IMG/VR virus record: IMGVR_UViG_3300034101_003795
Coordinates: 1 to 64,000 of that record
DNA from: a virus
DNA: 64,000 nucleotides
Reading direction: 5' to 3' (one strand)
Shown here: positions 1 through 64,000 of the stretch, one piece after another
Layout of the letters: each line of letters begins with the position of its first letter
How positions within the stretch are numbered: position 1 is the stretch's first letter
Notes under the pieces: model-generated
Told to the model about the DNA's origin: nothing
Seen by the model: the letters and a program-made list of their open reading frames with translations, nothing else
Databases searched by the model: none
Made by a program: the position numbers and the translations under genes

Positions 1-645
1 TCATTCGGATATTCTAAAGACCTTAATTATAATTTTGTAGAAAATGATTATGTTGAAACAGGAAGTAATGCGGGATTAACATCTAGTGGTGCTGATGTGA
101 ATCAAATAGCTGTTGGATCAAAATATTTAGACTTGGGTATAAAGCCGAGTGAAATTAATACGCCCGGATCTGTAGCAAATAATATGCATTTAGCCGCTAG
201 TGTTTCTTGCACACCAATAGGCGCTAATCAAACTAGCATATTTTATAATACTGTTTCGTATAGTGATGTTTATTCTTTAGGTATTCAACTTTTGGGCGGA
301 TTTGCTAGTATCAGAGGTATGATAGGAACTCAAATTGCTAATAGTCAAATTACTCCTCTTTCATCAGGATTTGTTCCCTTAAATTTTTACATAACATCTA
401 GAATATCAACTATAGATTCTAGAAATTATCAGAACGGATCTCAGATTGGTACTACAAATACTACAAATGCAACAGCTATATTAACTAGTCCAGCTAATCC
501 ATTATTGATGTATAGGCAAAGTGCAGGATATTATGGAAATATGAGAATAAGTAGTTATTCTATAGGATTAGGATTAAATGCTTCAGAAGCATCAATTTTA
601 TCATCGGCAATAGCCACATTCAATACCGCTTTGAGTAGGAGTTAA
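1..645 (+). CDS. Virion fibre/adhesin-like protein, C-terminal part (5'-truncated by window edge)
   Basis: Frame is open from base 1 (SFGYSKDLNYNFVENDYVETGSNAGL...KYLDLG), so the ORF-track start at 97 is internal. S/T/N/G-rich beta-strand composition resembling LamG-like phage fibre domains. Confidence 0.5.
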   Translation, partial: SFGYSKDLNYNFVENDYVETGSNAGLTSSGADVNQIAVGSKYLDLGIKPSEINTPGSVANNMHLAASVSCTPIGANQTSIFYNTVSYSDVYSLGIQLLGGFASIRGMIGTQIANSQITPLSSGFVPLNFYITSRISTIDSRNYQNGSQIGTTNTTNATAILTSPANPLLMYRQSAGYYGNMRISSYSIGLGLNASEASILSSAIATFNTALSRS

Positions 646-646
646 T

Positions 647-3600
647 ATGCCAACATACTTTGTAGATATGGAAAGTGGTAACGATAATTATGGAGGAAGT
701 AGTTTTTCTGTATTGGCATCAGGTGTAGATGGAGCAATAGCAACTCCACCAGCCACAGCATATTCTGTATTTAGTTCAGCTAGTGCAAATTTTCCTAATG
801 ATGGTACTATAGCCTCAACAAAAAATGAGGCATGGTATACTAATTGTTTTTATCTTAATACTGTTCCCACTAATACTACTATTAATATGACTAGTATTAC
901 TCCTCCAAGTGGTATAAATTCTACAGTGTATTCTTTATTGGAAGACTCATCTTCTTCTACTCATTATATACAATCTACTACCTGGTATACTCCAATATAT
1001 CAAGGCACACAGTACACATTATCAATCTATGCTAAAGCTGCTGGAAGAAATAAGGTAATAATAAGATATAGTGGATCAGATGCAAAAACTGCACGATATA
1101 ATCTTAATAATGGTACTGTAGAAGCCACAGGAGCAAGTGCTTCGTCATCAATAACTAGCATAGGAAATGGTTGGTATAGATTGTCTTTAACATTTACTAC
1201 TGGGGGCGTAAATACTTCATCTTATTCTGCAGATAATTGGGAGATATTTTTACTAGAAGATTCATTTACTTCATTGTCTCCCTCTTCAAGTTCATATTTT
1301 GGCAATGGTAGAGATGGGGTGCTTTTGTGTGCTATGCAAATAGAAACTGGATCATCGGCTACCACATACGAAAAACCTCCATTACATTCATTGAGTATAT
1401 TCAATGGAACATCTTATATATCTTTTTATATTACTGAACGTATTAGTTCTACTTCATTAAGGATTAATTTAATTAATGGAGGTACGGCTATCTCGGCACA
1501 AACTTCTAGACAATATTTTATTGGAGGAGTTTGGAGAACTATAGCAGCCGTGGGAGGAGGCCCAACTGCTGCTAGAATTATTCCCGGAGACACAATAAGA
1601 ATTGAAGCTAGTCCATATCCAACAGTTTTAGGTAGTGGAACATGGAGCACATTAAGTGGTTTAGCTGGATCGGCTCGTAGTAACATATCTAGTGCAACAA
1701 ACACATCGCCAATTACTGTGACATGTGCTAGTACAATGGCTACTTTAGGAATTAATAACGGAGATACTGTTATTATCCATACCAATACCTCCAATACTAA
1801 TAGTAATGGAACTTGGACAGTTTCTAATGTTAGTGGATCTTCTTGTTCCCTTGTTGGTTCGTCTGGAAATTTTAATCAGACCACAAGCAATGGACTATTA
1901 ACTAAAATGACTCATAGAGTAGTAACACTCAATAATGCTGTTACTGCTAATATAGCTAGTTTTGGCAACAGAGGGAATGGAAGAACAGTTTGGACAGCAA
2001 GCTCCAATGTAACAGCAGACTTTGATACCACAACCAGCATTGATTCTAAGGAAGGAGATGTGTCTGATAGAATAGCTATAGGAGCAGCTTTTACTACCGG
2101 TAAAGCAGCATATAAAGCTACAGGATCATTAAATTTAAGTTCATATCAACAGCTAAGTTTTTTTATTAAGCAAACTGCTGGTACAGTAGCAGTATCTGGA
2201 GATGTTAGTTTAAGACTATGTTCAGATACTATTGGAGATACTACTGTTCATACTTTTGCTGTACCTCCAATGTTAAATCTTAATGTGTGGATTCCTTTTA
2301 CTATTAATCTTGGTTCTACTATGAGTAGCAACATACAAAGCGTTGCATTATATGCGGATGCTGATAAAGGAGCACAAACGTTTCTCTTGAGTAATATACT
2401 AGCTTGTAAAGCTCCTTCGGAACCAGACAGCTTAACTTTGCAATCTTTAATTAGTAAAAATACAGGAGATGAATGCTGGTACCCCATAATGAGTATCAAT
2501 GGCACAAGAGTTATGCTCGGACAAGGAAACGCAGCAAATACAAATTTTCTTGGCTCTACAAGCTCTAATAGAGGAGGATATTATGGAGTAACTGAGAATG
2601 TATTAACCTATAAAAGAGAAACTATAAAAGTTGCTATGACCAGCGCCGCTACTTCAGTCAACCAAGCTCCTCAGGAGGCTGGCGCTGCTGGTAATCCTAT
2701 GTCGTGGGAATTTGGTTATGATAGAACCAATATGAGTACCAGAGATTCTCAAACCTATATTGATGGAACCAATGGCTTAGGATATGGATTTTTTACACAG
2801 GGATATAATTATTTCAACGTTAGTAATTTGGGACTTGTTAGATTTGACAGAGGCTTCAGGCACACGTCTGCTTTCGGCAATTTTGACAATATCGAAACAA
2901 TTTGCTGTACAACTATTGGTCTTGATTTTTTTGCACACTTTCTTAATAATTATGGTACTTTAAAAAGCTGTTGTAATGGCTCTACTAATTTTATAAGTGA
3001 TTTTGGAGGAGGATCTAATATATTTAATAAAGTTATCAGTATTGGCAGTTTAGCTCAGGGATTATTAGTTACTAGGGGTGGCGGAGCTAATAATAAATTT
3101 GACTATATATTATCTGCAAATAATACTTTTGGTTTATTTGTTGATAATGGAACAGATAGTATATATACCAGTGGTAATTTTTTCAATAATGCTACAGACG
3201 GAGTAAGAACATACGGGTGCAAAAATGATAAATATTATAATTGCGTAACTTCTGGGCATACTGGAGGAAATGGTTTTTTCAGTTTTGGTGGAGATATGTA
3301 TCTATATAATTGTATTATCAATGAGCCAGTAGAGTTTGGCAATTATGGAACTTGTAATAGTAGAATATCCTCTATTAATCATGATAATACTAGTGGAAAT
3401 TATATTATTGCGACTGATTATGGTGTTATAAGACCTCAAACTAGTGTAAGATATTCTAATAATGGATATGCTTGGAGTTTAGCTCCAACTAATTCTCTTT
3501 TTAGAAACTCTAATTATCCATTAGATTTAAAAATTGCTACAATTGCGGTTAGCGCAAATGCTCAGGTAACTATTAAGGCATGGGTAAGAAGGACCAGTTT

Positions 3601-3814
3601 ATCTTTAACTATGGGACTAAGAATTAAAGGTAGACAAATAGCTGGTGTAGACAATGATATTACGAGTTATATGACAGCAGCTGCTGACACATGGCAACAA
3701 ATTACTCTTAACTTTACTCCAACAGAAGCTGGTGCTGTGAATATACTTGCAGAGTGTTGGGGCGGATCAACATTTACCGGATATATAGACGATCTTACTA
3801 TAGTACAAATATAA
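647..3814 (+). CDS. Large tail fibre/spike protein with carbohydrate-binding-like and beta-helix regions
   Basis: 1055 aa, S/T/G/N-rich. CBM-like segment (YTLSIYAKAAGR...SIGNGWYRLSLTF...QIETGSSATTY), right-handed beta-helix-like repeats near the C-terminus, C-terminal CBM-like domain ending GYIDDL. Confidence 0.6.
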   Translation: MPTYFVDMESGNDNYGGSSFSVLASGVDGAIATPPATAYSVFSSASANFPNDGTIASTKNEAWYTNCFYLNTVPTNTTINMTSITPPSGINSTVYSLLEDSSSSTHYIQSTTWYTPIYQGTQYTLSIYAKAAGRNKVIIRYSGSDAKTARYNLNNGTVEATGASASSSITSIGNGWYRLSLTFTTGGVNTSSYSADNWEIFLLEDSFTSLSPSSSSYFGNGRDGVLLCAMQIETGSSATTYEKPPLHSLSIFNGTSYISFYITERISSTSLRINLINGGTAISAQTSRQYFIGGVWRTIAAVGGGPTAARIIPGDTIRIEASPYPTVLGSGTWSTLSGLAGSARSNISSATNTSPITVTCASTMATLGINNGDTVIIHTNTSNTNSNGTWTVSNVSGSSCSLVGSSGNFNQTTSNGLLTKMTHRVVTLNNAVTANIASFGNRGNGRTVWTASSNVTADFDTTTSIDSKEGDVSDRIAIGAAFTTGKAAYKATGSLNLSSYQQLSFFIKQTAGTVAVSGDVSLRLCSDTIGDTTVHTFAVPPMLNLNVWIPFTINLGSTMSSNIQSVALYADADKGAQTFLLSNILACKAPSEPDSLTLQSLISKNTGDECWYPIMSINGTRVMLGQGNAANTNFLGSTSSNRGGYYGVTENVLTYKRETIKVAMTSAATSVNQAPQEAGAAGNPMSWEFGYDRTNMSTRDSQTYIDGTNGLGYGFFTQGYNYFNVSNLGLVRFDRGFRHTSAFGNFDNIETICCTTIGLDFFAHFLNNYGTLKSCCNGSTNFISDFGGGSNIFNKVISIGSLAQGLLVTRGGGANNKFDYILSANNTFGLFVDNGTDSIYTSGNFFNNATDGVRTYGCKNDKYYNCVTSGHTGGNGFFSFGGDMYLYNCIINEPVEFGNYGTCNSRISSINHDNTSGNYIIATDYGVIRPQTSVRYSNNGYAWSLAPTNSLFRNSNYPLDLKIATIAVSANAQVTIKAWVRRTSLSLTMGLRIKGRQIAGVDNDITSYMTAAADTWQQITLNFTPTEAGAVNILAECWGGSTFTGYIDDLTIVQI

Positions 3815-3822
3815 GGGAAAAA

Positions 3823-4005
3823 ATGAATTACGAAATAATTGAAATATTTCCTGAGTCATCAGATAGATACCGTCTTAGAATAAAAATTGATGAAAACTCG
3901 ACTCAATTCTTCAAATTTGACCATTATCCAACACAAGAAGAAGTTAATGAATTAGTTGAAAGTTATTTACAATCACAAAATCCTAATAACGGAGAAAATT
4001 TATGA
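3823..4005 (+). CDS. Small hypothetical protein (MNYEIIEIF...)
   Basis: ATG at 3823 after AAGGGA; stop overlaps the next ATG (ATGA). Confidence 0.55.
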   Translation: MNYEIIEIFPESSDRYRLRIKIDENSTQFFKFDHYPTQEEVNELVESYLQSQNPNNGENL

Positions 4006-4343
4006 GTATTTTAGATAATAATCCACAAAATCCAGTTGATAGAGCTGTTAGAGTAGCCAATAACATTAAAGGTACGACCAGACAAACTTTTCAAATGATG
4101 ACCAATGCTTTTAATATGGGTTCTAAAAACTTTTGGAACAATCCACACGCTACTCCAACTCAAATAGCAGAAGCCCTAGGAACCGACGCTAGGGAGGTAT
4201 TTGAATTACACTATGCATTAGGACAATTAATTGATAGCATAAAGCCAGATAGTATACAACAAGGCTGGGCTGTTATTGGCCAATTTACAATGAATGAAGA
4301 TGGAACCGTGACTATAATAGAACCAGAAAATACTAACCAATAA
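4002..4343 (+). CDS. Hypothetical protein, possibly fibre-associated
   Basis: GGAGA RBS, translationally coupled to the upstream ORF. Confidence 0.55.
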   Translation: MSILDNNPQNPVDRAVRVANNIKGTTRQTFQMMTNAFNMGSKNFWNNPHATPTQIAEALGTDAREVFELHYALGQLIDSIKPDSIQQGWAVIGQFTMNEDGTVTIIEPENTNQ

Positions 4344-4357
4344 TGTAAATAATCATT

Positions 4358-4365
4358 GGTGTATA
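4358..4365 (+). promoter_or_regulatory. Candidate phage late-promoter motif GGTGTATA
   Basis: Intergenic; the same core recurs in the intergenic gaps at 7172 and 27386. Confidence 0.5.
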
Positions 4366-4404
4366 TATTTCTATATACCTATTTTATAAAACAGGGGACA
4401 TAAT

Positions 4405-4614
4405 ATGGCCAATGATATTCAATTAGCTATTAGTGGTTCACCAATCAAAAACGGAACTATGGTTGTTACTTGCGGACAAACTGGTTTTCCAAGAGGATCA
4501 GGTACCATTATATATAATAAATACGTATCAAATAAACCAGTGCTTACTGATATTCAGGCTAAGTATGATTATAGATTTGATGATCCAAGATACTATCATG
4601 GAAGTAATGTCTAA
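4405..4614 (+). CDS. Small hypothetical virion-module protein
   Basis: AGGGGA RBS, first ORF after the GGTGTATA motif. Confidence 0.5.
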   Translation: MANDIQLAISGSPIKNGTMVVTCGQTGFPRGSGTIIYNKYVSNKPVLTDIQAKYDYRFDDPRYYHGSNV

Positions 4615-4631
4615 AATTAATAGAGGTCCAA

Positions 4632-5039
4632 ATGTCTTTTTGTATAACACTATTTGATACTCTGGAAAATTCTACAACTGGAGATGTTTGTTTTGGAACG
4701 TCTACCAAAAATCTAACACTAAATAAAGGTAGTAGTTACAGAATAATATTTGATTTAACTAAAAATGGTTCTGCTGCTAATCTTACTGGCTTTTCGTTCA
4801 GAGGTCAAATTAGACCGTCGGCCACTTCTAGTAGTGTGTTGTTAGAAATGAATTCGGCTAATCTTTTAATAAAAAGCGAACCAACAATTGGAAGGTTCAC
4901 AGTATTTTTACCAGAATCATTTACTAGAAGAGTTTCTGGATCATATGCTGTTTATGATATTGAAATGATTGATGGTTTAGGCGATGTTTCAAAAATTGTA
5001 CAAGGTCTTATCACTTTTGTATCTGAAGTTACTCAATGA
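4632..5039 (+). CDS. BppU/LtfC-like Ig-fold structural adaptor protein
   Basis: Pattern L.KGSSY.I.F...NLTGFSFRGQIR...YAVYDIEM...KIVQG.I..EVT typical of this phage domain. Confidence 0.55.
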   Translation: MSFCITLFDTLENSTTGDVCFGTSTKNLTLNKGSSYRIIFDLTKNGSAANLTGFSFRGQIRPSATSSSVLLEMNSANLLIKSEPTIGRFTVFLPESFTRRVSGSYAVYDIEMIDGLGDVSKIVQGLITFVSEVTQ

Positions 5040-5545
5040 ATATTATTACTAGTGATTTAAAAAATTTATATAAGAGTTTGATTGATGAACTTCTTAGAGA
5101 AAATTCTTTATCACTACCTTGTAAATTACTCTATGATAGTTCTTCTTTTACAGAATGCGTTAATTGTATAGTTGATCCTGTTTCTCACAGATCCAGTAAT
5201 ATGTATAAGTCTGGAGGGCCACTAAGTTTTTCTAATGGTCAAATATGCCCATATTGCAGAGGACTTGGTGGTGTTTATTCAGAAGGTTCCGATATTCTTA
5301 ATCTGTTAGTATTATTTGATTACAAATCCTGGATAAATTTTAATGCTAAAATTAATTCTCCAGATGGATTAGTTCAAACAATCTCTAAAGTTGTGGATTA
5401 CCCAAAAATAAAATCTTGTAATAGAATTATTATAGATACTAATATATCTAACTACACTGAGAATTATTTTCAAAGAAATTCTGATCCAGAACCATGTGGC
5501 TTTGGAGAAAGCTCATACTTCTTTACTTTTTGGAAAAAAATATGA
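5036..5545 (+). CDS. Putative head-closure/neck protein with Zn-binding motifs
   Basis: CVNC and CPYCRG motifs; lies upstream of the tail genes. Confidence 0.4.
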   Translation: MNIITSDLKNLYKSLIDELLRENSLSLPCKLLYDSSSFTECVNCIVDPVSHRSSNMYKSGGPLSFSNGQICPYCRGLGGVYSEGSDILNLLVLFDYKSWINFNAKINSPDGLVQTISKVVDYPKIKSCNRIIIDTNISNYTENYFQRNSDPEPCGFGESSYFFTFWKKI

Positions 5546-6183
5546 GTAAATTAAAATTTAGCATGACATTATTAGAAGATAATGCAACAATAAGCAACAG
5601 AATTGCCACAGCCTTGTTGCCCCAAATTAAAACTTATTTTCAAAATTCTATAGTTGGACTAGATAATAAAATAACTGATATAGTTATTAACAGTATAACT
5701 TCTCAACCAGAATACAACGCTTTACTATCTGGAAGCCTACAATACGAATTCGGTATCCCTGATCCATCATCAAAACTCACAGAAATATTGGATACTATAA
5801 AAAGTAATAAAATTGTGCAAATAAAATCTCCAACTATATCTGGATCTAAAATTAATGCTAGTATTAGAATAGAAATGATTCAAAGTAGTTTCAACGATTT
5901 GCTTCAATTAGGTTCTGCTAAAGTGTTATCAGAAAAAGGTACTGAGCTTAATTGGCTAAGATGGTTATTATTAGAGGGCGATACTATTATTATAAGTGAT
6001 TATAAGGTTGTTTTTGGAGCAAATCCAAGATCTAGAACTGGCATGGCTGTCATGACAAGAGGAGGATCGTGGAGAGTTCCTCCAGAGTATGCTGGAAATA
6101 TTAAAAATAATTGGATCACAAGAGCGATAGATGCCGCATCATCAGAGATAGATTCTGCAATATCATCAGCTATAGGAGCATAA
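5542..6183 (+). CDS. Putative neck/tail-completion protein
   Basis: ATG at 5542 overlaps the upstream stop; LNWLRWLLLEG and SRTGMAVM..GSWRVPPEYAG..NNWITRAI blocks; assignment by position. Confidence 0.4.
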   Translation: MSKLKFSMTLLEDNATISNRIATALLPQIKTYFQNSIVGLDNKITDIVINSITSQPEYNALLSGSLQYEFGIPDPSSKLTEILDTIKSNKIVQIKSPTISGSKINASIRIEMIQSSFNDLLQLGSAKVLSEKGTELNWLRWLLLEGDTIIISDYKVVFGANPRSRTGMAVMTRGGSWRVPPEYAGNIKNNWITRAIDAASSEIDSAISSAIGA

Positions 6184-6185
6184 GT

Positions 6186-7166
6186 ATGTCATGTAGCACA
6201 GGAACATATGATCCATGTTTTATGGGTGTTGACAGTATTGGATCAACATTAATAATTAATGAATTAGAAAATAATTATAAATCTTTTTTAGGCTGGGGAT
6301 TTTTAAATGCTGGTGGATACGTTAATGTAAATAGACCAACTACTAACATAGCAGGATTTAATTTACATATTTTAAAACCAACGTCTGATAAAAATTTTAC
6401 TGCTAATACAGTATGGCAAACCCCTCGGAAGGATTGGGTTTATGAATCTGGTATTACCTATGGATCTTCATCCCCAATACAAATAAGTGGTATTTATGTT
6501 AATGATGTCTTTTATCCAGGACCAACAGGAAACGCTTCTTTAGCATATAAAATTAACTATCCAGAAGGAAAAATTATATTTGCTTCAGGAATAAGCCCAT
6601 CATCGTCTGTGCAAATGAATTATAGTTATAAAACTATCCAAGTATATAAAATGGAAGAATTTCCATATTGGCAAGAAATACAGCATAGAAGTTTAGAAAA
6701 TAAAACTGGCTTTTCTTTATCTGGCAGCGGGGATTTTTCTGTTGGCTCAGAACACAGAGTTCAACTGCCAGCAGTAATAATAGAAACAGCACCAAATTCA
6801 AATTCAAGACCATTCAGACTAGGCGATAAGTCCCTGATCATGCAACAAGATATGTTATTTCATATACTATCTGATCATCGGTCTGACAGAAATACAATAG
6901 TAGATATTTTAAAACTACAAGAAGATAGAGAAATTTGGCTTTATAATACTAATAATATTGTCAAAAGTGGAGTATATCAAATTAATTATGATGGTAGTAA
7001 AAATCAAAATGGTCAAAATTACGATATAATTGTTAACAATCCAAACTATAGATGGTTATTATGTAGACTATTAAATGTTAATGTATCAGATATATTATTC
7101 ACTAATATAAGAATGCATGGTAGTGTTGTTAGGCTCACTAATGAGATAATTTTTACCGCTTTCTAA
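6186..7166 (+). CDS. Putative tail terminator/completion protein
   Basis: VQLPAVIIE...PFRLG...DMLFHILSD...DRNTIVDIL resembles tail-terminator families; directly precedes the tube-like genes. Confidence 0.45.
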   Translation: MSCSTGTYDPCFMGVDSIGSTLIINELENNYKSFLGWGFLNAGGYVNVNRPTTNIAGFNLHILKPTSDKNFTANTVWQTPRKDWVYESGITYGSSSPIQISGIYVNDVFYPGPTGNASLAYKINYPEGKIIFASGISPSSSVQMNYSYKTIQVYKMEEFPYWQEIQHRSLENKTGFSLSGSGDFSVGSEHRVQLPAVIIETAPNSNSRPFRLGDKSLIMQQDMLFHILSDHRSDRNTIVDILKLQEDREIWLYNTNNIVKSGVYQINYDGSKNQNGQNYDIIVNNPNYRWLLCRLLNVNVSDILFTNIRMHGSVVRLTNEIIFTAF

Positions 7167-7171
7167 TATTA

Positions 7172-7179
7172 GGTGTATT
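7172..7179 (+). promoter_or_regulatory. Candidate late-promoter motif GGTGTATT
   Basis: Intergenic, about 55 nt upstream of the first tail-tube-like gene, which has a strong GGAGA RBS. Confidence 0.5.
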
Positions 7180-7231
7180 AAGGTATAACGATCCAATATT
7201 TTATTATCTTTCTCTCTGATGGAGATTCACA

Positions 7232-8077
7232 ATGCCCAATAATCGTATTTTTTATGGCTGCACAGCAGTAGATATAGGTGGTACTGTAGTAAATGGAGCC
7301 CAAAGTGTAGGCTTAACAACAAATCAAACTTTGGATCAGGCTTTTCAATTGGGCAGAGTTGGAATATATGATAATGCAGTAGTTGAGGGCCAAATTGAGA
7401 TAACAGTATCTAAAGTATTAGACAAAACTAGTAGTTTATGGAAATTAGCTACCGGTGGTGGAAATATTATCGACAACATCGACGATCGATCCACTATCAA
7501 AATTGCTATTGGTAGTGATACCTCTTCTTCTGTCGTTAGTGGTGTTGGAGTTCAAGGTACCGGATTTTATCTCTCTTCAATAGGATATAACTTTCCTGTT
7601 GACGGAGCTTTTACAGAAGATATCTCGTTTATTGGTGATAATCTTAGTACTGCTTCTGGTATAAGCGCACCAACAGGAACATCTGCTTCTGTTGGTCGAA
7701 GAGGCACTTTTAGTCTTTCTGGAGGCCCAGAAGGTACTGTTCTTAGTGCTAGTATCCAAGCTGATTTTGGTAGAGAAGCAATCTATGGATTAACCAATAC
7801 TGCTCCGGTTTTTCGTTATGCTAATTTTCCATTTGAAATTACCACAGAGTTTGAAGTTTTAGCAACCTCAGTTCCAGTGAGTAATATAAATTATGGTACT
7901 CCATGTGCTGGTTCAAGCTCTGGTAGTACCATTACAATTACAGCCTGTGGTTATTCTTTTACCACAAGTGGTAATGTTCTTGAAAGCGTAGCCTATAATG
8001 GTGGTGATACTGGTGGTGGTAATGCTACTATTACTTTTACTTATAAAACATATAATGATTTAACTATTAGTGGTTAA
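7232..8077 (+). CDS. Major tail (tube)-like protein 1
   Basis: 281 aa, beta-rich; NRIFYGC..GAQSVG..FQLG..IEIT..FPVDG.FTE..GREAI..RYANFPFEITTEFEV; located between terminator-like and chaperone/TMP genes. Confidence 0.6.
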   Translation: MPNNRIFYGCTAVDIGGTVVNGAQSVGLTTNQTLDQAFQLGRVGIYDNAVVEGQIEITVSKVLDKTSSLWKLATGGGNIIDNIDDRSTIKIAIGSDTSSSVVSGVGVQGTGFYLSSIGYNFPVDGAFTEDISFIGDNLSTASGISAPTGTSASVGRRGTFSLSGGPEGTVLSASIQADFGREAIYGLTNTAPVFRYANFPFEITTEFEVLATSVPVSNINYGTPCAGSSSGSTITITACGYSFTTSGNVLESVAYNGGDTGGGNATITFTYKTYNDLTISG

Positions 8078-8117
8078 TATCAATTAGTTTTAAACAACAA
8101 ACTAAAAGGAAAAGTTT

Positions 8118-8996
8118 GTGTCAAATAGGATTTTTTATGGCTGTCTTGGAATTGCTACATGTGGAGGAACACCAATAGAGGGTGTTCAGTCTGTATCTTT
8201 ATCTGCTAATAGATCAGTTAGCACAATATTCACTCCCGGTAAAAAAACATATGCCGGTAAATATTCTAATCTTCCTGATATTGAATTATCTTATACTAAA
8301 TATGTAGATTCATTAACATCATTTAGTAGTGAGGCTGGATTATCTGGTTACACTGGATTTACTATATTAGCGGGAGATGATACTAAAAAGTGTCTTGGTG
8401 GTAGTTTGACAACAATAGGATTTAAACAATTATTATTGTCTTCAATTACATATACTATATCTGTTGATGGTCCATTTACTGTTGAGCGAAAATATAAAGG
8501 ATGGTCATCAGAGGCTTGTGCTTCTGGTGGATTAGGCGTTTTTGCTAATTGTGACACTTCTATAGCATCAACAATAAAAAGAAAAGGATGTTTTTCAGGA
8601 TCGTCCCTACCATCAGAAATTTCTGCACAAACTATACAATCAGTAACAATTACATTTACTGTTAATCGAGAATTTATTAATCAGCTTGGTAGCAGAAAAC
8701 CATATGCATCTTATGTCACCTTTCCTGTTGAAACGTCATGCACATTTGATGTTTTAGCCAAATCTTTATCTAGTATAGATTTTCCACAACCTGAAGATTG
8801 TAAAAATACAAATGCAACAGAAACGAATATATCATTAGGTATAGGAGGATCATCTATATCTATTGATAAAGCTATCCTTACAGGATTAAATTATTCGGGT
8901 GGAGAAGCTAAAAAAGGTGGGTCTAATTTGAGAATATCAGCAACATATACAAGTTACGAAACACCATCATCATTAAAACCATTTATCATTTTATGA
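8118..8996 (+). CDS. Tail tube-like protein 2 (paralogue of 7232..8077)
   Basis: Colinear shared blocks NRIFYGC, GVQSV, LSSI.Y..VDG.FT, RE.I..LG, Y..FP.E....F.VLA, YSGG...GG; GTG start after AAGGA. Confidence 0.6.
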   Translation: MSNRIFYGCLGIATCGGTPIEGVQSVSLSANRSVSTIFTPGKKTYAGKYSNLPDIELSYTKYVDSLTSFSSEAGLSGYTGFTILAGDDTKKCLGGSLTTIGFKQLLLSSITYTISVDGPFTVERKYKGWSSEACASGGLGVFANCDTSIASTIKRKGCFSGSSLPSEISAQTIQSVTITFTVNREFINQLGSRKPYASYVTFPVETSCTFDVLAKSLSSIDFPQPEDCKNTNATETNISLGIGGSSISIDKAILTGLNYSGGEAKKGGSNLRISATYTSYETPSSLKPFIIL

Positions 8997-10021
8997 TTAA
9001 TTTAGATAAATTATTATATCGAATATTATTGGGATATTATTATATAATATTAAATGATGTTAAATATAAAGTTATATATCCGTCTATAGAATTAAAATAC
9101 GAAGCAGAAATATTATATGATTCTATTATAGAAGATAATAAGTATGATAAATCATGGATGACACAAGAAGAAATTAATTTTGAATTAGCTAAGAATGAAA
9201 TTTGGACTAAAGAAGATGAAGATATTCTGGAAAAAACTAAAAAATCTATAGATTTGATAAAAATAGAACTATATTTAAATTTTAGTAATTCTTCTAAAAG
9301 AAATAAAATCAAGAAGAATATTAAGATGATCAATAAACAAATTAATGAATTATTTTCTAAAAAAAATTCTCTTAGCTATTTAAGTATTAAAGAACATGCT
9401 TTAACTATAAAAAATGAATTTTTAATTATGAATAGTATATATACTTTAAACAATAAATTATACTTTGATAATCCTAAGAATGAAATTTATGAAACAAAAG
9501 AATTGCATTATTTTGTAAAAGAAATACTAGATAATAGTATAGATATAACAATGTTAAAATCAATATCTAGATCAGAACTGTGGAAATCTTATATTAATAG
9601 TAATGCTGAATTACAAAATAGTATAAATTTAAATGATGACTATAGATATTTATTGAGTATACATAAGATGTATGAAAACGCTAAACAGCATCCTGAGAGT
9701 CCAACAGAAGAAATTTTTAATGATGACGATGCTTTGGATGGATGGTTCTTATTCCAAAATAAGAAAGCAGAAAAAGAAAAGAAGAAAAATGCCACATTGG
9801 ATAAACTTGGAGACAAATTAAAAGAATCTAATCATGTATTTATTATTGGACAAGATCAACAAGAAATTGAAGATATATATGCTTTAAATGATGATAAAGA
9901 AAGAGAGATAGCCAGACAAGTTATAAATGCTTCTTATAAATCTTCATCACCTACTGATTGGAAAGATATCCCGTTTGTTAAACAACAGCTAATAGAAGAG
10001 CAAAATACACTAAAAAAATAG
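8993..10021 (+). CDS. Hypothetical helical protein, possible tail assembly chaperone
   Basis: K/E/I/N-rich; YENAKQHPESP..DDDALDGWF motif; between tube and TMP genes. Confidence 0.4.
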   Translation: MINLDKLLYRILLGYYYIILNDVKYKVIYPSIELKYEAEILYDSIIEDNKYDKSWMTQEEINFELAKNEIWTKEDEDILEKTKKSIDLIKIELYLNFSNSSKRNKIKKNIKMINKQINELFSKKNSLSYLSIKEHALTIKNEFLIMNSIYTLNNKLYFDNPKNEIYETKELHYFVKEILDNSIDITMLKSISRSELWKSYINSNAELQNSINLNDDYRYLLSIHKMYENAKQHPESPTEEIFNDDDALDGWFLFQNKKAEKEKKKNATLDKLGDKLKESNHVFIIGQDQQEIEDIYALNDDKEREIARQVINASYKSSSPTDWKDIPFVKQQLIEEQNTLKK

Positions 10022-10028
10022 GATTATT

Positions 10029-10343
10029 ATGAATAAACAATATAAAAAAGGATTAATCAATCAAATAACTAAAAGATTTCAAACGACCATCATTGGTTCA
10101 CTAGCCAGATTTGAAGATAATTTTGGATATTTATGGGGATTTAATTCTGATAAAGAACTTACCGATAAACAAATTGAATTTGCAGAAATGTGGGAATATG
10201 TGAGAACATCAGTATTGAATCATGGTAATAATCAGATGAGATCAGCTATTGATGAGATAATAGATCATATAGAAAAAGAAAACGAAATGTATAGATATCA
10301 CTTTATAATAAACCAAGATAATGATAAAAAGGAGCAAAAATGA
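10029..10343 (+). CDS. Hypothetical protein
   Basis: AGGA RBS; ATGA overlap with the next gene. Confidence 0.55.
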   Translation: MNKQYKKGLINQITKRFQTTIIGSLARFEDNFGYLWGFNSDKELTDKQIEFAEMWEYVRTSVLNHGNNQMRSAIDEIIDHIEKENEMYRYHFIINQDNDKKEQK

Positions 10344-11218
10344 TTACAGACAATTTTACCTTATTTGTAGATGGAAAAGACCAGGAATTTTTAATAAAAT
10401 CGCCAACCCTAGCTGATCAAAGAGAAGCCCAGAAAGTATACAATCAGGCATTCTCAGACGCTGTTAAATCCGGTTGTATAGTTAGGGCACGAATGGACGA
10501 TCTTTTAAAAGAACAGGGTCTGTGGGACGATAATAAGCAACAGAGACTGAATACCCTGCAACAACAACTCATGGATAATGAGAAAACTTTAGCTAAGGGT
10601 GGTATTAGTATTAAAACGGCTAAAGAAGTTGCTATTAGTATGAAAAAACTCAGAGAAGAAATTAGAGAACTTATTTCTGTAAGAACAAATTTGGACAATC
10701 ATACAGCAGAAGGACAGGCCGATAATGCTAGATTTAACTATTTAATAGCTTCGTGCTTGGTGTATAATACAACTAAAGAGAAGTATTTTAAGAGTTATGA
10801 AGAATATTTAGCTAGAGCCGCTGAGCCAGTAGCAATTAAATCGGCTCAGGTTTTAGCAAATATGCTTTATGGTTTAGATAATGATTATGAAAAGAAACTT
10901 CCTGAAAATAAATTTTTAATTAAATATAAATTTGTTAATGATGATTTGAGATTTGTTAATAAAGAAGGCAAATTAGTTGACTTTGAAGGTAGACTAGTAG
11001 ACGTTGATGGTAGATTCATAAATGGTGATGGTAAGTATGTTGATAAAGATGGTAATTTAGTAGATGAAAACGGAGACTATATTACAGACTTTAGGCCATT
11101 CCTTGATGATGACGGAAAACCAATACTTGAGGATACTGGGGAAACCAAACAAAATGAACAAGTTGAACCAATTCAGAATGAACCTAAAGCAGTCACAGAC
11201 ACACCAGCTACAAGTTGA
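10340..11218 (+). CDS. Putative tail assembly chaperone with C-terminal 7-aa VDxDG repeats
   Basis: AAGGAG RBS; coiled-coil region then VNKEGKL-VDFEGRL-VDVDGRF-INGDGKY-VDKDGNL-VDENGDY; immediately precedes the TMP. Confidence 0.45.
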   Translation: MITDNFTLFVDGKDQEFLIKSPTLADQREAQKVYNQAFSDAVKSGCIVRARMDDLLKEQGLWDDNKQQRLNTLQQQLMDNEKTLAKGGISIKTAKEVAISMKKLREEIRELISVRTNLDNHTAEGQADNARFNYLIASCLVYNTTKEKYFKSYEEYLARAAEPVAIKSAQVLANMLYGLDNDYEKKLPENKFLIKYKFVNDDLRFVNKEGKLVDFEGRLVDVDGRFINGDGKYVDKDGNLVDENGDYITDFRPFLDDDGKPILEDTGETKQNEQVEPIQNEPKAVTDTPATS

Positions 11219-11256
11219 TAACATTAATTTAGATCTATTAATACTAACCTAAATAG

Positions 11257-11290
11257 AAGGCATCATATAATCTATGGTGCCTTTTATTAT
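11257..11290 (+). terminator. Intrinsic terminator-like hairpin between chaperone and TMP
   Basis: AAGGCATCATA-taatc-TATGGTGCCTT (one G-U pair) followed by TTATTAT. Confidence 0.6.
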
Positions 11291-11313
11291 TAGATAACCA
11301 CAAAAAAAATAAT

Positions 11314-14300
11314 ATGGCAGCATTTAATTTAACAGCACAACTTAATTTACAAGGTCCAACAAATCTTAGACCAGTAATATCAGCTATTAGAAGAGAGCTA
11401 TCCAGCTTAACCTTGGATTTAAATATTAATCCAAGAACATCTCAAGGAATAAGAAGTGTTACTGCTGATGTTAATCAATTAAGTACTGCTCTTAGAAATG
11501 CTCAAACTAATGCGGCCGCATTAAATACCCAACTTAGAACTTTAGTTAATACACTTAGTGCTGTTAGTAATACTGCCACCTCGGTAGCTACCGGATTAGG
11601 CACTATCAATAGGCAAATAAGTAATAATGCGAATGCTGCCCGACAAGCAGGGTCTGAAATGGAAGAGTTCGGTAGGCAATCAGCATTAGCAGTAAGACGT
11701 TTTGCTGCGTTTAGTGTTGCTACAGGGTCAGTTTATGCGTTAGTAAGAGCAATATCATCAGCATATACAGAGTTCGTTCAGTTCAACAAAGAGTTTGTAA
11801 AATTACAACAAGTAACAGATTCTACAGCGTCATCGTTAGGTTCGTTATCATCAGAAATCACAAGATTATCAACAAGCCTTGGCGTTAGTTCATCAGAATT
11901 ATTAAATGTTTCAACCACATTAGCACAAGCTGGCTTAACTGCTACTCAAACCAAAACAGCCCTACAAGCATTAGCCAGATCAGCACTTGCCCCATCTTTT
12001 GATAATATGAATGCTACTGTAGAAGGTAGTATTGCATTGATGCAGCAATTTGGTATTAGTACTGATAATTTAGAGTCTTCTCTTAGTTCTATCAATTCTG
12101 TTGCTGCTAAGTTCGCCGTAGAAGCCAGTGATATTATTACCGCTATTCAACGTACTGGTGGTGTGTTTGCTTCTGCTAGTAAGGGAGTAAGCGAAGGTAC
12201 TCAAGCATTAAACGAATTTATTGCTATTTTTACTAGCGTTAGAGCAACAACTCGTGAAAGCGCAGAAACTATTGCAACAGGATTAAGAACAATTTTTACT
12301 CGTATTCAAAGAGGATCAACTATTGATGCGTTGAAAGAATTCGGTATTAATCTAACAGATTTAGATGGTAAATTCGTAGGGGTATATGAAGGAACAAGAA
12401 GGCTTAGCATAGCACTAAAAGGATTAGATCAAAGAGATTTAAGATTCTCAAAAATTATTGAAGAACTCGGTGGGTTCCGTCAAATCGGTAAGGTTATTCC
12501 ATTAATTCAACAGTTCGCTCTTGCTCAGCAAGCGCTTGGTGTTGCTCAAAGAGGAGCAGGATCGCTAGCATCAGATGCCGCAAAAGCACAAGAAGCATTA
12601 TCTGTTAGAGTAACAAAGGTTCGAGAAGAATTTATTGCTTTAATCAGAGATATTGGCCAAACACAAAGTTTTCAAAGATTTGTTGATATATCTTTAAGCT
12701 TAGCTAGCGCATTAATCTCTGTGGCTAATGCGGCAAAAGAAGTTTTACCAGCAATAGCAGCTATTGGTGCGATAAGAGCAGTTCCAGCAATAGGACAATA
12801 TTTTAGTGGTGTCGCTAGTGGTTTAGGAGGAAGAAGAAGATTCGCTAGGGGTGGTATGGTTCCTGGAAGTGGTAGTGGAGATACTGTTCCTGCTATGCTT
12901 GAACCAGGAGAGTTTGTTATAAGAAAAAATGCTGTTAATGCTATTGGTTCTGATAATCTTCACAGAATTAATAGATATGCGTCTGGCGGAACAGTAAAAT
13001 CATTATTATCAGAGAAAGCTTTATTAGGGAAAAAATACGACACAGAAGAAGTAGAAGATTTGTATAGTAATATTAAAATAGATAGAAGTAATGCTAATAA
13101 ATTATCACAAACTAGAGAAGCCTATAGGGAAAAAGCCAAAGAAATATGGGATCAAGCATCCTCTGCTTACTCTTCTAGTGGATCTCTTTCTGGAGCTAAT
13201 AGACTAATAAAAACAAAAGTAGGACTGCCTCTTCCTTCTAAATTAAGTTCTACTGAATTAGCTAAAAATAATACTGATCCTCGAAGACTAAACAAAATTC
13301 AGGGGTCTTTAGCAGAAAAAGAAACTTATAATAGAGTTAATAATTTGAAACAGTTACCCAAAGAAGCTGGGCCTGATTTCTCTATTGGTGGATCAGCAAC
13401 TAGTTTTGTTGAGGTTAAAAATAGGAGAGCATATACATCAGATGATGATTTAAAAGCAAAAGCATTATTAGGTCATCAATATGTTACAAAAAAAAGCTAT
13501 CTTAACAAGAAATTAGACGAGGCTCCCGGATTAAAAATATCTTTATTTTCTAGTAATGAAAAAGATTTTCAAAGAGCACCAAAATATGCTTCTGGTGGAA
13601 ATGTAGACAGTGTTCCTGCGTTGTTAACTCCTGGCGAATTTGTTATTAATAAAAAATCTGCCAGCGCAATTGGATCATCAAGACTGCATCAAATGAATAG
13701 AGCAGATAAAATTCAAGGATTTAATAAGGGTGGATTTGTTGGAGTACAAAAATTTGCTGATGGCGGAGAGGTTGAAAATAATAATATCATGGGCTTTAGT
13801 CCTATGACTATAATAACTGCTCTTATTGGCATTACTGCTGGATTTGTTGGACTAAGTAGAGTTATTCCATCCCTTGGTAGAGCTATTGGGGTTTTTAATA
13901 GATCTGTTGATATGGGTCTTCCAAGAACAGGAAGAGGAACAGCAAGACCAGGACAACCAAACGCTGGCAGAAGAGATTTTACTGAACAAGGTAGCTTAGT
14001 AAGAAGAAGAGGCGTCCTTGGAATGGGTCAAGGGGCTGATGCTATTGGTTTAGCTTTTGGTGGTACTGCTGTAGCACAAAGCGCTGGTGAAAATATTGGT
14101 GGAACACTAGGTAAACAAGTTAGCGAAACTGGTACAGCAATAGCCAGTGTTCTTGGCCTTGCAGCAGCGATACCGGGATTGGCTAATCCATTAGGAATAC
14201 TAACTACTGTTGTAGTTGCTGGAATTGCAGCTTTTAGCGCTTGGAATAAAGCAACAAGAGATGCTGCTATCGCAGAACAAGAAAAAATAATAGAACAAAA

Positions 14301-17300
14301 GAGCAGTAGTCTTGATAAAGCATTTGAAAAATTAACCAATACCACTAATAATGTTAAGATTGGTGAACTACAAAGTAGTATATTGTCTAATGTCAAAGAT
14401 GTAATTTCTTCAGAATCTGCAATCAGAAAAGAAAAATCAACAGCCTCAGCACCTAGTTGGTTCACAAAAACCTTTTTTGGCGCTAAAACAGATACCACTA
14501 AACTAAGTCAAGAATTAACTAGTTCTAGTAAATTAAGTGGAGAGACATTACAAAGATACATAATAGATGCTTTAAGAAAAGGCCAAACGTTCTCTCAAGT
14601 ACAAGGACAACTTAGAAATAGTGGAATCAATGCTCAGGATATAAAACAATCAATTGCCATAGCTCAAGGTGGCACTGCTGTTACCGACATAATGGCAAAA
14701 ATTACTGCTGCCCAACAAGAAAATAGAACAGGAGATCTTCCTGGATTACAAAAAGAGTTAGACACTATAATAAATAAATTAGTTAAAGAGTTTAGTGATG
14801 GTGCTATAGCACTGACTACTATTAGTGGAACCGGAGCAGCAGCAGCGGCTGCTGTAGATCTATTTGCTCAAAGTATAAAAAATGTATCAGCGGCAATAGG
14901 AAGGGCTTCTGCTGAATTTGATGAAGCTGAAAGAACTGCATCAATTTTATCAGCAGCGCCAGGACAAGCACTTTCTGCGGCCGGACCAAGCAGGCTAAAC
15001 GAAAATATATTTGATAATTTAAGATCATATTCATCACAAGAAGTTGTTGATGCTATTAATAGTCTTGGAGAAAAATTAAAATTTAGTCAAGGTTTTACTG
15101 GCGATCTTACAACAGCAGCCCTTAGTAAACAAGTATTAGAAGTTGGATTACCAAAAATATTAGCAGAAGCAGCTGCAAAACAACAGACTGGACAATTTAA
15201 TGAGACTGATAAAAACAGTATCCAAAAATCTTTATTAGGCTTATTTAAAAATGTCCCATCTATGGATCAAAACAAAGCCGAACTAGCTGTCACAGAAATT
15301 CTAGATACTATTCAAAAAATGACTACAGAAGGACAATCTGTAACTTTGCAGTCTCTTTCTGATAGTAGCAAAGCTCTTAATGAAATATTAAAAGGATTTA
15401 CAGAAACAACAGATGCAGCAAAAAATGCTCAAGTAGAATATAATAAATTACTTGATCAAGGTCGTCAATCGTTAATTGGACTTATAGAAGCTACTGATAA
15501 AGCTAGTGATTTGAGAAATCAAGCAGCTTCTGTTAGAAATCAAGGATCGGTACAATTATCCCAGGCCTTAGGACAATCAGTATCTTTAAAGGAACTAAAT
15601 TCATCTTTTGAAAAAACAATACAAACACTAACATCAACTATTGGTCCAAAAGGTGTTGTAGCTGGTACTGGAACTAATGACCCCAATCAAATAGCAGCAA
15701 GATTAGCTAAAAAACAAAAAGAAGAGGCTGATCTTCGTCTAAAATTAGATCAAGCAAATGTTGGTACTAATGAATATAATGCTTTACGATCTTCATTAGC
15801 TAGAGTTACATTAGAAGCTAGAAATTTAAGTAAGGCCCAAGAAAAATTAGCAACAGATAGTAGCAGAGCTTCTAATGCATTATCAAAAATACAAGAAATA
15901 AGAAGAACACAAGAGGCAGGAAGAGGATTATTTGAGAATCTTTTAACTAATATTAATAATCCAGACTGGCTATTAGAATTTCAAAGAAGTGTACAGTCAT
16001 TAAGAAATGTTATGAGTGGCCAAGGAACTAGTGAAGATATACCATTAGCTATAGAAGCTTTTAGACAAAGAGCATCAACACTGCCAGAGGCTCAGGCCGA
16101 AGAAGAGAGAAAAGATTTTTATGCAAAACTTAGAGAAATTTTAATTAATAGTGGGATAACAAGTCCAAAAGTTATTGATGCTATTCTTAATAAAATTGGG
16201 GCCAAGGGAGAAACTCAAGAATTACAAGATACTATAAAAGTATATACCGATGCTGTGATTGCTCAAGCAACAGCTCTTGAAAATCAGGCCGCTCAAACTG
16301 AGAAATCTGGACAAACCTTTTTTGGTCTTGTGAAAAAGGCTGGTGAAAATTTTGTTGCTACTATTGGTGGTGCTGCTGGTGGCGCTGGTGGTCAGCCAGT
16401 GGTAGGAAGACAGAATGGTGGAATGATTTATGCTAGTAAAGGTCAGTATGTAAATTTTCAACCAAGAGGAACTGATACTGTTCCTGCTATGTTAACTCCG
16501 GGAGAGTTTGTTGTTAATAAAAAAGCCACACAAAAAAATATTGGGTTATTAAAAAATATTAATAATGGTGGTAAAGGTTATAGTTCGGGTGGAGTTGTTT
16601 ATGCTAGAACAGGAGGAGAAATATTATCAAGTTTAGGCGATGCTTCTGATGTTTTATTTGCTTGGGATCTTGAAGGAAAAGGAATACCAGAAGATCGGTT
16701 TGACTGGGCTGCTATGAAAATACAAAGGGCAACTGATGAACTTGAAGAGAAAAGTTCGCTTACAAGAAATATAAATGATGATTTTATAGTTCGTGAGTTT
16801 TCTGGTCCTTCAAGAAGATTTATCTCTAAATCTGGTGCAGAAATAGCAAAACTCAATGACGCAGATTTTAGTGCATATAGGATGCCATTTAATGATGCGT
16901 ACAATGATTTAAAACGTTCTGATATATTAAAATATATTGATGATATGACCGTGCCAGCGCCACAACCAGGACAACCTCCTGTTGCTCCACCGTCGCCGCC
17001 ACAAAAACCTCAAGGCGCAGGATTTACTCTTCCCCCAGAAGGAGGACTTGCCGGCCAATTATCTTCATCGGATTTTATGAGAATGGGTGATCCGATTACA
17101 CAAAATATCGAAGCTAGAAGAGCAAAAGCTTTAGCTATTTCTAAAGATAAAGCTAAAACAAACGCATTTTATGATGAGCAAAGAGACAAAAGAGCGAATT
17201 TTATAGATAATGCTCCTCTTGCAGTAAAGAGAAAATTATTTAAAGATATTACAGAATCAGAAGACAGAAAAGGTCAAAGACTAGAAGAAAAAGCAGCAAG

Positions 17301-20190
17301 AGATGCTAAATTTTTAGAAATTGGTAGATCCGAAGCACAGATCCATGATGATGGTGGGGTTATTCTTAATGGTAAATTTATTGCAGACCCTACAGATGCT
17401 CAATTAATAGCATTAGGAAAACAAAGAGAACAGGAAATGAGAGAATACAAGAATGACATAAAACAATATGTTTTATTAAACGAAGACCTATTAAATAAAG
17501 CAAAAGCTGAAGCTTCAGCATTAAAAGATAAAACTGGATCATATTCAGAAGCTGATATTGCTAAAACATTAGCAGGAGATCCGTATGGAATGGCATCACT
17601 AGCCGGAGCCGGATCCATATCAATAACAGAAGCTGATATTAGGCGAAAACCACTAGGATATGATAAATTATCTAAGGATAAGCAGAGTAATTATGACAAT
17701 TATGTTGATTATTTAATTGAATTTAAATATGAGTTTGCCCGACAATCTGCACTAGAGGCTAAAATAGCAAAAAGAAGAGAAGCAGAAGCAAAACAGCGAG
17801 CTGATTTAGTCAAAGCTGAACAAGCTAAAAAAGACGATCTTAAACGACGAACAACTCCTGTAGTGAGTGATGAACCAATAACATCAGGATTTGCTGGTAT
17901 GCCGGAAGACAATCCTGATTTAAGAATGCCAACATTAGCAGATGCTCAGGCAGCTGACTCACAGATTAGAGCAAAAGAAGAAAAACAAGCAAGAAGAGAA
18001 TACGTTGCTAGTAAAGTGGCAGAATTTGCAGAAAAGAAAGATAGAATATTAAGCGAACTCAGTCAAGTCAGAAGCAGAGCGCAAAGTGATATTGATACAA
18101 CTTATAATAATCAACAATCATCATCATTTAATGGCGTAGTTTCGTCTGTTACCGGATCTGATCCTTATGCTATGCAAATACAAAATGCCAGAAAATTATT
18201 AGAAAGAGCTGATTATCTAAAACAAGATTTTAATAAGAGATGGATAAGTCGCATTGATCTTGCTAAAGATGGTAGATCATATGGAACTAAAGAACAAGTG
18301 GATCAAAATATTTCTGATAATACCAGTTTGGCCGAAGAGTATTTTAATGTATTAAGAGCTGTAAGATCTGGCGAATCTTCTAATGCAGACTTTTTTAATA
18401 ATACAGTTTTACCACAACATAATGAAGCTATTAATACAACTAGAGATGTGGCCGCTCAAGCAATTGTCGGGGCTGGCACACTAGGAGTTGGTGCTGCTGG
18501 AACTGCTACTGTTAGAGGAGCAATGGCGCTAGGTGCTGCAACAGGAGCGGCAGAATCAGCAACACTATCAACACTATCCGCTATTGATCAAGTAAAATCA
18601 AAACAAAAAACAATAGGAGAAGCAGTAACTGATGTTGCCACACAAACTGTAATTGGTGGTGCTGTTGGTGCTGTTACTGGAGGAGCTGGTCAAGTTGGTG
18701 GAGCCGGAGCAAGAGCATTATCAAAAGCATATGACGCTACTGTTGAACAAAATGCAAAAATAGCAGCAAAACAAGCCAAAATAGCAGCAGAACAAGCACA
18801 AGAAGCTGCCTCCGCTCAAGCTCGAAAGAAAGCACAACAAAAAGCGGCACAAGCAGCTAAAGAAAGAGCCGAAAGACAAGCCAAAGAACAAGCATCTAAA
18901 GCACAGGAAAATTTTGGACAAAAAGCAGGAGAATCTCAAGACGAATATTTGGCTAGAATTAGTGGTCGAGCTGTTGGTCCAAAAGCAGCCGCACAAACAG
19001 CAGCAGCAGCAAAAGCATCAGGAAAAACTGGTGGATCCTCAAGCACAGCCCCAAGAAATCCAGATGCTAAATATCCAGGATTTAGTAAAAAACCAATAAT
19101 GGATTACGATCAAATTCCTACTGGTAAAACTGGTGGAACAACTTCTACTACAGTTGAAGATGTTGTTGGTCTACCAGGAAGCGCAGGAGGAGGAAGAGAA
19201 ACAATAGCCTATAAAAGATCCAAAGCAACAACAGCACAAGCACAAAAACCAGCAGAACCATTATTTTTCCCACAAAGAAACTCATCAGCTCAGATGAGAA
19301 CATTTAGGTTTAGAGAAGCAGGAATACCTCAGTCTAAAATGGATGATTTAGTTAGTAAATATTACACAAATAAAACTCTCTTATCAAAAGACGAACTTAG
19401 ATGGGTCCAAGATTTTCTAAAAGATCCAGATAATGTAGCAGGATTTAATTTTAGATCAAATAGGCCAACAGCAGCAATGTCAAGGGGCGGAGTGGTTTAT
19501 GCTTCAAAAGGCCAGTTAATTCCATATATGCCAAAAGGTACCGATACTGTACCGGCCATGTTAACTCCTGGCGAATTCGTAATAAATAGAGCGGCCACAC
19601 AAAAACATCTACCATTATTAAGAGCCATAAATAATAATAGTAATAATGTACAAAGATTTAGTGGCGGCGGCAGAGTACAATATTTTGATAAGGGGTCTAA
19701 AGGAGCAGTTCAAGCATCATCTGGCGGCGGAGGTGTATCAAATATAAGTTTAGATACTACTGGATTGAATGGTGCTTTTGGTTCTTTTTCTCAATATGTT
19801 GAGAATCTTAAAGGCTATATTGATTCTTTTGGAGTATCACTAACGAATATTGGATCATTATTAGGAAATCTTTCGTCCATAGAATCTGGAGCAAGCAAAT
19901 TATCAGTATCAGCAGCCTCTTTAAGTTCAGCATCATCAAGACTTAATGACGCAATGATTACTTTAAATTCTTCTCTAGGAACTTTGGGTCAAAGTTTATC
20001 TAATGTACCAAAAGTTATTGATTTTAACGCTACTGGAGAAATACCAATTAATATTTCATTAGATGTTAATGGTGGTCAAGGATTAAATGATCAGCTATCT
20101 AAATTTGAAGATGATATATATACTAAAATAGAAAATGAATTGCGTAGAGCATTACCAGGTATTAATATAAACATAACTAGAAGTACATAA
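11314..20190 (+). CDS. Tail tape measure protein with internal repeat-bracketed insert regions
   Basis: 2958 aa. TP901-type TMP core (LAQAGL..., KFAVEASDIITAIQRTGG..., RESAETIATGLRTIFTRIQR), Ala-rich helical regions, hydrophobic segments, four DTVPAML(T/E)PGEFV-type motifs. Confidence 0.9.
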   Translation: MAAFNLTAQLNLQGPTNLRPVISAIRRELSSLTLDLNINPRTSQGIRSVTADVNQLSTALRNAQTNAAALNTQLRTLVNTLSAVSNTATSVATGLGTINRQISNNANAARQAGSEMEEFGRQSALAVRRFAAFSVATGSVYALVRAISSAYTEFVQFNKEFVKLQQVTDSTASSLGSLSSEITRLSTSLGVSSSELLNVSTTLAQAGLTATQTKTALQALARSALAPSFDNMNATVEGSIALMQQFGISTDNLESSLSSINSVAAKFAVEASDIITAIQRTGGVFASASKGVSEGTQALNEFIAIFTSVRATTRESAETIATGLRTIFTRIQRGSTIDALKEFGINLTDLDGKFVGVYEGTRRLSIALKGLDQRDLRFSKIIEELGGFRQIGKVIPLIQQFALAQQALGVAQRGAGSLASDAAKAQEALSVRVTKVREEFIALIRDIGQTQSFQRFVDISLSLASALISVANAAKEVLPAIAAIGAIRAVPAIGQYFSGVASGLGGRRRFARGGMVPGSGSGDTVPAMLEPGEFVIRKNAVNAIGSDNLHRINRYASGGTVKSLLSEKALLGKKYDTEEVEDLYSNIKIDRSNANKLSQTREAYREKAKEIWDQASSAYSSSGSLSGANRLIKTKVGLPLPSKLSSTELAKNNTDPRRLNKIQGSLAEKETYNRVNNLKQLPKEAGPDFSIGGSATSFVEVKNRRAYTSDDDLKAKALLGHQYVTKKSYLNKKLDEAPGLKISLFSSNEKDFQRAPKYASGGNVDSVPALLTPGEFVINKKSASAIGSSRLHQMNRADKIQGFNKGGFVGVQKFADGGEVENNNIMGFSPMTIITALIGITAGFVGLSRVIPSLGRAIGVFNRSVDMGLPRTGRGTARPGQPNAGRRDFTEQGSLVRRRGVLGMGQGADAIGLAFGGTAVAQSAGENIGGTLGKQVSETGTAIASVLGLAAAIPGLANPLGILTTVVVAGIAAFSAWNKATRDAAIAEQEKIIEQKSSSLDKAFEKLTNTTNNVKIGELQSSILSNVKDVISSESAIRKEKSTASAPSWFTKTFFGAKTDTTKLSQELTSSSKLSGETLQRYIIDALRKGQTFSQVQGQLRNSGINAQDIKQSIAIAQGGTAVTDIMAKITAAQQENRTGDLPGLQKELDTIINKLVKEFSDGAIALTTISGTGAAAAAAVDLFAQSIKNVSAAIGRASAEFDEAERTASILSAAPGQALSAAGPSRLNENIFDNLRSYSSQEVVDAINSLGEKLKFSQGFTGDLTTAALSKQVLEVGLPKILAEAAAKQQTGQFNETDKNSIQKSLLGLFKNVPSMDQNKAELAVTEILDTIQKMTTEGQSVTLQSLSDSSKALNEILKGFTETTDAAKNAQVEYNKLLDQGRQSLIGLIEATDKASDLRNQAASVRNQGSVQLSQALGQSVSLKELNSSFEKTIQTLTSTIGPKGVVAGTGTNDPNQIAARLAKKQKEEADLRLKLDQANVGTNEYNALRSSLARVTLEARNLSKAQEKLATDSSRASNALSKIQEIRRTQEAGRGLFENLLTNINNPDWLLEFQRSVQSLRNVMSGQGTSEDIPLAIEAFRQRASTLPEAQAEEERKDFYAKLREILINSGITSPKVIDAILNKIGAKGETQELQDTIKVYTDAVIAQATALENQAAQTEKSGQTFFGLVKKAGENFVATIGGAAGGAGGQPVVGRQNGGMIYASKGQYVNFQPRGTDTVPAMLTPGEFVVNKKATQKNIGLLKNINNGGKGYSSGGVVYARTGGEILSSLGDASDVLFAWDLEGKGIPEDRFDWAAMKIQRATDELEEKSSLTRNINDDFIVREFSGPSRRFISKSGAEIAKLNDADFSAYRMPFNDAYNDLKRSDILKYIDDMTVPAPQPGQPPVAPPSPPQKPQGAGFTLPPEGGLAGQLSSSDFMRMGDPITQNIEARRAKALAISKDKAKTNAFYDEQRDKRANFIDNAPLAVKRKLFKDITESEDRKGQRLEEKAARDAKFLEIGRSEAQIHDDGGVILNGKFIADPTDAQLIALGKQREQEMREYKNDIKQYVLLNEDLLNKAKAEASALKDKTGSYSEADIAKTLAGDPYGMASLAGAGSISITEADIRRKPLGYDKLSKDKQSNYDNYVDYLIEFKYEFARQSALEAKIAKRREAEAKQRADLVKAEQAKKDDLKRRTTPVVSDEPITSGFAGMPEDNPDLRMPTLADAQAADSQIRAKEEKQARREYVASKVAEFAEKKDRILSELSQVRSRAQSDIDTTYNNQQSSSFNGVVSSVTGSDPYAMQIQNARKLLERADYLKQDFNKRWISRIDLAKDGRSYGTKEQVDQNISDNTSLAEEYFNVLRAVRSGESSNADFFNNTVLPQHNEAINTTRDVAAQAIVGAGTLGVGAAGTATVRGAMALGAATGAAESATLSTLSAIDQVKSKQKTIGEAVTDVATQTVIGGAVGAVTGGAGQVGGAGARALSKAYDATVEQNAKIAAKQAKIAAEQAQEAASAQARKKAQQKAAQAAKERAERQAKEQASKAQENFGQKAGESQDEYLARISGRAVGPKAAAQTAAAAKASGKTGGSSSTAPRNPDAKYPGFSKKPIMDYDQIPTGKTGGTTSTTVEDVVGLPGSAGGGRETIAYKRSKATTAQAQKPAEPLFFPQRNSSAQMRTFRFREAGIPQSKMDDLVSKYYTNKTLLSKDELRWVQDFLKDPDNVAGFNFRSNRPTAAMSRGGVVYASKGQLIPYMPKGTDTVPAMLTPGEFVINRAATQKHLPLLRAINNNSNNVQRFSGGGRVQYFDKGSKGAVQASSGGGGVSNISLDTTGLNGAFGSFSQYVENLKGYIDSFGVSLTNIGSLLGNLSSIESGASKLSVSAASLSSASSRLNDAMITLNSSLGTLGQSLSNVPKVIDFNATGEIPINISLDVNGGQGLNDQLSKFEDDIYTKIENELRRALPGININITRST
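12838..12990 (+). repeat. TMP motif copy 1 (RFARGGMVPGSGSGDTVPAMLEPGEFVI...RYASGG)
   Basis: Protein- and DNA-level similarity to copies 2-4. Confidence 0.85.
13582..13770 (+). repeat. TMP motif copy 2 (KYASGGNVDSVPALLTPGEFVI...KFADGG)
   Basis: Shares TGTTAACTCCTGGCGAATT with copy 4. Confidence 0.85.
16405..16620 (+). repeat. TMP motif copy 3 (GGMIYASKGQ...GTDTVPAMLTPGEFVV)
   Basis: Shares GATACTGTTCCTGCTATG with copy 1 and YASKGQ with copy 4. Confidence 0.85.
19477..19700 (+). repeat. TMP motif copy 4 (GGVVYASKGQ...GTDTVPAMLTPGEFVI)
   Basis: Near-identical in protein sequence to copy 3. Confidence 0.85.
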
Positions 20191-20204
20191 TCTGGAGTTT
20201 TTAA

Positions 20205-23200
20205 ATGTCAATTAAATATTATGCAAACAGAGTTCAAGAAACAACCTCCGGAACAGGAGCTAGTAATTTAGTATTATCTGGATCTCCAACAGGATATAGA
20301 AGATTTAGTACCACGATTGGGCCAGATAAAACAATCACATATTATATATATCGTTCAGATAATGCCTTTGAGTGGGAGATTGGAACAGGCTATATTCTTA
20401 GTAATGGTGGAATTGACCAATTAGTAAGACAAAAAGTATCATCTTCTAGTAGTGCTGGTTCTTTTGTTAATTTTAGTGCCGGAACAAAATATGTTGAGAC
20501 AATTATTAGTGATGATAGAGTAAATACATCTTTCCAAAACGTAGAAGAAAAATCATCTAGTTTTACAGCAGCATATATTCCGACTACGTATATAGTCAAT
20601 TCTTCTTCTGGAAATGTTCAAGTATCATTACCAACAGTAATAAGTCAAGAACCAATAATACTTGGATTCTTGCTAACTGCAACATCTGGTAATGTTTATT
20701 CTCAGACAGATGCTATTAAATTGATGCCTAATGGTGTTGAAACTATTAATGGATTATCTTCAAAATCATTATCTATAAAATCAGACTACTTACAAATAGC
20801 TTCAATTCCATCAAAAAGCGGATGGATAGTTTTAGATCCTATACAAGATTCAACCAATCCTTATGGTTCAGATGGGACAATTCAATTTGCACAAAGTCAA
20901 TCATTTAGCGGTGTTAGCGCATTATCTTGGGATTATTCCTCATCATCTTTATTAATCGGGGGCAGTGGACTAGCATCAGCAGATAATATTATTTCTACAT
21001 CAACTCTAACAACAATATTTAATGAGCAATCACGAGATAAAGACTTTAGAATAGAGGGTAGTGGTACTACTCATATGTTTTTTGTTGATGCTAGTTTAAA
21101 TAGAATAGGAATAAACACATCATCTGTTACAGACACACTAACAGTACAGACCCCACCAAACCTCGGAATCAGATTAAACGCTAGTGGTTTAGGCCCAACT
21201 ATAACTTTAGTTAATACTAGTCCTAGTGGTTTATCGACAAATTCTCGTATAGGATCCATAGTATTTTCTGGATTAAATTCTAGTGGATCATCAATAGAAT
21301 ATGGACGCTTGTATGGTAAAATAATATCAGCAACATCAAATGCTGAAAATTCTTCTATAATATTAGAAGTACTTAATAATGGTACAAAAAAAGAAGTTTG
21401 CTCTCTAACTCCTAGTGGAGTAACACTAGGATTTAATAACTCTAATACTAATGGTATATTATTAGGCGGTGCTAGTAGTAATGAAGGAGATAATATAGTA
21501 TTAGGTTATTATAATAATGCTTGTGGATCTAACTGTGTTGTTATTGGTAATGATTCTAATGTGGCATCAGGAACATTTGGTGGGGCGATAGGAAGAACAA
21601 TAGCTCTTTCGGGATCTAATGTTTGGGTATTTGGTGGTTCTGGAGTATCTCTGAGCGGATCTAACGCCACATATTTAGCTCTTAATAACGATAATCACAT
21701 AGATATAAAAGGATCAGGACTCATAGAATATAATACAAAAACTGACGGAGATACAGTATTAAAGATTAAAAATAATAGAGTATTATCTAGTGGAGTTAAA
21801 GAGTCATTATCTTTTGAGTTCCAAAATGTCGGAGGTAGTAAAACCGGAGTATTACTAACGTCAGACTTAGTTTCTGTAACAAATGGTAGTGAGAACTCAT
21901 CATTAACTAGTAAAATTTTAGTAGATGGAGCTAGTACAGAGATCTTAAGATTACAAAAATCAAAAATATTAATTGGATCAAATACTAGTTCTGGTAATAA
22001 TTTATCTATAGGTTTATCAAATACTATTTATAGTACTGGTAATATTATTTATGGTAATAATATTTTAACTAGTGGAACTAATAATGTTATTGTTGGATCA
22101 AATTTACAGGCTTCTGGAAATAATATTTCAATATTTGGATCTAGTAATACGTGTTTAGTTTCTGGAAATTTAGGAGTTGTAATTTTTGGTAACAGTAATT
22201 CGGCTAATGAGGATTATGCTGTTTCACTAGGATCAAACAATTCTAGTAGCGGATTATATTCTGTTGCTTGTGGTTATTTAAATGGAGCACACGGAGCTTA
22301 TTCTGTTGGAATTGGCTCGAATAATACAGTAGTTAGTAAAGCATCCGTGGCAGTGGGTCGAAGTAATTCTATTAATAGTTCAGATATAGACGCTTCAATA
22401 TTTGCTGTTGGTATAGGTAATAATGTTAATATAAATGGCAGTGGCACAGTTATTGGTCATTATAATCAACTATATGGATCTGGTGGTTTAGTTATTGGAA
22501 AAGGTTGCGTGTCTTCTGGATTAAATAATATTGTTATTGGCAATACCAATAATGTGTCTGGTAGTAATAATTTTATATTTGGTAATAACATTAATTGGTC
22601 TGGTTCTAACACAACAATTTTTGGTGGATCATCATTAAATATTGTTTGGAGCGGATCATCATATGTGAACGCAACAGTGGCTGGCAGTCATAATACTTTG
22701 ACCACTAGTAGTGGAGTATATATAAATAGCACTTCTGGAGTATATGTTTCTGGTAATGTAATTAGTTTAACTAATAGTACAAATAATAGAATAAATATAT
22801 CATCTACTGGAGTAGAATTATATGGTTCTGGAACTTTGGCTCTTAGAAGTGGCCCCTCAGGATCCGTAACATTATCAACATCCGGAATTAATTATACTAA
22901 TTATCCAACCGCTACTGGAGTTGGAACTAGTCTTGTTATTGAGAATAATACCATAAAGGCCGCTACTAGTTCGGAAAGATTTAAAGAAAATATTAGACCA
23001 TATGATAAAGGACTAAATACGTTACTACAAATTAATCCAGTGTATTTTAATTATAAGAATAGTAATGTTCCTAGGGCCGGCTTGATAGCTGAATCAATCA
23101 GCGAATTAGGATTGAATGAATTTGTTTCTAAAGATGCTAACGGACAAATAGAAAGTTTAGACTATGGATCTATGATAGTTGTCTTAATTAATTCTATTAA

Positions 23201-23240
23201 AGAACTTAAACATCAACTGGATATTATTAATAATAAATAA
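20205..23240 (+). CDS. Trimeric tail fibre with YadA-like head repeats and C-terminal peptidase S74 intramolecular chaperone
   Basis: N-terminal YANRVQETT.GTG..L.L.G anchor; repeated (S/N)xxIGxxN units; C-terminal SSERFKENI...INPVYFNY...GLIAE...LDYGSMIVVLINSIKEL. Confidence 0.8.
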   Translation: MSIKYYANRVQETTSGTGASNLVLSGSPTGYRRFSTTIGPDKTITYYIYRSDNAFEWEIGTGYILSNGGIDQLVRQKVSSSSSAGSFVNFSAGTKYVETIISDDRVNTSFQNVEEKSSSFTAAYIPTTYIVNSSSGNVQVSLPTVISQEPIILGFLLTATSGNVYSQTDAIKLMPNGVETINGLSSKSLSIKSDYLQIASIPSKSGWIVLDPIQDSTNPYGSDGTIQFAQSQSFSGVSALSWDYSSSSLLIGGSGLASADNIISTSTLTTIFNEQSRDKDFRIEGSGTTHMFFVDASLNRIGINTSSVTDTLTVQTPPNLGIRLNASGLGPTITLVNTSPSGLSTNSRIGSIVFSGLNSSGSSIEYGRLYGKIISATSNAENSSIILEVLNNGTKKEVCSLTPSGVTLGFNNSNTNGILLGGASSNEGDNIVLGYYNNACGSNCVVIGNDSNVASGTFGGAIGRTIALSGSNVWVFGGSGVSLSGSNATYLALNNDNHIDIKGSGLIEYNTKTDGDTVLKIKNNRVLSSGVKESLSFEFQNVGGSKTGVLLTSDLVSVTNGSENSSLTSKILVDGASTEILRLQKSKILIGSNTSSGNNLSIGLSNTIYSTGNIIYGNNILTSGTNNVIVGSNLQASGNNISIFGSSNTCLVSGNLGVVIFGNSNSANEDYAVSLGSNNSSSGLYSVACGYLNGAHGAYSVGIGSNNTVVSKASVAVGRSNSINSSDIDASIFAVGIGNNVNINGSGTVIGHYNQLYGSGGLVIGKGCVSSGLNNIVIGNTNNVSGSNNFIFGNNINWSGSNTTIFGGSSLNIVWSGSSYVNATVAGSHNTLTTSSGVYINSTSGVYVSGNVISLTNSTNNRINISSTGVELYGSGTLALRSGPSGSVTLSTSGINYTNYPTATGVGTSLVIENNTIKAATSSERFKENIRPYDKGLNTLLQINPVYFNYKNSNVPRAGLIAESISELGLNEFVSKDANGQIESLDYGSMIVVLINSIKELKHQLDIINNK

Positions 23241-23261
23241 TTATAGAATTGGATTATTAAA

Positions 23262-24710
23262 ATGGCTATAGTTATAGGAAGCATATCATTAGATGATTCA
23301 TATGTTCCAACAGTAAAAGTATCATATGAGTATATTAGAAGCTCATCACAAGAAGTTATTGGTGGTGCTGCGGTATATACAGTGTCCGGCAGAGTTGTTG
23401 TTACTGATGGTAATGCATCATCAGTTATGAGTAAATTGCAAAATATAAGAGAAATTGGTAGAAAATCAGAGTGTATGGATGTTAGTATTCCTGGTTTTTA
23501 TAGTGGACCAGCCAGGGTAACAAATGTAAATATCGAACAAGGATCCGATCCATCGTGGATAAATCAAGGGGAATTTTCTATAGAATTAAAGTCCTCACTA
23601 CCTTCATTGCCGCCTAATACTCTTGGTATAACGGCCGCCGATGCTGTAACAGAGTTCAGCGTATCAGAAGTTTTAGAAATAGGAGAAGAATCTCATTCTT
23701 ATTATTATAGCACTGGGGGATTTAGCAAAGGTTTTGTTAAATTTACTAATAAAATTAGTATAACGTGTAAACCGTTTTGTTCTGCTAGTGGTAGTCCTTT
23801 ATCTAAAAGTTTAGCATTATTAAATAGAGTATTAAAAATTGGCCCTTCTAGTTTAGCATTTAACACATATGCTAGCTATACTAAAGTGCTACAGTCAAGA
23901 ACCATAGAAATCAACACTGACGGAGGAATAACTTTTTCAGCAACTATGATACTGGTTCCTCCGTCATCATCGTATCCTCTAGCATTAGTAGATATAAGCT
24001 TTGCTCATAATGAAAACTATCAAGATAAATCTAGAAGATTTATTATTTCAGGAACTATTAATGGTTTAGTCAATATTCCTTGGGGTAATCCAATATCACT
24101 AGGTAGTTCATCCCCAAGTAGTAAACTTGGTGGTGCCGAAAGTGCCTTCGGTGCCATAAAGGGTACGTTTAATAGTTTTGGAAGTTGGGGTACTGGAGGA
24201 AGTAGACTAATCACAGGCGAAATACCTAATTGTCCACTGACTAGTGCTATTAGCTCTGCTTGTTCATCAACTAACAACAATATTAATACTTGCGTAGAAC
24301 CATTGAACACTACCGTAACAAAATCTAGAACAGAAGGAACGATTAATTTTAGCTTTGAATGGGGAACATCTCAGCAAGATAACTGTGTTAATGGTGGTAA
24401 AAAAACAGAAATAACCATAGATGTTCAAAATTCTCAACCACAATTTGTTGAGCATGTTATACCTAGATATGGGACATTAATCCAAGATCTTAATTGTCTT
24501 TCAGCAAAAAGAGTTAGTTATACTTCTTCTACAACAACAGACGAATCATCATGTTCGTCATCATTAGATTGTTCGTCAGCTACTCTTGATGAATCATTAG
24601 ATATAAATAAATATATTGGTGGAGACTTTCTCTTAATAGGAAGTTCTATTAGTAAGAGCAGAACATCATATGTTGTTAAAAAAGAATATATAGAACGATG
24701 TAGTACATAG
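23262..24710 (+). CDS. Baseplate/distal-tail-like structural protein A
   Basis: Beta-rich with many Cys; paralogous to the next gene (PTVKVSYEY.RS...IGG..V.TVSG). Confidence 0.45.
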   Translation: MAIVIGSISLDDSYVPTVKVSYEYIRSSSQEVIGGAAVYTVSGRVVVTDGNASSVMSKLQNIREIGRKSECMDVSIPGFYSGPARVTNVNIEQGSDPSWINQGEFSIELKSSLPSLPPNTLGITAADAVTEFSVSEVLEIGEESHSYYYSTGGFSKGFVKFTNKISITCKPFCSASGSPLSKSLALLNRVLKIGPSSLAFNTYASYTKVLQSRTIEINTDGGITFSATMILVPPSSSYPLALVDISFAHNENYQDKSRRFIISGTINGLVNIPWGNPISLGSSSPSSKLGGAESAFGAIKGTFNSFGSWGTGGSRLITGEIPNCPLTSAISSACSSTNNNINTCVEPLNTTVTKSRTEGTINFSFEWGTSQQDNCVNGGKKTEITIDVQNSQPQFVEHVIPRYGTLIQDLNCLSAKRVSYTSSTTTDESSCSSSLDCSSATLDESLDINKYIGGDFLLIGSSISKSRTSYVVKKEYIERCST

Positions 24711-24718
24711 GAAATAAT

Positions 24719-26170
24719 ATGGCTAATGATACTGTAAAATTAGGTGGAATCTCTTTAATTCCAGCACCATCTGTGAGTACCAGCTACGAATATAGTAAGA
24801 GTGGTGACTATATTATTGGGGGATTTTTAATAGTAACATTAAGTGGTAAAATTATTAGTGAAAGTGTTCTATCTGAATTAAATAGTATTTCTCAATTATC
24901 AGCTGGTAATAATTGTATATCTTTAAATATAGGTTGTAATGGTGGAGAGTTTTTAAGCGGAGCATCTGGCAAGATAAGATCCGCAGACGTTTCTATTGAT
25001 GATCAACCATTCTTAGGTAGTTATACTATACAAGTGGCAGTAGAGACAATAGATGGAAAGCCAGCTGTTGCTCCAGATAGTCAGTTTTTAAAATCTACAT
25101 GCTTATCTAATGCAGAATATATACAAAGCTATACTGAAAGTATTGGAATTAATGCCGACGCAAACTCTATTGGTCTTGTTGATGACGCTACTGGACTATC
25201 AAAAAGTTTTATTAAAGCGAATGGTCAAATTACGCTTGTTGGATTGTGTACGTTGATTTGTGGGAAACCAGAATTTACTACTATAGATAGTTTAGTAGGT
25301 ATTTTACGAACAAGAGCAGATAGTTTATTAGGATTACAAGCTTGTGAAGGATCAATATTGTCTTCGTACAATGGATGGAACAAGTGGATAGATACTCAAA
25401 CCTTAGATGTTAATAGTGCAACAGGTACAATAACATGGTCTTTTGATATGTATATGAGTCAAGGAAGCTTAGCTCCGTATGCGTGGGCTGATGTTACAAT
25501 AGAAGATAAATATGATCAAAAAAAAAGACTACAAACCAAAACTATGAGTGGAACAATTAGAGGTTTATCAACTTCTAGCGGTAGTTTTCTTGGAAATAAA
25601 CTAACGTCTGGTGAAAGGTTAGGTAACGCAAAAAAGGGTTATAATTTAGTAACAGGCATGTTGATGAGTGGTGGATGGCCATCCGATGGAAATATTATTA
25701 GTGGCGGAGAAGGAAATTGTACTTCAGCAGACGACCCATGTAAAAATCCAGTAGAAGCAACATGCTTACAAAGAATTAGTAGTAATGTAACAACATCTGT
25801 AGTTAATGGGGAAATATCCTTTTCTTCTGAATTTGGAAGCATAAGTGCCTGTAAGCCTAATCAAGAATCACAAATTGACGTTACTGTTGATGAAACTCTT
25901 CCTGCTGTTAGATATGTAGAAATTTTTGTTCCTAATGGTCGCAAATCAACAGTGGTTAATATTGGAGATACACCTGGCAAAGTAACAATAATGGGTAAAG
26001 GAACATTAAAAGGGTGCGATACTACACAAATGGGAAAAATGAAAAATTGTGTACAGGCTGAAATTTCTAAAGCACTTGGTCTTTATAGAGGGTGGCTGAA
26101 AGTCAAAGAGAACGAAAGTTTTGGAAGCTATTCTTATAGTAAAACTCTGGAGTATATAAGATGTGGCTAA
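24719..26170 (+). CDS. Baseplate/distal-tail-like structural protein B (paralogue of A)
   Basis: PSVSTSYEYSKSG..IIGG...TLSG; SGTI.GL; G.I.FS.E.G; nearly identical length (482 vs 483 aa). Confidence 0.45.
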   Translation: MANDTVKLGGISLIPAPSVSTSYEYSKSGDYIIGGFLIVTLSGKIISESVLSELNSISQLSAGNNCISLNIGCNGGEFLSGASGKIRSADVSIDDQPFLGSYTIQVAVETIDGKPAVAPDSQFLKSTCLSNAEYIQSYTESIGINADANSIGLVDDATGLSKSFIKANGQITLVGLCTLICGKPEFTTIDSLVGILRTRADSLLGLQACEGSILSSYNGWNKWIDTQTLDVNSATGTITWSFDMYMSQGSLAPYAWADVTIEDKYDQKKRLQTKTMSGTIRGLSTSSGSFLGNKLTSGERLGNAKKGYNLVTGMLMSGGWPSDGNIISGGEGNCTSADDPCKNPVEATCLQRISSNVTTSVVNGEISFSSEFGSISACKPNQESQIDVTVDETLPAVRYVEIFVPNGRKSTVVNIGDTPGKVTIMGKGTLKGCDTTQMGKMKNCVQAEISKALGLYRGWLKVKENESFGSYSYSKTLEYIRCG

Positions 26171-27372
26171 CATCTGGGAAAACATATTCTGATTTAGTAT
26201 CTAATGCTAATTCTTTTGTTACTGTTGGAGATACTGGAAATCCAGCATATAGTGGAACTGTTGGAGTATTAGGTAACGTTGATTATACTTATCAGATATC
26301 TAAATACGAAATTACACATCGTGAATATGTTTTATTTTTAAATAGTGTAGATCCTTTTGGAATTGATCCTAATGATATATATGATCCTCTTATTGGAAGA
26401 GGAATATTTATGGATAACACCAGAGTTGCTGGATATAGATATTATTTATCAGATGAAGTTTTTAATAATAAACCAGTAACTTATATAAGTTTTAGTAGAG
26501 CGGTAAGATTTTGTAATTGGTTACATAATGGTGGTAAAAGATATAAGGTTTCAGACTACACAGCTACCGCACCACAAAATATCGGAGCATATAATATTGG
26601 CGTAGAAACGATTAATTATGTGGCTCCTATTAATAATGCCACATTCCGATTACCAACATACTCAGAATGGTTCAAGGCGGCATATTATAATGGTAGTGGA
26701 GCATACAACTCATACGCAACCCAATCTAATATCGCTCCAGGACAGGTGTCTGCTTACAGTAACGGAGATGGATATTATCAGCCTTTAAACTTATTATCAA
26801 ATCTAGAATTAGACATATTAACAAATAATAATAGTCAATTTAATGTCACAAACAACAATATTTCAAACTTACAATTTGATATATTAAGAAATGATATTTC
26901 TGTACATAATAGAATTTCAAATCTAGAATTAGACATATTAAGTAGTAATAATAATAATAATGGTATAACAAATAATCATATTTCAAATCTACAATTTGAT
27001 ATATTAAGCAATAATTTAGTTTTAATAAATAATATAATGTCATACTCACAATTTGATATATTGTGTTGTTCCCCACCAATCATATATAACAGCCTTAATT
27101 CTTCATCACTACAGAATGATATATTTTTGTCTACCACAAATAGTAAGTATTTAGAAAATATAATCACTTATCATAATTATGATATTTTAACTTCATCGGC
27201 TAGTTCATATAGTAGTAATTTATCGAACTTTCAAATAGACATATTATCGTCAAATAAAACTATAAATACGCAAATATTAATGTTAAATATAGACTGTTTA
27301 TGTTCAGAAAATAAAAAATATCTAATTAACAGTATATCGGTTTACGATGTTTTATGTAACAAAAAAAGTTGA
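26161..27372 (+). CDS. Virion protein: N-terminal half of an FGE/SUMF1-type (C-type lectin fold) domain fused to SNLxxDIL repeats
   Basis: FVTVGDTGN..VDYTYQISKYEIT..EY..FLNSVDP..KPVTYIS...AVRFCNWLHNG..FRLPTYSEWFKAAYY..YATQSN.AP..NGDG; lacks the YG.YD..GNV.E and GFR end. Confidence 0.75.
   Translation: MWLTSGKTYSDLVSNANSFVTVGDTGNPAYSGTVGVLGNVDYTYQISKYEITHREYVLFLNSVDPFGIDPNDIYDPLIGRGIFMDNTRVAGYRYYLSDEVFNNKPVTYISFSRAVRFCNWLHNGGKRYKVSDYTATAPQNIGAYNIGVETINYVAPINNATFRLPTYSEWFKAAYYNGSGAYNSYATQSNIAPGQVSAYSNGDGYYQPLNLLSNLELDILTNNNSQFNVTNNNISNLQFDILRNDISVHNRISNLELDILSSNNNNNGITNNHISNLQFDILSNNLVLINNIMSYSQFDILCCSPPIIYNSLNSSSLQNDIFLSTTNSKYLENIITYHNYDILTSSASSYSSNLSNFQIDILSSNKTINTQILMLNIDCLCSENKKYLINSISVYDVLCNKKS
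26797..27355 (+). repeat. About 10 degenerate S-x-x-x-x-D-I-L repeats in Asn-rich spacers
   Basis: SNLELDIL, SNLQFDIL, SNLELDIL, SNLQFDIL, SYSQFDIL, SSLQNDIF, TYHNYDIL, SNFQIDIL...; DNA TCAAATCTAGAATTAGACATATTA at 26797 and 26917 (120-nt period). Confidence 0.8.
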
Positions 27373-27385
27373 CCATTTTTCAAAT

Positions 27386-27393
27386 GGTGTATA
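27386..27393 (+). promoter_or_regulatory. Candidate late-promoter motif GGTGTATA
   Basis: Intergenic, upstream of the AAGGAGA RBS of 27426; overlaps a small CCATTT/AAATGG inverted repeat. Confidence 0.5.
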
Positions 27394-27425
27394 AGATTTA
27401 TATATAAAGACACAAGGAGACTATT

Positions 27426-28661
27426 ATGCCAATTGTATTTTTTGAAGGATTTAATAATTCTAATACTGATGTTCCAAAATTAGAATCTAATTATTGGACA
27501 ACAAATAATTTAGGTACTTTAACCTTGGGAACTACAAATTATGCCAGAACGGAAAATTCTCTTATTATCGATAATAGAACTAGAACTTTAGGAACAGGAT
27601 CAAATACTACTGTTACATTATCAAATTTTTCTGATCCTTTATTAACAAACAATGCTTTTGCTATTGGTTTTTCCATAGGTGCCGTTATGGGAGCAGAAAC
27701 TACTGATGCTTCTGGTGTAGTAGACCCGTATAATGCAAAATTTTTAACCTTTTTTAGGAGTGGAGTTCCTGTTCTGGATCTTGATTTTGTTAAAACAACA
27801 TATAGTGGAAGTCCTAGTCTAGGTATACAAGTTAGACAAAATGGTACTGGTGTTTCTACACACGATTTTCGTAGTATGGATCTATCATCATTTAATTCAC
27901 CAGATAGCTTTTTGGATTATGATCCACCTTTGTTATTTGTAGACAATAATATATACTTTGAGTGTTTTGTTGATGCTAAATCACAAAATAAACTATTAAT
28001 GCGATTTTCTGTAGATGGTGGTAGTCAAAACTTAATACCAAAAAATAGTAGCAATAGTATTTATACTAGCATCAGCGGATTTACCAATTTGACAAGTGTA
28101 AGATTTTATTCTATGTCATGGGGTGTAGCAGATGGGTTTTCTAATACTGCAAGGAGAACATTAGATGATTTATATATAAACGGTAGTGGTAATGCAGATA
28201 CTTGTCTGTTAGGATCTGATACGAAAATTCACAGAATAATACCAATTAGTGGTACCCCAATTAGTGGATGGATAAGTAATACTAACAACCCTGTAAATAG
28301 TATTATTTCTGCAGATGGAGATGCTTCTTATATATATGCTGATCTTCTTACTAGTGGAGTTCAAAGCTTGTTTGTTTTTAGTGATGTTCCTGCAGGTGCT
28401 CCAACAGGATTAATTTTAGTAAAATCTATTAATATTGCTAGAAAAACCGCAATAGATACTAATGGTAAATTTATTAATGTGATGAGATCTGGAACAACGG
28501 GTACTGTTACTGAATTAGGAAATTCATATACTATTAGTGGTCTTGATTATAGTACATTTTCTAATTTTATATACAATAATCCTGTTACCGGAAGCGGATG
28601 GAAATTATCTGAAATTAATAACATGCAGATTGGTATTAAAACTCAAGGAACTGGCGTTTGA
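27426..28661 (+). CDS. Virion structural protein (LamG/ConA-like beta-sandwich type)
   Basis: Starts MPIVFFEGFN, has LDDLYI...LG and ends NPVTGSGW.LSEINNMQIGIK, a pattern I recognise from phage tail-associated proteins. Confidence 0.55.
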   Translation: MPIVFFEGFNNSNTDVPKLESNYWTTNNLGTLTLGTTNYARTENSLIIDNRTRTLGTGSNTTVTLSNFSDPLLTNNAFAIGFSIGAVMGAETTDASGVVDPYNAKFLTFFRSGVPVLDLDFVKTTYSGSPSLGIQVRQNGTGVSTHDFRSMDLSSFNSPDSFLDYDPPLLFVDNNIYFECFVDAKSQNKLLMRFSVDGGSQNLIPKNSSNSIYTSISGFTNLTSVRFYSMSWGVADGFSNTARRTLDDLYINGSGNADTCLLGSDTKIHRIIPISGTPISGWISNTNNPVNSIISADGDASYIYADLLTSGVQSLFVFSDVPAGAPTGLILVKSINIARKTAIDTNGKFINVMRSGTTGTVTELGNSYTISGLDYSTFSNFIYNNPVTGSGWKLSEINNMQIGIKTQGTGV

Positions 28662-28686
28662 ATTAATTGGTAATTAGGATAAATTT

Positions 28687-31600
28687 ATGGTTTCTCCAGG
28701 AAATAATACATCAAACTATAGTAGTAAAGCTGTTTGGAGTGGATCGTCGGCAAAACCAACTACGGTTGGTACAAATGGTGGTCCAAGCTATTATGGAACC
28801 TATGATCAAGATGGAAATGTAAGCGAAATTGTACTAGGAAGTTTCCCTAATACTGGAACACCAGACTCTAATGCATTTCCCTACGGGGCTGGCGGAAACT
28901 TTTTCAGTAGTGCTGTTGGAAGAAATGTAAATTATTTTACTAACTTTGGAGCGAATTTAAATTCTGGTGGTTTTAGGCTCGTAGCAAAAGAATATACTAA
29001 TATACAAATTTCATCTGTTAGTCCAGAATTTTTTAATCCTAATTCCGGTATTGTTCAATCTTTTTATATTAATAATTATGAAAATTTTCCTATTACTGGA
29101 CTACAGATATCAGGATATTATAAAAATATTCTTAATCCAGTATGGTCTGGTTCATACGATCCATCATCATCTGGTACAATAAGCGGCACAGGGAACATAT
29201 TAATAAATTGTACTCTTGGATCTAGTGGCAGTTTAATTATTAACTTTAGTGGAATTCCTAAATCTGGACTTTCTATATTATCTAATAGAATAACATTATA
29301 TACTTCAAATAATTATAATCTACAACAAAATTATTATAAGATTAGTAGTACAATTTCATCAGATAATGAAATTAATAGTTTGAATTACCAGCATAAATTT
29401 TCTCAACTTAATTGGGGTAGTATAAGCCCTAATTCTTTTGTTGTGGTTGACGATATAGGAAATTCAAATGCTTTTGATGTTTATCAAAATAATTTAGGAT
29501 CATATGTAGGAGGAGTAAATTATTATTATAATATTACTAAATATTACATCACAAATAATGAATATTGTTTATTTTTAAACAGCGTGGATCCACAAGGAAC
29601 AAATCCACAAAATATTTATTCCACATACGTACCAAATACAATAACTTATTCATCTGAAAATATTAATGGCAACAAATATAGTGTTATAACTTCAGGATAC
29701 AATAGAGGGAATAAACCAATAGATAATATTCCAGTAGCAAATATGTTGCGATATTGTAATTGGTTACATAATGGAGGCAAAAGATATAATACAACATCAT
29801 CTGGAATTTCTGCACCACAAAATACCGGTTCTTATAACGTTGGTACTGGTGTGAATGTTCTCCCAACGATACCACAGGGCACAGGAAGATTTAGACTACC
29901 AAATGCTCACGAGATAACCAAAGCATCTTATTACAGAGGTAGTGATGGTATTTATTGGAATTTTGGAACAAAAACAAATAGTGCTCCACTAAGCGCTGGT
30001 ATACATGCTCCAACAAGAGATAGTCAGCTACCTAGTGGAGTTAGTGGATTAGAATTACGACAATCATATAATACTGCAAATTTTGGTACTGCATTAACAA
30101 CAGCAGGAACTAATGGCGCTTCAAGTCCATATGGATTATATGATGTTGAAGGTTCTGTTATGGAAGTAACTCATCACGGAAGCAATTTTTTTGCTATGCG
30201 CAATTCGTCATGGAGGAGCACCACAACAATAGCCAGACTGAACTCACTTTTATTTGTTAGCGTGGCAAATATTGATACAGAATTTAATGCTGGGTATGCT
30301 TATGGTTTCAGAGTAGTATCTAGTGGATTGATAGGCGATATCGGTTTAGATTTAGAAAGTGCGGGAATTTATTATAATCAATCAATCCCTATTGAAGCAA
30401 CAGCAACAATAGAAAATAGTTTCAATATTCCAAGTACTTTTTCAGTTCTTTTATCAGTATCTGGACAAAATACTAGTCCTGGATATTGGACACCTTATTA
30501 TTTTAATGGAGCTACTGGACCAAATGTAGTTCAAAATAATATAGGGTCTAGTATATCGTTACCATCAGATGATAGTAAAGTTATATTTACTTTAGCTGGC
30601 GCCACGCCAAATGAAGTAGCAACAACTCCAATAGTTATAAATGGAACCATTACTCCTATTGGTTTTGGTGATCTATCATTAGAAAATAATAGTGATAGTA
30701 TTATTAAATATATTGATCCACAGACAAATCTAGGAGTATCAATAACAGGATCTCAAGTGGTAAACAAGGGAGAGAATATAAGTTATGATATAATAGTAAG
30801 TAATACTGGTAGTAGTTATGTTAGTGGTATAAATCTGTCTACTAATATATCTCCATTAAATAATATTAATTACAGATGGAACCAAGATCTTAGCCGTAGC
30901 ACATCATCTATAGTGTCAGTTCCGCCATCAGGAACTGGAAATATAGTATCAAATATTTCGCTTTTACCAAATACGTATTCTATATTTAGTATAAGTGGTT
31001 TAGTTACTAATACTTATTATCCTATAACAGCATATTCTAGCATTAGTGTTACGGGAAATCAGAGTGGATTTAAGGAGAGCAGCGCATCAACATCGTTTGG
31101 GCCAACAGATCTACAAATAAGATATACCGGGATTCCAATCTACCATTCTGATGGACAATTTGTAAATTATAAAATATTAATTACTAATTCTGGTAGTAAC
31201 GATTCTATAAATTCAAGATTCTTTCATAACTTTACTAGTTTATCTGGTATAAATTGGTCAATTGTTTATGGACCATCATCAACTGGAATAACTAATGGAT
31301 CAGGAATTATTGACGCTTATATCCTTTTAGGATCAAACAGTAGTGCTACCATTAATGTAGATGGTATAGCTAGTAACTCAAAGTATGGGGATATATTATT
31401 AACATCATCTATCACACCAACAGTAATTACTGATAGTAATTTATCAAATAATACTGCAATTATTAATATACCTCATAGTATAGCTATAAAAAATATCAAG
31501 TATAGTGAGAATAGTTGTGATAATAATGGTTATATTACCATTGGAATAACTGGAGGAATACCACCATATTCATATACTATCAATAATGAAACAATATCTT

Positions 31601-33567
31601 CTAATGATACTATACTCACAATAGAAAATCTAGAGGCTGGCTCATATACTCCATTAGTATCCGATAGTACTAATACTGTATATTATTATCCTGAAACTAT
31701 TACAATTATAGATAGTTCTATTACTGCTACTGTGGGAAATATTTATTCTCCATTATTATTAGATAGTTATGGTGTTGTTAACTTGTCTGTTGCTGGTAGC
31801 GGTGCTCCTTATGCTTTTGTGTTTACAAATTCAACAGATAATAGCATATCAATTCCATCACTGGAAACCAAGTATATTGTTTCTTCAGAAACAGATAACT
31901 CTTTAATTAATTATAGATTTGATAATCTATTAACTCCAGACAGTTATTCATATCTGATACAAGATAAGTATGGATGTCGTTCGTCAGGATCTTTTAATAT
32001 TCCAAATATATCTGAATTAAGCGTGCAGGTTTCAACAATTGATAATAATCCTATAGTCACAGCTATTCCATCATTAACATTAGATATTTTTGATACTATA
32101 TTGATACCATATAAACATATTAAAAATAATACTAATCTTTGGAAATTAATTAAAACATTAGATCTGAAAGACTATATTAGCATATTAATTAATAATGAAA
32201 AATATGAATTTAGAATAGTCAGAGATATGCTTGATAAGCACTGTGTTGATACTCAAAACAATATAGAATTATTAAGATTTGGTAATTCTGAAGAAGATTG
32301 GTATTTCTTCTTTTATATCGCTCCATCTGTTGATTTGACAAATGATCAAACCAATATTGATAGTTCTTTTGAGATTTTAGATACTAATACTCAAGAAAAG
32401 TTCTTATTAACATTAGGTTTATCAGAAACTAATACGTTAGAACAAGACAATCCAAGTTTAATAAGAGGCAGTTTTATTCTTAATGGTTTGGGCTATAATG
32501 AATATTCAGATAATACTGAAGCTAATATTTCAATAGGATATAATTCAGATAATCAATACAATTATTATATTAATAATATTAAGAAAATACTACTCAATAA
32601 TATATATAGCGTGGGATTTGTTACTACTATCAGTTTTCTAGAACAATTTAATATTGCTAGAGAATATATTACTATTGGACAAACATCGTGCAGTCTATCT
32701 AAAGAAGACTATCAATATAAATTAAATATTAAAAATCTACTTATAGATATCAATAATTTTAATAATGTTAATAATGTTTATATATTAAATGCTAATAGTA
32801 TTTCTAATAATGGACAATTAAACACATTCATACTTGGTAATGATACTTTTATAACTGAAGATGGAACTTTAACTAATTCTTATACTATAGAATATTTTAC
32901 TTTTGACAAAAATTCAACTAGTTTCAAACATTTTGAGATGAATAATGAAATTATTAAAGATATTAATGTAATTAGTGAATTAGATTCAAGATACATAATT
33001 ATTAGAGCTAAAGATACATATAATAATATACCAAAGAGTATTAGTATTAATGGAGTAGTATCGTCTTATGATAATCATTTTATAATAGCTCAAAGAGATT
33101 TACAAAATTATAATAATTCTATATTATCAGAATTTAAGTACGGTGATATTTTAGTATTTATCAAAGATCTATCTACTATTAATAGTGTTGATAACGAAGT
33201 ATCCGGACTAGATCCTAATACTGGTTTACCTGGAACTACCGTTTTAGGAGGAACCACCAATTCGCTTGTGACAAATATTATTGAACAAACAAAAGACTCG
33301 TCAGGTACTGGATCATTGTTACTACAAATACCTTCTAAAACAGAGGTTGAAGTATTTGGCCCTAATAAATACTTTATTAAAGTTAGTTCTGATACAACAT
33401 TTAAAAATTTAATTCCTGGACTTTATATTATTAAAGGAAATGAAGACAGTTTAAAGAAGAATAATCTTTATCAAAATGAACTAAGAATTTTAATATCTAA
33501 GAATATTCTTTCGACTATAACAATTGAATTTACTAGTTATACAAATAAATTATTTATTAAGGATTAA
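28687..33567 (+). CDS. Large multidomain adhesin/receptor-binding protein: FGE C-terminal half, complete FGE domain, DUF11-like Ig domains, SprB-like repeat
   Basis: N-terminus TTVGTNGGPSYYGTYDQDGNVSE...GFRLV; full FGE about 29437-30324 (FLNSVDP..RYCNWLHNG..FRLP..YGLYDVEGSV.E..GFRVV); GENISYDIIVSNTG and GQFVNYKILITNSG..DSNLSNN; GYITIGITGGIPPYSY..NLEAGSY. Confidence 0.75.
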   Translation: MVSPGNNTSNYSSKAVWSGSSAKPTTVGTNGGPSYYGTYDQDGNVSEIVLGSFPNTGTPDSNAFPYGAGGNFFSSAVGRNVNYFTNFGANLNSGGFRLVAKEYTNIQISSVSPEFFNPNSGIVQSFYINNYENFPITGLQISGYYKNILNPVWSGSYDPSSSGTISGTGNILINCTLGSSGSLIINFSGIPKSGLSILSNRITLYTSNNYNLQQNYYKISSTISSDNEINSLNYQHKFSQLNWGSISPNSFVVVDDIGNSNAFDVYQNNLGSYVGGVNYYYNITKYYITNNEYCLFLNSVDPQGTNPQNIYSTYVPNTITYSSENINGNKYSVITSGYNRGNKPIDNIPVANMLRYCNWLHNGGKRYNTTSSGISAPQNTGSYNVGTGVNVLPTIPQGTGRFRLPNAHEITKASYYRGSDGIYWNFGTKTNSAPLSAGIHAPTRDSQLPSGVSGLELRQSYNTANFGTALTTAGTNGASSPYGLYDVEGSVMEVTHHGSNFFAMRNSSWRSTTTIARLNSLLFVSVANIDTEFNAGYAYGFRVVSSGLIGDIGLDLESAGIYYNQSIPIEATATIENSFNIPSTFSVLLSVSGQNTSPGYWTPYYFNGATGPNVVQNNIGSSISLPSDDSKVIFTLAGATPNEVATTPIVINGTITPIGFGDLSLENNSDSIIKYIDPQTNLGVSITGSQVVNKGENISYDIIVSNTGSSYVSGINLSTNISPLNNINYRWNQDLSRSTSSIVSVPPSGTGNIVSNISLLPNTYSIFSISGLVTNTYYPITAYSSISVTGNQSGFKESSASTSFGPTDLQIRYTGIPIYHSDGQFVNYKILITNSGSNDSINSRFFHNFTSLSGINWSIVYGPSSTGITNGSGIIDAYILLGSNSSATINVDGIASNSKYGDILLTSSITPTVITDSNLSNNTAIINIPHSIAIKNIKYSENSCDNNGYITIGITGGIPPYSYTINNETISSNDTILTIENLEAGSYTPLVSDSTNTVYYYPETITIIDSSITATVGNIYSPLLLDSYGVVNLSVAGSGAPYAFVFTNSTDNSISIPSLETKYIVSSETDNSLINYRFDNLLTPDSYSYLIQDKYGCRSSGSFNIPNISELSVQVSTIDNNPIVTAIPSLTLDIFDTILIPYKHIKNNTNLWKLIKTLDLKDYISILINNEKYEFRIVRDMLDKHCVDTQNNIELLRFGNSEEDWYFFFYIAPSVDLTNDQTNIDSSFEILDTNTQEKFLLTLGLSETNTLEQDNPSLIRGSFILNGLGYNEYSDNTEANISIGYNSDNQYNYYINNIKKILLNNIYSVGFVTTISFLEQFNIAREYITIGQTSCSLSKEDYQYKLNIKNLLIDINNFNNVNNVYILNANSISNNGQLNTFILGNDTFITEDGTLTNSYTIEYFTFDKNSTSFKHFEMNNEIIKDINVISELDSRYIIIRAKDTYNNIPKSISINGVVSSYDNHFIIAQRDLQNYNNSILSEFKYGDILVFIKDLSTINSVDNEVSGLDPNTGLPGTTVLGGTTNSLVTNIIEQTKDSSGTGSLLLQIPSKTEVEVFGPNKYFIKVSSDTTFKNLIPGLYIIKGNEDSLKKNNLYQNELRILISKNILSTITIEFTSYTNKLFIKD

Positions 33568-33569
33568 TA

Positions 33570-36500
33570 ATGACAACCACCAGAAGAACTATAAACGCTA
33601 ATATGTCTCTCTCGTATGCTCTTGGTGGCAATGTTTTTGGTGGAGATATAAGATTAAGTAATTTTGCTTTAAATATTGGAATAGGAAGTCAGTCATCAAA
33701 TCTTGATGTAGAATTCATCTACGACACATGTGGACAAGCTGGAGGGGTATCAAGACCAACAGTAGGTAGAGCTGTTAGATTTCAATGTAATTCATTAGTA
33801 TTTGGTGGCATTATTAATAGTGTATCATATGGTGAATCTGCTGGTGGATCAGTTTATAAATTAAAAATTATTGATCCAAGAAAAGTATTAGAAAATGTGT
33901 CTATTCTTTTACAAGGATACTATTGTGATTATGGTATACAAGCTCCAAATTTTATTAATATTGCTTCTTTTATAGAGAATGGTGTTGCTATTTGTCCTCC
34001 TGGCGAGGATACTCAAAATTGGCCACGAGTTGGGAACTGTAATAATTTTGGGAGAATTAATAGTGCTAATGGTGTTTTCTTAAGAGAAGCTTTGGCTGGA
34101 ATACAAAGGAAAAACCCATTTGTATATACCACCACTGGAGAACCATTGTATCTAAATTTGGGCAAAATTATAGCAATAACGCCAGGATATGCTAAAACAG
34201 AGGCTTCTACATCAAGTTTATTAGCTCTAATAACTCAGGCTTGCGACGAAGGCGCTTGTGATTTTATTGTATCATTAGTTGGTACAATAATAGATATCAT
34301 GCCAATTAATAGAGGAACACAGCCACCTTCTGGTTTAATAGGTCAGGTAATAAGTAGTGCTCAAAACACAGGAACATTAATAAGTGGAGAAGTTGGAGAA
34401 GAAGAATTATATGAAAATAGTAATAAAGTAGTATTGGGGGAAAATGTACAGTACTTAAGAACAATTCAGTCTCCTGGTAATGTGGCAATGATGTTGGGAA
34501 CTGACTTAAACGATAACGCTATTAGAGTTTATAATACTAATTTTAGAGTACCAATTAATATATCTACATTAGCAGCAGGATTTGCATCACAAGGATATTC
34601 TCTTCCTTATATGTTTCCAGTTTCAGAAGAAGAGATATTGGCCGCTGGAACTACAGAATTATGGAAATTATATGGATTAGCAAACGAAAATAGTTTGTCT
34701 GGAAATTTATTATCATTATTAAATATGAGAGAACCATTAGGGGATACGCTTAAAGCATTTAATTTATTATTAAATACAAGTAATCTTAATGATTTTAATA
34801 AAAGTTTAGATGCTGTAAATAATATAACCTCAGCAGTTGCAAAAGCTAGGAATGCACATTTATATGAACTAGCATACGAATGGTTTGCTCAAGATTTTAT
34901 ATCAACATATTATGGTAAAAAATGGCTTGTCCCAATAAGTTATATATGTGCAAATCCTGCTCCTCAGTCAAATAAAGTGGCTGATGGAGGTTATATTAAT
35001 TTATCAGACGTTCCTTCTGATGGAGGATGGCCAAATGATTATAATCTTTTAGGATTAACTTATGGATATAATACGTCTTTGTTTGAAACTCCAGATGGTA
35101 GATTGAGTGGATTTTTACGCATGAATACTGCTCAATCTTTACCACGAAGAATAGGTCTAAGATCTGTAAACTTTGTTGTTTCTCCAGAAGGACTAGATCC
35201 TAGCTCTATGCTTATAGTAGGACAAAATTGTTATGTTAAGGTGCAAACAGAAGGAGAAATGTTTAGAAGATCTCCATCCGTAGCGGAAGTTCTTATAACT
35301 TCTCCTTTTTTAAGTATGACTCCCGTTATTAATACCGATATTGTTTCTGAGGGATTAAGAACTTTAGCTGTAATATTAGGAGATGGTACTTTACCAAGAA
35401 AAATTGAGAAGAGTGAGACTGGAGCTTCGATGAAATCTGGTGCAAATATTTTTAAAATGGGTAAGCCTTGTTGTTCGTTCGACTACGTTTCTGTGCCAAT
35501 GAAAAGCAATATTTACGTTTATGGGCCATGGACAGGCAGCAAAGGATCTATAGGATCCACCACTGTTGAACAAACAAATTTGAGTCCTTGGAATTATGGT
35601 GGTTTTTCAACAATGAATATGGTGGGCCAAGCATTGGCTCAAAATGGATTAAGACTAAGTAATAAAACAGAGTCTGGATCTATGACATTGGCCGAACCAC
35701 CTGGGTATAGTATAGAATATTTTATTAATGCTGCTATTGTTATTAATAGTATTGGTGTTAATTTTAATTCTGGCGGCGCTACAACGACATATAGCTTTCA
35801 AACATATAGTCAAAAATTTGGACAGTACGGTAAGGCTATTTCAGATAGTATCCAAAAGTCAGTAAAAATAAGAAGTGAAATTTTAGGATATATTCGAACA
35901 CAAAGAAGGAATTTAATAACAGCTAGTAATTCAATTAGAAAAGAAATGGCAAGGTTTGATATTAAACAGGGTAAGTATGCTTTTCAAAAACAGCCGCCAG
36001 CCACATCTAAATCTTCTCCGTCTTATTTACTTGTCGGCGGATATTACGATCCATCATCTGCAGATAAAGCTTATACTGTTGGATTAAATTCTACTAATCA
36101 ATTTGAAACATCTACAGAAGGTCCACCTTTTCAAAATTTAGCAATTATGTCATTAGATGGATTATTATCTCCGGTATCTTTACAGGGACGAGGGGGTAGA
36201 CTTCCTAGATTTGCAACTTCGTGGGGTTATGAAAAAGGAGACAAGTCACACACAACAAGACCATGCATGCCCCCTATCGATAATCAAGAACCATTAGCTA
36301 TCAATAGAAAGTATTTAAATCCTATTGTTAGTAGAACATTTTTACAAACATGGGAAGGAAGAGGATCATCGAACAGTTTTAATATTAGAGTTATTGGATT
36401 TGGACAAAACAATAGTAATAATAGTATTTTTAATGTGTCAGACACTAAGTATGATAATGAAACTGATTTTGGTTTTTATGCATTAAGAGGTCCATTAGTT

Positions 36501-37262
36501 TTACAGTCTTGGGGTTATGACACTGAAGGGAAACCTATTCCAAATGCTGTTGATGATGCTTCTAGTACTGCTGGTGGAACATTTGTAAACGAAGGGACAA
36601 AAAATAAATTTATGGATAATTGGTTATCAAAACCAGAAAGTTGGCCAGTTGGACCAATAGATTTAAGATATGACCGAGACAGAGGAGTGTGGGTCGCCCC
36701 AGCCAAAGAAAGAATACTATTAGCTAAATTAACAGATAAACTAGATGCCTCTGGTGTGGTTAATGCTACATTAATGAATGAGACTGTTGAAAGTATGAAA
36801 TTTCATGAGAACTATAAGGTTTGGGGACCGAATGGAGAAGATATTATGTCAGATATTGAATCTCATGAAATAAAAATATATAATTATTTAGATAATTCAT
36901 TTGATAAGGACGAAGTAGTTTATGCTGTTTGGAATGATGATAAATATCTTGCTATTCCTAAAGGAGGAACTGGCTCTACAATTAGAGTTGGAAAATTTAG
37001 TGATGAAAGCTGGAACATAGGAGCAATAGCAAGAGTATCAGCTTATAAAGTAAATCCAGACTCAGATCCTGAATCTAATATCAATGATCCATCTATTGGT
37101 GGTCTTGTCGTAGAGGATGATGTTAAATATGAAAATTTATATGCTTTAAATTTATTTGCTGATATTGAGAACAGCGGAAGCAAATCACTTTGGGTTGCAG
37201 TAGCTAATATTGGTAAAGATTTCCATATACTGATAGATGCTGAATGCTCAACTGAAGAATAA
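33570..37262 (+). CDS. Baseplate hub / tail tip-like protein
   Basis: 1230 aa; N-terminal hub-like pattern (FGGIINSVSY..S.GG..Y...IIDPR..LEN), late LRGPLVLQSWGYDTEGKP..WPVGPIDLRYDRDRGVW; last gene of the + arm. Confidence 0.5.
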   Translation: MTTTRRTINANMSLSYALGGNVFGGDIRLSNFALNIGIGSQSSNLDVEFIYDTCGQAGGVSRPTVGRAVRFQCNSLVFGGIINSVSYGESAGGSVYKLKIIDPRKVLENVSILLQGYYCDYGIQAPNFINIASFIENGVAICPPGEDTQNWPRVGNCNNFGRINSANGVFLREALAGIQRKNPFVYTTTGEPLYLNLGKIIAITPGYAKTEASTSSLLALITQACDEGACDFIVSLVGTIIDIMPINRGTQPPSGLIGQVISSAQNTGTLISGEVGEEELYENSNKVVLGENVQYLRTIQSPGNVAMMLGTDLNDNAIRVYNTNFRVPINISTLAAGFASQGYSLPYMFPVSEEEILAAGTTELWKLYGLANENSLSGNLLSLLNMREPLGDTLKAFNLLLNTSNLNDFNKSLDAVNNITSAVAKARNAHLYELAYEWFAQDFISTYYGKKWLVPISYICANPAPQSNKVADGGYINLSDVPSDGGWPNDYNLLGLTYGYNTSLFETPDGRLSGFLRMNTAQSLPRRIGLRSVNFVVSPEGLDPSSMLIVGQNCYVKVQTEGEMFRRSPSVAEVLITSPFLSMTPVINTDIVSEGLRTLAVILGDGTLPRKIEKSETGASMKSGANIFKMGKPCCSFDYVSVPMKSNIYVYGPWTGSKGSIGSTTVEQTNLSPWNYGGFSTMNMVGQALAQNGLRLSNKTESGSMTLAEPPGYSIEYFINAAIVINSIGVNFNSGGATTTYSFQTYSQKFGQYGKAISDSIQKSVKIRSEILGYIRTQRRNLITASNSIRKEMARFDIKQGKYAFQKQPPATSKSSPSYLLVGGYYDPSSADKAYTVGLNSTNQFETSTEGPPFQNLAIMSLDGLLSPVSLQGRGGRLPRFATSWGYEKGDKSHTTRPCMPPIDNQEPLAINRKYLNPIVSRTFLQTWEGRGSSNSFNIRVIGFGQNNSNNSIFNVSDTKYDNETDFGFYALRGPLVLQSWGYDTEGKPIPNAVDDASSTAGGTFVNEGTKNKFMDNWLSKPESWPVGPIDLRYDRDRGVWVAPAKERILLAKLTDKLDASGVVNATLMNETVESMKFHENYKVWGPNGEDIMSDIESHEIKIYNYLDNSFDKDEVVYAVWNDDKYLAIPKGGTGSTIRVGKFSDESWNIGAIARVSAYKVNPDSDPESNINDPSIGGLVVEDDVKYENLYALNLFADIENSGSKSLWVAVANIGKDFHILIDAECSTEE

Positions 37263-37301
37263 TATATAGTGATTATTTACATCTAAAATTTTTAAGAAAT
37301 A

Positions 37302-37847
37302 TTATGCTAATGAAAAACCTTTTTCTGGCACATTAGTTCTACCATCATATTCACAGATACTTATTGAACCGGGTGTTTGCCAAGCACTAGAGGTATACAT
37401 GTCAACGCTTGACCAAGCCATACGATAATTTTCAAATTGCGATTGAGGATACACAGAACGCCAATTAACGTTATTTATTATGGTTGGTCCTTTTACAACA
37501 ACAAATGGATCTCCGACATAATTTGTGGCCGCATACAGGCAAGCAACAAAACCATCTTTTATGGCAATTGAATCAAAAGAACCGGCAATCGCCCGTGGAA
37601 AAGAGTTAGAGGCTATATCATAACATCCGGCGTCAAGAATATCCATGTAAACCCTCGGGCAACAACAAGAATTAAATGGCTGATCTGATTGACCGCCTAC
37701 GCATAGACCACCCATTAAGGCTCCGCTTGCACAAAAAACCCTAGGAACTTTACGTCTATTGCCTTTACAACCAAAACACTTACAGCCTTTTTTACAAAAA
37801 CAGTCATACGCACCAAAAAATAAACCTCCTTTAGTAAAACTAGACAT
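37302..37847 (-). CDS. Cys-rich protein with beta/gamma-crystallin-like motif
   Basis: CFCKKGCKCFGC and SCCCP; FDSIAIKDGFVACLYAATNYVG resembles the crystallin Greek-key signature; TAATG coupling to the upstream gene. Confidence 0.45.
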   Translation of the reverse strand: MSSFTKGGLFFGAYDCFCKKGCKCFGCKGNRRKVPRVFCASGALMGGLCVGGQSDQPFNSCCCPRVYMDILDAGCYDIASNSFPRAIAGSFDSIAIKDGFVACLYAATNYVGDPFVVVKGPTIINNVNWRSVYPQSQFENYRMAWSSVDMYTSSAWQTPGSISICEYDGRTNVPEKGFSLA

Positions 37848-38167
37848 TACTTATCCTTACTCCATTTGTGCCAACCCTTATTTGATAAGTAATTTCCTTC
37901 GTCATCTTTTCGCTTTGGGAATAAAGTGCCACCCTTTTTGTGTTGTCCAAATCCTAGGATTGCCCCACAATCATTACATCGTAATTCATAATAGTCATTC
38001 CCGTCAACATTTCTAACAACAAAACGAATATTATCTTTGCCACACAAACCACACTTTTCTTCACCAAAAATTTCTTGAATTAGGGCCAATTCTTTAAAAA
38101 TTTCTTTTTGGCCTGCTCCTTCTAATTCAAAAGCTAATTTATTATTGATATTATATATAACTTTCAT
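37847..38167 (-). CDS. Zn-ribbon hypothetical protein
   Basis: CGLC...CNDC; AGGAGA RBS. Confidence 0.6.
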   Translation of the reverse strand: MKVIYNINNKLAFELEGAGQKEIFKELALIQEIFGEEKCGLCGKDNIRFVVRNVDGNDYYELRCNDCGAILGFGQHKKGGTLFPKRKDDEGNYLSNKGWHKWSKDK

Positions 38168-38179
38168 AATATTCTCCTA

Positions 38180-38869
38180 TTATTTCCAATTAATATCATA
38201 TCCCTTTAAATCTTCTGGGATATTTGATATATTTTGTTGATATGATGACAGATTTTTAATAATGTCAACAGCGACACTATGTTCTATATTATAGATATTT
38301 TTATCAGTATGTCCACTGGCTATCAATAATTTCTCCATATTAATGTCTAATCTTTTAGCCAATACATCAATAAAGTTAATCTGATTAGAACTAATTTTGG
38401 ATACAGAATCACCATCAGGATTATCTTCAATTTCTTTGGCTATTTCGTCTGCTGTGACTATCTTGCGAAGTCTTAATCCTCGACGTAATGAACGACCTTC
38501 TGCTCTTGTTTCAGCCACGGCCACAGGATGACTACGATAAATTTTATCACAATTACCCCAATAAACATCAGCAGCGCCACTAACGGTCCTTAATGTTTTG
38601 CTTTTGTCCATATTAAGAATATAAGATAATTTATGAACAACAGTTGCTCTCTTTTCATTATCAATATTAGGAGATTGTACAACATCCGATATTGAAGATA
38701 TTATTTCACATTCCATAGCCATCTCAAATATCCTGCGTAATCCATCAGTTGTTGGGTTTCCTTCTATTTTTTCATCATCATTTAATAAACCCAACACATA
38801 ATCATTCCATTCAATATCATGATATGAAATCTTCTTCTTTGAGTCCTTATCTTTGTCTTTGTCTACCAT
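38180..38869 (-). CDS. Putative Rad52/Sak-like single-strand annealing protein
   Basis: PTTDGLRRI...ATV...SGAADV...HPVAVAETRAEGRSLRRGL..ADEI plus C-terminal ISSNQINFI helical tail. Confidence 0.5.
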   Translation of the reverse strand: MVDKDKDKDSKKKISYHDIEWNDYVLGLLNDDEKIEGNPTTDGLRRIFEMAMECEIISSISDVVQSPNIDNEKRATVVHKLSYILNMDKSKTLRTVSGAADVYWGNCDKIYRSHPVAVAETRAEGRSLRRGLRLRKIVTADEIAKEIEDNPDGDSVSKISSNQINFIDVLAKRLDINMEKLLIASGHTDKNIYNIEHSVAVDIIKNLSSYQQNISNIPEDLKGYDINWK

Positions 38870-39667
38870 TTAATTATCCTCTATTGTTATTAGTCTATTA
38901 TCTATGTCAGGAAATTTATTTTCTATTTCCTTGATAGTATCCTTTAATTTGTCCCAAATAATTTTTGCACGAGTTGGAGAAAAGTCCCTCAACTGTTTTA
39001 TTCTAATCAAGACTGAGCCTTTTCCAAGAAGAAGTCCTGTTTTTTTATTATCGTACTTGATATTCCTATTAAGGGTATCTGCTCCCCAAACTGGTTCAAA
39101 ATGAGATGGACCATCCACCTCTATTGCGGTATTAAGCTTGGGAATAAAGATATCTATTTGTAGTTTAGTATTTGATAATATTTGTTCTTTATGAAAATCA
39201 ACTCTATAACCAGCTTTGATTAATTCAGATAGTAGGTATTTTTCTAGTTTAGAACCATGTTTACTAGTATCTCTAACAGCCTTTATTGCTGAATTTATCA
39301 TATTTTGCTGTTCTTCTTTAGACAAACTATTCCACTGATCTCTAGACTTTTGTCTTCTATCTTCAAGTTCTTGTGGTGTTAGATTTTCCCAAGAATTAAT
39401 CAGACCTTTTCCTATTTTTTCTTTTGTCTCGTCAGAGCGTAAGGTTCCTTTCGTGGGGTGCTTGTGAGACCCTGTAGTTAAAGCATTTTTCTGTGCTTGA
39501 CTTTTATCACGAATAGGTATTTTAAATTTGATAGCGTCTCTTCTGATCTTATTAGCATAGGTTTGTAGATCCTCAGCTATCTGCTGAAAAGACTTATTTT
39601 GTTTATGATAATAATTGTTTACTATTATTTTTTTTTCATTATCTGTCATATCGTCATATTTTTTCAT
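38870..39667 (-). CDS. NUMOD3-like plus DUF559/Vsr-like endonuclease (homing-endonuclease-like)
   Basis: HPTKGTLRSDETKEKIG; SKLEK...QIDIFIPKLNTAIEVDGPSHF...YDNKK; N-terminal HTH-like segment. Confidence 0.7.
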   Translation of the reverse strand: MKKYDDMTDNEKKIIVNNYYHKQNKSFQQIAEDLQTYANKIRRDAIKFKIPIRDKSQAQKNALTTGSHKHPTKGTLRSDETKEKIGKGLINSWENLTPQELEDRRQKSRDQWNSLSKEEQQNMINSAIKAVRDTSKHGSKLEKYLLSELIKAGYRVDFHKEQILSNTKLQIDIFIPKLNTAIEVDGPSHFEPVWGADTLNRNIKYDNKKTGLLLGKGSVLIRIKQLRDFSPTRAKIIWDKLKDTIKEIENKFPDIDNRLITIEDN

Positions 39668-40038
39668 ACAATTTCCTTAACAGAAGATATCTTTGTAACT
39701 CCAGCATTTGCCATTTTTTCTGTAAAGTCTGAAGCCATACAATAGTATTTATTATTACTAAAATGATTAGTCAGCCACAAATCATTGTCATTAGATATAA
39801 TAATATTATTAAATTTTGATCCTATATATAATGTATTTAATATAGGAAGATAAATATTTTGGTTTAAAAGATTAGCGTCTGTGAATATATTATATGTATA
39901 ATTAATTAGATTTTCTTTTTGAGATAATATTTCATTAATTTCTATAAAAGCTTTATTTGAGAATATTTTATTATCAGTTTCTTCTGTGAATATTCCGATA
40001 CTAGTTGGGGTTTTTTTTGATAAATTTTGATATTCCAT
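39664..40038 (-). CDS. Hypothetical protein
   Basis: ORF overlapping its neighbours in the operon. Confidence 0.5.
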   Translation of the reverse strand: MEYQNLSKKTPTSIGIFTEETDNKIFSNKAFIEINEILSQKENLINYTYNIFTDANLLNQNIYLPILNTLYIGSKFNNIIISNDNDLWLTNHFSNNKYYCMASDFTEKMANAGVTKISSVKEIV

Positions 40039-40669
40039 TTTTTTGTCTCGTATTGTTAAAGTAAATAAAATCTTTTAAAGATACTTGTTGTTTATTAAAA
40101 ATAGAATTATTTTCTATTAGTTTATTAATAATCTCAAAATATAATAAGTTTTTCCTTTTAAAAAAATCTTCATTTTTTATTATTTTGGTTTCTTGTTCTT
40201 TCAGATAGAATATGTTACAAAACTTATCTTCAGGAAGATCAAGATACATATGTTCGATCTTATCATCATCGCAAATGCATCCAACGTCAAGATCTCTATT
40301 GTCTTTCATAGTAACTATTTTTGATGTTTTAGCATTTTCTAATTTTGTTAAAATCTCTGGATTAAACATGCACCCATAATCTATAAAACAAATGCCTTGA
40401 TCTTTTGAGTTTATGCATCCTGTATATATTGGATTAAAATTATCTATTTCAACAACTAGTGCTTCATTATTAAAAGTTTTATATATTTTCTGATAATCAA
40501 AATCACAAACTATAACTATCTCATGTTTTAGTTTTGTTGCCTTTTTAATCCATGCTATTTGATGTTCTAATAATTTTTTATTTTGAAACACCATTAATCC
40601 TTTTGATCCAAGAGATTTCATGCCTTTATCGGCATAACAAGCTAAGATCACATATGTTATATTTTTCAT
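40001..40669 (-). CDS. Divergent sugar-phosphate nucleotidyltransferase-like protein (NTP_transf/LicC fold)
   Basis: VILACYADKGMKSLGSKGLM...LLEHQI aligns to the IILAAG.G.RM....PK.L motif, with the Gly residues replaced. Confidence 0.6.
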   Translation of the reverse strand: MKNITYVILACYADKGMKSLGSKGLMVFQNKKLLEHQIAWIKKATKLKHEIVIVCDFDYQKIYKTFNNEALVVEIDNFNPIYTGCINSKDQGICFIDYGCMFNPEILTKLENAKTSKIVTMKDNRDLDVGCICDDDKIEHMYLDLPEDKFCNIFYLKEQETKIIKNEDFFKRKNLLYFEIINKLIENNSIFNKQQVSLKDFIYFNNTRQKNGISKFIKKNPN

Positions 40670-41091
40670 TATTTTTCAGCTTTTACATAATATTGAATTC
40701 CGTTAATGAATTTTGTTTCCAATATACTAAAATTATTTAATCTTAAAAGATCAGTAACTCTTTCTAGACTTTTTATATGTTTTTTACCAGTGCTAAAGAT
40801 CATATTATTGTACATTTCTATATCAATATGTTTATTCAATAATGATGAGCTGATAGAAAAAATATCAATAGATTGTACTTCAAGAGTTGTCTTAGACAAT
40901 ATTTTATTATTAATTTTTTTAAGGATAGAATCAGCTTCTTGTAAAGATACGCTGTCTAATAAATCAAAGATAAAAAGATCTGATGAAATAGAATCGTCCT
41001 CTATATCATCTAGTTTTTTAATATCCATATAATCATATTTATCTTCTAGAATATCTACTTCTGAATGGTATAAAAATATTTTTTTGTTCAT
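40669..41091 (-). CDS. Degenerate class I methyltransferase-like protein
   Basis: DDSISSDLFIFDLLDSV...ILKKINNKIL..TTLEVQSID resembles the Methyltransf_11 core; no GxG motif I. Confidence 0.35.
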   Translation of the reverse strand: MNKKIFLYHSEVDILEDKYDYMDIKKLDDIEDDSISSDLFIFDLLDSVSLQEADSILKKINNKILSKTTLEVQSIDIFSISSSLLNKHIDIEMYNNMIFSTGKKHIKSLERVTDLLRLNNFSILETKFINGIQYYVKAEK

Positions 41092-41540
41092 GATAAAATT
41101 AATGATTTTCGTTTGAGATTATTGAGTTCTGATAACCACTTATCTGTAAGGCTTTTGTCGTTTGATCTATAAGGCAAAACCATATCTGCTATTTTATTCC
41201 AAGACTGATAAATTTCTTCTGAGGTGGCTATTTGTAAAACTGGACTAAAATTAAAGTTTTTATTTTCTATATTCATAGAGGGCTTAACATCATGATCTAC
41301 TATGATTAATGGACAATGAAAGAATATCGCTGATTCTATACACTTGTCCAGATACATTAGTCGATTATTGCATAATACAATATCAATATTATATCCACCA
41401 AAATAGGTATAGTCAAAATCTACTAAATTACACTTCAGCGTTTTCTGTAAAAAATTTTTAAACATTATACTATCACAGTTTGTCCATAGTATATTTATTT
41501 CTTTTGATAGTTCTTTATGTATTATTGATGATATTGTCAT
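41088..41540 (-). CDS. Hypothetical protein, possible single GT-B-like domain
   Basis: IDIVLCNNR...FHCPLIIVDH; located in the glycosyltransferase cluster. Confidence 0.4.
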   Translation of the reverse strand: MTISSIIHKELSKEINILWTNCDSIMFKNFLQKTLKCNLVDFDYTYFGGYNIDIVLCNNRLMYLDKCIESAIFFHCPLIIVDHDVKPSMNIENKNFNFSPVLQIATSEEIYQSWNKIADMVLPYRSNDKSLTDKWLSELNNLKRKSLILS

Positions 41541-42640
41541 AGTATATTTTCTAGTAATTCTGATATTGCTTTCATGCTGAAATATTGAATTTTTTTATCT
41601 TGTGCTTTAATTCTATCTCTTTTTTGAATATCAGATTCTAGTAGTGCTTTTTCCATAGTATTTATTAAATCGTTTAGTATTGGCTTTGACCATATTTGTC
41701 TTATTGTATTGTACATGAAGAATATTTTATTATTATCTAAACAATTTGTATACTCACTATCAACAATAAGGCCACAATTATCTTCAATAATCTCAGATTG
41801 TGCAGTATCGTTCAAGGCTATAATATTGTTATTAAATACCATAGCTTCTAATATGGAACAAGAAAAACTTTTACCAGAAGATATATCTATTAAGCAGTCG
41901 CAATTGTTATGCATTGCTAAGACCTTAGAATAGTCTGTCTCTCCATTAATAATTGTTGGTAATGTTCTAGAGTGATCTGCTGGAAATAGACTATAAATAT
42001 TATTTATTATTTCTTTAAATGTGTTTTCACTAAAATTAGTTGATTGTTCAATTTTTATTATGAGTTCTATATTTTGATATTTCGACGAGATAACAAGAAA
42101 TGCTAATAGAATTGTTTCTATATTAGATTTAGATATAAAGTCATCTATAATATAAAAACTATATTTATTATTAGATTTTTCAGGAAGAGCATTCTTGAAA
42201 CTATCAATTTCAACTAAATCTATTGGAACAGGGACGGTATAAATTTTATTTTGATCTACGCCACAACCTATCAATGATCTTTTAGAAAATTCAGACGGTA
42301 CAATAATAATATCCATCTGATTTATATAATTAAAATAATCTAGACCATAATTTAAACATTCTGGATTAACGATTGCTATATTTTTTTCAAATTTAGAATC
42401 ATAACACAATTGATGAGGAAATGCGTGCTGTATAACAATATCATATTCGTCTTTTTTATTGTCCTCTAATTCCAATACGGAACTATTAATATTTGTTTGT
42501 GGATATGATTTTAATAAATTATAAAATGGTTTTACTGCAATATTATTTTTAGTTAAACTTAATGACTGTATATATTTTCTAGATATAATTCCAGTATCAG
42601 AAAATTCTCTATATGGACCTATATATAATATATCTTTCAT
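41537..42640 (-). CDS. Glycosyltransferase, GT-B/GT4-like (divergent)
   Basis: IIVPSEFSK..L, MHNNCDCLIDISSGKSFSCSILEAM; the first Glu of EX7E is replaced by Lys. Confidence 0.7.
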   Translation of the reverse strand: MKDILYIGPYREFSDTGIISRKYIQSLSLTKNNIAVKPFYNLLKSYPQTNINSSVLELEDNKKDEYDIVIQHAFPHQLCYDSKFEKNIAIVNPECLNYGLDYFNYINQMDIIIVPSEFSKRSLIGCGVDQNKIYTVPVPIDLVEIDSFKNALPEKSNNKYSFYIIDDFISKSNIETILLAFLVISSKYQNIELIIKIEQSTNFSENTFKEIINNIYSLFPADHSRTLPTIINGETDYSKVLAMHNNCDCLIDISSGKSFSCSILEAMVFNNNIIALNDTAQSEIIEDNCGLIVDSEYTNCLDNNKIFFMYNTIRQIWSKPILNDLINTMEKALLESDIQKRDRIKAQDKKIQYFSMKAISELLENIL

Positions 42641-42641
42641 C

Positions 42642-44240
42642 TTAATAATTTAAAAAGCTATCAGATAATTTAATTTCCCCAGACCTAACTTGTTCACAAA
42701 AAACTTTGTGATTAACATAGTTTTCAAGAATCTTGACGGCTTCTTGTCTAGTGAAGTTGGTTGGAGAAGCTATACTTAGATATCCTTCATATAATGCTCG
42801 TATCATATTTTGAATATAGTGTGTTCTTAATAAGGATTCTTCTTTTAGAATATTAGTAACAATAAAATTAATAAATTGTCTATCAGAAAGATTATCTGGA
42901 ACGTTTATAGATACATCGGTTTCTAATTTATCTTCCCATTTATTTTTTGGTTCCATCTTATCAAAAACAGACATCAATACTTCAGCCGTCTTATCCCAAC
43001 TATAATTATCTAATAAAAGATTTCTGGTTTTTATAGATAGATTTTTCTTTTCTGGCTTAGACAATTCCATAAACTTTATTACTTCGGTTATGAAATGTTC
43101 ATTATCTGGAGTAGCCCTGTCTGCTCCTGTTTCAAGTTCTTTACTAAGTAAATAATTTAATTTAATACCATCAATTTTTGTAGTAATTTCTTCCATACCA
43201 CTATAGTTTATAGAAAAAACAGGAACACCACAAGAAGCTGCCTCTAGTTGAGGTATACCTAAACCTTCACAGATAGCATATTGAACATAAATATCAAACA
43301 AATTATATACTTCGTTAAGTTGCTGATTAGATATACCATGCACAACATTAGGAATAACAGCAAACGTTGAAGGATCATCAAAACATTTTATTTTTGGCCC
43401 TTTATATGTTGATACGTATAACTTTTTAGGACCAGGAGCATAATATGAGAATAGCACGTTATTTTCAACACCAAATTCCTGTAAGAGTTCTGGTATATTC
43501 CAGCCGTGTGTTTCAGGAAAAGAGGTGTGTAGATATAGATATATTGATGGATTATTAGTTCTATCTATTATATTTCTTAAAGACTTAAATAATTCTGGTA
43601 TAAGTTTTCTTTTTTGGTTTCTCATAACAGACCCAATAATAAAAGCGTCTGGAGACAGACCAAATTTTGTTCTGTGATAAGATTTGGTATAATTAACCGG
43701 CTTAAAAACTTTGGAATCGACAGAATCAGATACAGATGGGCCAACATTTATATTTCTATTTAATGATTTTAGATAATCACCAGCCCAATCAGTATGTGTT
43801 AGAACCATATCTGCATTTTCAAACGTTTTCAACCACTCTGGTTTTTGTGGGACAGAATCTACTGTTGGTGCAATTACCCAATTAAAATATTTTCTTAGTG
43901 GTGAGATCTCTTGATATGCAAACATCCAATAATCTCTAATATCAAAAACTATATCAGGTTTAAAATGAAGAACTGTTTTTTCAAATCTCCATTGACCAAA
44001 TTGATTTGTTGGATTAGATCTATAATATTCTAATTCTTTTTCATTATTTCCTGCTGGCTCATTTGGATAAACTTTCCACGGCACCTTTTTTTCTCTATCT
44101 TCCTTATAATAAGAAGAAAGCTCGGCAACTTCATAATTAGGATTTTTGTAAAGTCTAGACATAATCTCATATGTATATCTACCAAATCCAGAGTTTACAT
44201 CGTGAGCTTCTGCACACATTAATATTCTTTTTTTTGTCAT
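42642..44240 (-). CDS. Glycosyltransferase family 4 (GT-B)
   Basis: SGFGRY, FKPDIVFDIRD.W, VMRNQKRK, YNLFDIYVQYAICEGLGIPQLEAASCGVP (intact EX7E), YSWDK. Confidence 0.85.
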   Translation of the reverse strand: MTKKRILMCAEAHDVNSGFGRYTYEIMSRLYKNPNYEVAELSSYYKEDREKKVPWKVYPNEPAGNNEKELEYYRSNPTNQFGQWRFEKTVLHFKPDIVFDIRDYWMFAYQEISPLRKYFNWVIAPTVDSVPQKPEWLKTFENADMVLTHTDWAGDYLKSLNRNINVGPSVSDSVDSKVFKPVNYTKSYHRTKFGLSPDAFIIGSVMRNQKRKLIPELFKSLRNIIDRTNNPSIYLYLHTSFPETHGWNIPELLQEFGVENNVLFSYYAPGPKKLYVSTYKGPKIKCFDDPSTFAVIPNVVHGISNQQLNEVYNLFDIYVQYAICEGLGIPQLEAASCGVPVFSINYSGMEEITTKIDGIKLNYLLSKELETGADRATPDNEHFITEVIKFMELSKPEKKNLSIKTRNLLLDNYSWDKTAEVLMSVFDKMEPKNKWEDKLETDVSINVPDNLSDRQFINFIVTNILKEESLLRTHYIQNMIRALYEGYLSIASPTNFTRQEAVKILENYVNHKVFCEQVRSGEIKLSDSFLNY

Positions 44241-44274
44241 AATTCTTCTTATTTATATAGGATGATGAAAAGAT

Positions 44275-44302
44275 AATAAAAAGGGGGCATGTTTGTGCCC
44301 CC
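44275..44302 (-). terminator. Intrinsic terminator downstream of ssb
   Basis: GGGGGCA/TGCCCCC stem at 44283-44302 followed on the - strand by TTTTTATT. Confidence 0.7.
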
Positions 44303-44319
44303 AATTTATTAAACTTGAA

Positions 44320-44682
44320 TTAGAATGATACGGCTTCTTCCACTTCCTTCTTTTTAATTCTTGTAACCTTTGAAAAGTTATTTACTCTGACCTTGAGAGT
44401 TGAGTGCTTTACGCCATCCTTCTCCCAATTATCATTTCTCAAACTTCCTTCTACCATTACAAGATCGCCCTTTTTAAAAGATGATCCAATAATTTCAGCA
44501 CCGCTATCCCAAGCCTCGCACTGAATATATGAAACAATCTTATCCTTTGTCCCATTAGCTCTAGTAAATTCCTTAGATACGGCAATAGTGAAAGAAACAA
44601 CAGAAGTTTGCTTTTCTCCGCTATTCACTACTCGTAGTTCTGGATCCCTAGTAAGATTTCCCTTTAGTAAAATAATATTCAT
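44320..44682 (-). CDS. ssb: Single-stranded DNA-binding protein
   Basis: MNIILLKGNLTRDPELR...FTIAV...CEAW..AE...KKGDLVMVEGSLR...WEKDG; short acidic/Phe tail EEAVSF. Confidence 0.95.
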   Translation of the reverse strand: MNIILLKGNLTRDPELRVVNSGEKQTSVVSFTIAVSKEFTRANGTKDKIVSYIQCEAWDSGAEIIGSSFKKGDLVMVEGSLRNDNWEKDGVKHSTLKVRVNNFSKVTRIKKKEVEEAVSF

Positions 44683-44726
44683 CTAAATCTCCTTAAGAGT
44701 ATACAAAATATAAACACAACACTTAT

Positions 44727-44754
44727 ATTATATTGAAACCATCCAGAATGTCAA
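44727..44754 (-). promoter_or_regulatory. Sigma70-type promoter upstream of ssb
   Basis: TTGACA (44754-44749), 16-nt spacer, TATAAT (44732-44727). Confidence 0.75.
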
Positions 44755-44755
44755 G

Positions 44756-46360
44756 TCAAACCGTAAAGCATTTTTTAACGATTGGTGTATTGTTTTGTCC
44801 ACCCTTTTGACCATTAAACATCAACACCCTACCCTCTTGTAAAAGATCCTTATTGTTGAGGTAATCTTCTGGAAATAATACTACAGAATCAACACTGCCA
44901 TTAGAATCAGACAGTCTCAAAAAACACATTTCTTGTCCAGGATTCTTACCTCTCTTAGTAACTATAACACTCATACTATCTATTTCTGCAATCATAAAAA
45001 ATTGTTTGCTATTTGGAAAATTCTTAATATCTTTACAGTCTGTATTGGCGTATGAAGAATCATAGAAATCAGTCTTAGCAAAACTTATAGACGCCCCAAG
45101 CAAATCTCTTTCATTATTTGATATCCATTCAGGATCATCCTCAATAGAATACGGTGGATTATTAATCTGATTAATCATACTAATAATTTTTGGTTGTCTA
45201 TTTTTTAGAATCTTCTCCCTAGAAAGCAAATTCTTTAAAATTTCAGAGGTTGTAGATATTTTTTTATCTGAAGAAATATTTTTACATTTTTCTGTTTCTC
45301 TAGCTGTTAAATTAATAATCATATTAAAGTCTAATAGCATTTTATTTCTTGATAACTTGTAATGATCTAAAGCACCAGATAAAATTAATGATTTGGCAGA
45401 TGCCGAGTTGATATTTGCCAAAACAGAAAATAATATTTGGGTCCATGTCATTTCTTTAATATCACACTTATTGATATGATCTAACAGCTTATTATATACT
45501 GATTCTCCAAGACCTTTTATATTTGTCAATCCAAAATAAATTTTATTATTAATAATTTCAAATTCTTTATTTTTCATTAATAAACTTGGTCCAAAAACAC
45601 TAATATCCATATCTTTAGCATTACTTATTAAGTCCAATATCTCTTGTTGAGGATCTATCTTGTCTTTGGCCAGTCTTAAATAAGACAAAAAGAATATTCG
45701 TGGAAAGTGTGCTTTCGCATATGCTGATATGTATCCGTTAATAGCATAACTAACAGCATGACTTTTATTAAAAGAGTATCTCTGAGATTTTTCAATCCAG
45801 CTAAAAATTTGTTCAGATTCGTCTCTATTGACTTTTCCAACAGCAAGGCAACCATCAATAAATTTAATTTTAATTTTTGCCATTTCTTCTGGCTTTTTCT
45901 TACCGATAGCTTTTCTTAGCATATCAGCTTCTTGAAGATTAAAACCGGCTATATCTTTGGCTATTTGCATAGCTTGTTCTTGATATACCATTTCTCCATA
46001 AGTATTTTTAAGGATTGGTTCTAATGATTCATGAAAATAATCAACAGATTCTAAACCATTTTTCTTATCTATATAATGATAAGATACGCTTTTACCGTCT
46101 CTAATAGCTTCTAAACATCCTGGCCTAAGAATAGATATTAGCGCCGATAGTTCTTCTATGTTTGATGGCTTGAGTTTTTTACTCATAGACTGTCCCAGTC
46201 TACTTTCTAATTGAAAACAACCTTTAGTGTTTCCATCAGAAATAAGCTCCCAAGTTTTTGGACAATCTAAATTAATCTTTGTTATATCAAAATCAATTGA
46301 TGTTTTATTATCAATATCTTTGGTATTAAAAGAACAACCACACTCAAATTGAATCGTCAT
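44756..46360 (-). CDS. dnaE: DNA polymerase III alpha, C-terminal fragment (fingers, HhH, OB)
   Basis: INLDCPKTW...GCFQLES, LISILRPG, TYGEMVYQEQAM, ADMLRKAIGKK, YSFNKSHAVSY, FGLTNIKGLG, MCFLRLSD; likely start MTIQFECGC at 46360. Confidence 0.92.
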   Translation of the reverse strand: MTIQFECGCSFNTKDIDNKTSIDFDITKINLDCPKTWELISDGNTKGCFQLESRLGQSMSKKLKPSNIEELSALISILRPGCLEAIRDGKSVSYHYIDKKNGLESVDYFHESLEPILKNTYGEMVYQEQAMQIAKDIAGFNLQEADMLRKAIGKKKPEEMAKIKIKFIDGCLAVGKVNRDESEQIFSWIEKSQRYSFNKSHAVSYAINGYISAYAKAHFPRIFFLSYLRLAKDKIDPQQEILDLISNAKDMDISVFGPSLLMKNKEFEIINNKIYFGLTNIKGLGESVYNKLLDHINKCDIKEMTWTQILFSVLANINSASAKSLILSGALDHYKLSRNKMLLDFNMIINLTARETEKCKNISSDKKISTTSEILKNLLSREKILKNRQPKIISMINQINNPPYSIEDDPEWISNNERDLLGASISFAKTDFYDSSYANTDCKDIKNFPNSKQFFMIAEIDSMSVIVTKRGKNPGQEMCFLRLSDSNGSVDSVVLFPEDYLNNKDLLQEGRVLMFNGQKGGQNNTPIVKKCFTV

Positions 46361-47045
46361 TGAAAAAAGAATCCTTAAAAACAATTTTTGGAACAAGTCT
46401 TCTGTGTAACTTCATAAATCTAATCAAAATCTTAGCACAATCCTGAACATCTTTTAGTGCGTCGTGAGCACCCTCTTTTGATATTCCTAAATAATCTCTC
46501 ATAGAATCTAAGGAATAACTTTTTAGACCTTGGCTTTCAAACCAATAAAAGACTAAATTCATTATATCTAGAACGTCTCTCGGATAAAAAACAGTAGATG
46601 TTTTTTCTTTGTTATCGACATTCTTATATTTTTCACTAAGTCTTTGTATAATTTTTAAATCAAATCTATTTATATTATATCCTGCTGCTATTGGGGCGGA
46701 GAACATACTCTTTTTCTTTCCTCCAAAGCAATGATATTTCTCTAAATATGAGACAAAAGAATTCCATGTTACTTCTTGTGAAGGATATTCTCGCCATTTT
46801 GCATAAATCTCATCCTGAGAACATCCCTTAACTTTAGCATGAAAATCTATAATATCTGTTTCATATTTGTAATTTGCATCTGATTCCATAACTTCTGGCT
46901 TACAAAAACCATTAAATTCCGACCCCTCGACAATTTCTAGTTTTACAGGATCGACAATGATAGCAGAAATTTGAACCGGACTACAAACCAATGGATTTGA
47001 TCCATCTGTTTCAAAATCAAAAACGCAAATTTTTTTGGTTAACAT
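46344..47045 (-). CDS. DEDDh 3'-5' exonuclease (DnaQ/epsilon-like)
   Basis: VFDFETDG (ExoI), AGYNINRFD (ExoII), AHDALKDV (ExoIII). Confidence 0.9.
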   Translation of the reverse strand: MLTKKICVFDFETDGSNPLVCSPVQISAIIVDPVKLEIVEGSEFNGFCKPEVMESDANYKYETDIIDFHAKVKGCSQDEIYAKWREYPSQEVTWNSFVSYLEKYHCFGGKKKSMFSAPIAAGYNINRFDLKIIQRLSEKYKNVDNKEKTSTVFYPRDVLDIMNLVFYWFESQGLKSYSLDSMRDYLGISKEGAHDALKDVQDCAKILIRFMKLHRRLVPKIVFKDSFFNDDSI

Positions 47046-47215
47046 TATATTTTGTCAATTTCGTCTAAAGGGGCGAACACTTGGGTTTGTCCTGTGGTGA
47101 CGGATTTTGCATTTTCTTTAATCTTACAACAAGAAATCCTAACCTCAGGAATCTTTTCATACTCTTCATTATTTATTCTAAATTTTTCACCAACAGCTAA
47201 TTCATGAAATTTCAT
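47045..47215 (-). CDS. Small 56-aa protein absent from the ORF track (MKFHELAVGEKFRINNEEYEKIPEVRISCCK...)
   Basis: Translated by hand; AAAGGTG upstream; overlaps the dnaE-N stop and ends in a TAATG junction with the exonuclease. Confidence 0.65.
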   Translation of the reverse strand: MKFHELAVGEKFRINNEEYEKIPEVRISCCKIKENAKSVTTGQTQVFAPLDEIDKI

Positions 47216-49079
47216 CTTTAACACCTTTCTGTAAAAAGTCTGATATAAACATTATTTTATCTAACATAGCAACGCCAAGAATATCAAATTTAACAACACC
47301 TATAGTCTCCAAATCTTCCATTTCCATACCAGCGATTCTGGTTTTGGTTTTTGAATCATAAACCATTGGACAAATAGTTGACAAATCCGAGTCTGCTATA
47401 ACTACTCCTGCCGCGTGTTTGGATTGGTTGACTTTAGTGCCTTCTAATCTAATAGCCTGTTCAAATCTTTTTGCAAGTGGTCCTTGTAATTCATTATTTT
47501 CGTCAATGAAGCACCAATCTTTGAGCTTGTCTGATTGATTCTCCAAAGCCCATCGTATAATAGAAGCGTCTCCTGTTTCATCTTTCATTTCTTGCAATTC
47601 ATCTGCAATCTTAGCTTCGTCAGGAATATTTTTGGTAATATTATTCATTTCCTCAAAGCTTACGTTTCCATAAACTCTAAGAACGTCCTTAATAGCTCCT
47701 CTACCCTTAATGGTATTAAAAGTGACCATTTGTGAAACTTGACTATCTCCATATTTATCTTTAATATAAGAAATAACGTTTTCTCTTTTATTAATAGGAA
47801 CGTCAACATCAATATCTGGCATACTTACTCTATCTTTAGTATTTCTTCCAGAATTATAGAATCTGTCAAAAATTAAACCATAATCTATAGGATTAATTCC
47901 AGTAATACCTATTAAGTAAGAAACTAAACAGCCAGCAGCACTACCTCTTCCTGGTCCCGGAAGCCACCCATTATTCTTAACATAGTTCACAATATCTTGA
48001 ACAATTAAAAAGTAACTGGATAGTCCAGCCCCTTGTAAAATATCAAGCTCATATTTAATACGATCTATATATTGAGATTGACTATCTTTTGGTATAATAT
48101 TTTGAATTTTATTTCTCCAACCATTTCGACACAACTGTCTTAAATATTCATCTGGAGATTCGCAATTAAAAGGAGGTAGTCTTGGTCTGCTGCCAATATC
48201 ATATATATCACACATCGCAGATACTAACTGAGTGTTCTCTATCTCTTCTTCTGTATGTAATAGTGTCATTTCTTCCTGCGAAAGAATATGATAGTTGTCC
48301 GATGTGAAGAAACACCCCATGGGAACATCTAGTCCAGAATTAATCTTTCTGCTAATTTCTGGCATAGTTGTTTTTAAATTATTACATAATAATATTCTTT
48401 GATCAGAAGCGTCTTCTTTATTTGAATAGTGAGCATCTGGAGTACAAATTATTTTAGTATTAGTTAATTTTCCCAATTCTCTAATAGTTTCGGTTAGTTG
48501 TTGTTGAATAGGAATATTATCTTTATCCATTAATTGAGATTCTAAAAAGAAATTATCATTACCAAATATTTCTTTTAATTTAGATATAAGAGGTATCGCT
48601 ATGTTTTTCCAGTCTGGATCTATAGTATTATTGACAATAATCTTGTCAGCAATCAGGGATCCAAGATGGCCGCATATACCTATCATATTGCCGTCACAAA
48701 ACCTTCCAAGGTTCTCTAGATCGATCCTGGGCTTGTGATAATAAAAGTCTGGCCTGTTGCACTCTGAAACTAAACGGATCAAATTGTGCCAGCCAGTTAG
48801 ATTTTTGGCCAAAACAATAAAATGGCTCAATTCTTTGTTTGACTTGTCCTTATAGGTCGCGTCATCAGATATGTAAAGTTCACAACCTAATATTGGCTTA
48901 ATACCAGCTTTTGTCATTTCTCTATGAAACTTGATTGATCCAGCTATGTTGCCATGATCCGTCAAAGCACACGATGTTGCTCCAATTTCTAGACACCTAT
49001 TGGCTATCTGAGACGGTTTTGATAGACCATCCAAAAGACTATACATTGAATGACAATGTAATGGATTATATTTTTTCAT
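47202..49079 (-). CDS. dnaE: DNA polymerase III alpha, N-terminal fragment (PHP, palm, thumb)
   Basis: LHCHSMYSLLDG, TDHGN, PDAHY, GPGRGSAAGCLVSY, MPDIDVD, SKHAAGVVI, VKFDILG, then stop. Confidence 0.95.
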   Translation of the reverse strand: MKKYNPLHCHSMYSLLDGLSKPSQIANRCLEIGATSCALTDHGNIAGSIKFHREMTKAGIKPILGCELYISDDATYKDKSNKELSHFIVLAKNLTGWHNLIRLVSECNRPDFYYHKPRIDLENLGRFCDGNMIGICGHLGSLIADKIIVNNTIDPDWKNIAIPLISKLKEIFGNDNFFLESQLMDKDNIPIQQQLTETIRELGKLTNTKIICTPDAHYSNKEDASDQRILLCNNLKTTMPEISRKINSGLDVPMGCFFTSDNYHILSQEEMTLLHTEEEIENTQLVSAMCDIYDIGSRPRLPPFNCESPDEYLRQLCRNGWRNKIQNIIPKDSQSQYIDRIKYELDILQGAGLSSYFLIVQDIVNYVKNNGWLPGPGRGSAAGCLVSYLIGITGINPIDYGLIFDRFYNSGRNTKDRVSMPDIDVDVPINKRENVISYIKDKYGDSQVSQMVTFNTIKGRGAIKDVLRVYGNVSFEEMNNITKNIPDEAKIADELQEMKDETGDASIIRWALENQSDKLKDWCFIDENNELQGPLAKRFEQAIRLEGTKVNQSKHAAGVVIADSDLSTICPMVYDSKTKTRIAGMEMEDLETIGVVKFDILGVAMLDKIMFISDFLQKGVKDEIS

Positions 49080-50122
49080 TCCGCACTTCCTGGAGCTTTA
49101 TATTTACCAAATGAATGATTTTCTGCCTTATATTCTGATACTACAGTATCCATTCCTTTTACCTCAATATCATGTTTAATTTGTTCACACTTTGTCATGA
49201 ATGTGTCTTTTTTACAACATTGACTGTCTCTATATTCTATTACTGGCAATATGCTGTTATGGTCTTGAAAATCGCTTTTGCCAAAATGACATAATTTATT
49301 GCACATCCATGTTTTATTTAGTCTTGGTTTTTGTGTTTGTCTTATGATCTCAAATTTCTTTTGTAGCATTTGCTCTGTTCTTTGCAAATCGCTTTTATCA
49401 AATAAAATTGAGAAAGGGCCTCCATCATTAATAAAGTATATTGTTATCATAACACTATCATATTCAGGATATAATTTGCTAATAGCATAATGATATATCA
49501 ATAACTGAGGATCTGTCTGAAGTTTTTCTGGTGTTTTTTCTTTACCAGTGGCCCAATCTAGTCTTCGTCCTGTTTTCCAGTCGATGACCTCGATTGTATT
49601 ATCGCTGGCCTTGGTGATTAAGTCAATAGTGCCTTTTAGTCCAAGATAGCCTTGCAGTTTACCTTCGGGTGTGTCAAAAGAATATTTTGCCCAAGGCTTT
49701 TTAATTTCAAAATCAAAATGTTGTTCTGGACATAATATTTCTCTATTCCTAGGATCAAAAGCTCCGTCATGATATGATATGGCTTTATTAACCCAGTTAT
49801 GACAATCCTTATAATCTTTTACTTCCCAAGTATGATGAGAGAATTGACTAGTATAATACTTATATGTTTTTTCTATAATAGTATTTAAACTATATTTTTT
49901 CGTATATACTTTACCTATAACATCATCTTCAAAAGAATCTATTCCGTCTTGTTCGCTCTTTTTTATTATTGCTAGAATTTCTAAGGCTTTATGACATATA
50001 GTTCCTTTATCAGCCTTTTTATTAGATGGTCCTCTCATACCGAGCACATATTCTATAAAATATTGTTGTTCACACATATTATGTGTGTTGAAAGAACTGC
50101 TTCTAAAATATGTGGTTATAAT
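49076..50122 (-). CDS. PD-(D/E)XK exonuclease, Cas4/RecB-like, with Cys ligands
   Basis: SSS......CEQQY..YVLG, GTICHKALE, EQHF, KGTIDL, IDWKTG, QL.IY, CNKLC..C; frame extends to ATT at 50122 behind AAAGGA. Confidence 0.8.
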   Translation of the reverse strand: MITTYFRSSSFNTHNMCEQQYFIEYVLGMRGPSNKKADKGTICHKALEILAIIKKSEQDGIDSFEDDVIGKVYTKKYSLNTIIEKTYKYYTSQFSHHTWEVKDYKDCHNWVNKAISYHDGAFDPRNREILCPEQHFDFEIKKPWAKYSFDTPEGKLQGYLGLKGTIDLITKASDNTIEVIDWKTGRRLDWATGKEKTPEKLQTDPQLLIYHYAISKLYPEYDSVMITIYFINDGGPFSILFDKSDLQRTEQMLQKKFEIIRQTQKPRLNKTWMCNKLCHFGKSDFQDHNSILPVIEYRDSQCCKKDTFMTKCEQIKHDIEVKGMDTVVSEYKAENHSFGKYKAPGSAE

Positions 50123-50703
50123 GGTAGTATTCCTTTATTTTGTAAAAAATCATAAATTAATTTATTTTGTTCTTCAATCGTAAGTTCTTTATTGTCTATT
50201 ATCAAATCAAAATTATTCTGATCATAGTTTTCAGGATCTAAAGCTATTTCACTAGCATGATTAGAATGATAAAGATTCCTACATAGTTTAATAACTATTC
50301 CACCACTATTCTTAATTGCTTCTACTTCATTTGGAAATCTACAATCAGCAATCAAAGATAATGGATGTTGATCTTTATTAATAGTTCTAATTGTAGCACT
50401 CGCCCACACATTATGCTGCATGGTTCTGAACATCTCTGTCCCAACTAATTGAAGAACCTCTCTGGCGGAAAGTTGTTTATTGTTCCAATAACAGTCAACC
50501 AATTCATTTTTTTGATCATCTGTTCCATAGCATTGGTCATATGTTAAACCAAAAATACTGATACACATCATCTTAAGAGGATCAGCAAAATTATAGACTT
50601 TTGCATTACCTAGTTTATTATCTAAGAAAATTTTTGTAACGAATTCCGCACATGTTGTTTTTCCAGACTGTTTTCTTCCTGCGAACGCTATTATTTGTGT
50701 CAT
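50116..50703 (-). CDS. Deoxynucleoside monophosphate kinase
   Basis: AFAGRKQSGKTT, FADPLK, REVLQLVGTE, DCRFPNE, HASE. Confidence 0.9.
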   Translation of the reverse strand: MTQIIAFAGRKQSGKTTCAEFVTKIFLDNKLGNAKVYNFADPLKMMCISIFGLTYDQCYGTDDQKNELVDCYWNNKQLSAREVLQLVGTEMFRTMQHNVWASATIRTINKDQHPLSLIADCRFPNEVEAIKNSGGIVIKLCRNLYHSNHASEIALDPENYDQNNFDLIIDNKELTIEEQNKLIYDFLQNKGILPL

Positions 50704-51848
50704 AAAAATCTCTTTATCTGATTATTAATTTCTTCTTTAGTCATTTCGGCAACATCTGATTTCGTAATAGAAATTCTTTTTACCTTATATGTATTTTTAC
50801 ATTTTTCTTCAATTATTTTGGCTGCTTTATCACCAGCGTCATCATTATCGGTAAGAATAATAATATTCATAGCTCCTGACCCATCTAAAAGTATCTTTTG
50901 TCTATCACTTAATGAAGACCCAAACATAGCAACACTATTATGTATTCCTTCTTCTTCTAATCTCCATACATTGCCAGGGCTTTCTACAAGAATAACCTGA
51001 GAACTATCTAAGATAGAGTCTTTAGCAAACCAAAAATTATACAAGTGGTTTTGACTTTTAAAGTCTTTATTATGTTTCCACTTACAATATTTCCATAGTT
51101 CTTCTGATCTTGGACAATCTTCTGCGTGGTCATGATAATGTTTACACTTGCTACATTTCTCATAGACACTTCTTCCAGAACATCCTACTACATATTTGTA
51201 AGTTATATCATATATAGGAACAACAGCCCTACCATACATTTCTTTATTTTTGTTTGAGCAGGTTCCAACGTCGTATCTATCTAAGATCTCAGACCCAAAA
51301 GACCTATCAAGAAAATATTTACTTGGTATAGAGAGTGATTTTCTAACAATTTTTCTAGTGATATCTTTATTATGTGTCTCATTATTGTTTTTAGTAATAT
51401 TATTTACAATATTTAAGAATTTCTTTTTCTCGATTTCATCATTAGATATTTTTATATCGTCAAGATTCTCATTTAAAAACTCTTCAACAAAAGACATTGT
51501 ATCATTAAAAGATATTGAAGAGTCTCCATTTTTACTCCAATTATTTTTTTTATTAGATAACACGCCTCTTATAAAACCAATGATAGAAGATTTAAATGTT
51601 TTCTCGCATCCATGAGTTCTACATTTCCAATTTCCTCTATAGGCATCCCCAGTAGGATATAGATTAAATGCAGACATATTATCGCCATCATGTATGGGAC
51701 ACGGCCCCACAAACATTTTACCATTTTGTTTTAATTCAGATATTCCTAAAGTTAATAGTAGTGATTCAAAATTATCACATAGTTTATCACATATAACTTT
51801 TAGTTCATGCTGATTATATGAACGGGATATTTTGGTCATCATTGTCAT
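50700..51848 (-). CDS. dnaG: DNA primase (Zn finger plus TOPRIM)
   Basis: CPIHDGDN...WKCRTHGC; GRAVVPI...GCSGR; LVESPGNVW; LTDNDDAG. Confidence 0.88.
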   Translation of the reverse strand: MTMMTKISRSYNQHELKVICDKLCDNFESLLLTLGISELKQNGKMFVGPCPIHDGDNMSAFNLYPTGDAYRGNWKCRTHGCEKTFKSSIIGFIRGVLSNKKNNWSKNGDSSISFNDTMSFVEEFLNENLDDIKISNDEIEKKKFLNIVNNITKNNNETHNKDITRKIVRKSLSIPSKYFLDRSFGSEILDRYDVGTCSNKNKEMYGRAVVPIYDITYKYVVGCSGRSVYEKCSKCKHYHDHAEDCPRSEELWKYCKWKHNKDFKSQNHLYNFWFAKDSILDSSQVILVESPGNVWRLEEEGIHNSVAMFGSSLSDRQKILLDGSGAMNIIILTDNDDAGDKAAKIIEEKCKNTYKVKRISITKSDVAEMTKEEINNQIKRFL

Positions 51849-53280
51849 TTGTTATATTAAATCCATTTGTTTTACTATTTTTGGTTATATTATTAGAAAT
51901 TTCTAATTTGGTTCTTCCTTCTACTATTTTAGCACACCACCCCTTCATGTGACAATTAATATAATCATTATCGTCTAATCCTCCTCCGTGCCTACTGATT
52001 AAAGGAACCAATTTTCTATTTCCTTCATTTGGTCCATCTTCTGCTATTTCTTCTTCGCTCTTCTTTTTGAAAATACTAAAATTACTACACAACCAAATGA
52101 TTCTATCAGAACCGCTTGCTGTATCTGTACTTTCTTTATTGATACCGTCTCTATTTAATTGAACAAAAGCAACAACAGGCACTTTATATCTGGTAGCAAA
52201 ATTATGTAAACTAGTCATCATGAATCCAAGAACCTGATATTCTTTTAGATCTTGACTCATTCCAGCACTATCCATTAGTTTTAAATAGTCATAAAATATT
52301 ACACATGGTTTTGCGGACCCATCATCATTTAAACCAACCTCCTTAACTATCCATCTTCTCATGATAGACAATTGTTCTTCAAATGGTTTTCCTGCAATAC
52401 TTTTATAAAATAGTTTAGTATTTTTTAATTCTTGAACCGCTTTTATAACTTTATTATTCTTATCTTGAGATTGAGAGAACTTACCAGTTTCAATATGATT
52501 AATCTCTGTCTCTGTCATCATAGCTAAAATTCTATTAATATGATCTTCTTTTGTCATTTCTGTATCCATATTTAATACAGGAATATTTTGTTTAGCTATA
52601 TTAAAACCCATATTATCTGATAATAGTGTTTTGCCTGTCTTTGGTCTGGCCGCTATTACATTAACTGTGCTTTTTCTTAAACCACCACCAATGGCTTGAT
52701 CATATACAGGAAACCCTGTTGGAATACCAACTTGATCTATTGGATTATTAATTAATTGATTTATATAATCATCAATATCTGATCCTATAGCAACAGGATT
52801 TGATTCACTATCATTAATTAAAGAAGTAAAATCAAAAACAGTATCTTCCGCAATAGATATAATAGAAGTTATTGGTTCACTACCATTTATATCTAACAGT
52901 TTAGATTTTGCATTTTCTAGTTGTTCATGCAATAATCTCGCTATTTGTAATTTTCTAATCTTTGCTGCAAATTTTGGAATGTTGTCCTTATTTACAGGAA
53001 AATCCATTATTGCTCTGAGATGCTGAGTCTCTTCTTTTTTAGAAAGAATTTGTGATACACCCAATTCCTGAGCAATAGAATAAATGGATGCTATATCTAT
53101 GGTTTTTGTTTGTCTTTCACAAAGCTCTTTTAAGCACTTGAATATGATAGCATTACTATCTATAGTAAATGATGTTTCTTGAAGTATATCTGCTATGTCT
53201 AGATATACATCTTCTCCATATCTATAGATACCAGATAGAACTGCTCTTTCAGCAGATGGATCGGCTAAAACTGTAGGCAT
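51814..53280 (-). CDS. dnaB: Replicative DNA helicase
   Basis: AERAVL, GIPTGF..YD...GG, AARPKTGKT, DTEM, YDYLKLM, QLNRDG, RHGG. Confidence 0.93.
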   Translation of the reverse strand: MPTVLADPSAERAVLSGIYRYGEDVYLDIADILQETSFTIDSNAIIFKCLKELCERQTKTIDIASIYSIAQELGVSQILSKKEETQHLRAIMDFPVNKDNIPKFAAKIRKLQIARLLHEQLENAKSKLLDINGSEPITSIISIAEDTVFDFTSLINDSESNPVAIGSDIDDYINQLINNPIDQVGIPTGFPVYDQAIGGGLRKSTVNVIAARPKTGKTLLSDNMGFNIAKQNIPVLNMDTEMTKEDHINRILAMMTETEINHIETGKFSQSQDKNNKVIKAVQELKNTKLFYKSIAGKPFEEQLSIMRRWIVKEVGLNDDGSAKPCVIFYDYLKLMDSAGMSQDLKEYQVLGFMMTSLHNFATRYKVPVVAFVQLNRDGINKESTDTASGSDRIIWLCSNFSIFKKKSEEEIAEDGPNEGNRKLVPLISRHGGGLDDNDYINCHMKGWCAKIVEGRTKLEISNNITKNSKTNGFNITNDNDDQNIPFI

Positions 53281-53287
53281 ATTTTAT

Positions 53288-53683
53288 TTAACCATTTGAT
53301 GATGAACACTTGTTACATTTATATCTGTCTGCTGAGTCTGGTAAAATGGCTGGATTTATAGATTCCTTTTTACCACAAACCCTACAAGCAACTTTTATTG
53401 GTTCATACTCTCTATTTCTTTTTGTTGGTGGGTGGCAACATAGTTTTTTATCTATTTCAACATCAGATTTATGCATATTCATTTCTGGCATTTCAAGAAA
53501 TTTATTATAAGCTTCTTCCTGCTTACTGCTTCTTGTTTTTGTCTTAATATTATTATTAAGTTTTGGCTGTTTGTTCTTCTTTGTTTTTTCTGGTTTTACG
53601 GTGGTCTCTTCTTTTGGTAAAAGACCCTGTAGTAAAGTTATAAGCTGCTTAATTTGTTCTGGATTAGATATATCAGGTTCCAT
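53288..53683 (-). CDS. Hypothetical protein with C-terminal Zn ribbon
   Basis: CRVCG...YKCNKC. Confidence 0.6.
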   Translation of the reverse strand: MEPDISNPEQIKQLITLLQGLLPKEETTVKPEKTKKNKQPKLNNNIKTKTRSSKQEEAYNKFLEMPEMNMHKSDVEIDKKLCCHPPTKRNREYEPIKVACRVCGKKESINPAILPDSADRYKCNKCSSSNG

Positions 53684-54161
53684 GTTTCACCTTAGTCCTT
53701 TGTACAGAGAGTATGATGTCCGATAGGTTCTTAACACTATTAGCTAAGTAACTAAGCCTATCCATGCGTTGATGAGCGTATTTTTTAATTTTATTCAAGT
53801 TAGTGGCTTTATCATTATGTTTTATGGCCTGCAATGATTTCTCTACGAAGCCATATCCTTTATAATTATTTATTTCATCTGCTATTGTTTCTTTAATACT
53901 CTCTTCAGCCCAGTTATGCCTAGCTATTTCTCTATTAAGTGTTCTTTGTAGGAAAAATGCGTATTGTGCAAGTCGATATGATATTTGAGCACAATCTTCT
54001 GGTGTCAATTTCTCTACCATATCCCTACTCATTGTAAAATAATTGTTTAGTTCGGTTTCTGTAAAACTATGAACTTCTGAATACTGTCCTAAACCTATTG
54101 ATGATTCGTACTCATCTAGGATCTTATCCCAATGATCCACCTGTTCTTTAGTTGTTGACAA
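53673..54161 (-). CDS. Helical coiled-coil protein, possibly a UvsY-like recombination mediator
   Basis: TTG start after GGAGA; all-helical; two genes downstream of recA. Function inferred from context only. Confidence 0.35.
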   Translation of the reverse strand: MSTTKEQVDHWDKILDEYESSIGLGQYSEVHSFTETELNNYFTMSRDMVEKLTPEDCAQISYRLAQYAFFLQRTLNREIARHNWAEESIKETIADEINNYKGYGFVEKSLQAIKHNDKATNLNKIKKYAHQRMDRLSYLANSVKNLSDIILSVQRTKVKHGT

Positions 54162-54552
54162 TGCTATTTCTCCATTCTGTTTCATTATTATATGGTAGTG
54201 ATATATATTTTATATTATTAATTTCACACCATTCTTGTTTTTCCCTATCTCTTTTTTGTGATTTTAAAAAGTTCAATATGTTTGAATGATAAAATGGCAC
54301 AAACTTATAGTGTTGTTCTCCATGAACCTCAAAACAAGTTTTCTTTAATGGAAGATAAAAATCTAAATAAAGAGTTTCATTTCTTCTTAGTTGTATTGGT
54401 ACTTCTTCTAGTATCTGTAAAGTAGGATAAATTTCAGTTATAAGATTTCTTACGGTTAGATGATATGATGATTTATTAACAACTTTACCTTTTGACATAT
54501 TACCAGTTAATAACCAATTATGATTATTACCATCCAGATCTTTAATCAGCAT
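54148..54552 (-). CDS. DUF559/Vsr-like PD-(D/E)XK endonuclease
   Basis: ILEEVPI...LYLDFYLP....FEVHGEQHY...RDREKQEWCE.NNI. Confidence 0.75.
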   Translation of the reverse strand: MLIKDLDGNNHNWLLTGNMSKGKVVNKSSYHLTVRNLITEIYPTLQILEEVPIQLRRNETLYLDFYLPLKKTCFEVHGEQHYKFVPFYHSNILNFLKSQKRDREKQEWCEINNIKYISLPYNNETEWRNSIVNN

Positions 54553-55559
54553 TTTAATCCCATAGTTGTTTTAATATTTTTTACTAGATCAGTATATGCT
54601 GATTCATTTTCTAATAAATATTGTCTAACCTTTTCGCTTCCTTGAAATTTTGGCTTGTCTGGTAGTCCTGTTAGAGTATACCAAGCCCCGCCTTTGTGTA
54701 TCAATCCCATATCAGATGATAGTGTAATGGCTTCCATGTATTTGTCAACCCCCTGACCATAACGAATATAACTCGTAATCTGTCCACCGGGAGGACCAAG
54801 TGCTGAACATATAACTTGCCATTCTATCTCTTGTCCTATTTGTGTACTATCGGCACTAAGTGTCCAGGGCTTAAATGTTTTTGCTCGTAATTTAATATCT
54901 GTCTGATACGCAATAGCCTGACCACTCTTCTCTTTAAATTCTGCACCATAACCAGTAGGATTACCCATTAAATGAGTAATACCAATAACAATATTCTTAT
55001 TTACAGGAATTACATTAGCAACCTTACGACAGAATTTAGCTAATAACTTTGCCCCATCTGCTCGTTGCATCTTATCCATATCGCTAGTAATTTCAGCTTC
55101 TGTGCATAATGCAGAATATGAGTCTATGATTAATAAACTTCCTGGTATTTCATTAATAATTTTCTCTGCTATTTGAAGATACTCTTCCGCATGAAGAATC
55201 TTACCTTGTTGAGACCCTATAACATGAAATCTATCTAAATTTAACCCTGGTATTCCTTCTAGGTCTCTTTTTTTCAATCTACCTTCAATATTTAGATAGT
55301 ACACTTCTCTTGGATCTTTTAAGTCTCCTTGATATTCTGGCTTCTGTGCTGTTGCTGCGAAATCCAATGATGTTGTGGTTTTTCCACATTTGGGCTGTCC
55401 AGTTAATACAACAAAACTACCTTCTGGAATTCCACCGTTCAATATAATATCAAGCGATGGACTAACTGGTATAACGACACTTTTCTTGTCTACAATAGCA
55501 TTTCCAGTTAATATAATATCGTCTCCAAAACTTTTAACAACGTCCTCTTTTAAACTCAT
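54546..55559 (-). CDS. recA: RecA/UvsX-like recombinase
   Basis: SLDIILNGGIPEG, GQPKCGKTT, IIDSYSAL, SGQAIAY, LIHKGGAWY..KFQG.E. Confidence 0.9.
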   Translation of the reverse strand: MSLKEDVVKSFGDDIILTGNAIVDKKSVVIPVSPSLDIILNGGIPEGSFVVLTGQPKCGKTTTSLDFAATAQKPEYQGDLKDPREVYYLNIEGRLKKRDLEGIPGLNLDRFHVIGSQQGKILHAEEYLQIAEKIINEIPGSLLIIDSYSALCTEAEITSDMDKMQRADGAKLLAKFCRKVANVIPVNKNIVIGITHLMGNPTGYGAEFKEKSGQAIAYQTDIKLRAKTFKPWTLSADSTQIGQEIEWQVICSALGPPGGQITSYIRYGQGVDKYMEAITLSSDMGLIHKGGAWYTLTGLPDKPKFQGSEKVRQYLLENESAYTDLVKNIKTTMGLKC

Positions 55560-55966
55560 TCTAGTTCCTTTAATTTAGATAATATAGATTTTTTATTTGA
55601 CGAATTATTTAGAAATTTCTTATCTTCAGATCTATCAAACTCTACAGATACGTTTTGATTTTGATTTTCTAAAATCTCAGTTTGGTTATCTATGATAGCT
55701 ATAAGGTGCGGTGCTCGCAAAGAAAAGATTCTTTCAGCTTCTTTAGTCTTCAAAGCTTTAATTATAGCAATTTCTGGATATTTTTTTATTAACTTATTAG
55801 CTGTTGCAATCTGGTCTCTATAAAATTTTGACCAAGTAGGATTGGTCCAGAATCTATAGTGTAAATCTTTCTTATCTATCCTAGCCTTATTCTCACAAAT
55901 AATTTCCGTTATATACTGAGCCGCCGATACTTCCTTACCATTCGAATATTTTGATGGATATTTCAT
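55556..55966 (-). CDS. Hypothetical protein
   Basis: Operonic ORF with ATGA overlaps. Confidence 0.6.
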   Translation of the reverse strand: MKYPSKYSNGKEVSAAQYITEIICENKARIDKKDLHYRFWTNPTWSKFYRDQIATANKLIKKYPEIAIIKALKTKEAERIFSLRAPHLIAIIDNQTEILENQNQNVSVEFDRSEDKKFLNNSSNKKSILSKLKELE

Positions 55967-56295
55967 TTCTTCTTCATTTGAAAGATAGAATTCTTTGTTG
56001 TCCTAGATATTGGTTGTTGTATAGTCTTTTTAAAAGCATCATTTACTTCAGACGCTGATTTAGTCATTATTGATACATTTTTGGTTCCCTTGCCACTTGT
56101 TTCCATTATCATTAAATCTTTACTATTTGTTCTTGATGAGGTAGTTCTTATATTATTTTGCTTATCTTTTACTGGCTTGGGCATATGCTTCTTGACTTCT
56201 GTTAATTTTATACCCAGCTCTTTAGCAATTTCTTTTTGCTCAATTCCTTGATTTACTAAATACAAGATTGCATATTTTGTAGTATTATTATTCAT
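55963..56295 (-). CDS. Putative HTH DNA-binding protein
   Basis: QGIEQKEIAKELGIKLTEVKK; start at 56295 after AAAGGGA. Confidence 0.55.
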   Translation of the reverse strand: MNNNTTKYAILYLVNQGIEQKEIAKELGIKLTEVKKHMPKPVKDKQNNIRTTSSRTNSKDLMIMETSGKGTKNVSIMTKSASEVNDAFKKTIQQPISRTTKNSIFQMKKK

Positions 56296-56666
56296 GTTAA
56301 TTCCCTTTCGGCATTGTTTAGCCATGCTAGATTTTTTGTTCTTAAAAAGTTTAAATACATATTGAATACTTTACTATTCACCTTAGTAAAATTATATTCT
56401 TGTTTACCCACTTTAGATAGGAATTTATTTGATTTTCCTTCTGAGTATAAGCCTATTGGATTATATACTTTTCCGTGCAAGCCTATTTTTAAATAGTATT
56501 GCTCGGTATCTGTGCCTTTGATATAGGCTAAGCATTTTTTTTCATCATCGGTTAGTGGATTTCCTGCCATATCGATATCATCATGCTGGCCAAAAAGGGT
56601 ATATCTTCTATAAGTACTTTTGGCTTCTTGTTTATCTGGATTTATTTTGAATACATCATTTTCCAT
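56292..56666 (-). CDS. Hypothetical protein
   Basis: Operonic ORF with AGGAGA RBS. Confidence 0.6.
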   Translation of the reverse strand: MENDVFKINPDKQEAKSTYRRYTLFGQHDDIDMAGNPLTDDEKKCLAYIKGTDTEQYYLKIGLHGKVYNPIGLYSEGKSNKFLSKVGKQEYNFTKVNSKVFNMYLNFLRTKNLAWLNNAERELT

Positions 56667-57042
56667 TTAGTTTTCTCCTTTTTTTACCTTGAGTCCCAGG
56701 CCATTTTACCTTTTCTTTTTTGCTTACTCTGCTCATGCCAGATGGTAGATCTTTAAGCTCTTTAGTATCGTACTTGTATTCATTATGTTTCATATTTAAA
56801 GCAGTTAATTGATCTTCACTCATCCTATCTCTGTTTCTGTTTGCTAAGTCTCCGAGTGTTTTTAGTTCAGTATCGCATTTCCTAACAGATGTGCTTTGTG
56901 TCGCAACATCTACAATATATCGTCTAGTAGTTTGATCTGATCCACAATTATCACAATTTGGAGTAGAATTATAGTCTTTTATATAAAAGAATAATTCAAA
57001 ATCATGATTACATTTGGTACAATTATAGGAATATGTCGGCAT
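56656..57042 (-). CDS. FmdB-family zinc-ribbon protein
   Basis: MPTYSYNCTKCNHDFE...CDNCGS. Confidence 0.8.
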   Translation of the reverse strand: MPTYSYNCTKCNHDFELFFYIKDYNSTPNCDNCGSDQTTRRYIVDVATQSTSVRKCDTELKTLGDLANRNRDRMSEDQLTALNMKHNEYKYDTKELKDLPSGMSRVSKKEKVKWPGTQGKKRRKLNGK

Positions 57043-57043
57043 G

Positions 57044-57622
57044 TTAAAAATAGGACTCTGGTAAGTAAATTTTCCATTCTACTGGTATGTCCTTTATCTT
57101 AACTAAGTAGGACGCTATAGGCAAGTACTTCATATTTTTTTGAGGCATTATTGGCAAATTTCTAAGTGGCATATTTGCTTGTTTAGGAGTTTTATTCCCT
57201 TTTCTTCTATTACAATAAACACAAGCGGTAACTATATTAGTCCAACTAGTCGGAGATATCTTATCATTATTCCATAAAGATTTAGGTATTACATGATCAT
57301 ATGTAAGTTGGTTTATTTCTACTTGATTGCCACAATATTGACAAGTATAATTATCTCTAATAAATAAATTTTTTCTAGAAAATTTTACTTTGGAATTATT
57401 TATACGAAAATATCTTGCTGTTTTAACAACAGCGGGGATTGGATATTTTTTATCATTAGAACAAAGAATATAATCGTCTTTATAAAAATCAATTATTTCA
57501 ACACCAATCTTACGGTTGGCCTCGTGTTTAAAAGACCAAACAATAGCTTTTTGCCAATGAATTATAGTAATAGGAGTATAGTCAGCATTTAATACTAGAC
57601 ATTTAGTATTTTGTATTTTCAT
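57044..57622 (-). CDS. HNH endonuclease (McrA-like)
   Basis: CLVLNADY.P, FSRKNLFIRDNYTCQYCG, LTYDHVIP, WTNIVTACVYCNRRKGNKTP. Confidence 0.9.
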   Translation of the reverse strand: MKIQNTKCLVLNADYTPITIIHWQKAIVWSFKHEANRKIGVEIIDFYKDDYILCSNDKKYPIPAVVKTARYFRINNSKVKFSRKNLFIRDNYTCQYCGNQVEINQLTYDHVIPKSLWNNDKISPTSWTNIVTACVYCNRRKGNKTPKQANMPLRNLPIMPQKNMKYLPIASYLVKIKDIPVEWKIYLPESYF

Positions 57623-58337
57623 TTTCTATTTGACTTAATCTTCCTAATATTTTAACAATTATAGGATTTCTAACTATATCAGAACCCAATAACTGCACAA
57701 TACCAATACTATCAATATCATTTAAGGCATTTATCATTTCGGCAAATCCGCCTCTTTGACTTTTGTGGAGATCGCTTTGTCCAACATCTCCAGTAAGTAC
57801 CATTTTACTATTATTTCCAGTTCTTGTCAATAACATTTTTAATTGATCATACGACGCATTTTGACATTCATCGGCGACAATAAAAGCATTATGAAAATTA
57901 CGACCTCTCATTAATCCTAATGGAACAACTTCAATTTTATTATTCAATCTTAATGATGCATAATGGGATGGGCTTATAAAGTGATTAATTTCATCTAATA
58001 TTGGTAATAGATATGGATGAAGTTTCTCTTCTGCTGTTCCGGGTAAATAGCCAATTTTTTCACCAGCCTCTATCACTGGTCTTGTTATTATGATCTTTTT
58101 TACTTTATCATCAAGTAAATACTCAAGAGCCATACCAATAGCAATATGTGTTTTACCACTACCAGCCAATCCCTGGCAAAATGTTATCGTATTTTCAGCT
58201 ATCATACGAATATATTCTGCTTGATTATCTGTTCGTGGCTTCAATCTATTTCGATATGCATGACCAGCATTTTCATTCACCAATGGTTTTGTTGCATCAA
58301 TTACTTTCTTTTTCTTGCTTCTTGTGTTTTTTCTCAA
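57603..58337 (-). CDS. phoH: PhoH-family ATPase
   Basis: GLAGSGKT, TRPVIEAGEKIGYLPG, MRGRNF, DECQN, LTRTG, GDVGQSDL, DIVRN. Confidence 0.95.
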   Translation of the reverse strand: MRKNTRSKKKKVIDATKPLVNENAGHAYRNRLKPRTDNQAEYIRMIAENTITFCQGLAGSGKTHIAIGMALEYLLDDKVKKIIITRPVIEAGEKIGYLPGTAEEKLHPYLLPILDEINHFISPSHYASLRLNNKIEVVPLGLMRGRNFHNAFIVADECQNASYDQLKMLLTRTGNNSKMVLTGDVGQSDLHKSQRGGFAEMINALNDIDSIGIVQLLGSDIVRNPIIVKILGRLSQIENENTKY

Positions 58338-58358
58338 TGGTTACCCTTTGCTATAGAG

Positions 58359-60554
58359 TTAAATTAGACAAGCGCCACCAGCACAACTAATTTCCTCTAT
58401 ACCAGTAGTATTGTCCTCAGTCTCTGATAGTTGTGTATAATCAACCTTTTTGAAACTATTAAATAGATCACAATATATCTTCCAATTATGAACATCCTTC
58501 ATACAGTATGTTAGCCGTTTAATGTCTCCATCAAAATATTTACCAGCAAAATTTTTGGCCTTAGTTATGAATAATAGTTTATCTTGACTATCATTTTCTT
58601 TGGCCTGATCCATATTCACATAATCACACGCAGCCCATAAATTATTATCAAATGAATTTAAGGCAAGCTCAATCAGTCCCGAACACCAAAGAGCAGCATC
58701 TCCATATTCTTTTACAATTTCACGACTAGTATAAACTGTAGTAAAAGGAGCTTGTGGATAGTCTTTATCTCCGCTTTGAGGGATTAAACTAATACCAGCA
58801 AAATATTTACGATTATTATAAATATATTCCGTCACACTATCCCACTCGTCTGGCTTTACTGTTACTGTATTACTCACATTATGGCTTAAAAACTCTTGAG
58901 TACATAAGGTTTTGTTTTTACCAGAATTTACCCAATTCTTTTGTGTGTCCTTAACCACAGAAAGCATTTCGACTGCTGGTAATTGATTTTTTAATTTTGC
59001 ACCATCAGGCACTTCAATAGGAAACTTGACAACTTCATCTGTGTTATTGGCAGACCATCTTGATTTCTCGCAGGCTTGAGGATTATAAGTTTTAAAGTGT
59101 TGGTATGGTGCTTCTAAAATATTGGCCTGTACGTGCCTTATATAGCGTTTAGCGTGATGAGGATGAATACCAGAGCTTGTTCCAAGCATACTAGAAGAAG
59201 TACCTTCTGGTTTTAAACAGGTCACTCTTGCTGCTTGGTTAATTTTTATTTTTTCGGCAAATTTCTTATTAGTTTCTACTGCTATTTTAGCACCCTTGGT
59301 TAATACCTTTTCTGTTAGTACTAAATCATGCTTTTCCATAGTACCAGTCAAAGACACCCCTAATAAGGCTTCTCTTTCAAATATTTTTTTACTTATATTT
59401 CCAAGATATTCAAGATTTGTAAATCCAGCTTGTAGCGTTCCTATTATTGCTGCCGCTTTACATCTTTCATAGAAATCGTCTTCGTCTATAACACTAGAAC
59501 AATTTATAGTTGTTAAATTACATCCTTGCCATCCGCTCTTACCACTCTCTTCATCAACAGGCCACATCCCAATTTCTACACATGGATTAAAAATCATTTC
59601 TGTTGATTCGCTCCAAATAAATCCTGGTTCTCCAAACTCCTTCACACTTTCCATAAGGGTTTGAAATTCTTCAAATGTTGTTTCATTTTTTAGTAATAGA
59701 GCAGAGTTGTTGCTTCGTGCTCTTTGTGGATTTTCTATATACCAGTTTCCTGTTTTAGCCTTAGCCATTTCTTCGTCTTCTGGACTAAATAATGCTAAAC
59801 TAGCAGACCGACGAACGCCACCACTTAGCACAGCATCACTGCTATGCATTACTATATCATAAGCATCAATAGGACGTAGTTTTTTTTGTCCATTCTCTAT
59901 ACAACGATCAAGTAAAGTTCTTATCTTTTCTAGACCGTTTTGGAGTGGCTCAAATCCTGGTGCCTTACCAACGCCAGAACTTAAATTAGAACCCTTAGAT
60001 CGTATATTAGAATAATCAAATATAACATAACTATTTTTATACATCTTAAATTCTTCAATAGGCTTACTAACATAACTGCTAAGAAGAACACCCAATGCAT
60101 CAGCCCATCCTTCAATACTATCTTCAATAATATATTTCATTCCTTCATTATTATCAGGAATATCATGTTCTAGTGATGGCAATTTAGCAACGTGATGCTT
60201 TTGAACACTAAAGCCCGTGCCACTGCCACACAATAATAGCCAGAAACATTCTTGAAAAAATCTTAGTCTATCACAATAAGAGCTTGTGCAATTATAAATC
60301 TTTGCGTGTCTTTTTAAGATTGGATCTCCGCCGAACTGAAGTGCTCTTTGACTACCAAGAACCTTCTTTTTATACATTATATCATATGACCAATCAATAT
60401 CTTCTGATATTCCAAAATCAGCATACTTAGTATGCATCATATTTTTAACTCGCTCTACGGCTTCTTTCCAAGTTTCTCTACGATTTTTATCTTCTAACCA
60501 GCGAGCATATTTACTAACGAATGTATAATTTTGAAGTTCTTGAAGAGCAGACAT
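58359..60554 (-). CDS. nrdJ: Class II (adenosylcobalamin-dependent) ribonucleotide reductase, monomeric RTPR-like
   Basis: RRETW.E.V.R, YNC, LLCGSGTGFS, GGVRRSA, R.RSNNS, GEPG, NPCVEI, GCNLT, KPEGT, C-terminal CAGGAC; start MSALQ at 60554 after GGAGA; no NrdB nearby. Confidence 0.88.
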   Translation of the reverse strand: MSALQELQNYTFVSKYARWLEDKNRRETWKEAVERVKNMMHTKYADFGISEDIDWSYDIMYKKKVLGSQRALQFGGDPILKRHAKIYNCTSSYCDRLRFFQECFWLLLCGSGTGFSVQKHHVAKLPSLEHDIPDNNEGMKYIIEDSIEGWADALGVLLSSYVSKPIEEFKMYKNSYVIFDYSNIRSKGSNLSSGVGKAPGFEPLQNGLEKIRTLLDRCIENGQKKLRPIDAYDIVMHSSDAVLSGGVRRSASLALFSPEDEEMAKAKTGNWYIENPQRARSNNSALLLKNETTFEEFQTLMESVKEFGEPGFIWSESTEMIFNPCVEIGMWPVDEESGKSGWQGCNLTTINCSSVIDEDDFYERCKAAAIIGTLQAGFTNLEYLGNISKKIFEREALLGVSLTGTMEKHDLVLTEKVLTKGAKIAVETNKKFAEKIKINQAARVTCLKPEGTSSSMLGTSSGIHPHHAKRYIRHVQANILEAPYQHFKTYNPQACEKSRWSANNTDEVVKFPIEVPDGAKLKNQLPAVEMLSVVKDTQKNWVNSGKNKTLCTQEFLSHNVSNTVTVKPDEWDSVTEYIYNNRKYFAGISLIPQSGDKDYPQAPFTTVYTSREIVKEYGDAALWCSGLIELALNSFDNNLWAACDYVNMDQAKENDSQDKLLFITKAKNFAGKYFDGDIKRLTYCMKDVHNWKIYCDLFNSFKKVDYTQLSETEDNTTGIEEISCAGGACLI

Positions 60555-60555
60555 A

Positions 60556-60708
60556 TTATCTCCTGGTTTGATTATTGCATAATGAAAGAAGTCCGAGTAA
60601 CACACTAGTATGGAAAGAAAAAGTAATCATTTCTGTGTTACCACTAATCCATCTATAATAGATATAAAAACATAAACTTATATAAAATGATAATTGCTGT
60701 ATATTCAT
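60556..60708 (-). CDS. Small 50-aa hydrophobic protein absent from the ORF track (MNIQQLSFYISLCFYIYYRW...)
   Basis: Translated by hand; ATGA overlap with the dCMP deaminase stop; fills the gap up to nrdJ. Confidence 0.5.
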   Translation of the reverse strand: MNIQQLSFYISLCFYIYYRWISGNTEMITFSFHTSVLLGLLSLCNNQTRR

Positions 60709-61172
60709 ATTACACCGCAAACATTAGTAAGCCAAGAAAGATCAGACTCAATTTTAATAATTTCAATACCACTTAATTTTACAAATTTATTAAAAATTTC
60801 TTGTTCTTTATCATCAAAAAGTTTTGTCCCATGATCATTTGACATAATTACTTTTGTTATTCCTTCTTGCCAAAGAGACATGATGCAATCATTACAACAT
60901 TGTCCAGTAACATATGCTATACCATTATCTGGTCTAACAACACAATTAGATAAGGCGTTTTGTTCTGCGTGTATCATCCATGAATATTTCTCTGGCCTAT
61001 CTAACGGCAATAAGGAATCATCGAGTCCTTTTGGAAAACCATTATATCCAACGCCAAGAATTCTATTATTCTGATCTGTAATTACGCAACCGTGCTGCGT
61101 ATGAATATCATGACTTCTTTGAGAAGCCACCTTGGCTAGTCCTAAAAAATAGTTTGTCCATGTTGGTCGCAT
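60705..61172 (-). CDS. dCMP deaminase
   Basis: RPTW..YF..LA...SQRS, GYNGFP.G, HAEQNA, CCNDC. Confidence 0.9.
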   Translation of the reverse strand: MRPTWTNYFLGLAKVASQRSHDIHTQHGCVITDQNNRILGVGYNGFPKGLDDSLLPLDRPEKYSWMIHAEQNALSNCVVRPDNGIAYVTGQCCNDCIMSLWQEGITKVIMSNDHGTKLFDDKEQEIFNKFVKLSGIEIIKIESDLSWLTNVCGVI

Positions 61173-61178
61173 GGAGTT

Positions 61179-61207
61179 ATTATACTTGGTGTTCTGTCAC
61201 AGGTCAA
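61179..61207 (-). promoter_or_regulatory. Sigma70-type promoter, probably giving a leaderless dCMP deaminase mRNA
   Basis: TTGACC (61207-61202), 17 nt, TATAAT (61184-61179), 6 nt, ATG (61172); no SD sequence. Confidence 0.7.
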
Positions 61208-61209
61208 GA

Positions 61210-61458
61210 CTATTTTGTAACGAGCTTGTTATATAGAACAAGCGTTAGAATACCACCAGCAACACCCATCACAACACCCGCTGGAGATAAAGCGTCATAA
61301 CTACCAAGCAGATAGAGTATTGCTCCACCCATATAAGAGCCTGCTACTCCCAGTGCTACTGTTTTTACAAATCCAAAATTTTCTTCACCAGGAACAATAC
61401 TCTTTGATATTGAACCAACAAATAAACCATAGACACACCATACTAAAATATTAAACAT
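61210..61458 (-). CDS. GlsB/YeaQ/YmgE-family (transglycosylase-associated) membrane protein
   Basis: ILVWCVYGLFVGSISKSIVPG...GF..TVALGVAGSYMGG...GVAGGILTLVLY; three hydrophobic segments. Confidence 0.8.
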   Translation of the reverse strand: MFNILVWCVYGLFVGSISKSIVPGEENFGFVKTVALGVAGSYMGGAILYLLGSYDALSPAGVVMGVAGGILTLVLYNKLVTK

Positions 61459-61846
61459 TTGCTGCCTCCACTAAAGTTACTACTTGATCATCCGTGAGGT
61501 TTTCTCCTTCATCTAATATTGCATATAACAGTTTCTCTCCGTGTTCTTTATATTGATCACGGTCTAGTTCTCTACGTATTATTTTTCTGATTTTCATTTT
61601 GGTAAACCATCCGCGTTTTTTGCTGAAGTTCCTTATATCTGTTCCATATAAAGAGAACCTATCATTGGCGTTAGACAGAGCTGATATCTTCTCTTTATTA
61701 CATTCTTGAATAACTCTAATTATTGTTAATATAATACTTATAACCATTAATATAGCTATAATACTACCATATTTTTCTTCTTGTGGAATTTGTGCTTTTT
61801 TAAGAATTGCAATAGCGATTGGTTTTAGTTTTTCATTATCTTGCAT
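61451..61846 (-). CDS. Single-TM hypothetical protein
   Basis: GSIIAILMVISIILTIIRVIQEC hydrophobic stretch. Confidence 0.55.
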   Translation of the reverse strand: MQDNEKLKPIAIAILKKAQIPQEEKYGSIIAILMVISIILTIIRVIQECNKEKISALSNANDRFSLYGTDIRNFSKKRGWFTKMKIRKIIRRELDRDQYKEHGEKLLYAILDEGENLTDDQVVTLVEAANV

Positions 61847-62177
61847 TATTAATACTCTTTTGTGGTATTGGACAATTACCATTTGGACAATCTTTTTGTT
61901 GTATTATAACTGGAGAATGAGTTATAATTTTTTGTTGTGTCTTATCTGGTTCGCAATATCCACAGTCTACTTTCTTAATACCATCTCCACTAATATAAAA
62001 TCCAGTTCCTTTACAAATAGGACAATCTTTTCTTTTATATTTTTTAGAAGCATCAGTGTGTTGAGCTTTAATTATTCCTCCAGCAATCACTACTGCTGGT
62101 AATGTTGATCCATTATATTTATATGTACTAAATAACAAAACTGATCCTATCAATAGAACATTAAGAATTTTGGTCAT
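61836..62177 (-). CDS. Exported/membrane protein with DnaJ-like Zn motif
   Basis: Hydrophobic N-terminus; CPICKGTG...DCGYC; CPNGNCP. Confidence 0.55.
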   Translation of the reverse strand: MTKILNVLLIGSVLLFSTYKYNGSTLPAVVIAGGIIKAQHTDASKKYKRKDCPICKGTGFYISGDGIKKVDCGYCEPDKTQQKIITHSPVIIQQKDCPNGNCPIPQKSINNAR

Positions 62178-62331
62178 CTTTATTTCTCCATGGTAGAATC
62201 TTTTTACGTTTTGGTTTAGGCAAATCAATATTATCTATAGATTTAGGAGCAAAAATTTTAATTAATCCAAGTATAAAATTAGTAATAATGCTAATTAAAC
62301 GATTTAATGCTATCTTATCTAATATTCTCAT
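62161..62331 (-). CDS. Small 56-aa amphipathic/basic protein absent from the ORF track (MRILDKIALNRLISIITNFILGLIKIFAP...)
   Basis: Translated by hand; ATGA overlap with the protease stop. Confidence 0.55.
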   Translation of the reverse strand: MRILDKIALNRLISIITNFILGLIKIFAPKSIDNIDLPKPKRKKILPWRNKDDQNS

Positions 62332-63254
62332 AAATAATCCTCAAACCCATATGATGGAAGTTTTTGAACAGGAAAACCATCAAAATTACTAAAAGCATAA
62401 CTACCATTTGCTGCTAACATTCCAGCAGCAACTTCAGCACGAATAAGAAATGACCCATCAGGAATTGGACCCCATTCTGGATGACCACCATCATTCCATT
62501 TACCCCAACTATTTTGTACTAAAAATAATGGCTCACTACCAGTATCATCACAGGCTATCCAGGCCATAGCGTGGGCCCAATTACCACTAGTATTTGCTAT
62601 TCCTTTTTTATCTCGTTTATTACTAAATCCATAATTAGAACATACCGATAATCCATAACCATTAGCTATTGCGTCTCGTGCTTCTTCTATTGTTCGTACT
62701 AAACTAACAGTTTTAATTTGGTGATCATTAGCAAGATCAATCACAGGGTCTGGTAATCCTCTTCCTCCCCAACCAGCACCAAGATTACCATTGTATTTAG
62801 TAAAATCAGCAATACCGGGATAATTTTTTCTTAATACTATACCGCCATTTTTACTTACAAATTCAGCGGCTCTTGAACAACTCATGCCTTGTCCACTCCA
62901 ACCTCTAGCACCGTAAATTGCTTCTGTCGCTCCTTTTGCTATCCATGCTTCTCTTTCTCCATTGACATCTATTTCTACTGCTCTACTAACATCACAAGCA
63001 TTCCGTGTTGCATGACTAACACAATCTCCAGTAGTTTGTCTTTCATTATATGGATTTTTATCAAATTTTAATACACTCTTGTATGGTGTTGATAATTTGC
63101 CCTTACCATTATTTTTAATTTTTTTGCTAGCGTCTCCAAATAATGGATATTTACTATTTTCCATTAGATTATCAAATATCTGCTGTTCCCAAATACAGCC
63201 AGAGAAACCTTTTTTATAATTTTTATATAATTCTTCTGGAGATAGTTTTGTCAT
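62328..63254 (-). CDS. Papain-like cysteine peptidase (C1 family)
   Basis: Q-TTGD-C-VSHA (oxyanion Gln, catalytic Cys), WAHAM (His), VQNSWG.W (Asn). Confidence 0.85.
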   Translation of the reverse strand: MTKLSPEELYKNYKKGFSGCIWEQQIFDNLMENSKYPLFGDASKKIKNNGKGKLSTPYKSVLKFDKNPYNERQTTGDCVSHATRNACDVSRAVEIDVNGEREAWIAKGATEAIYGARGWSGQGMSCSRAAEFVSKNGGIVLRKNYPGIADFTKYNGNLGAGWGGRGLPDPVIDLANDHQIKTVSLVRTIEEARDAIANGYGLSVCSNYGFSNKRDKKGIANTSGNWAHAMAWIACDDTGSEPLFLVQNSWGKWNDGGHPEWGPIPDGSFLIRAEVAAGMLAANGSYAFSNFDGFPVQKLPSYGFEDYL

Positions 63255-63754
63255 TATTTACTTCCTTCGTTACATGCCCAGGCTAGTGCCTTAAACCCAT
63301 TAACTGCATTTTCTCTTAATTCTTTATTTAGTAATACATTATCGTCACCAATCGATTGTACAATCAATGCTTTTGCCGCTTCTGGTAAATCGGGATACTT
63401 ACTTTTAATATCAAGTCGAAGTAAAAGACCGGCTAGTCTATTAGCTTGTCTAATGTCTTCTGTATTTTTAATAACTTCATTCTCTCCATCTAAACTAATT
63501 AGAGTAGCCATATCGTTGTATAAAGATGCTAATCTTTTGCCGTCTATCTTACGATCAGAATTTGAAGATAGTGCTTTAATGATATCTTTACTTTTGGTTA
63601 ATAGTTCATCTGAGGATGGAGCCATTAGATCAAGATTATCAACTACATTAACTGAAGGACGATTACTGTCTAAAAAGTTATTTAAATTTGGTTTAAAAAT
63701 ACCTATAGCAATTAGTAGTAATGCGATTAAGAGTAATAAATTTTTTGAATTCAT
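63254..63754 (-). CDS. N-terminally membrane-anchored hypothetical protein
   Basis: MNSKNLLLLIALLLIAIGIFKP. Confidence 0.6.
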   Translation of the reverse strand: MNSKNLLLLIALLLIAIGIFKPNLNNFLDSNRPSVNVVDNLDLMAPSSDELLTKSKDIIKALSSNSDRKIDGKRLASLYNDMATLISLDGENEVIKNTEDIRQANRLAGLLLRLDIKSKYPDLPEAAKALIVQSIGDDNVLLNKELRENAVNGFKALAWACNEGSK

Positions 63755-64000
63755 AAATCACCTACAGTCTTTTTGTTTTCTGTTTTTAATATGCTATTAT
63801 TTATTGGGGTGGTTGAGTTACCACAAACATTTGGAGATAGATACGGAAACATTTGATCGGCAGCTTTTACTGCGTCATCACAACCACTCTCAACCGCTAA
63901 ATCTCTTGTTTGTTTCCATGAAGCCACAAGTTTAAAGAATATATCTTCTTTTGTGATTACTACTGGTTTGACAGTAGGAACAACTACGGAGACCGGATTT
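63751..64000 (-). CDS. Hypothetical protein, C-terminal part (truncated by window edge)
   Basis: Open frame ...KEDIFFKLVASWKQTRDLAVESGC...VGDL*; stop overlaps the ATG at 63754. Confidence 0.55.
   Translation of the reverse strand, partial: NPVSVVVPTVKPVVITKEDIFFKLVASWKQTRDLAVESGCDDAVKAADQMFPYLSPNVCGNSTTPINNSILKTENKKTVGDL

Follow-up and report, generated by a model that had tools for sequence, protein, structure and literature searches.

Repeated lambda gpH-type junction modules and apparently exchangeable segments in a giant tape measure protein of an uncultured aquatic phage

Tape measure proteins (TMPs) enter the cell ahead of all other phage proteins, and the gene studied here raises the question of whether an exceptionally long TMP is ruler and channel throughout or also carries other segments between its conserved parts. 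The gene lies in a window of 64,000 nucleotides (positions 1 to 64,000 of IMG/VR record IMGVR_UViG_3300034101_003795, an uncultured aquatic phage, 91,952 bp in all) and is a single uninterrupted ORF for a TP901-type TMP, here called P0001 (Table 1). An initial annotation had described four copies of one motif and had proposed that they delimit swappable passenger domains, as processing or folding boundaries and/or recombination anchors, so that the TMP would be a polymorphic effector-delivery vehicle. Pfam PhageMin_Tail (PF10145) matched P0001 over aa 181-385 with 82.9 bits (cut-off 33.2; E 3.7e-23), TIGR01760 tape_meas_TP901 matched it with 79.5 bits (cut-off 28.8; E 2.3e-22), and PHROG gave tail length tape measure families. 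Hydrophobic membrane-type windows were placed by sequence heuristics at aa 456-495, 825-854, and 939-978, together with helix-prone runs. Downstream of the TMP, a 1,011-aa protein has a Peptidase_S74 fibre-chaperone domain; the genes upstream of the TMP, where a putative chaperone is encoded at 10029-11218, gave no family matches, and a peptidase domain was not found in the TMP or in the scanned neighbouring genes. IMG/VR was searched with the whole TMP and gave no close relative.

Table 1. Features of the TMP gene, with positions in the 64,000-nucleotide window
Feature	Position (nt)	Strand	Basis or remark
TMP gene P0001, 2,958 aa	11314..20190	+	Single ORF; Pfam, TIGR01760, PHROG
Conserved N-terminal TP901-type TMP block, aa 1-500; hydrophobic end at aa 456-495	11314..12813	+	
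Junction module 1, subtype A (FARGG...GDTVPAMLEPGEFVIRK...YASGG)	12823..13017	+	Profile E 2.4e-24
Insert 1 (S1), aa 556-742, 187 aa, predicted compact globular domain	12979..13539	+	AlphaFold2
Junction module 2, subtype B (YASGGNVDSVPALLTPGEFVINKK...NRADKIQGFNKGG)	13561..13779	+	Profile E 5.9e-23
Conserved central scaffold	13780..16401	+	Colinear with relatives, 33-41% identity
Junction module 3, subtype C (NGGMIYASKGQYVNFQPRGTDTVPAMLTPGEFVVNKK...SSGGVVYA)	16402..16623	+	Profile E 5.4e-31
Insert 2 (S3), 946 aa	16624..19461	+	Composition, Pro/Gly-free runs
Junction module 4, subtype C (SRGGVVYASKGQLIPYMPKGTDTVPAMLTPGEFVINR...FSGGGRV)	19453..19701	+	Profile E 1.7e-31
Conserved C-terminal block, about 160 aa	19702..20190	+	Segment cluster 1, in nearly all relatives

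Three blocks of the protein are conserved. Identity in the N-terminal block is 55-75% over about 120 giant TMPs. Within the central scaffold, two membrane-type segments that are hydrophobic and rich in glycine (aa 825-854 and 939-978) are accompanied by about 700 aa of helix-prone sequence, and the corresponding segment is 880-1,250 aa long in the family. The C-terminal block, 37-45% identical with distant relatives, is presumed to be the tail-tip-binding end from the structures of lambda, T5, and mycobacteriophage Douge.

The motif copies were located using the regular expression D[ST]VPA[ML]L.PGEFV, which gave exactly four in P0001, at aa 523, 765, 1721, and 2744 (nt 12880, 13606, 16474, and 19543), and by a profile of 119 module sequences, which matched four places only in the 91,952-bp record with E values of 6e-23 to 2e-31; self-BLAST of P0001 with default settings listed no internal repeats. 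GG elements of the form xxxGGx[VILM] bracket each core (aa 510/555, 758/803, 1699/1756, and 2722/2782). The fourfold occurrence described in the initial annotation was borne out, its positions 12838, 13582, 16405, and 19477 being the upstream GG element of each copy, and its enclosed lengths of about 200 and about 950 aa agree with the 187 aa found between copies 1 and 2 and the 946 aa between copies 3 and 4. From the amino-acid composition of P0001 itself, about 1e-11 core matches are expected by chance. A module is about 55-75 aa long; between its two GG elements lie the core DTVPAMLxPGEFV and, after it, a short helix. The isolated module did not fold when modelled using AlphaFold2 (mean pLDDT 66.8), which predicted an extended stretch plus one helix and no beta-hairpin. 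Neither the modules nor the inserts were matched in Pfam or NCBIfam, even at E 10, and a literature search with the core peptide string returned nothing relevant. At the DNA level, the copies are 69-84% identical over 51 nt, which fits identical peptides with partly shared codons. The shared 18-19 nt tracts reported earlier exist: copies 1 and 3 have an exact one of 18 nt in common, and copies 2 and 4 one of 19 nt. Their interpretation as recombination anchors was dropped as unsupported, since tracts of this length are expected from identical peptides in the same codons and nothing specific spoke for it.

With 8,000 candidates scored, the family comprised 1,719 proteins at E≤0.001, and at least 516 IMG/VR stretches match too. 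Four to seven copies were present in 116 of the 121 giant TMPs examined, with core residues 98-100% invariant over 563 copies. The four copies of P0001 are not equivalent, because they belong to the positional subtypes A, B, C, and C. Of 120 relatives, 107 have subtype A as the first module and 69 have subtype B as the second; 209 of 210 middle modules are of subtype C, as is the last module in 114 of the 120. Relatives with 84-86% identity, and those with about 40%, retain all four module positions, and module 2 is kept in P0002 and P0003 as DTVPSLL.

Two characterized TMPs were matched when alignment A3 was run against PDB sequences using hmmsearch: lambda gpH at residues 719-791 (E 6.3e-5) and Douge gp16 at two places (E 1e-10). 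Judged from these matches, lambda gpH 719-791 and two stretches of Douge gp16 are homologues of the junction module; the module profile gave no match to T5 pb2 among the PDB sequences. The module has no separate Pfam entry, Tape_meas_lam_C spanning gpH 627-701 only, and TIGR01541 covers gpH 472-813 yet does not match P0001. Lambda gpH has the same order of elements as P0001, namely a hydrophobic Gly-rich stretch, FATGG, the GEFV core, a helix, and YATGG (FATGG...GEFVFTKEATSRIG...YATGG), but its 853 aa contain a single diverged copy (EPAGIVHRGEFV), close to the C-terminus, and no inserted globular domain, whereas P0001 has four copies of different positional subtypes in 2,958 aa and one such domain. 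Douge gp16, a 1,699-aa TMP, resembles P0001 in having several copies, two of them at aa 958-1029 and 1409-1472, and therefore a cultured phage already has more than one module; unlike those of P0001, the Douge copies are diverged (SDSMLARVSNGEFITR). Nodularia phages vB_NpeS-2AV2 and kac65/68, which are cultured as well, have the module at two places. In the Douge gp16 structure, only residues 1658-1699 are resolved, and the module is not discussed (PDB 8ZDO; PMC13033339). Lambda gpH matures to gpH* plus gpHC by a cut within a glycine-rich region (PDB 8IYK; PMC12617516), which lies just upstream of its module, and a fragment that includes the module region remains in the virion, with residues of about 690-817 unresolved (PMC12617516). 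The adjacency of module and cut in lambda is approximate, because the exact site of the cut is unmapped.

The segments between the modules were compared among relatives. P0001 is colinear with them at aa 1-~570, ~757-~1768, and ~2722-2958, with no similarity over insert 2, in line with the expectation that the scaffold is conserved and the stretches between motifs variable. At short range, the two closest relatives of P0001 (84-86% identity) are colinear throughout, and so no swap is seen at that level. The loss of similarity in insert 2 between distant relatives could partly be fast low-complexity divergence and not replacement. Near-identical TMPs that differ by a whole inter-module segment were found elsewhere in the family. 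P0044 and P0045 are 93-100% identical in all segments save the one between modules 4 and 5, and the pairs P0082/P0086 and P0026/P0027 have the same pattern, with breakpoints within about 40 aa of modules; the swap pairs are metagenome-assembled proteins compared at the protein level. P0044 and P0029 share 63% identity in this segment and 33-36% in their central backbone segments. DNA breakpoints lie at module 1, or no more than about 50 nt from it, in the pairs L057/L069 and L066/L069, and about 250 nt upstream of module 1 in L057/L066. Distal-slot segments group at lengths of about 800-1,300 aa. By these comparisons the segments from A to B and those between C modules are exchangeable, and phages appear to replace them wholesale at the modules, so that the delimiting role proposed for the motifs holds for these pairs.

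In P0001, the slot between modules 1 and 2 is occupied by insert 1, for which AlphaFold2 gave a mean pLDDT of 96.1, a pTM of 0.88, and the element order alpha-beta-beta-beta-alpha (H101-119, E123-125, E134-136, E142-144, and H155-170, then short strands). The domain carries the signature E113-D133-E145xK147 (S1 numbering), with E113 invariant and D133, E145, and K147 at least 90% conserved over 22 sequences. The PD-(D/E)xK pattern E...D...(D/E)xK is present in it, and the signature residues sit where the canonical PD-(D/E)xK core has them, as read from the secondary-structure string and not from coordinates. Insert 1 is best described as a predicted globular domain with a nuclease-like E-D-ExK signature, a putative nuclease. 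No fold match to the model rose above noise: Foldseek searches of PDB and BFVD returned no hit at E≤0.001, and the best VIA-align result in a wide and a second-look search, a Z of 5.2, concerned the helical part (residues 38-120) only, with the beta core barely covered. No Pfam nuclease family was matched at E≤10. The nearest named clusters in the ESM Atlas were Tox-REase-7, a weak lead with a score of only 0.86. The claim that this insert differs from the helical scaffold and folds as a domain agrees with the model and the signature; of the structure check that had been proposed for it, the globular fold came out confidently, and the match to a known fold did not.

The insert 1 profile found only 20 cluster representatives among 1.84 billion, all of them TMP-like (mostly giants of 2,400-5,400 aa, with three short entries; matches starting at aa 500-820), and a metagenome scan with the insert 1 alignment returned contig L007 only. 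Its homologues are always placed directly after the first module. Insert 1 is not cargo taken from other carriers, because it is confined to TMP-like proteins and to this position. About 91 of the 121 relatives have another domain, the family-wide S1 domain (IEGALFE...DFPxGLG...PTDAKRT). The identification of insert 1 with it was rejected, as an HMM search gave no link; with hhalign, three motifs were in register at P of about 0.01 only, and some relatives have both domains. The two were treated as distinct, possibly distantly related. In relative P0065, the same slot has an ADP-ribosyltransferase (ART) domain (PF03496; 26.8 bits against a cut-off of 23.4), and in a scan of 12 diverse relatives the matches were limited to PhageMin_Tail, one ART, and a weak EF-hand hit.

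Insert 2, in the slot between modules 3 and 4, begins with a small N-terminal region, a proline-rich linker, and long charged helix-prone runs, followed by a zipper-like stretch rich in Gly and Ala (about aa 2378-2470, nt 18445-18723); an Ala/Gln/Lys helix comes next, and the tail is of low complexity. Its composition is unlike that of the scaffold, as had been stated, with 30-40% charged residues (K, R, D, E), where the central scaffold has about 20-25%, and a mean hydropathy of -0.7 to -1.0. The sequence suggests charged helices together with a glycine-zipper membrane segment. No Pfam family and no enzyme or toxin signature was found in it, the ESM Atlas gave nothing, profile-profile homology was limited to the segment families c5 (98%) and c14 (91%), and there were no homologues among proteins of 520-1,656 aa. 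Its description as cargo or effector found no support in these searches. For the passenger domains proposed at the outset, the globular insert 1 and the ART of P0065 are in favour, and the confinement of insert 1 to TMP-like proteins and the signature-free insert 2 are against.

Several known systems share parts of this architecture. Gp96 of Thermus phage P23-45 is a 5,002-aa TMP fused to a virion RNA polymerase (PMC10770324); it is full-length in virions of a phage with an extremely long tail (PMC10770324). Like P0001, it is a giant TMP, and its enzyme is delivered through the tail, but that enzyme is N-terminal, the protein is uncut, and no segment exchange has been described. In T5 pb2, the cut follows R1127 and separates a hydrophobic stretch from the peptidase domain (PMC10038345); its layout is that of the hydrophobic stretch, module, and insert 1 of P0001. 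The TMPs of T5 and of mycobacteriophage TM4 have embedded cell-wall hydrolase motifs (PMC10038345; PMC1796659), in each case a single accessory domain of known muralytic type. Polyvalent proteins, whose defining feature is a zincin-like MPTase peptidase domain, are large virion-delivered proteins of phages and conjugative elements with several conflict-related domains, including ARTs and nucleases, and are thought to be processed into units (Iyer et al. 2017, PMC5512222). They are not tape measures, the word "tape" occurring 0 times in PMC5512222, and the delimiters in P0001 are instead gpH-type modules; a peptidase family was found in neither P0001 nor 12 diverse relatives. Tips shared with other carriers, as in polymorphic toxins, were not found, since the insert 1 representatives are all TMP-like and insert 2 has no homologues of 520-1,656 aa. 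No description of such an architecture was found in the literature on tape measures with polyvalent, polymorphic toxin, ART, or nuclease domains.

The reading we favour, and regard as probable, is that of a giant TP901-type TMP with repeated gpH-type junction modules, in which conserved ruler and channel blocks alternate with exchangeable segments. It was weighed against readings that give the protein more or less to deliver. At one end, every module would be a cleavage site and each segment an injected passenger, polymorphic between strains. The exchange of segments at modules, the nuclease-like globular insert 1, the ART domain of P0065, and the cutting of the lambda and T5 TMPs near comparable places are in line with this, as are the precedent of an injected TMP-borne enzyme in P23-45 gp96 and the concept of polyvalent injected proteins (PMC5512222). 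It is nevertheless a doubtful reading, as no enzyme domain can be recognised in insert 2 or in most family segments, both inserts are confined to TMP-like proteins, unlike polymorphic-toxin tips, the TMP and its scanned neighbours have no peptidase domain, the P23-45 TMP stays uncut in the virion, and the clustered lengths of the distal segments are more like a length constraint than free cargo. At the other end, all 2,958 residues would line a very long tail (in helical form, about 440 nm) with no effector role, the modules being assembly registers (binding sites for tail chaperone, tube or tip, or oligomerisation knots) and segment variability the outcome of weak constraint plus recombination. 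Giant TMPs do accompany very long tails, as the "extremely long tail" of P23-45 with its 5,002-aa TMP illustrates, insert 2 is helix-prone with a glycine zipper like ordinary TMP membrane segments (PMC10240207), segment lengths are constrained, the module has no autonomous fold, as would suit a partner-binding peptide, and the positional subtypes suggest position-specific partners. The compact alpha/beta model of insert 1, which is not an extended helix, and the ART of P0065 argue against it, and so does lambda gpH, whose module region (about 690-817) is disordered in mature virions and therefore makes no stable structural contact there; we hold this reading, too, to be rather unlikely.

Two further readings concern the module itself. 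LexA and signal peptidases (S24/S26) have the hairpin pattern G-[DN]-S-M-x-P-x-L-x-x-G-D-x-V. The module core D-[ST]-V-P-A-M-L-x-P-G-E-F-V resembles this pattern, so that the module might cleave itself with Thr/Ser as the nucleophile; the protease that cuts lambda gpH is unknown, and the near-invariance of the core is like that of a catalytic or recognition site. Such self-cleavage is very improbable, given that no Lys or other general base is conserved after the core (the best positions are 35-54% K), that the module has about 55 aa against more than 100 aa for an S24 domain, that the model has no beta-hairpin and even at E 10 no Pfam or NCBIfam peptidase family was matched, and that D-T-V-P-A is replaced by E-P-A in lambda and by S-D-S-M-L-A in Douge. 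Chance, or a recent duplication artefact of assembly, would account for the repetition of the motif and for nothing further, and was refuted by the vanishing chance expectation, the differing codons of the copies, and their colinear positions in both near and distant relatives; it is given practically no weight.

Under the favoured reading, of repeated junction modules between conserved blocks and exchangeable segments, P0001 is a member of a large TMP family in uncultured aquatic tailed phages. Subtype A follows the N-terminal TMP domain, subtype B precedes the membrane-spanning central scaffold, and subtype C flanks the distal segments, with the N-terminal domain, central scaffold, and C-terminal end as the conserved ruler and channel parts. 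Slot 1 here holds a TMP-specific domain, predicted to be globular, with a nuclease-like E-D-ExK signature, and slot 2 a 946-aa charged helical segment with a glycine-zipper stretch. The modules probably act as flexible joints that leave neighbouring units free to fold, and to evolve, on their own. If lambda gpH and T5 pb2 are a guide, cleavage may occur at the joints or GG motifs; the modules may then also mark maturation cuts, and the protein would leave the tail in several pieces. More tentatively, and with less probability than the architecture itself, the modules could be maturation cleavage signals of a TMP polyprotein that yields channel pieces plus strain-specific accessory proteins, recombined at the modules and entering the host before the DNA. 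Candidates for such accessory proteins would be nuclease-like, ADP-ribosylating, and membrane-inserting ones.

The sequence near the lambda cut is an ancient, very strongly conserved module common to lambda, a mycobacteriophage, and aquatic phages. In thousands of giant TMPs, this module is repeated and borders exchanged segments, which suggests that tail-delivered accessory proteins may be commoner, and more readily exchanged, than one would think from the few single cases in print.

The motif D[ST]VPA[ML]LxPGEFV was found at aa 523, 765, 1721, and 2744 of the window's tape measure protein (TMP), against a chance expectation of ~1e-11 matches. Each core is bracketed by two xxxGGx[VILM] elements (aa 510/555, 758/803, 1699/1756, and 2722/2782), the first GG element, core, short helix, and second GG element together being termed the module. 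A module profile built from 119 sequences matched the whole virus record at exactly these four places. The initial annotation, whose motif coordinates are those of the upstream GG elements, was correct in every particular of its observation, including the four copies; the ~200 and ~950 aa enclosed by copies 1-2 (insert 1) and copies 3-4 (insert 2) were measured at 187 and 946 aa. The shared DNA tracts were recovered as exact matches of 18 nt (copies 1/3) and 19 nt (copies 2/4), with an overall identity among copies of merely 69-84% over 51 nt. Insert 2 is also unlike the scaffold in composition, being 30-40% charged and strongly hydrophilic versus the central scaffold.

The IMG/VR record is 91,952 bp long with an estimated completeness of 66%; the window, its first 64 kb, has a G+C content of ~32%. 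Families matching the window's TMP are PhageMin_Tail (aa 181-385, E 3.7e-23), TIGR01760 (tape_meas_TP901), several PHROG tape measure families, and, weakly, TMP_N. Family searches with the genes upstream gave no matches. A tail fibre or spike that cleaves itself is the probable product of the next gene 3', and the domain matches of the 1,626-aa protein suggest an adhesin assembled from bacterial surface-protein domains. Both skews, GC and AT, reverse their sign at ~37300-38200 and every ORF flips from the + to the - strand at ~37.3 kb, which marks the border between the structural and replication arms.

Coordinates of the TMP gene and neighbouring virion genes in the window
Feature	Position	Strand	Remarks
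TMP gene, 2,958 aa	11314-20190	+	one ORF
1,011-aa protein, next gene 3' of TMP	20205-23240	+	C-terminal Peptidase_S74 intramolecular (fibre-)chaperone domain, aa 922-967, E 3.4e-7
FGE-sulfatase-type domain protein, virion module	26161-27372	+	
FGE-sulfatase-type domain protein, 1,626 aa, virion module	28687-33567	+	weak DUF11 and SprB repeat matches too

The homologue search covered 5.8 billion proteins, and 1,719 of the 8,000 candidates scored matched at E<=0.001. The best 120 of these 1,719 matches are TMPs of 2,289-5,166 aa; only 2 are colinear with the window's TMP (84-86% identity), and the rest of the best 120 have the first ~560 aa in common with it at 53-75% identity. Four to seven modules were present in 116 of the 121 proteins examined. 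Scanning IMG/VR gave at least 516 further matching stretches, and most of the 77 loci examined there hold giant ORFs bearing 2-6 modules. Annotated TMPs containing the motif also occur in cultured phages, among them Clavibacter CN1A, Stenotrophomonas Jojan60, Pseudanabaena Pan1, and the Nodularia phages, each of which has it at two places in the Nodularia case. The core was also seen outside annotated tape measures, the carriers being a lysozyme/endolysin-annotated protein of Synechococcus phage S-SCSM1 (MK867354.2, 164286-164345) and a protein of Synechococcus phage S-SM2 described as a "bacteriophage-related transmembrane protein" (GU071095.1, 7695-7844).

The module alignment comprised 563 copies from 120 related proteins. 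The module is ~55 aa long with the consensus GG(V/I)(V/I)YA..G...N(F/Y).P(K/R)GTDTVPAMLTPGEFV(V/I)N(K/R)KA......L...INNG, after which comes Gly-rich sequence, and the positions of its 13-residue core are 82-100% conserved. The modules of one TMP are not equivalent and fall into positional subtypes: A (VPGxGxGDTVPAMLEPGEFVIRK...YAxGG) is the first module in 107/120 proteins, B (...DTVPALLTPGEFVINKK...NKADKIQGF) the second in 69/120, and C accounts for 209/210 middle modules and for the last module in 114/120 proteins. The order in the window is A, B, C, C. The module had no family match in Pfam and NCBIfam down to E 10, and is contained in PHROG 35029, a family of unknown function. Among all chain sequences in the PDB, the module profile matched three TMPs, namely gp16 of mycobacteriophage Douge at two places (aa 958-1029 and 1409-1472, E 1e-10), gpH of lambda at 719-791 (E 6e-5), and, weakly, 8vjh_Q. 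The lambda module (FATGGFTGTGGKYEPAGIVHRGEFVFTKEATSRIGVGNLYRLMRGYATGGYV) lies immediately C-terminal to a hydrophobic, glycine-rich stretch, and gpH ~690-817 is without resolved structure in the virion (PMC12617516). Pfam Tape_meas_lam_C spans lambda aa 627-701 and thus misses the module, and TIGR01541, which covers lambda aa 472-813, did not match the window's TMP. AlphaFold2 modelled the module alone (119-sequence alignment) as an extended core and one helix with a mean pLDDT of only 66.8. The module is thus not an autonomous fold; a role as a joint, or as a peptide in need of a partner, is more likely.

Cutting all proteins at their modules and clustering the pieces gave a common plan: an N-terminal domain (~500-600 aa), module A, a variable segment (133-2,700 aa), module B, a central scaffold (~880-1,250 aa), module C, a large variable segment of several sequence families (~800-1,300 aa), module C, in some proteins with more variable segments and C modules, and a conserved C-terminal block (~100-240 aa). 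In BLAST comparisons, homology between the window's TMP and its relatives breaks at modules; the N-terminal, central, and C-terminal blocks align (typically 1-~570, ~757-~1768, and ~2722-2958), and nothing aligns over insert 2. Near-identical pairs of TMPs are the strongest evidence for exchange. Relatives P0044 and P0045 are 93-100% identical in all segments except that between modules 4 and 5, where 636 and 633 aa are unrelated, and the pairs P0082/P0086 and P0026/P0027 have the same pattern. Modules persist in these pairs as islands of identity, with breaks no more than ~40 aa from them. The exchanged P0044 segment is 63% identical to its counterpart in P0029, versus just 33-36% for central backbone segments. 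At the DNA level, homology of the IMG/VR loci L057/L069 and L066/L069 ends at module 1 or no more than ~50 nt from it. The near-identical pairs and the DNA-level breaks indicate that module-bounded segment exchange is real in this giant TMP family. The proposal that inter-motif segments are swappable is supported for the family; between the window's TMP and its two closest relatives exchange was not seen. P0004 has two segments of one family (cluster 14) at different inter-module positions, so segments can be duplicated or moved inside a TMP.

Between modules A and B, most relatives have a domain of the type IEGALFE...DFPxGLG...PTDAKRT, and insert 1 of the window is of another type (IQGSLAEKE...AGPDF...FVEVKN). 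An insert 1 profile matched only 20 of 1.84 billion cluster representatives at E<=0.001, all TMP-like, most being giants of 2,400-5,400 aa and three being short entries; the matches begin at aa 500-820 in every case. Some giant TMPs (P0029, P0038, and P0054) have the window-type domain right after module A and the IEGALFE type further on. The two may be paralogues with an E-D-ExK pattern in common; an HMM search found no link between them, and hhalign placed their three motifs in register with P about 0.01. Across 22 aligned sequences, E113 (insert 1 numbering) never varies, and D133, E145, and K147 hardly do. The AlphaFold2 model is compact and very confident (pLDDT 96.1, pTM 0.88), with the modelled element order (helix 101-119, three strands, helix 155-170) being that of the PD-(D/E)xK core and each conserved residue in the element where such a core has it. 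Fold searches gave no match above noise, the hits seen covering the helical N-terminal half only, and the ESM Atlas lead, Tox-REase-7, was weak (0.86). Given its restriction to TMP-like proteins, the confident compact model, and the E-D-ExK signature, insert 1 is a genuine globular domain, specific to TMPs, that bears a nuclease-like signature and is a candidate for the restriction-endonuclease fold. The same A-B slot of P0065 (4,114 aa) holds an ADP-ribosyltransferase exoenzyme domain (PF03496, aa 1303-1513, 26.8 bits versus a cut-off of 23.4) beside the family-wide E...DF...ExK-type domain; besides this, a domain scan of 12 diverse relatives gave just PhageMin_Tail and a weak EF-hand match.

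From its N-terminus onward, insert 2 shows a small N-terminal region with aromatics, a proline-rich linker, three charged runs of 66-69 aa without Pro/Gly, a hydrophobic Gly/Ala-rich stretch resembling TMP glycine zippers, an Ala/Gln/Lys helix, and a low-complexity tail. It had no Pfam match and nothing usable in ESM Atlas, and a homologue search among proteins of 520-1,656 aa was negative. Of the other distal-segment families, profile-profile comparison showed one to be colinear with it (98%), a second to be related (91%), and five to be unrelated. Judged by sequence, insert 2 looks like an additional TMP-like unit and not enzymatic cargo.

Enzyme-carrying TMPs are already published (TM4, T5 pb2, and P23-45 gp96), as are polyvalent proteins, which are injected multi-domain proteins (PMC5512222). 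Tape measures are nowhere mentioned in PMC5512222, and polyvalent proteins are defined by a peptidase domain, which the window's TMP and 12 relatives lack. A literature search turned up no description of the gpH-type module, of how it is repeated, or of its serving as a boundary for exchange. The idea that every module is cut and the segments are released as effectors of a polyprotein is doubtful. Lambda gpH is cut in its glycine-rich region, with the exact site and the protease not established (PMC12617516), and in T5 pb2 the cut follows R1127 and lies between the hydrophobic stretch and the peptidase domain (PMC10038345). Against universal cutting, virions of Thermus phage P23-45 contain its enzyme-bearing, 5,002-aa TMP at full length (PMC10770324). 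That phage also illustrates that a giant TMP can accompany a very long tail (PMC10770324), and the inserts may therefore contribute to the length of the tail. A pure ruler with modules as assembly registers is equally doubtful, and it overlaps with the reading of exchangeable segments. A self-cleaving S24-like element is highly improbable, because the module has no conserved general base, no hairpin in the model, and no family match.

A modular TMP with exchangeable segments is the likely reading. The junction module is repeated, position-specific, and homologous to a lambda element; the ruler and channel blocks are conserved, the inter-module segments are exchangeable, and there is one globular accessory domain. 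The modules would be flexible joints between units that fold and evolve independently and, by analogy with lambda and T5, may additionally mark maturation cuts.

Follow-up and report, generated by a model that had tools for sequence, protein, structure and literature searches.

A predicted PD-(D/E)XK nuclease module within a phage tape measure protein

Analysis of a 64,000-nucleotide stretch of viral DNA (the window; positions 1 to 64,000 of IMG/VR virus record IMGVR_UViG_3300034101_003795, which comprises 91,952 bases and has an estimated completeness of 66%) revealed a giant tape measure protein (TMP) that contains a conserved module in which the fold is of the nuclease type and the catalytic signature is intact, as shown by the sequence together with a predicted structure. 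We consider it somewhat probable that this module, spanning residues 560–757, is an accessory nuclease with a complete predicted active site that travels in the virion as part of the TMP and cleaves nucleic acid in the host early in infection. What we rate as new is the enzyme-carrying TMP variant and a new family of the PD-(D/E)XK superfamily; our searches of the literature turned up no TMP described as containing a PD-(D/E)XK domain. The coordinates of the TMP gene and its features are given in Table 1.

Table 1. Positions in the window of the tape measure protein gene and of the features discussed in the text
Feature	Position	Strand	Basis
TMP gene (P0001), single ORF, 2,958 aa	11314..20190	+	PhageMin_Tail and PHROG tape-measure families
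Conserved N-terminal TMP domain (PhageMin_Tail, aa 181–385)	11854..12468	+	Pfam
Motif copy 1 (aa ~513–556, P at aa 526; GG..V.G.G.GD-T-VPAML-E-PGEFV...), upstream boundary of the module	12850..12981	+	Motif search
N-terminal, mostly helical subdomain (aa 560–654)	12991..13275	+	AlphaFold2, pLDDT 94–98; helices at model residues 42–63 and 66–77
PD-(D/E)XK-type core (aa 655–757): helix, three strands, helix, strand	13276..13584	+	AlphaFold2; H97–115, E119–121, E130–132, E138–143, H151–166, E181–187
E668, invariant Glu, core helix, N-K-I-x-G-x-x-x-E	13315..13317	+	17/17; model residue 109 in helix 97–115
D688, invariant Asp, start of strand 2, G-x-D-F	13375..13377	+	17/17; model residue 129 directly before strand 130–132
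E700-V-K702, invariant Glu-x-Lys, strand 3	13411..13419	+	17/17 for both; model residues 141 and 143 in strand 138–143
K716, invariant Lys, second core helix	13459..13461	+	17/17; model residue 157 in helix 151–166
Motif copy 2 (aa ~758–800, P at aa 768), downstream boundary of the module	13585..13713	+	Motif search
Hydrophobic segment (aa 825–854), candidate helix for membrane insertion, with an Arg-rich loop after it	13786..13875	+	Kyte-Doolittle 19-residue mean up to 1.95
Hydrophobic Gly/Ala-rich segment (aa 939–978)	14128..14247	+	Hydrophobicity of the sequence
Motif copy 3 (P at aa 1724)	16414..16608	+	Motif search
Motif copy 4 (P at aa 2747)	19483..19683	+	Motif search

The 2,958-residue protein matched the Pfam family PhageMin_Tail (PF10145) with an E-value of 3.7e-23 and a score of 82.9 bits (cut-off, 33.2 bits), and it also matched several PHROG tape-measure families; the product of the gene is therefore a TMP. 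Its homologues carry the name "TP901 family phage tail tape measure protein", and the protein displays the features of the TP901/PhageMin_Tail class: the PhageMin_Tail domain, great length, hydrophobic segments, and a location within a block of virion genes. Downstream of the TMP gene lie fibre-like genes whose products have Peptidase_S74 chaperone, FGE, SprB, and DUF11 domains. The genes upstream gave no family matches, and tube and chaperone genes were not recognised among them. When residues 100–520 of the TMP were used as the query, more than 2,164 proteins of 1,626–5,177 amino acids matched at E ≤ 1e-10; the best 120 of these matches showed 63–97% identity over that region and came from contigs of up to 230 kb. 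Among 50,697 phage records, megablast with the TMP gene found no match, and a search of viral contigs for related loci with the single protein returned no relatives.

An earlier note, made from the DNA letters and their translations, had proposed a PD-(D/E)XK nuclease-like domain inside this TMP. Its placement of the domain at residues 560–757 was borne out, although the start that it gave, 12990, is one base out of frame, so that translation of 12990–13582 encounters stops; the correct interval is 12991–13584. The residues that it quoted are all present, with NKIQGSLAEKE beginning at residue 660 (position 13291), EAGPDF at residue 684 (13363), and FVEVK at residue 698 (13405), and the insert is basic and charged as described (pI 9.6, with 36 Lys and Arg residues against 25 Asp and Glu residues). 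The proposed E..PD..ExK signature needed one amendment: the Glu, the Asp, and the Glu-x-Lys are invariant in all homologues, but the Pro of "PD" varies and is mostly replaced by Ala. As a bare pattern, the signature is no better than chance. The expression E-x(10-40)-PD-x(8-30)-[DE]-x-K was found in 40% of shuffles of the TMP, and a second, unrelated match to the loose E..PD..(D/E)xK pattern occurs at TMP residues 2169–2224. It is conservation and the predicted fold that raise the signature above chance.

Seventeen homologues of the module emerged when 1.84 billion representative proteins were searched exhaustively with phmmer. All of them lie inside TMPs of 1,626–4,351 amino acids (two of which are fragments), at approximately residues 510–1,020. 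None stands alone, and a word-indexed search likewise yielded no small (59–191 amino acids) free-standing relatives. Across 17 non-redundant sequences at about 25–47% identity, only about 11 of the 198 columns are invariant (N629, N660, I662, G664, E668, G686, D688, F689, E700, K702, and K716), and these columns include all of the proposed active-site residues. The conservation of the motif residues expected from the earlier note was thus observed for E668, D688, E700, and K702 in 17 out of 17 sequences. Within the N-terminal subdomain, D582, A608, A628, and N629 are invariant or nearly so.

Such conservation bears on whether the module might be a non-catalytic relic that serves as a structural spacer, as a plug that binds metal or nucleic acid, or as an interaction surface for chaperones, the tube, or the membrane, its charged residues being kept for stability or binding. 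Many proteins with the PD-(D/E)XK fold are inactive, including the tRNA-splicing endonuclease subunit SEN15, which appeared among our fold matches. The module also evolves faster than its surroundings, its identity to the two closest relatives being 67% as against 87% elsewhere in the protein, and because a TMP measures length, any insert would count. However, inactive derivatives normally lose their catalytic residues, whereas all four, together with K716, are retained at this level of divergence, and invariance is confined to a small set of columns with the catalytic ones among them. We therefore regard a relic as quite unlikely.

AlphaFold2, run with 19 sequences, predicted the structure of the module with high confidence (mean pLDDT of 95.1 and pTM of 0.88). 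The model contains the alpha-beta-beta-beta restriction-endonuclease-type core that the earlier note had called for, extended to alpha-beta-beta-beta-alpha-beta around a mixed sheet, with the Glu, the Asp, and the (D/E)-x-K in the expected elements. In this prediction, the order of the elements and the placement of the residues form the textbook PD-(D/E)XK layout. A model of the core by itself (residues 649–757) showed the same elements, with a pLDDT of 83. The helical N-terminal subdomain had no clear fold match of its own and dominated the lists when the whole module was used in fold searches, which then yielded nothing clear. Searches with the core returned almost exclusively PD-(D/E)XK nucleases at modest scores, and the best structural neighbours included the structure-specific enzymes Hjc, Hje, VRR-NUC/FAN1, and NucS. 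Foldseek gave no match at E ≤ 0.001 against the PDB or BFVD. Because the scores were modest and the Foldseek E-values were not significant, we took the evidence for the fold from the uniformity of the list, not from single matches. A protein-language-model feature search of the ESM Atlas placed phage PDDEXK_14 in 26 of the 30 nearest named clusters, with a score of 0.91.

These results leave it very improbable that the module lies outside the PD-(D/E)XK superfamily, whether as a TMP-specific fold in which the motif arose by chance or as another alpha/beta fold such as a Pol-beta-type nucleotidyltransferase. Alignments to DncV had rmsd values of 5.4–6.8 Å, and the module lacks the nucleotidyltransferase signature G-[GS] ... 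[DE]-x-[DE]. In the order of its predicted elements and in where E, D, and ExK fall, it agrees exactly with the nuclease fold; core-only searches converge almost solely on that superfamily, and the language-model search agrees independently.

Families of the PD-(D/E)XK superfamily often lack significant sequence or profile matches. At E ≤ 1, Pfam provided no clan member and no nuclease family, whether the query was the insert or one of 16 homologous TMPs; a PHROGs search with the insert gave nothing relevant, and a search of PDB sequences with it gave no match at E ≤ 10. The HMM of PF24579 (PDDEXK_14; 25-bit cut-off) had no match at E ≤ 10 anywhere in the 91,952-base record. Since no Pfam, PHROG, or PDB sequence model matches, we placed the module in a new family of the PD-(D/E)XK superfamily rather than in Hjc, VRR-NUC, or PDDEXK_14. 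The nearest minimal nucleases of the superfamily are archaeal Hjc (PDB 1gef and 2wcw), VRR-NUC (4qbn and 4qbl; FAN1), and the Cas4 protein SSO0001 (4ic1). The module has no detectable sequence or profile similarity to them in Pfam or among PDB sequences, and it differs from them in its additional N-terminal subdomain of about 95 residues and in the invariant Lys of the second helix; it also lacks the Cys cluster of Cas4. Whereas those enzymes are free and dimeric, the module is an internal piece of a virion protein. PDDEXK_14, described as a phage putative PDDEXK endonuclease domain, resembles the module in phage origin, size (about 100–140 amino acids), and language-model features, but its members are small free-standing proteins and its HMM does not match. 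The phage also encodes a free-standing PDDEXK_1 nuclease (49076–50077, minus strand), which we rejected as a paralogue of the module because the two show no similarity.

The distribution of the module among related TMPs was patchy. An HMM of the module matched only 5 of the best 120 TMPs (P0002, P0003, P0005, P0006, and P0079), and on that ground we call it accessory; the others in this set have a different sequence after the first motif copy. In longer TMPs, the module is combined with further shared blocks, and it is present, too, in TMPs that lack the flanking motif and share only 25–28% identity in the N-terminal domain. Its position is always directly behind the N-terminal TMP domain. Comparison with the two closest relatives revealed a mosaic of 100%-identical and 60–70%-identical blocks. 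On these sequence comparisons, the module is an accessory, recombining element that is fixed in position. Neither megablast nor tblastn detected the module in the 50,697 phage records searched, and we found no cultured phage that carries it.

Residues 560–757 lie between the first two of four TMP copies of the motif D-x-VPA-[ML]-L-x-PGEFV, and phrog_35029 matched four stretches of the protein. By tblastn, TMPs of Gordonia, Clavibacter, and Thermobifida phages also proved to carry the flanking motif, as did cyanophage proteins; indeed, every tblastn match of the TMP to known phages corresponded to this motif and none to the insert. The sole full-length tblastn match, Thermobifida phage P318, was rejected as a module homologue, as it has two motif copies around an unrelated stretch of 200 amino acids without the E, D, and ExK residues. 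An ESM Atlas search with the flanking motif produced only sub-threshold leads (score of 0.82).

Swapping at this slot, which is internal to the TMP, was seen among similar carriers. We tentatively raise the possibility, which we hold to be rather doubtful, that the slot behind the N-terminal TMP domain is an exchangeable cargo bay in a very large lineage of uncultured giant-TMP phages (more than 2,000 protein clusters), that the module is one of many enzymes injected ahead of the DNA, and that GG..D-x-VPA-x-L-x-PGEFV marks cassette boundaries and acts as a recombination or processing site. If so, the tail ruler would be the phage counterpart of polymorphic-toxin and polyvalent-protein systems. 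The direct comparison with polymorphic toxin domains made in the earlier note is weak, since the module is internal and not C-terminal.

How a nuclease at this site might act can be approached through TMPs with better-known fates. The TMP of Thermus phage P23-45 begins with a virion RNA polymerase, which transcribes pre-early genes in the host (PMC10770324), and by analogy with this TMP-fused enzyme we infer delivery of the module at infection and attack on host DNA or defence elements. On that view, a ready-made nuclease probably enters the cell alongside the phage DNA. The proposal also draws on phage 80alpha and on the effector Tme, whose TMP or TMP-like protein is described below. The module would enter the virion within a trimeric TMP, about one fifth of the way along from the head-proximal N-terminus.

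The lumen of the tail tube measures an estimated 4 nm or so. Three 22-kDa globules cannot fit side by side in such a space, so in the tube the module would have to be extended or staggered, probably in a metastable state. On infection, the TMP would be expelled ahead of the DNA, and residues 825–854 and 939–978 would become lodged in the envelope. Along with the rest of the TMP's N-terminal part, the module would then reach the cytoplasmic side beside the entering DNA, in the manner of the P23-45 RNA polymerase. There, the module would fold and, with D688 and E700 (aided by E668) holding a divalent metal, cleave nucleic acid before any phage gene is expressed. Its likely targets would be the host chromosome, a plasmid, or defence-related DNA, and possibly RNA or branched DNA.

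Further considerations count against this proposal. By the positive-inside rule, the Arg-rich loop that follows residues 825–854 could leave the module in the periplasm, and the phage's own DNA would be at risk from an active, non-specific DNase produced late in infection. Phage DNA might be spared by modification, by substrate specificity, or by the geometry of tethering. With regard to modification, the earlier note had pointed to a glycosyltransferase cluster. The record does encode GT4 glycosyltransferases and a sugar-nucleotide pathway (a GDP-mannose-dehydratase-like enzyme, an epimerase, a DegT aminotransferase, a PfkB kinase, and a GT34-like enzyme), and a dNMP kinase is also present; however, nothing ties these genes to modification of DNA as opposed to glycans of the surface or the virion.

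The problem of self-damage would not arise if the module acted on the phage's own genome, binding or processing a DNA end or branched DNA, or holding, piloting, or trimming the leading genome end through the tail and the membrane channel. Its constant position directly behind the N-terminal TMP domain would suit such a role: in phage 80alpha, the TMP is a trimer whose N-termini occupy the neck, just beneath the end of the DNA, and which presumably leaves together with that DNA (10.1101/2024.12.10.627806). The structure-specific enzymes among the structural neighbours of the core point in the same direction. However, residues 560–757 are hundreds of residues away from the neck-contacting N-terminus, the absence of the module from 115 of the best 120 TMPs argues against a core function in genome delivery, and for DNA processing the phage possesses a distinct PDDEXK_1 nuclease as well as RuvB. 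We consider a role on the phage's own genome unlikely, and cleavage of host-side nucleic acid remains our preferred reading.

Several known systems resemble the proposed arrangement in part. The gp96 protein of P23-45 (also of P74-26, G20c, and TSP4) is likewise a giant TMP with a head-proximal enzyme that acts on nucleic acid in the host immediately after ejection, and it proves by experiment that this portion of a TMP can work inside the cell (PMC10770324), but the enzyme is an RNA polymerase at the extreme N-terminus rather than a nuclease behind the conserved TMP domain, and the phage lineage is unrelated. Tme, a TMP-related effector of the contractile injection system of Streptomyces davawensis, is also a TMP-like protein with a nuclease domain as cargo, and it has DNase activity in vitro (PMC11126660); its nuclease, however, is of the EndA type (DRGH / H-N-N, beta-beta-alpha-Me) and C-terminal, and the machine that carries it is not a phage. 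The polyvalent proteins of phages and conjugative elements are also large, multidomain, DNA-co-delivered proteins with swappable effector enzymes for early conflict with the host (PMC5512222), but they are not tail rulers. That paper makes no mention of tape measure proteins, and its sole use of "restriction endonuclease" is in a cited title about an inhibitor (PMC5512222).

TMPs are usually viewed as rulers and channel formers. Some of them contain embedded peptidoglycan-hydrolase motifs, such as the Rpf-like and M23 motifs of mycobacteriophage TM4 and those of T5 Pb2. Like the module, these are TMP-embedded enzymes that are used at infection and are accessory and patchy in distribution; unlike the module, they are not nucleases and act on the cell wall, outside the cytoplasm. 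For host-side nucleic acid, the P23-45 RNA polymerase is the only experimentally shown TMP-fused enzyme that we found in the literature. As current sequence models do not recognise the module, it could be added to annotation libraries and tried as a compact nuclease. If the ruler does hold a conserved active nuclease, some phages would arrive with a DNA- or RNA-cutting enzyme before any of their genes are expressed, which would touch on how host takeover and counter-defence begin, how an enzyme can be stored in a 4-nm tube and refold, and how phage DNA is spared.

Four copies of the motif GG..D-x-VPA-[ML]-L-x-PGEFV, which matches PHROG family phrog_35029, occur in the tape measure protein (TMP), the first two flanking its PD-(D/E)XK-type nuclease-fold module. 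The TMPs of approximately 85 Gordonia phages share this VPA/PGEFV motif, as do TMPs from phages of Clavibacter, Ralstonia and Thermobifida; it also occurs in cyanophage proteins that bear the annotation lysozyme or transmembrane protein. In the cultured Thermobifida phage P318 (MK240575.1, 6001-6912), two motif copies bracket a TMP segment of about 200 aa. The layout of a bracketed insert is alike in the two proteins, but the content differs: the P318 segment contains short internal repeats and lacks the nuclease residues.

Over their whole length, comparison of this TMP with its two closest relatives (P0002 and P0003) revealed blocks of 98-100% identity alternating with blocks of 60-77% identity, a sequence pattern that points to recent recombination inside the TMP gene. 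Among the 16 nuclease-bearing TMP homologues of alignment A4, three gave weak GNAT acetyltransferase matches (best E 0.0017) and one gave a cytidyltransferase-related match (E 2.9e-6). Judging from these matches, nuclease-bearing rulers possibly carry further enzyme cargo.

The replication module includes a free-standing nuclease of the PDDEXK_1 (RecB/Cas4-like) type, for which we found no sequence kinship with the TMP module. DNA polymerase III alpha is split over two ORFs, separated by an RNase_T-type exonuclease ORF. Elsewhere in the record, a sugar-nucleotide and glycosylation cluster encodes GT4, IMPDH/GMP-reductase-like, DegT aminotransferase, NAD epimerase, GDP-mannose-4,6-dehydratase-like, GT34-like and PfkB kinase proteins. 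The volactin (actin-like) match had an E value of 4e-65.

Coordinates of features in the window and in two later stretches of the same virus record (L003 and L004)
Feature	Stretch	Position	Strand	Remarks
N-terminal TMP domain	window	11611-12873		aa 100-520
TMP motif copy 1	window	12850-12981		
TMP motif copy 2	window	13585-13713		
TMP motif copy 3	window	16414-16608		
TMP motif copy 4	window	19483-19683		
Large virion proteins	window	20205-37262	+	3' of TMP
DNA polymerase III alpha, both ORFs	window	44756-49079	-	
ORF with finger, HhH, OB	window	44756-46396	-	
ORF with PHP and catalytic domain	window	47202-49079	-	
PDDEXK_1 nuclease	window	49076-50077	-	E 3e-16
ClpP-like protease	L003	3605-4285		upstream of glycosylation cluster
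Sigma-70 region-4 protein	L003	5512-6150		upstream of glycosylation cluster
Sugar-nucleotide and glycosylation cluster	L003	7227-17703		record 70227-80703
Trypsin-like protease, volactin, RuvB-like ATPase	L004	1390-4415		adjoining genes; record 82390-85415

The large virion proteins encoded downstream of the TMP contain an intramolecular chaperone (Peptidase_S74) and domains of the FGE-sulfatase type, together with repeats of the DUF11 and SprB kinds. The presence of SprB is a hint that the host belongs to the Bacteroidota. The N-terminal TMP domain is shared by more than 2,164 giant TMPs, with 63-97% identity in the best 120 of these. Such TMPs range from 1,626 to 5,177 aa and come from contigs of up to 230 kb; the named source of one is a Sphingobacteriia MAG. 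These giant, mosaic tape measures are those of a very large, uncultured phage lineage.

What the first reader, a model, noticed from the sequence alone, without database searches (positions are those of the whole stretch)
26161..28990. FGE/C-type-lectin domain split cleanly between two virion genes around a 1.9 kb inserted module
Seen: ORF 26161 has the FGE N-half ending ...RLPTYSEWFKAAYY...YATQSNIAPGQVSAYSNGDG (26772) and then switches abruptly to SNLxxDIL repeats. ORF 28687 begins with the missing C-half (MVSPGNNTSNY...TTVGTNGGPSYYGTYDQDGNVSE...GFRLV). The intact FGE copy further along the same ORF (29437-30324) shows these blocks are normally contiguous. Both halves keep their motifs, ORF 28687 has its own AGGA RBS, and the intervening gene has a candidate promoter and RBS. 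Inference: the two halves may re-associate in trans, coupling two fibre proteins through a complemented domain. Alternatively this is a recent module insertion caught before decay.
Basis: partly seen in the sequence, partly recalled or inferred. Interest (0 to 1): 0.72.

Follow-up and report, generated by a model that had tools for sequence, protein, structure and literature searches.

The report
Lectin-like domain split between two tail-fibre genes
In the tail-fibre genes of an uncultured phage, one sugar-binding-type (FGE/C-type-lectin-like) domain is divided between two separate genes; the division is old and conserved, so the two halves probably snap together to join two fibre proteins, though this is not yet shown.

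Summary
Gene A (26161-27372) carries only the N-half of an FGE-fold domain (aa 18-204, ending at an invariant GDG) followed by about ten SNLxxDIL repeats. Gene C (28687-33567) opens with the matching C-half (aa 5-99) and also holds an intact copy (aa 250-544). The 92-kb record has exactly two N-halves and two C-halves.

The "recent insertion" and "assembly chimera" readings are refuted. Fourteen A-type proteins (39-72% identical) all lack a C-half. Eleven C-type proteins (35-82%) all start with it at the same residue. A, B and C co-occur on independent contigs, including a fully syntenic IMG/VR phage (L026). Both halves evolve no faster than the intact copy.

New context: the break lies at the loop where most related phage fibre genes carry a circularly permuted FGE domain (C-half, about 10 aa, then N-half). 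That makes three topologies of one fold: canonical, permuted and two-chain.

Association of the halves in trans is the best-supported mechanism (about 0.5) but is only inferred. No multimer prediction was available and the single-chain model of C was useless. I rate this a new variant of a known kind, of moderate to high interest.

The parts
11314..20190 (+). Tape measure protein (context: places genes A-C in the tail/fibre module)
   Evidence: PF10145 PhageMin_Tail E 3.7e-23 and TMP_N
26161..27372 (+). Gene A, 403 aa: conserved 17-aa N-terminal peptide, orphan FGE N-half, repeat tail
   Evidence: ORF list. PF03781. Eight full-length homologues with the same architecture.
26212..26772 (+). FGE-fold N-half (Nh), aa 18-204, ending at the invariant GDG
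   Evidence: Family HMM iE 4.5e-62. Six-frame scan of the genome. 43% identity to the intact copy.
26773..27369 (+). Repeat tail of gene A: about ten (I)SNLxxDIL motifs every 18-22 aa, then a conserved C-terminal end
   Evidence: DNA repeats D1, D2 and D5 spaced 54-66 nt. Motif positions. A similar repeat module is a free 118-aa ORF in front of a B homologue in L027.
27426..28661 (+). Gene B, 411 aa, conserved virus protein of unknown function lying between the two halves
   Evidence: AAGGAG ribosome-binding site. Weak phrog_2448 match. Homologues at 31-76% identity on the same contigs as A and C. Atlas lead to Laminin_G_3 only.
28687..33567 (+). Gene C, 1626 aa, long fibre/adhesin. In order: orphan C-half, beta-sandwich, intact FGE-fold domain, DUF11/SprB-like units, long C-terminal part
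28699..28983 (+). FGE-fold C-half (Ch1), aa 5-99, with the motifs TTVGTNGGPSYYGTYDQDGNVSE and GFRLV
   Evidence: Family HMM iE 3.6e-28, model positions 1-95 of 95. Core motif 80% mean pairwise identity in the C family.
28999..29433 (+). Spacer, aa 105-249, with a predicted beta-sandwich in aa 105-205
   Evidence: This is the only part of the AF2 model of C 1-560 with pLDDT 55-73 and all strands. Among 1.84 billion representatives it occurs only in C-family proteins, always starting at residue 1-6.
29434..30318 (+). Intact canonical FGE-fold domain of gene C (Nh2 aa 250-437, Ch2 aa 462-544)
   Evidence: PF03781 E 3.5e-8. Family HMMs.

Best explanation
Genes A, B and C form a conserved tail-fibre module downstream of the tape measure gene. 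One non-catalytic FGE-fold (C-type-lectin-like) domain is encoded in two pieces. The N-half sits at the N-terminus of protein A. The C-half sits at the N-terminus of protein C.

The break lies in the surface loop after GDG. Related phage fibre genes place the chain ends of their circularly permuted version of this domain in the same loop. The fold therefore tolerates an open chain there.

I propose that the two fragments fold together non-covalently (fragment complementation) into one complete domain. That domain would act as a joint tying protein A, with its repeat tail and possibly protein B, to the proximal end of the long fibre protein C.

Shown: the split is real, exact, old, co-inherited and under purifying selection. 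The permuted form exists and models as one compact FGE fold. Inferred: the physical association in trans, and its role as a joint.
For: (1) The halves are exactly complementary, with no overlap and no gap relative to canonical relatives.

(2) The 92-kb record holds exactly 2 N-halves and 2 C-halves.

(3) All 14 A-family proteins have an N-half and no C-half. All 11 C-family proteins begin with the C-half at residue 5-13.

(4) A, B and C co-occur. Contig 22943 has all three. Contig 92106 has A and C. L026 has full synteny: up3, up2, A, B, C, dn.

(5) Selection is not relaxed. Window against L026, pN is 0.35 for A's N-half against 0.41 for the intact N-half, and 0.47 for Ch1 against 0.55 for Ch2, with pS saturated at about 0.7-0.8. 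L024 against L026, Ch1 has the lowest pN of all segments. The Ch1 core motif is 80% identical on average, against 67% for Ch2.

(6) The phylogenies are congruent. A-family N-halves and the intact N-half of C form one clade (support 0.95). Ch1 of the nearer relatives is sister to Ch2 (0.78). The two orphan halves therefore behave as the halves of one paralogue of the intact domain.

(7) The same loop is the chain end in permuted units. These were 62 of 103 units in my sample, and nearly all of 60 IMG/VR loci carry them. Some whole proteins end at ...GDGIL and others start at ...PG.N.ANY.

(8) The permutation is real against solved FGE structures. Profile positions 48-112 align to chain residues about 199-263, and positions 195-287 to residues 76-171. 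A permuted protein (P0017) models as one compact domain (pTM 0.82). All 12 of its structural matches are FGE-fold proteins.

(9) No unsplit orthologue appeared in 5.8 billion clusters or 1.84 billion representatives.
Against: There is no direct test of association. The single-chain AF2 model of C aa 1-560 was useless (mean pLDDT 34).

The structural matches of the permuted model are modest (Z 4-6), and Foldseek found nothing.

The C-half tree is poorly resolved. Ch1 of the three most distant C-type proteins falls outside the Ch1+Ch2 clade.

A few proteins elsewhere appear to have a lone C-half or N-half, though many of these are probably truncated gene calls. Orphan halves may therefore be viable alone.

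Protein C has two C-halves and one N-half, so which C-half would pair with A is open.
Confidence: 0.5

Rival explanations
1. Ancient gene fission with no reassembly. Each half persists as an autonomous module. For example, the C-half would be the family's usual N-terminal piece of a fibre gene, and the N-half would be stabilised by oligomerisation of protein A. The two proteins would not touch through these pieces.
For: A C-half at the very start of a gene is the family norm. A-family members have kept a lone N-half across wide divergence, including 1000-1350-aa forms. A few other proteins show a lone C-half with unrelated flanks: P0130, P0163 and P0184. No structural evidence for association was obtained.
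Against: In all those relatives the N-terminal C-half is followed in cis by an N-half, so it is never shown to be stable alone. Both orphan halves keep every family-wide motif, and their pN is equal to or lower than that of the intact copy. The exact 2:2 balance and the co-inheritance would be coincidence. Half of a mixed alpha/beta lectin-like fold is unlikely to be stable by itself (general knowledge of the fold, not tested).
Confidence: 0.3
2. Pairing in cis inside protein C. Ch1 folds with Nh2 as a permuted unit that has the beta-sandwich inserted in the Ch-Nh linker. Ch2 is then spare and is either redundant or is the piece that complements A's N-half.
For: Relatives exist with 300 or more aa between a C-half and the next N-half and no other partner: P0076, L050, L065 and L072. 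Ch1 resembles the C-halves of permuted units more than it resembles Ch2 (mean identity 0.35 against 0.30).
Against: Nh2 and Ch2 are contiguous in the canonical order with a short loop, which is the arrangement expected to fold first. The Nh2-Ch2 pair is conserved in all C-family members. This reading still leaves one orphan C-half and A's orphan N-half, so it does not remove the need for a trans partner.
Confidence: 0.15
3. An artefact or transient state: an assembly chimera, a fresh mobile-element or intron insertion, or a decaying pseudogene.
For: A and C are in the same reading frame and the intervening stretch is 1914 nt, exactly 638 codons (read from the coordinates). That has a one-in-three chance. 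L027/L028 show that a repeat module plus gene B can occur in another context.
Against: The same architecture occurs in independent assemblies from several sources, at 35-82% identity. There is no Rfam intron. There are no flanking repeats at 26772/28687. The record has no reverse transcriptase. The intervening DNA encodes two conserved protein segments. Selection is purifying. In L026 the A-type and C-type genes are not in the same frame.
Confidence: 0.02

Closest known systems
FGE-sulfatase fold (PF03781) used as a non-enzymatic, C-type-lectin-like binding domain, e.g. Treponema denticola TvpA (PDB 2Y3C) and other targets of diversity-generating retroelements; also CarF (5AOH), pFGE/SUMF2 (1Y4J), PorK
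   Same: Same fold by sequence profile and by model. It has no catalytic cysteines and sits in surface or virion proteins where a ligand-binding role is expected.
   Different: Here the domain is encoded by two genes, and in relatives it is circularly permuted. The 92-kb record has no reverse transcriptase, template repeat or variable repeat. No GenBank phage record gave a tblastn match to these domains.
Circular permutation of lectin-type domains (concanavalin A against favin; the duplication-then-truncation model). From general knowledge.
   Same: Relatives carry C-half/N-half units with the chain ends moved to one surface loop. Tandem Ch-Nh-Ch-Nh arrays (L007, P0109) and gene C's Ch...Nh-Ch order look like the duplication intermediates that model predicts.
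   Different: My literature searches turned up no report of a permuted FGE fold (limited library). The two-chain form goes one step beyond permutation.
Fibre assembly by completing an incomplete fold in trans: donor-strand complementation in chaperone-usher pili; naturally split proteins such as phage T4 topoisomerase gp39/gp60 or split DnaE. From general knowledge.
   Same: The principle is the same: an incomplete domain in one polypeptide is completed by a piece of another, or one ancestral gene is divided by inserted DNA and the products reassemble.
   Different: Here roughly two-thirds and one-third of a lectin-like domain would combine, rather than a single strand. No intein or chaperone is evident. 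Association has not been demonstrated.

Membership tests
FGE-sulfatase domain family (Pfam PF03781) | Match to the Pfam model above the gathering score | tested here: met
   Gene A scores 34.5 bits and the intact copy in gene C 33.8 bits, against a cut-off of 23.3. Ch1 alone scores 13.2 bits (E 0.073), below the cut-off, but matches the family-specific C-half HMM at iE 3.6e-28.
FGE-sulfatase domain family (Pfam PF03781) | All fold elements present in one chain in N-to-C order | tested here: not met
   Gene A covers model positions 36-141 only. Ch1 of gene C covers about 149-224 and beyond. The intact copy in C does meet this feature.
Formylglycine-generating enzymes (catalytic FGE/SUMF1) | Pair of catalytic cysteines in the C-terminal half | tested here: not met
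   Read directly from the translations: Ch1 (aa 1-110) and Ch2 (within P0003) contain no cysteine at all. This is a binding or structural scaffold, not an enzyme.
Target protein of a diversity-generating retroelement | Reverse transcriptase plus a template/variable repeat pair next to a C-terminal CLec/FGE domain | tested here: not met
   No RVT_1 match in the 92-kb record. No long near-identical repeat covers a C-half. The record is estimated 66% complete, so absence from the whole phage is not proven.
Circularly permuted FGE unit of phage fibre genes (defined here from relatives) | C-half followed within about 10-45 aa by an N-half in the same chain, with chain ends at the GDG loop | tested here: not met
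   The window has no such cis unit. In gene C, Ch1 is followed by a 150-aa beta-sandwich and then a canonical domain. Gene A has no C-half. The break point is the same loop.
Phage tail-fibre / adhesin module | Position downstream of the tape measure gene, among large repeat-rich proteins | tested here: met
   The tape measure gene is at 11314-20190. The next gene has a Peptidase_S74 chaperone domain. Gene C has DUF11-like and SprB-like units. Presence in the virion was not tested.
Self-splicing intron or intein insertion | Intron RNA family or intein motifs at the break | tested here: not met
   No Rfam match at E<=1 except a chance lncRNA hit. The intervening DNA encodes the conserved tail of A and protein B. 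Intein motifs were not searched for specifically.

The most novel reading that the evidence does not exclude
Two phage tail-fibre proteins are joined by non-covalent completion of a split lectin-like (FGE-fold) domain. This would be a fibre-assembly joint of a kind not described before. The same fold would then exist in this phage family in three topologies: canonical, circularly permuted and two-chain, all opened at one loop.
Probability: 0.45. Interest if true: 0.75.

Novelty: new variant of a known kind. Interest (0 to 1): 0.6.

Why it matters
If the halves do assemble, this is a natural split-domain connector in a virion. It would show how modular fibre genes can be cut and re-joined at the protein level. 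It would also be a ready-made heterodimerisation pair for protein engineering.

Independently of that, the FGE fold in uncultured phage fibres is mostly circularly permuted at one loop. This matters for annotation, because Pfam sees only a partial domain or two out-of-order hits. It also matters for modelling receptor-binding proteins. The family offers a clean natural series (tandem, permuted, split) for studying how permutation and gene fission arise.

Tried and rejected
- blastn and tblastn of the region and of both halves against GenBank phages gave no match. P0017 gave none either.
The contigs of the closest A, B and C homologues could therefore not be fetched, and co-occurrence rests partly on contig-length fingerprints.
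- The search for related loci with A or its alignment did not return the close relatives from viral or metagenome contigs.
- The AF2 model of C aa 1-560, built with 9 sequences, had mean pLDDT 34 and says nothing about Ch1.
- Foldseek against the PDB with the permuted model found nothing at E<=0.001. VIA-align wide did find the FGE fold.
- The diversity-generating retroelement idea was rejected because there is no reverse transcriptase.
- The intron idea was rejected.
- A mobile-element insertion with flanking repeats was rejected.
- The promoter in front of B is not above chance.
- L027/L028 were considered as a 'fused' orthologue of A with a cis C-half. This was rejected as an orthologue, because that gene has RCC1-like repeats and a different tail. 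It remains weak support that the repeat module plus B travel together.
- dN/dS proper could not be computed. The pairs are either nearly identical (L024/L025) or saturated at synonymous sites, so only pN comparisons are given.
- The short 'C-half only' proteins among the representatives are mostly likely truncated gene calls and were not used as evidence.
- Literature searches found no report of a permuted or split FGE fold. The library is limited.
Full report
**Setting.** The window is the first 64 kb of a 91,952-bp IMG/VR virus record with about 32% G+C, estimated 66% complete. Gene 11314-20190 is a tape measure protein (PF10145, E 3.7e-23). The next gene (20205-23240) ends in a Peptidase_S74 chaperone domain. 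Then come two paralogous ~480-aa genes, followed by the three genes of the finding and a 1230-aa gene. All are on the + strand and tightly packed. The finding therefore lies in the tail tip and fibre module. PHROGs and Pfam know almost nothing about these proteins.

**The observation.**
- Gene A (26161-27372, 403 aa) matches the FGE-sulfatase model only over its first half (model positions 36-141 of 255). It is 43% identical (E 3e-41) to the N-terminal part of an intact FGE-fold domain inside gene C. After G-D-G (aa 202-204) it changes to about ten (I)SNLxxDIL motifs spaced 18-22 aa apart.
- Gene C (28687-33567, 1626 aa) starts with about 100 aa that Pfam sees only weakly as the second half of the model (positions 149-224, E 0.073). 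An HMM built from relatives matches this stretch over its full length (iE 3.6e-28).
- A six-frame scan of the whole record finds exactly two N-halves (26212-26760 and 29434-29997) and two C-halves (28699-28983 and 30073-30318).
- Canonical relatives read ...YATQ..P..V...GDG, a short linker, then G.N.ANY/W...TTVGTNG. A stops at GDG and C begins M-V-S-P-G-N-N-T-S-N-Y, so the cut is exact.
- Each gene has its own Shine-Dalgarno sequence. The promoter-like site before gene B is not above chance.

**The split is old and conserved.**
- A search of 5.8 billion protein clusters found seven full-length homologues of A (39-72% identical, 361-400 aa). All share the same N-terminal peptide (MWL.SGKTY), an N-half ending in the invariant GDG, and a repeat tail. 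None has a C-half.
- A wider A-type group (P0012, P0013, P0069, P0070, P0072 and the L026 gene) keeps the same N-terminal peptide and a lone N-half, with an extra inserted domain and other tails.
- Homologues of C (35-82% identical, 1620-1764 aa) all begin MV.PG.N... with the C-half at residue 5-13. They all also keep the later intact domain.
- Homologues of B (31-76%) lie on the same contigs. Contig 22943 has A, B and C. Contig 92106 has A and C. Contigs 86840 and 57854 have A and B. Contigs 15358, 29228 and 67103 have B and C.
- One distant IMG/VR phage (L026/L030, 78.7 kb) shows the complete synteny: up3, up2, A-type, B, C-type, downstream gene. Protein identities there are 36-54%.
- No unsplit orthologue was found. 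This holds among proteins of similar length and among 1.84 billion representatives. In the latter, C's first 250 residues occur as a whole only in two C-family clusters, always starting at residue 1-6.
- These results exclude an assembly chimera and a recent insertion. There is also no intron family, no flanking repeat and no reverse transcriptase.

**Selection.**
- Within the A family the N-half is more conserved than the tail (59% against 44% mean pairwise identity). Within the C family the core motif of the orphan C-half is more conserved than that of the intact copy (80% against 67%).
- Synonymous sites are saturated between the window and L026 (pS 0.69-0.82). Non-synonymous divergence is 0.35 for A's N-half against 0.41 for the intact N-half, and 0.47 for Ch1 against 0.55 for Ch2.
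- Between L024 and L026, Ch1 has the lowest pN of all segments of gene C. Neither half shows relaxed constraint.

**The family context changes the picture.**
- In more distant phage relatives the two halves are usually in one gene but in the reverse order: C-half, about 10 aa, N-half, with no C-half afterwards. There were 17 such units in the first set of loci. They made up 62 of the 103 complete units in my whole sample. They dominate the 60 IMG/VR loci.
- Many genes start with this unit within their first 5-15 residues. Others end with it. Whole small proteins consist of it: P0017 has 324 aa and ends ...GDGIL.
- In giant fibre genes the units are separated by Pro/Thr-rich linkers that begin right after GDG. 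The unit is therefore a self-contained bead, not a canonical domain with a huge insertion.
- A profile of the permuted units matches solved FGE-fold chains in swapped order. Profile positions 48-112 align to chain residues about 199-263, and positions 195-287 to residues 76-171. The matched chains include 5AOH, 1Y4J and 1Y1E.
- An AF2 model of P0017 is one compact domain (pTM 0.82, pLDDT 71.5, higher in the N-half).
- All 12 structural matches with Z>=2 among 48,161 chains are FGE-fold proteins: CarF, TvpA, ToxD, EgtB, PorK, CalU17, pFGE, PvdO and others, with Z 3.4-6.0. They align mainly to the larger half, as expected for a sequential aligner on a permuted fold. Foldseek alone found nothing.
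- The loop after GDG is thus a place where this fold naturally tolerates free chain ends, and it is exactly where A and C are cut.

**Origin.**
- In a tree of N-halves, the A-family orphans and the intact N-half of the C family form one clade (support 0.95). In a tree of C-halves, Ch1 of the nearer relatives is sister to the Ch2 clade (0.78). The three most distant Ch1 sequences fall just outside, and the 95-column alignment resolves poorly.
- The two orphan halves therefore behave as the two halves of one domain that is a paralogue of C's intact domain.
- The gene order is N-half, then the rest of A and gene B, then the C-half. This fits an ancestral long fibre gene whose first canonical domain was opened at the GDG loop by a cassette made of the repeat module plus gene B.
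- In L027/L028 a free 118-aa ORF with the same kind of ..L..D.L repeats directly precedes a B homologue in another context. This supports the idea that the two travel together.
- The event predates the divergence of lineages that now share only 35-50% identity.

**Mechanism.** The domain has no cysteines in either C-half, so it is not a formylglycine-generating enzyme. Like other FGE-type C-type-lectin folds, it is a binding or structural scaffold.
- The best-supported reading is that A's N-half and C's N-terminal C-half fold together into one domain. In that composite, A's repeat tail would leave at the GDG loop, just as linkers leave permuted units. The rest of C would leave at GFRLV, next to A's conserved N-terminal peptide. 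The domain would then be a branch point joining a short fibre or adaptor (A, perhaps with B) to the long fibre (C).
- In favour are the exact complementarity, the 2:2 balance, the strict co-conservation, the retained motifs and the proven tolerance of the break point.
- Against it, nothing here tests binding. No multimer prediction was available, and the single-chain model of C aa 1-560 was uninformative apart from a beta-sandwich at aa 105-205.
- I put about 0.5 on trans-complementation by Ch1. I put about 0.15 on the variant in which Ch1 pairs in cis with Nh2 and Ch2 is the spare piece. I put about 0.3 on independent orphan halves, and about 0.02 on an artefact or a transient state.

**Novelty.** FGE-type lectin folds in phage and bacterial surface proteins are known, for example as targets of diversity-generating retroelements (PMC5758913 and PMC3521204 were retrieved). 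I found no report of a circularly permuted or a two-gene FGE fold, though the library searched is limited. GenBank phage genomes gave no tblastn match to these modules. I class this as a new variant of a known kind.

Noticed in passing
L003-L089 (e.g. L007:588-11852, L014:4032-10958, L054:6101-12793): Uncultured phage fibre genes carry circularly permuted FGE-fold units (C-half then N-half). Units occur singly at a gene's start or extreme end, or up to five per giant ORF (3,755 aa in L007), separated by Pro/Thr-rich linkers. Pfam would report these as partial or out-of-order hits.
   Followed up: partly
L027:6692-9988 (= L028, L042, L043): A fibre gene combines RCC1-like propeller repeats, a permuted FGE unit and HxH..SDI fibre repeats. 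A single in-frame stop follows it, then a 118-aa ORF with a poly-Thr stretch and ..L..D.L repeats like gene A's tail, then a homologue of gene B.
   Followed up: partly
window 26507-26546 and 29750-29789: A 40-nt stretch is 93% identical between the two N-half copies (the CNWLHNGGKRY region), within otherwise about 70% identical DNA. This is a possible trace of gene conversion, or a substrate for recombination between genes A and C.
   Followed up: no
window 27426-28661 against contig 22943 (P0090): Gene B is 76% identical to its homologue on a contig whose A and C are only 42% and 49% identical. No B homologue could be tied to contig 92106, whose A and C are 70% and 82% identical. The module is mosaic.
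   Followed up: no
window 23262-24710 and 24719-26170: Two adjacent paralogous genes of 482 and 483 aa (about 25-27% identical via L026 cross-matches) have no family match. They are conserved in order in L026. The stop of the second overlaps the start of gene A (ATGTGGCTAA).
   Followed up: no
window 20205-23240: This 1011-aa protein directly after the tape measure gene ends in a Peptidase_S74 intramolecular chaperone domain (aa 922-967). That is typical of self-cleaving tail spikes and fibres.
   Followed up: no
P0057, P0058 (metagenome proteins of 1,925 and 1,883 aa): These proteins carry scrambled arrays of whole and partial N-halves and C-halves: three C-halves in a row, then several N-half fragments. 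This suggests frequent unequal recombination within these repeats.
   Followed up: no
GenBank phage collection: tblastn of the N-half, the C-half and a whole permuted unit found no match in 50,697 deposited phage genomes. Dozens of IMG/VR contigs carry them, so this fibre module seems confined to uncultured phages.
   Followed up: partly
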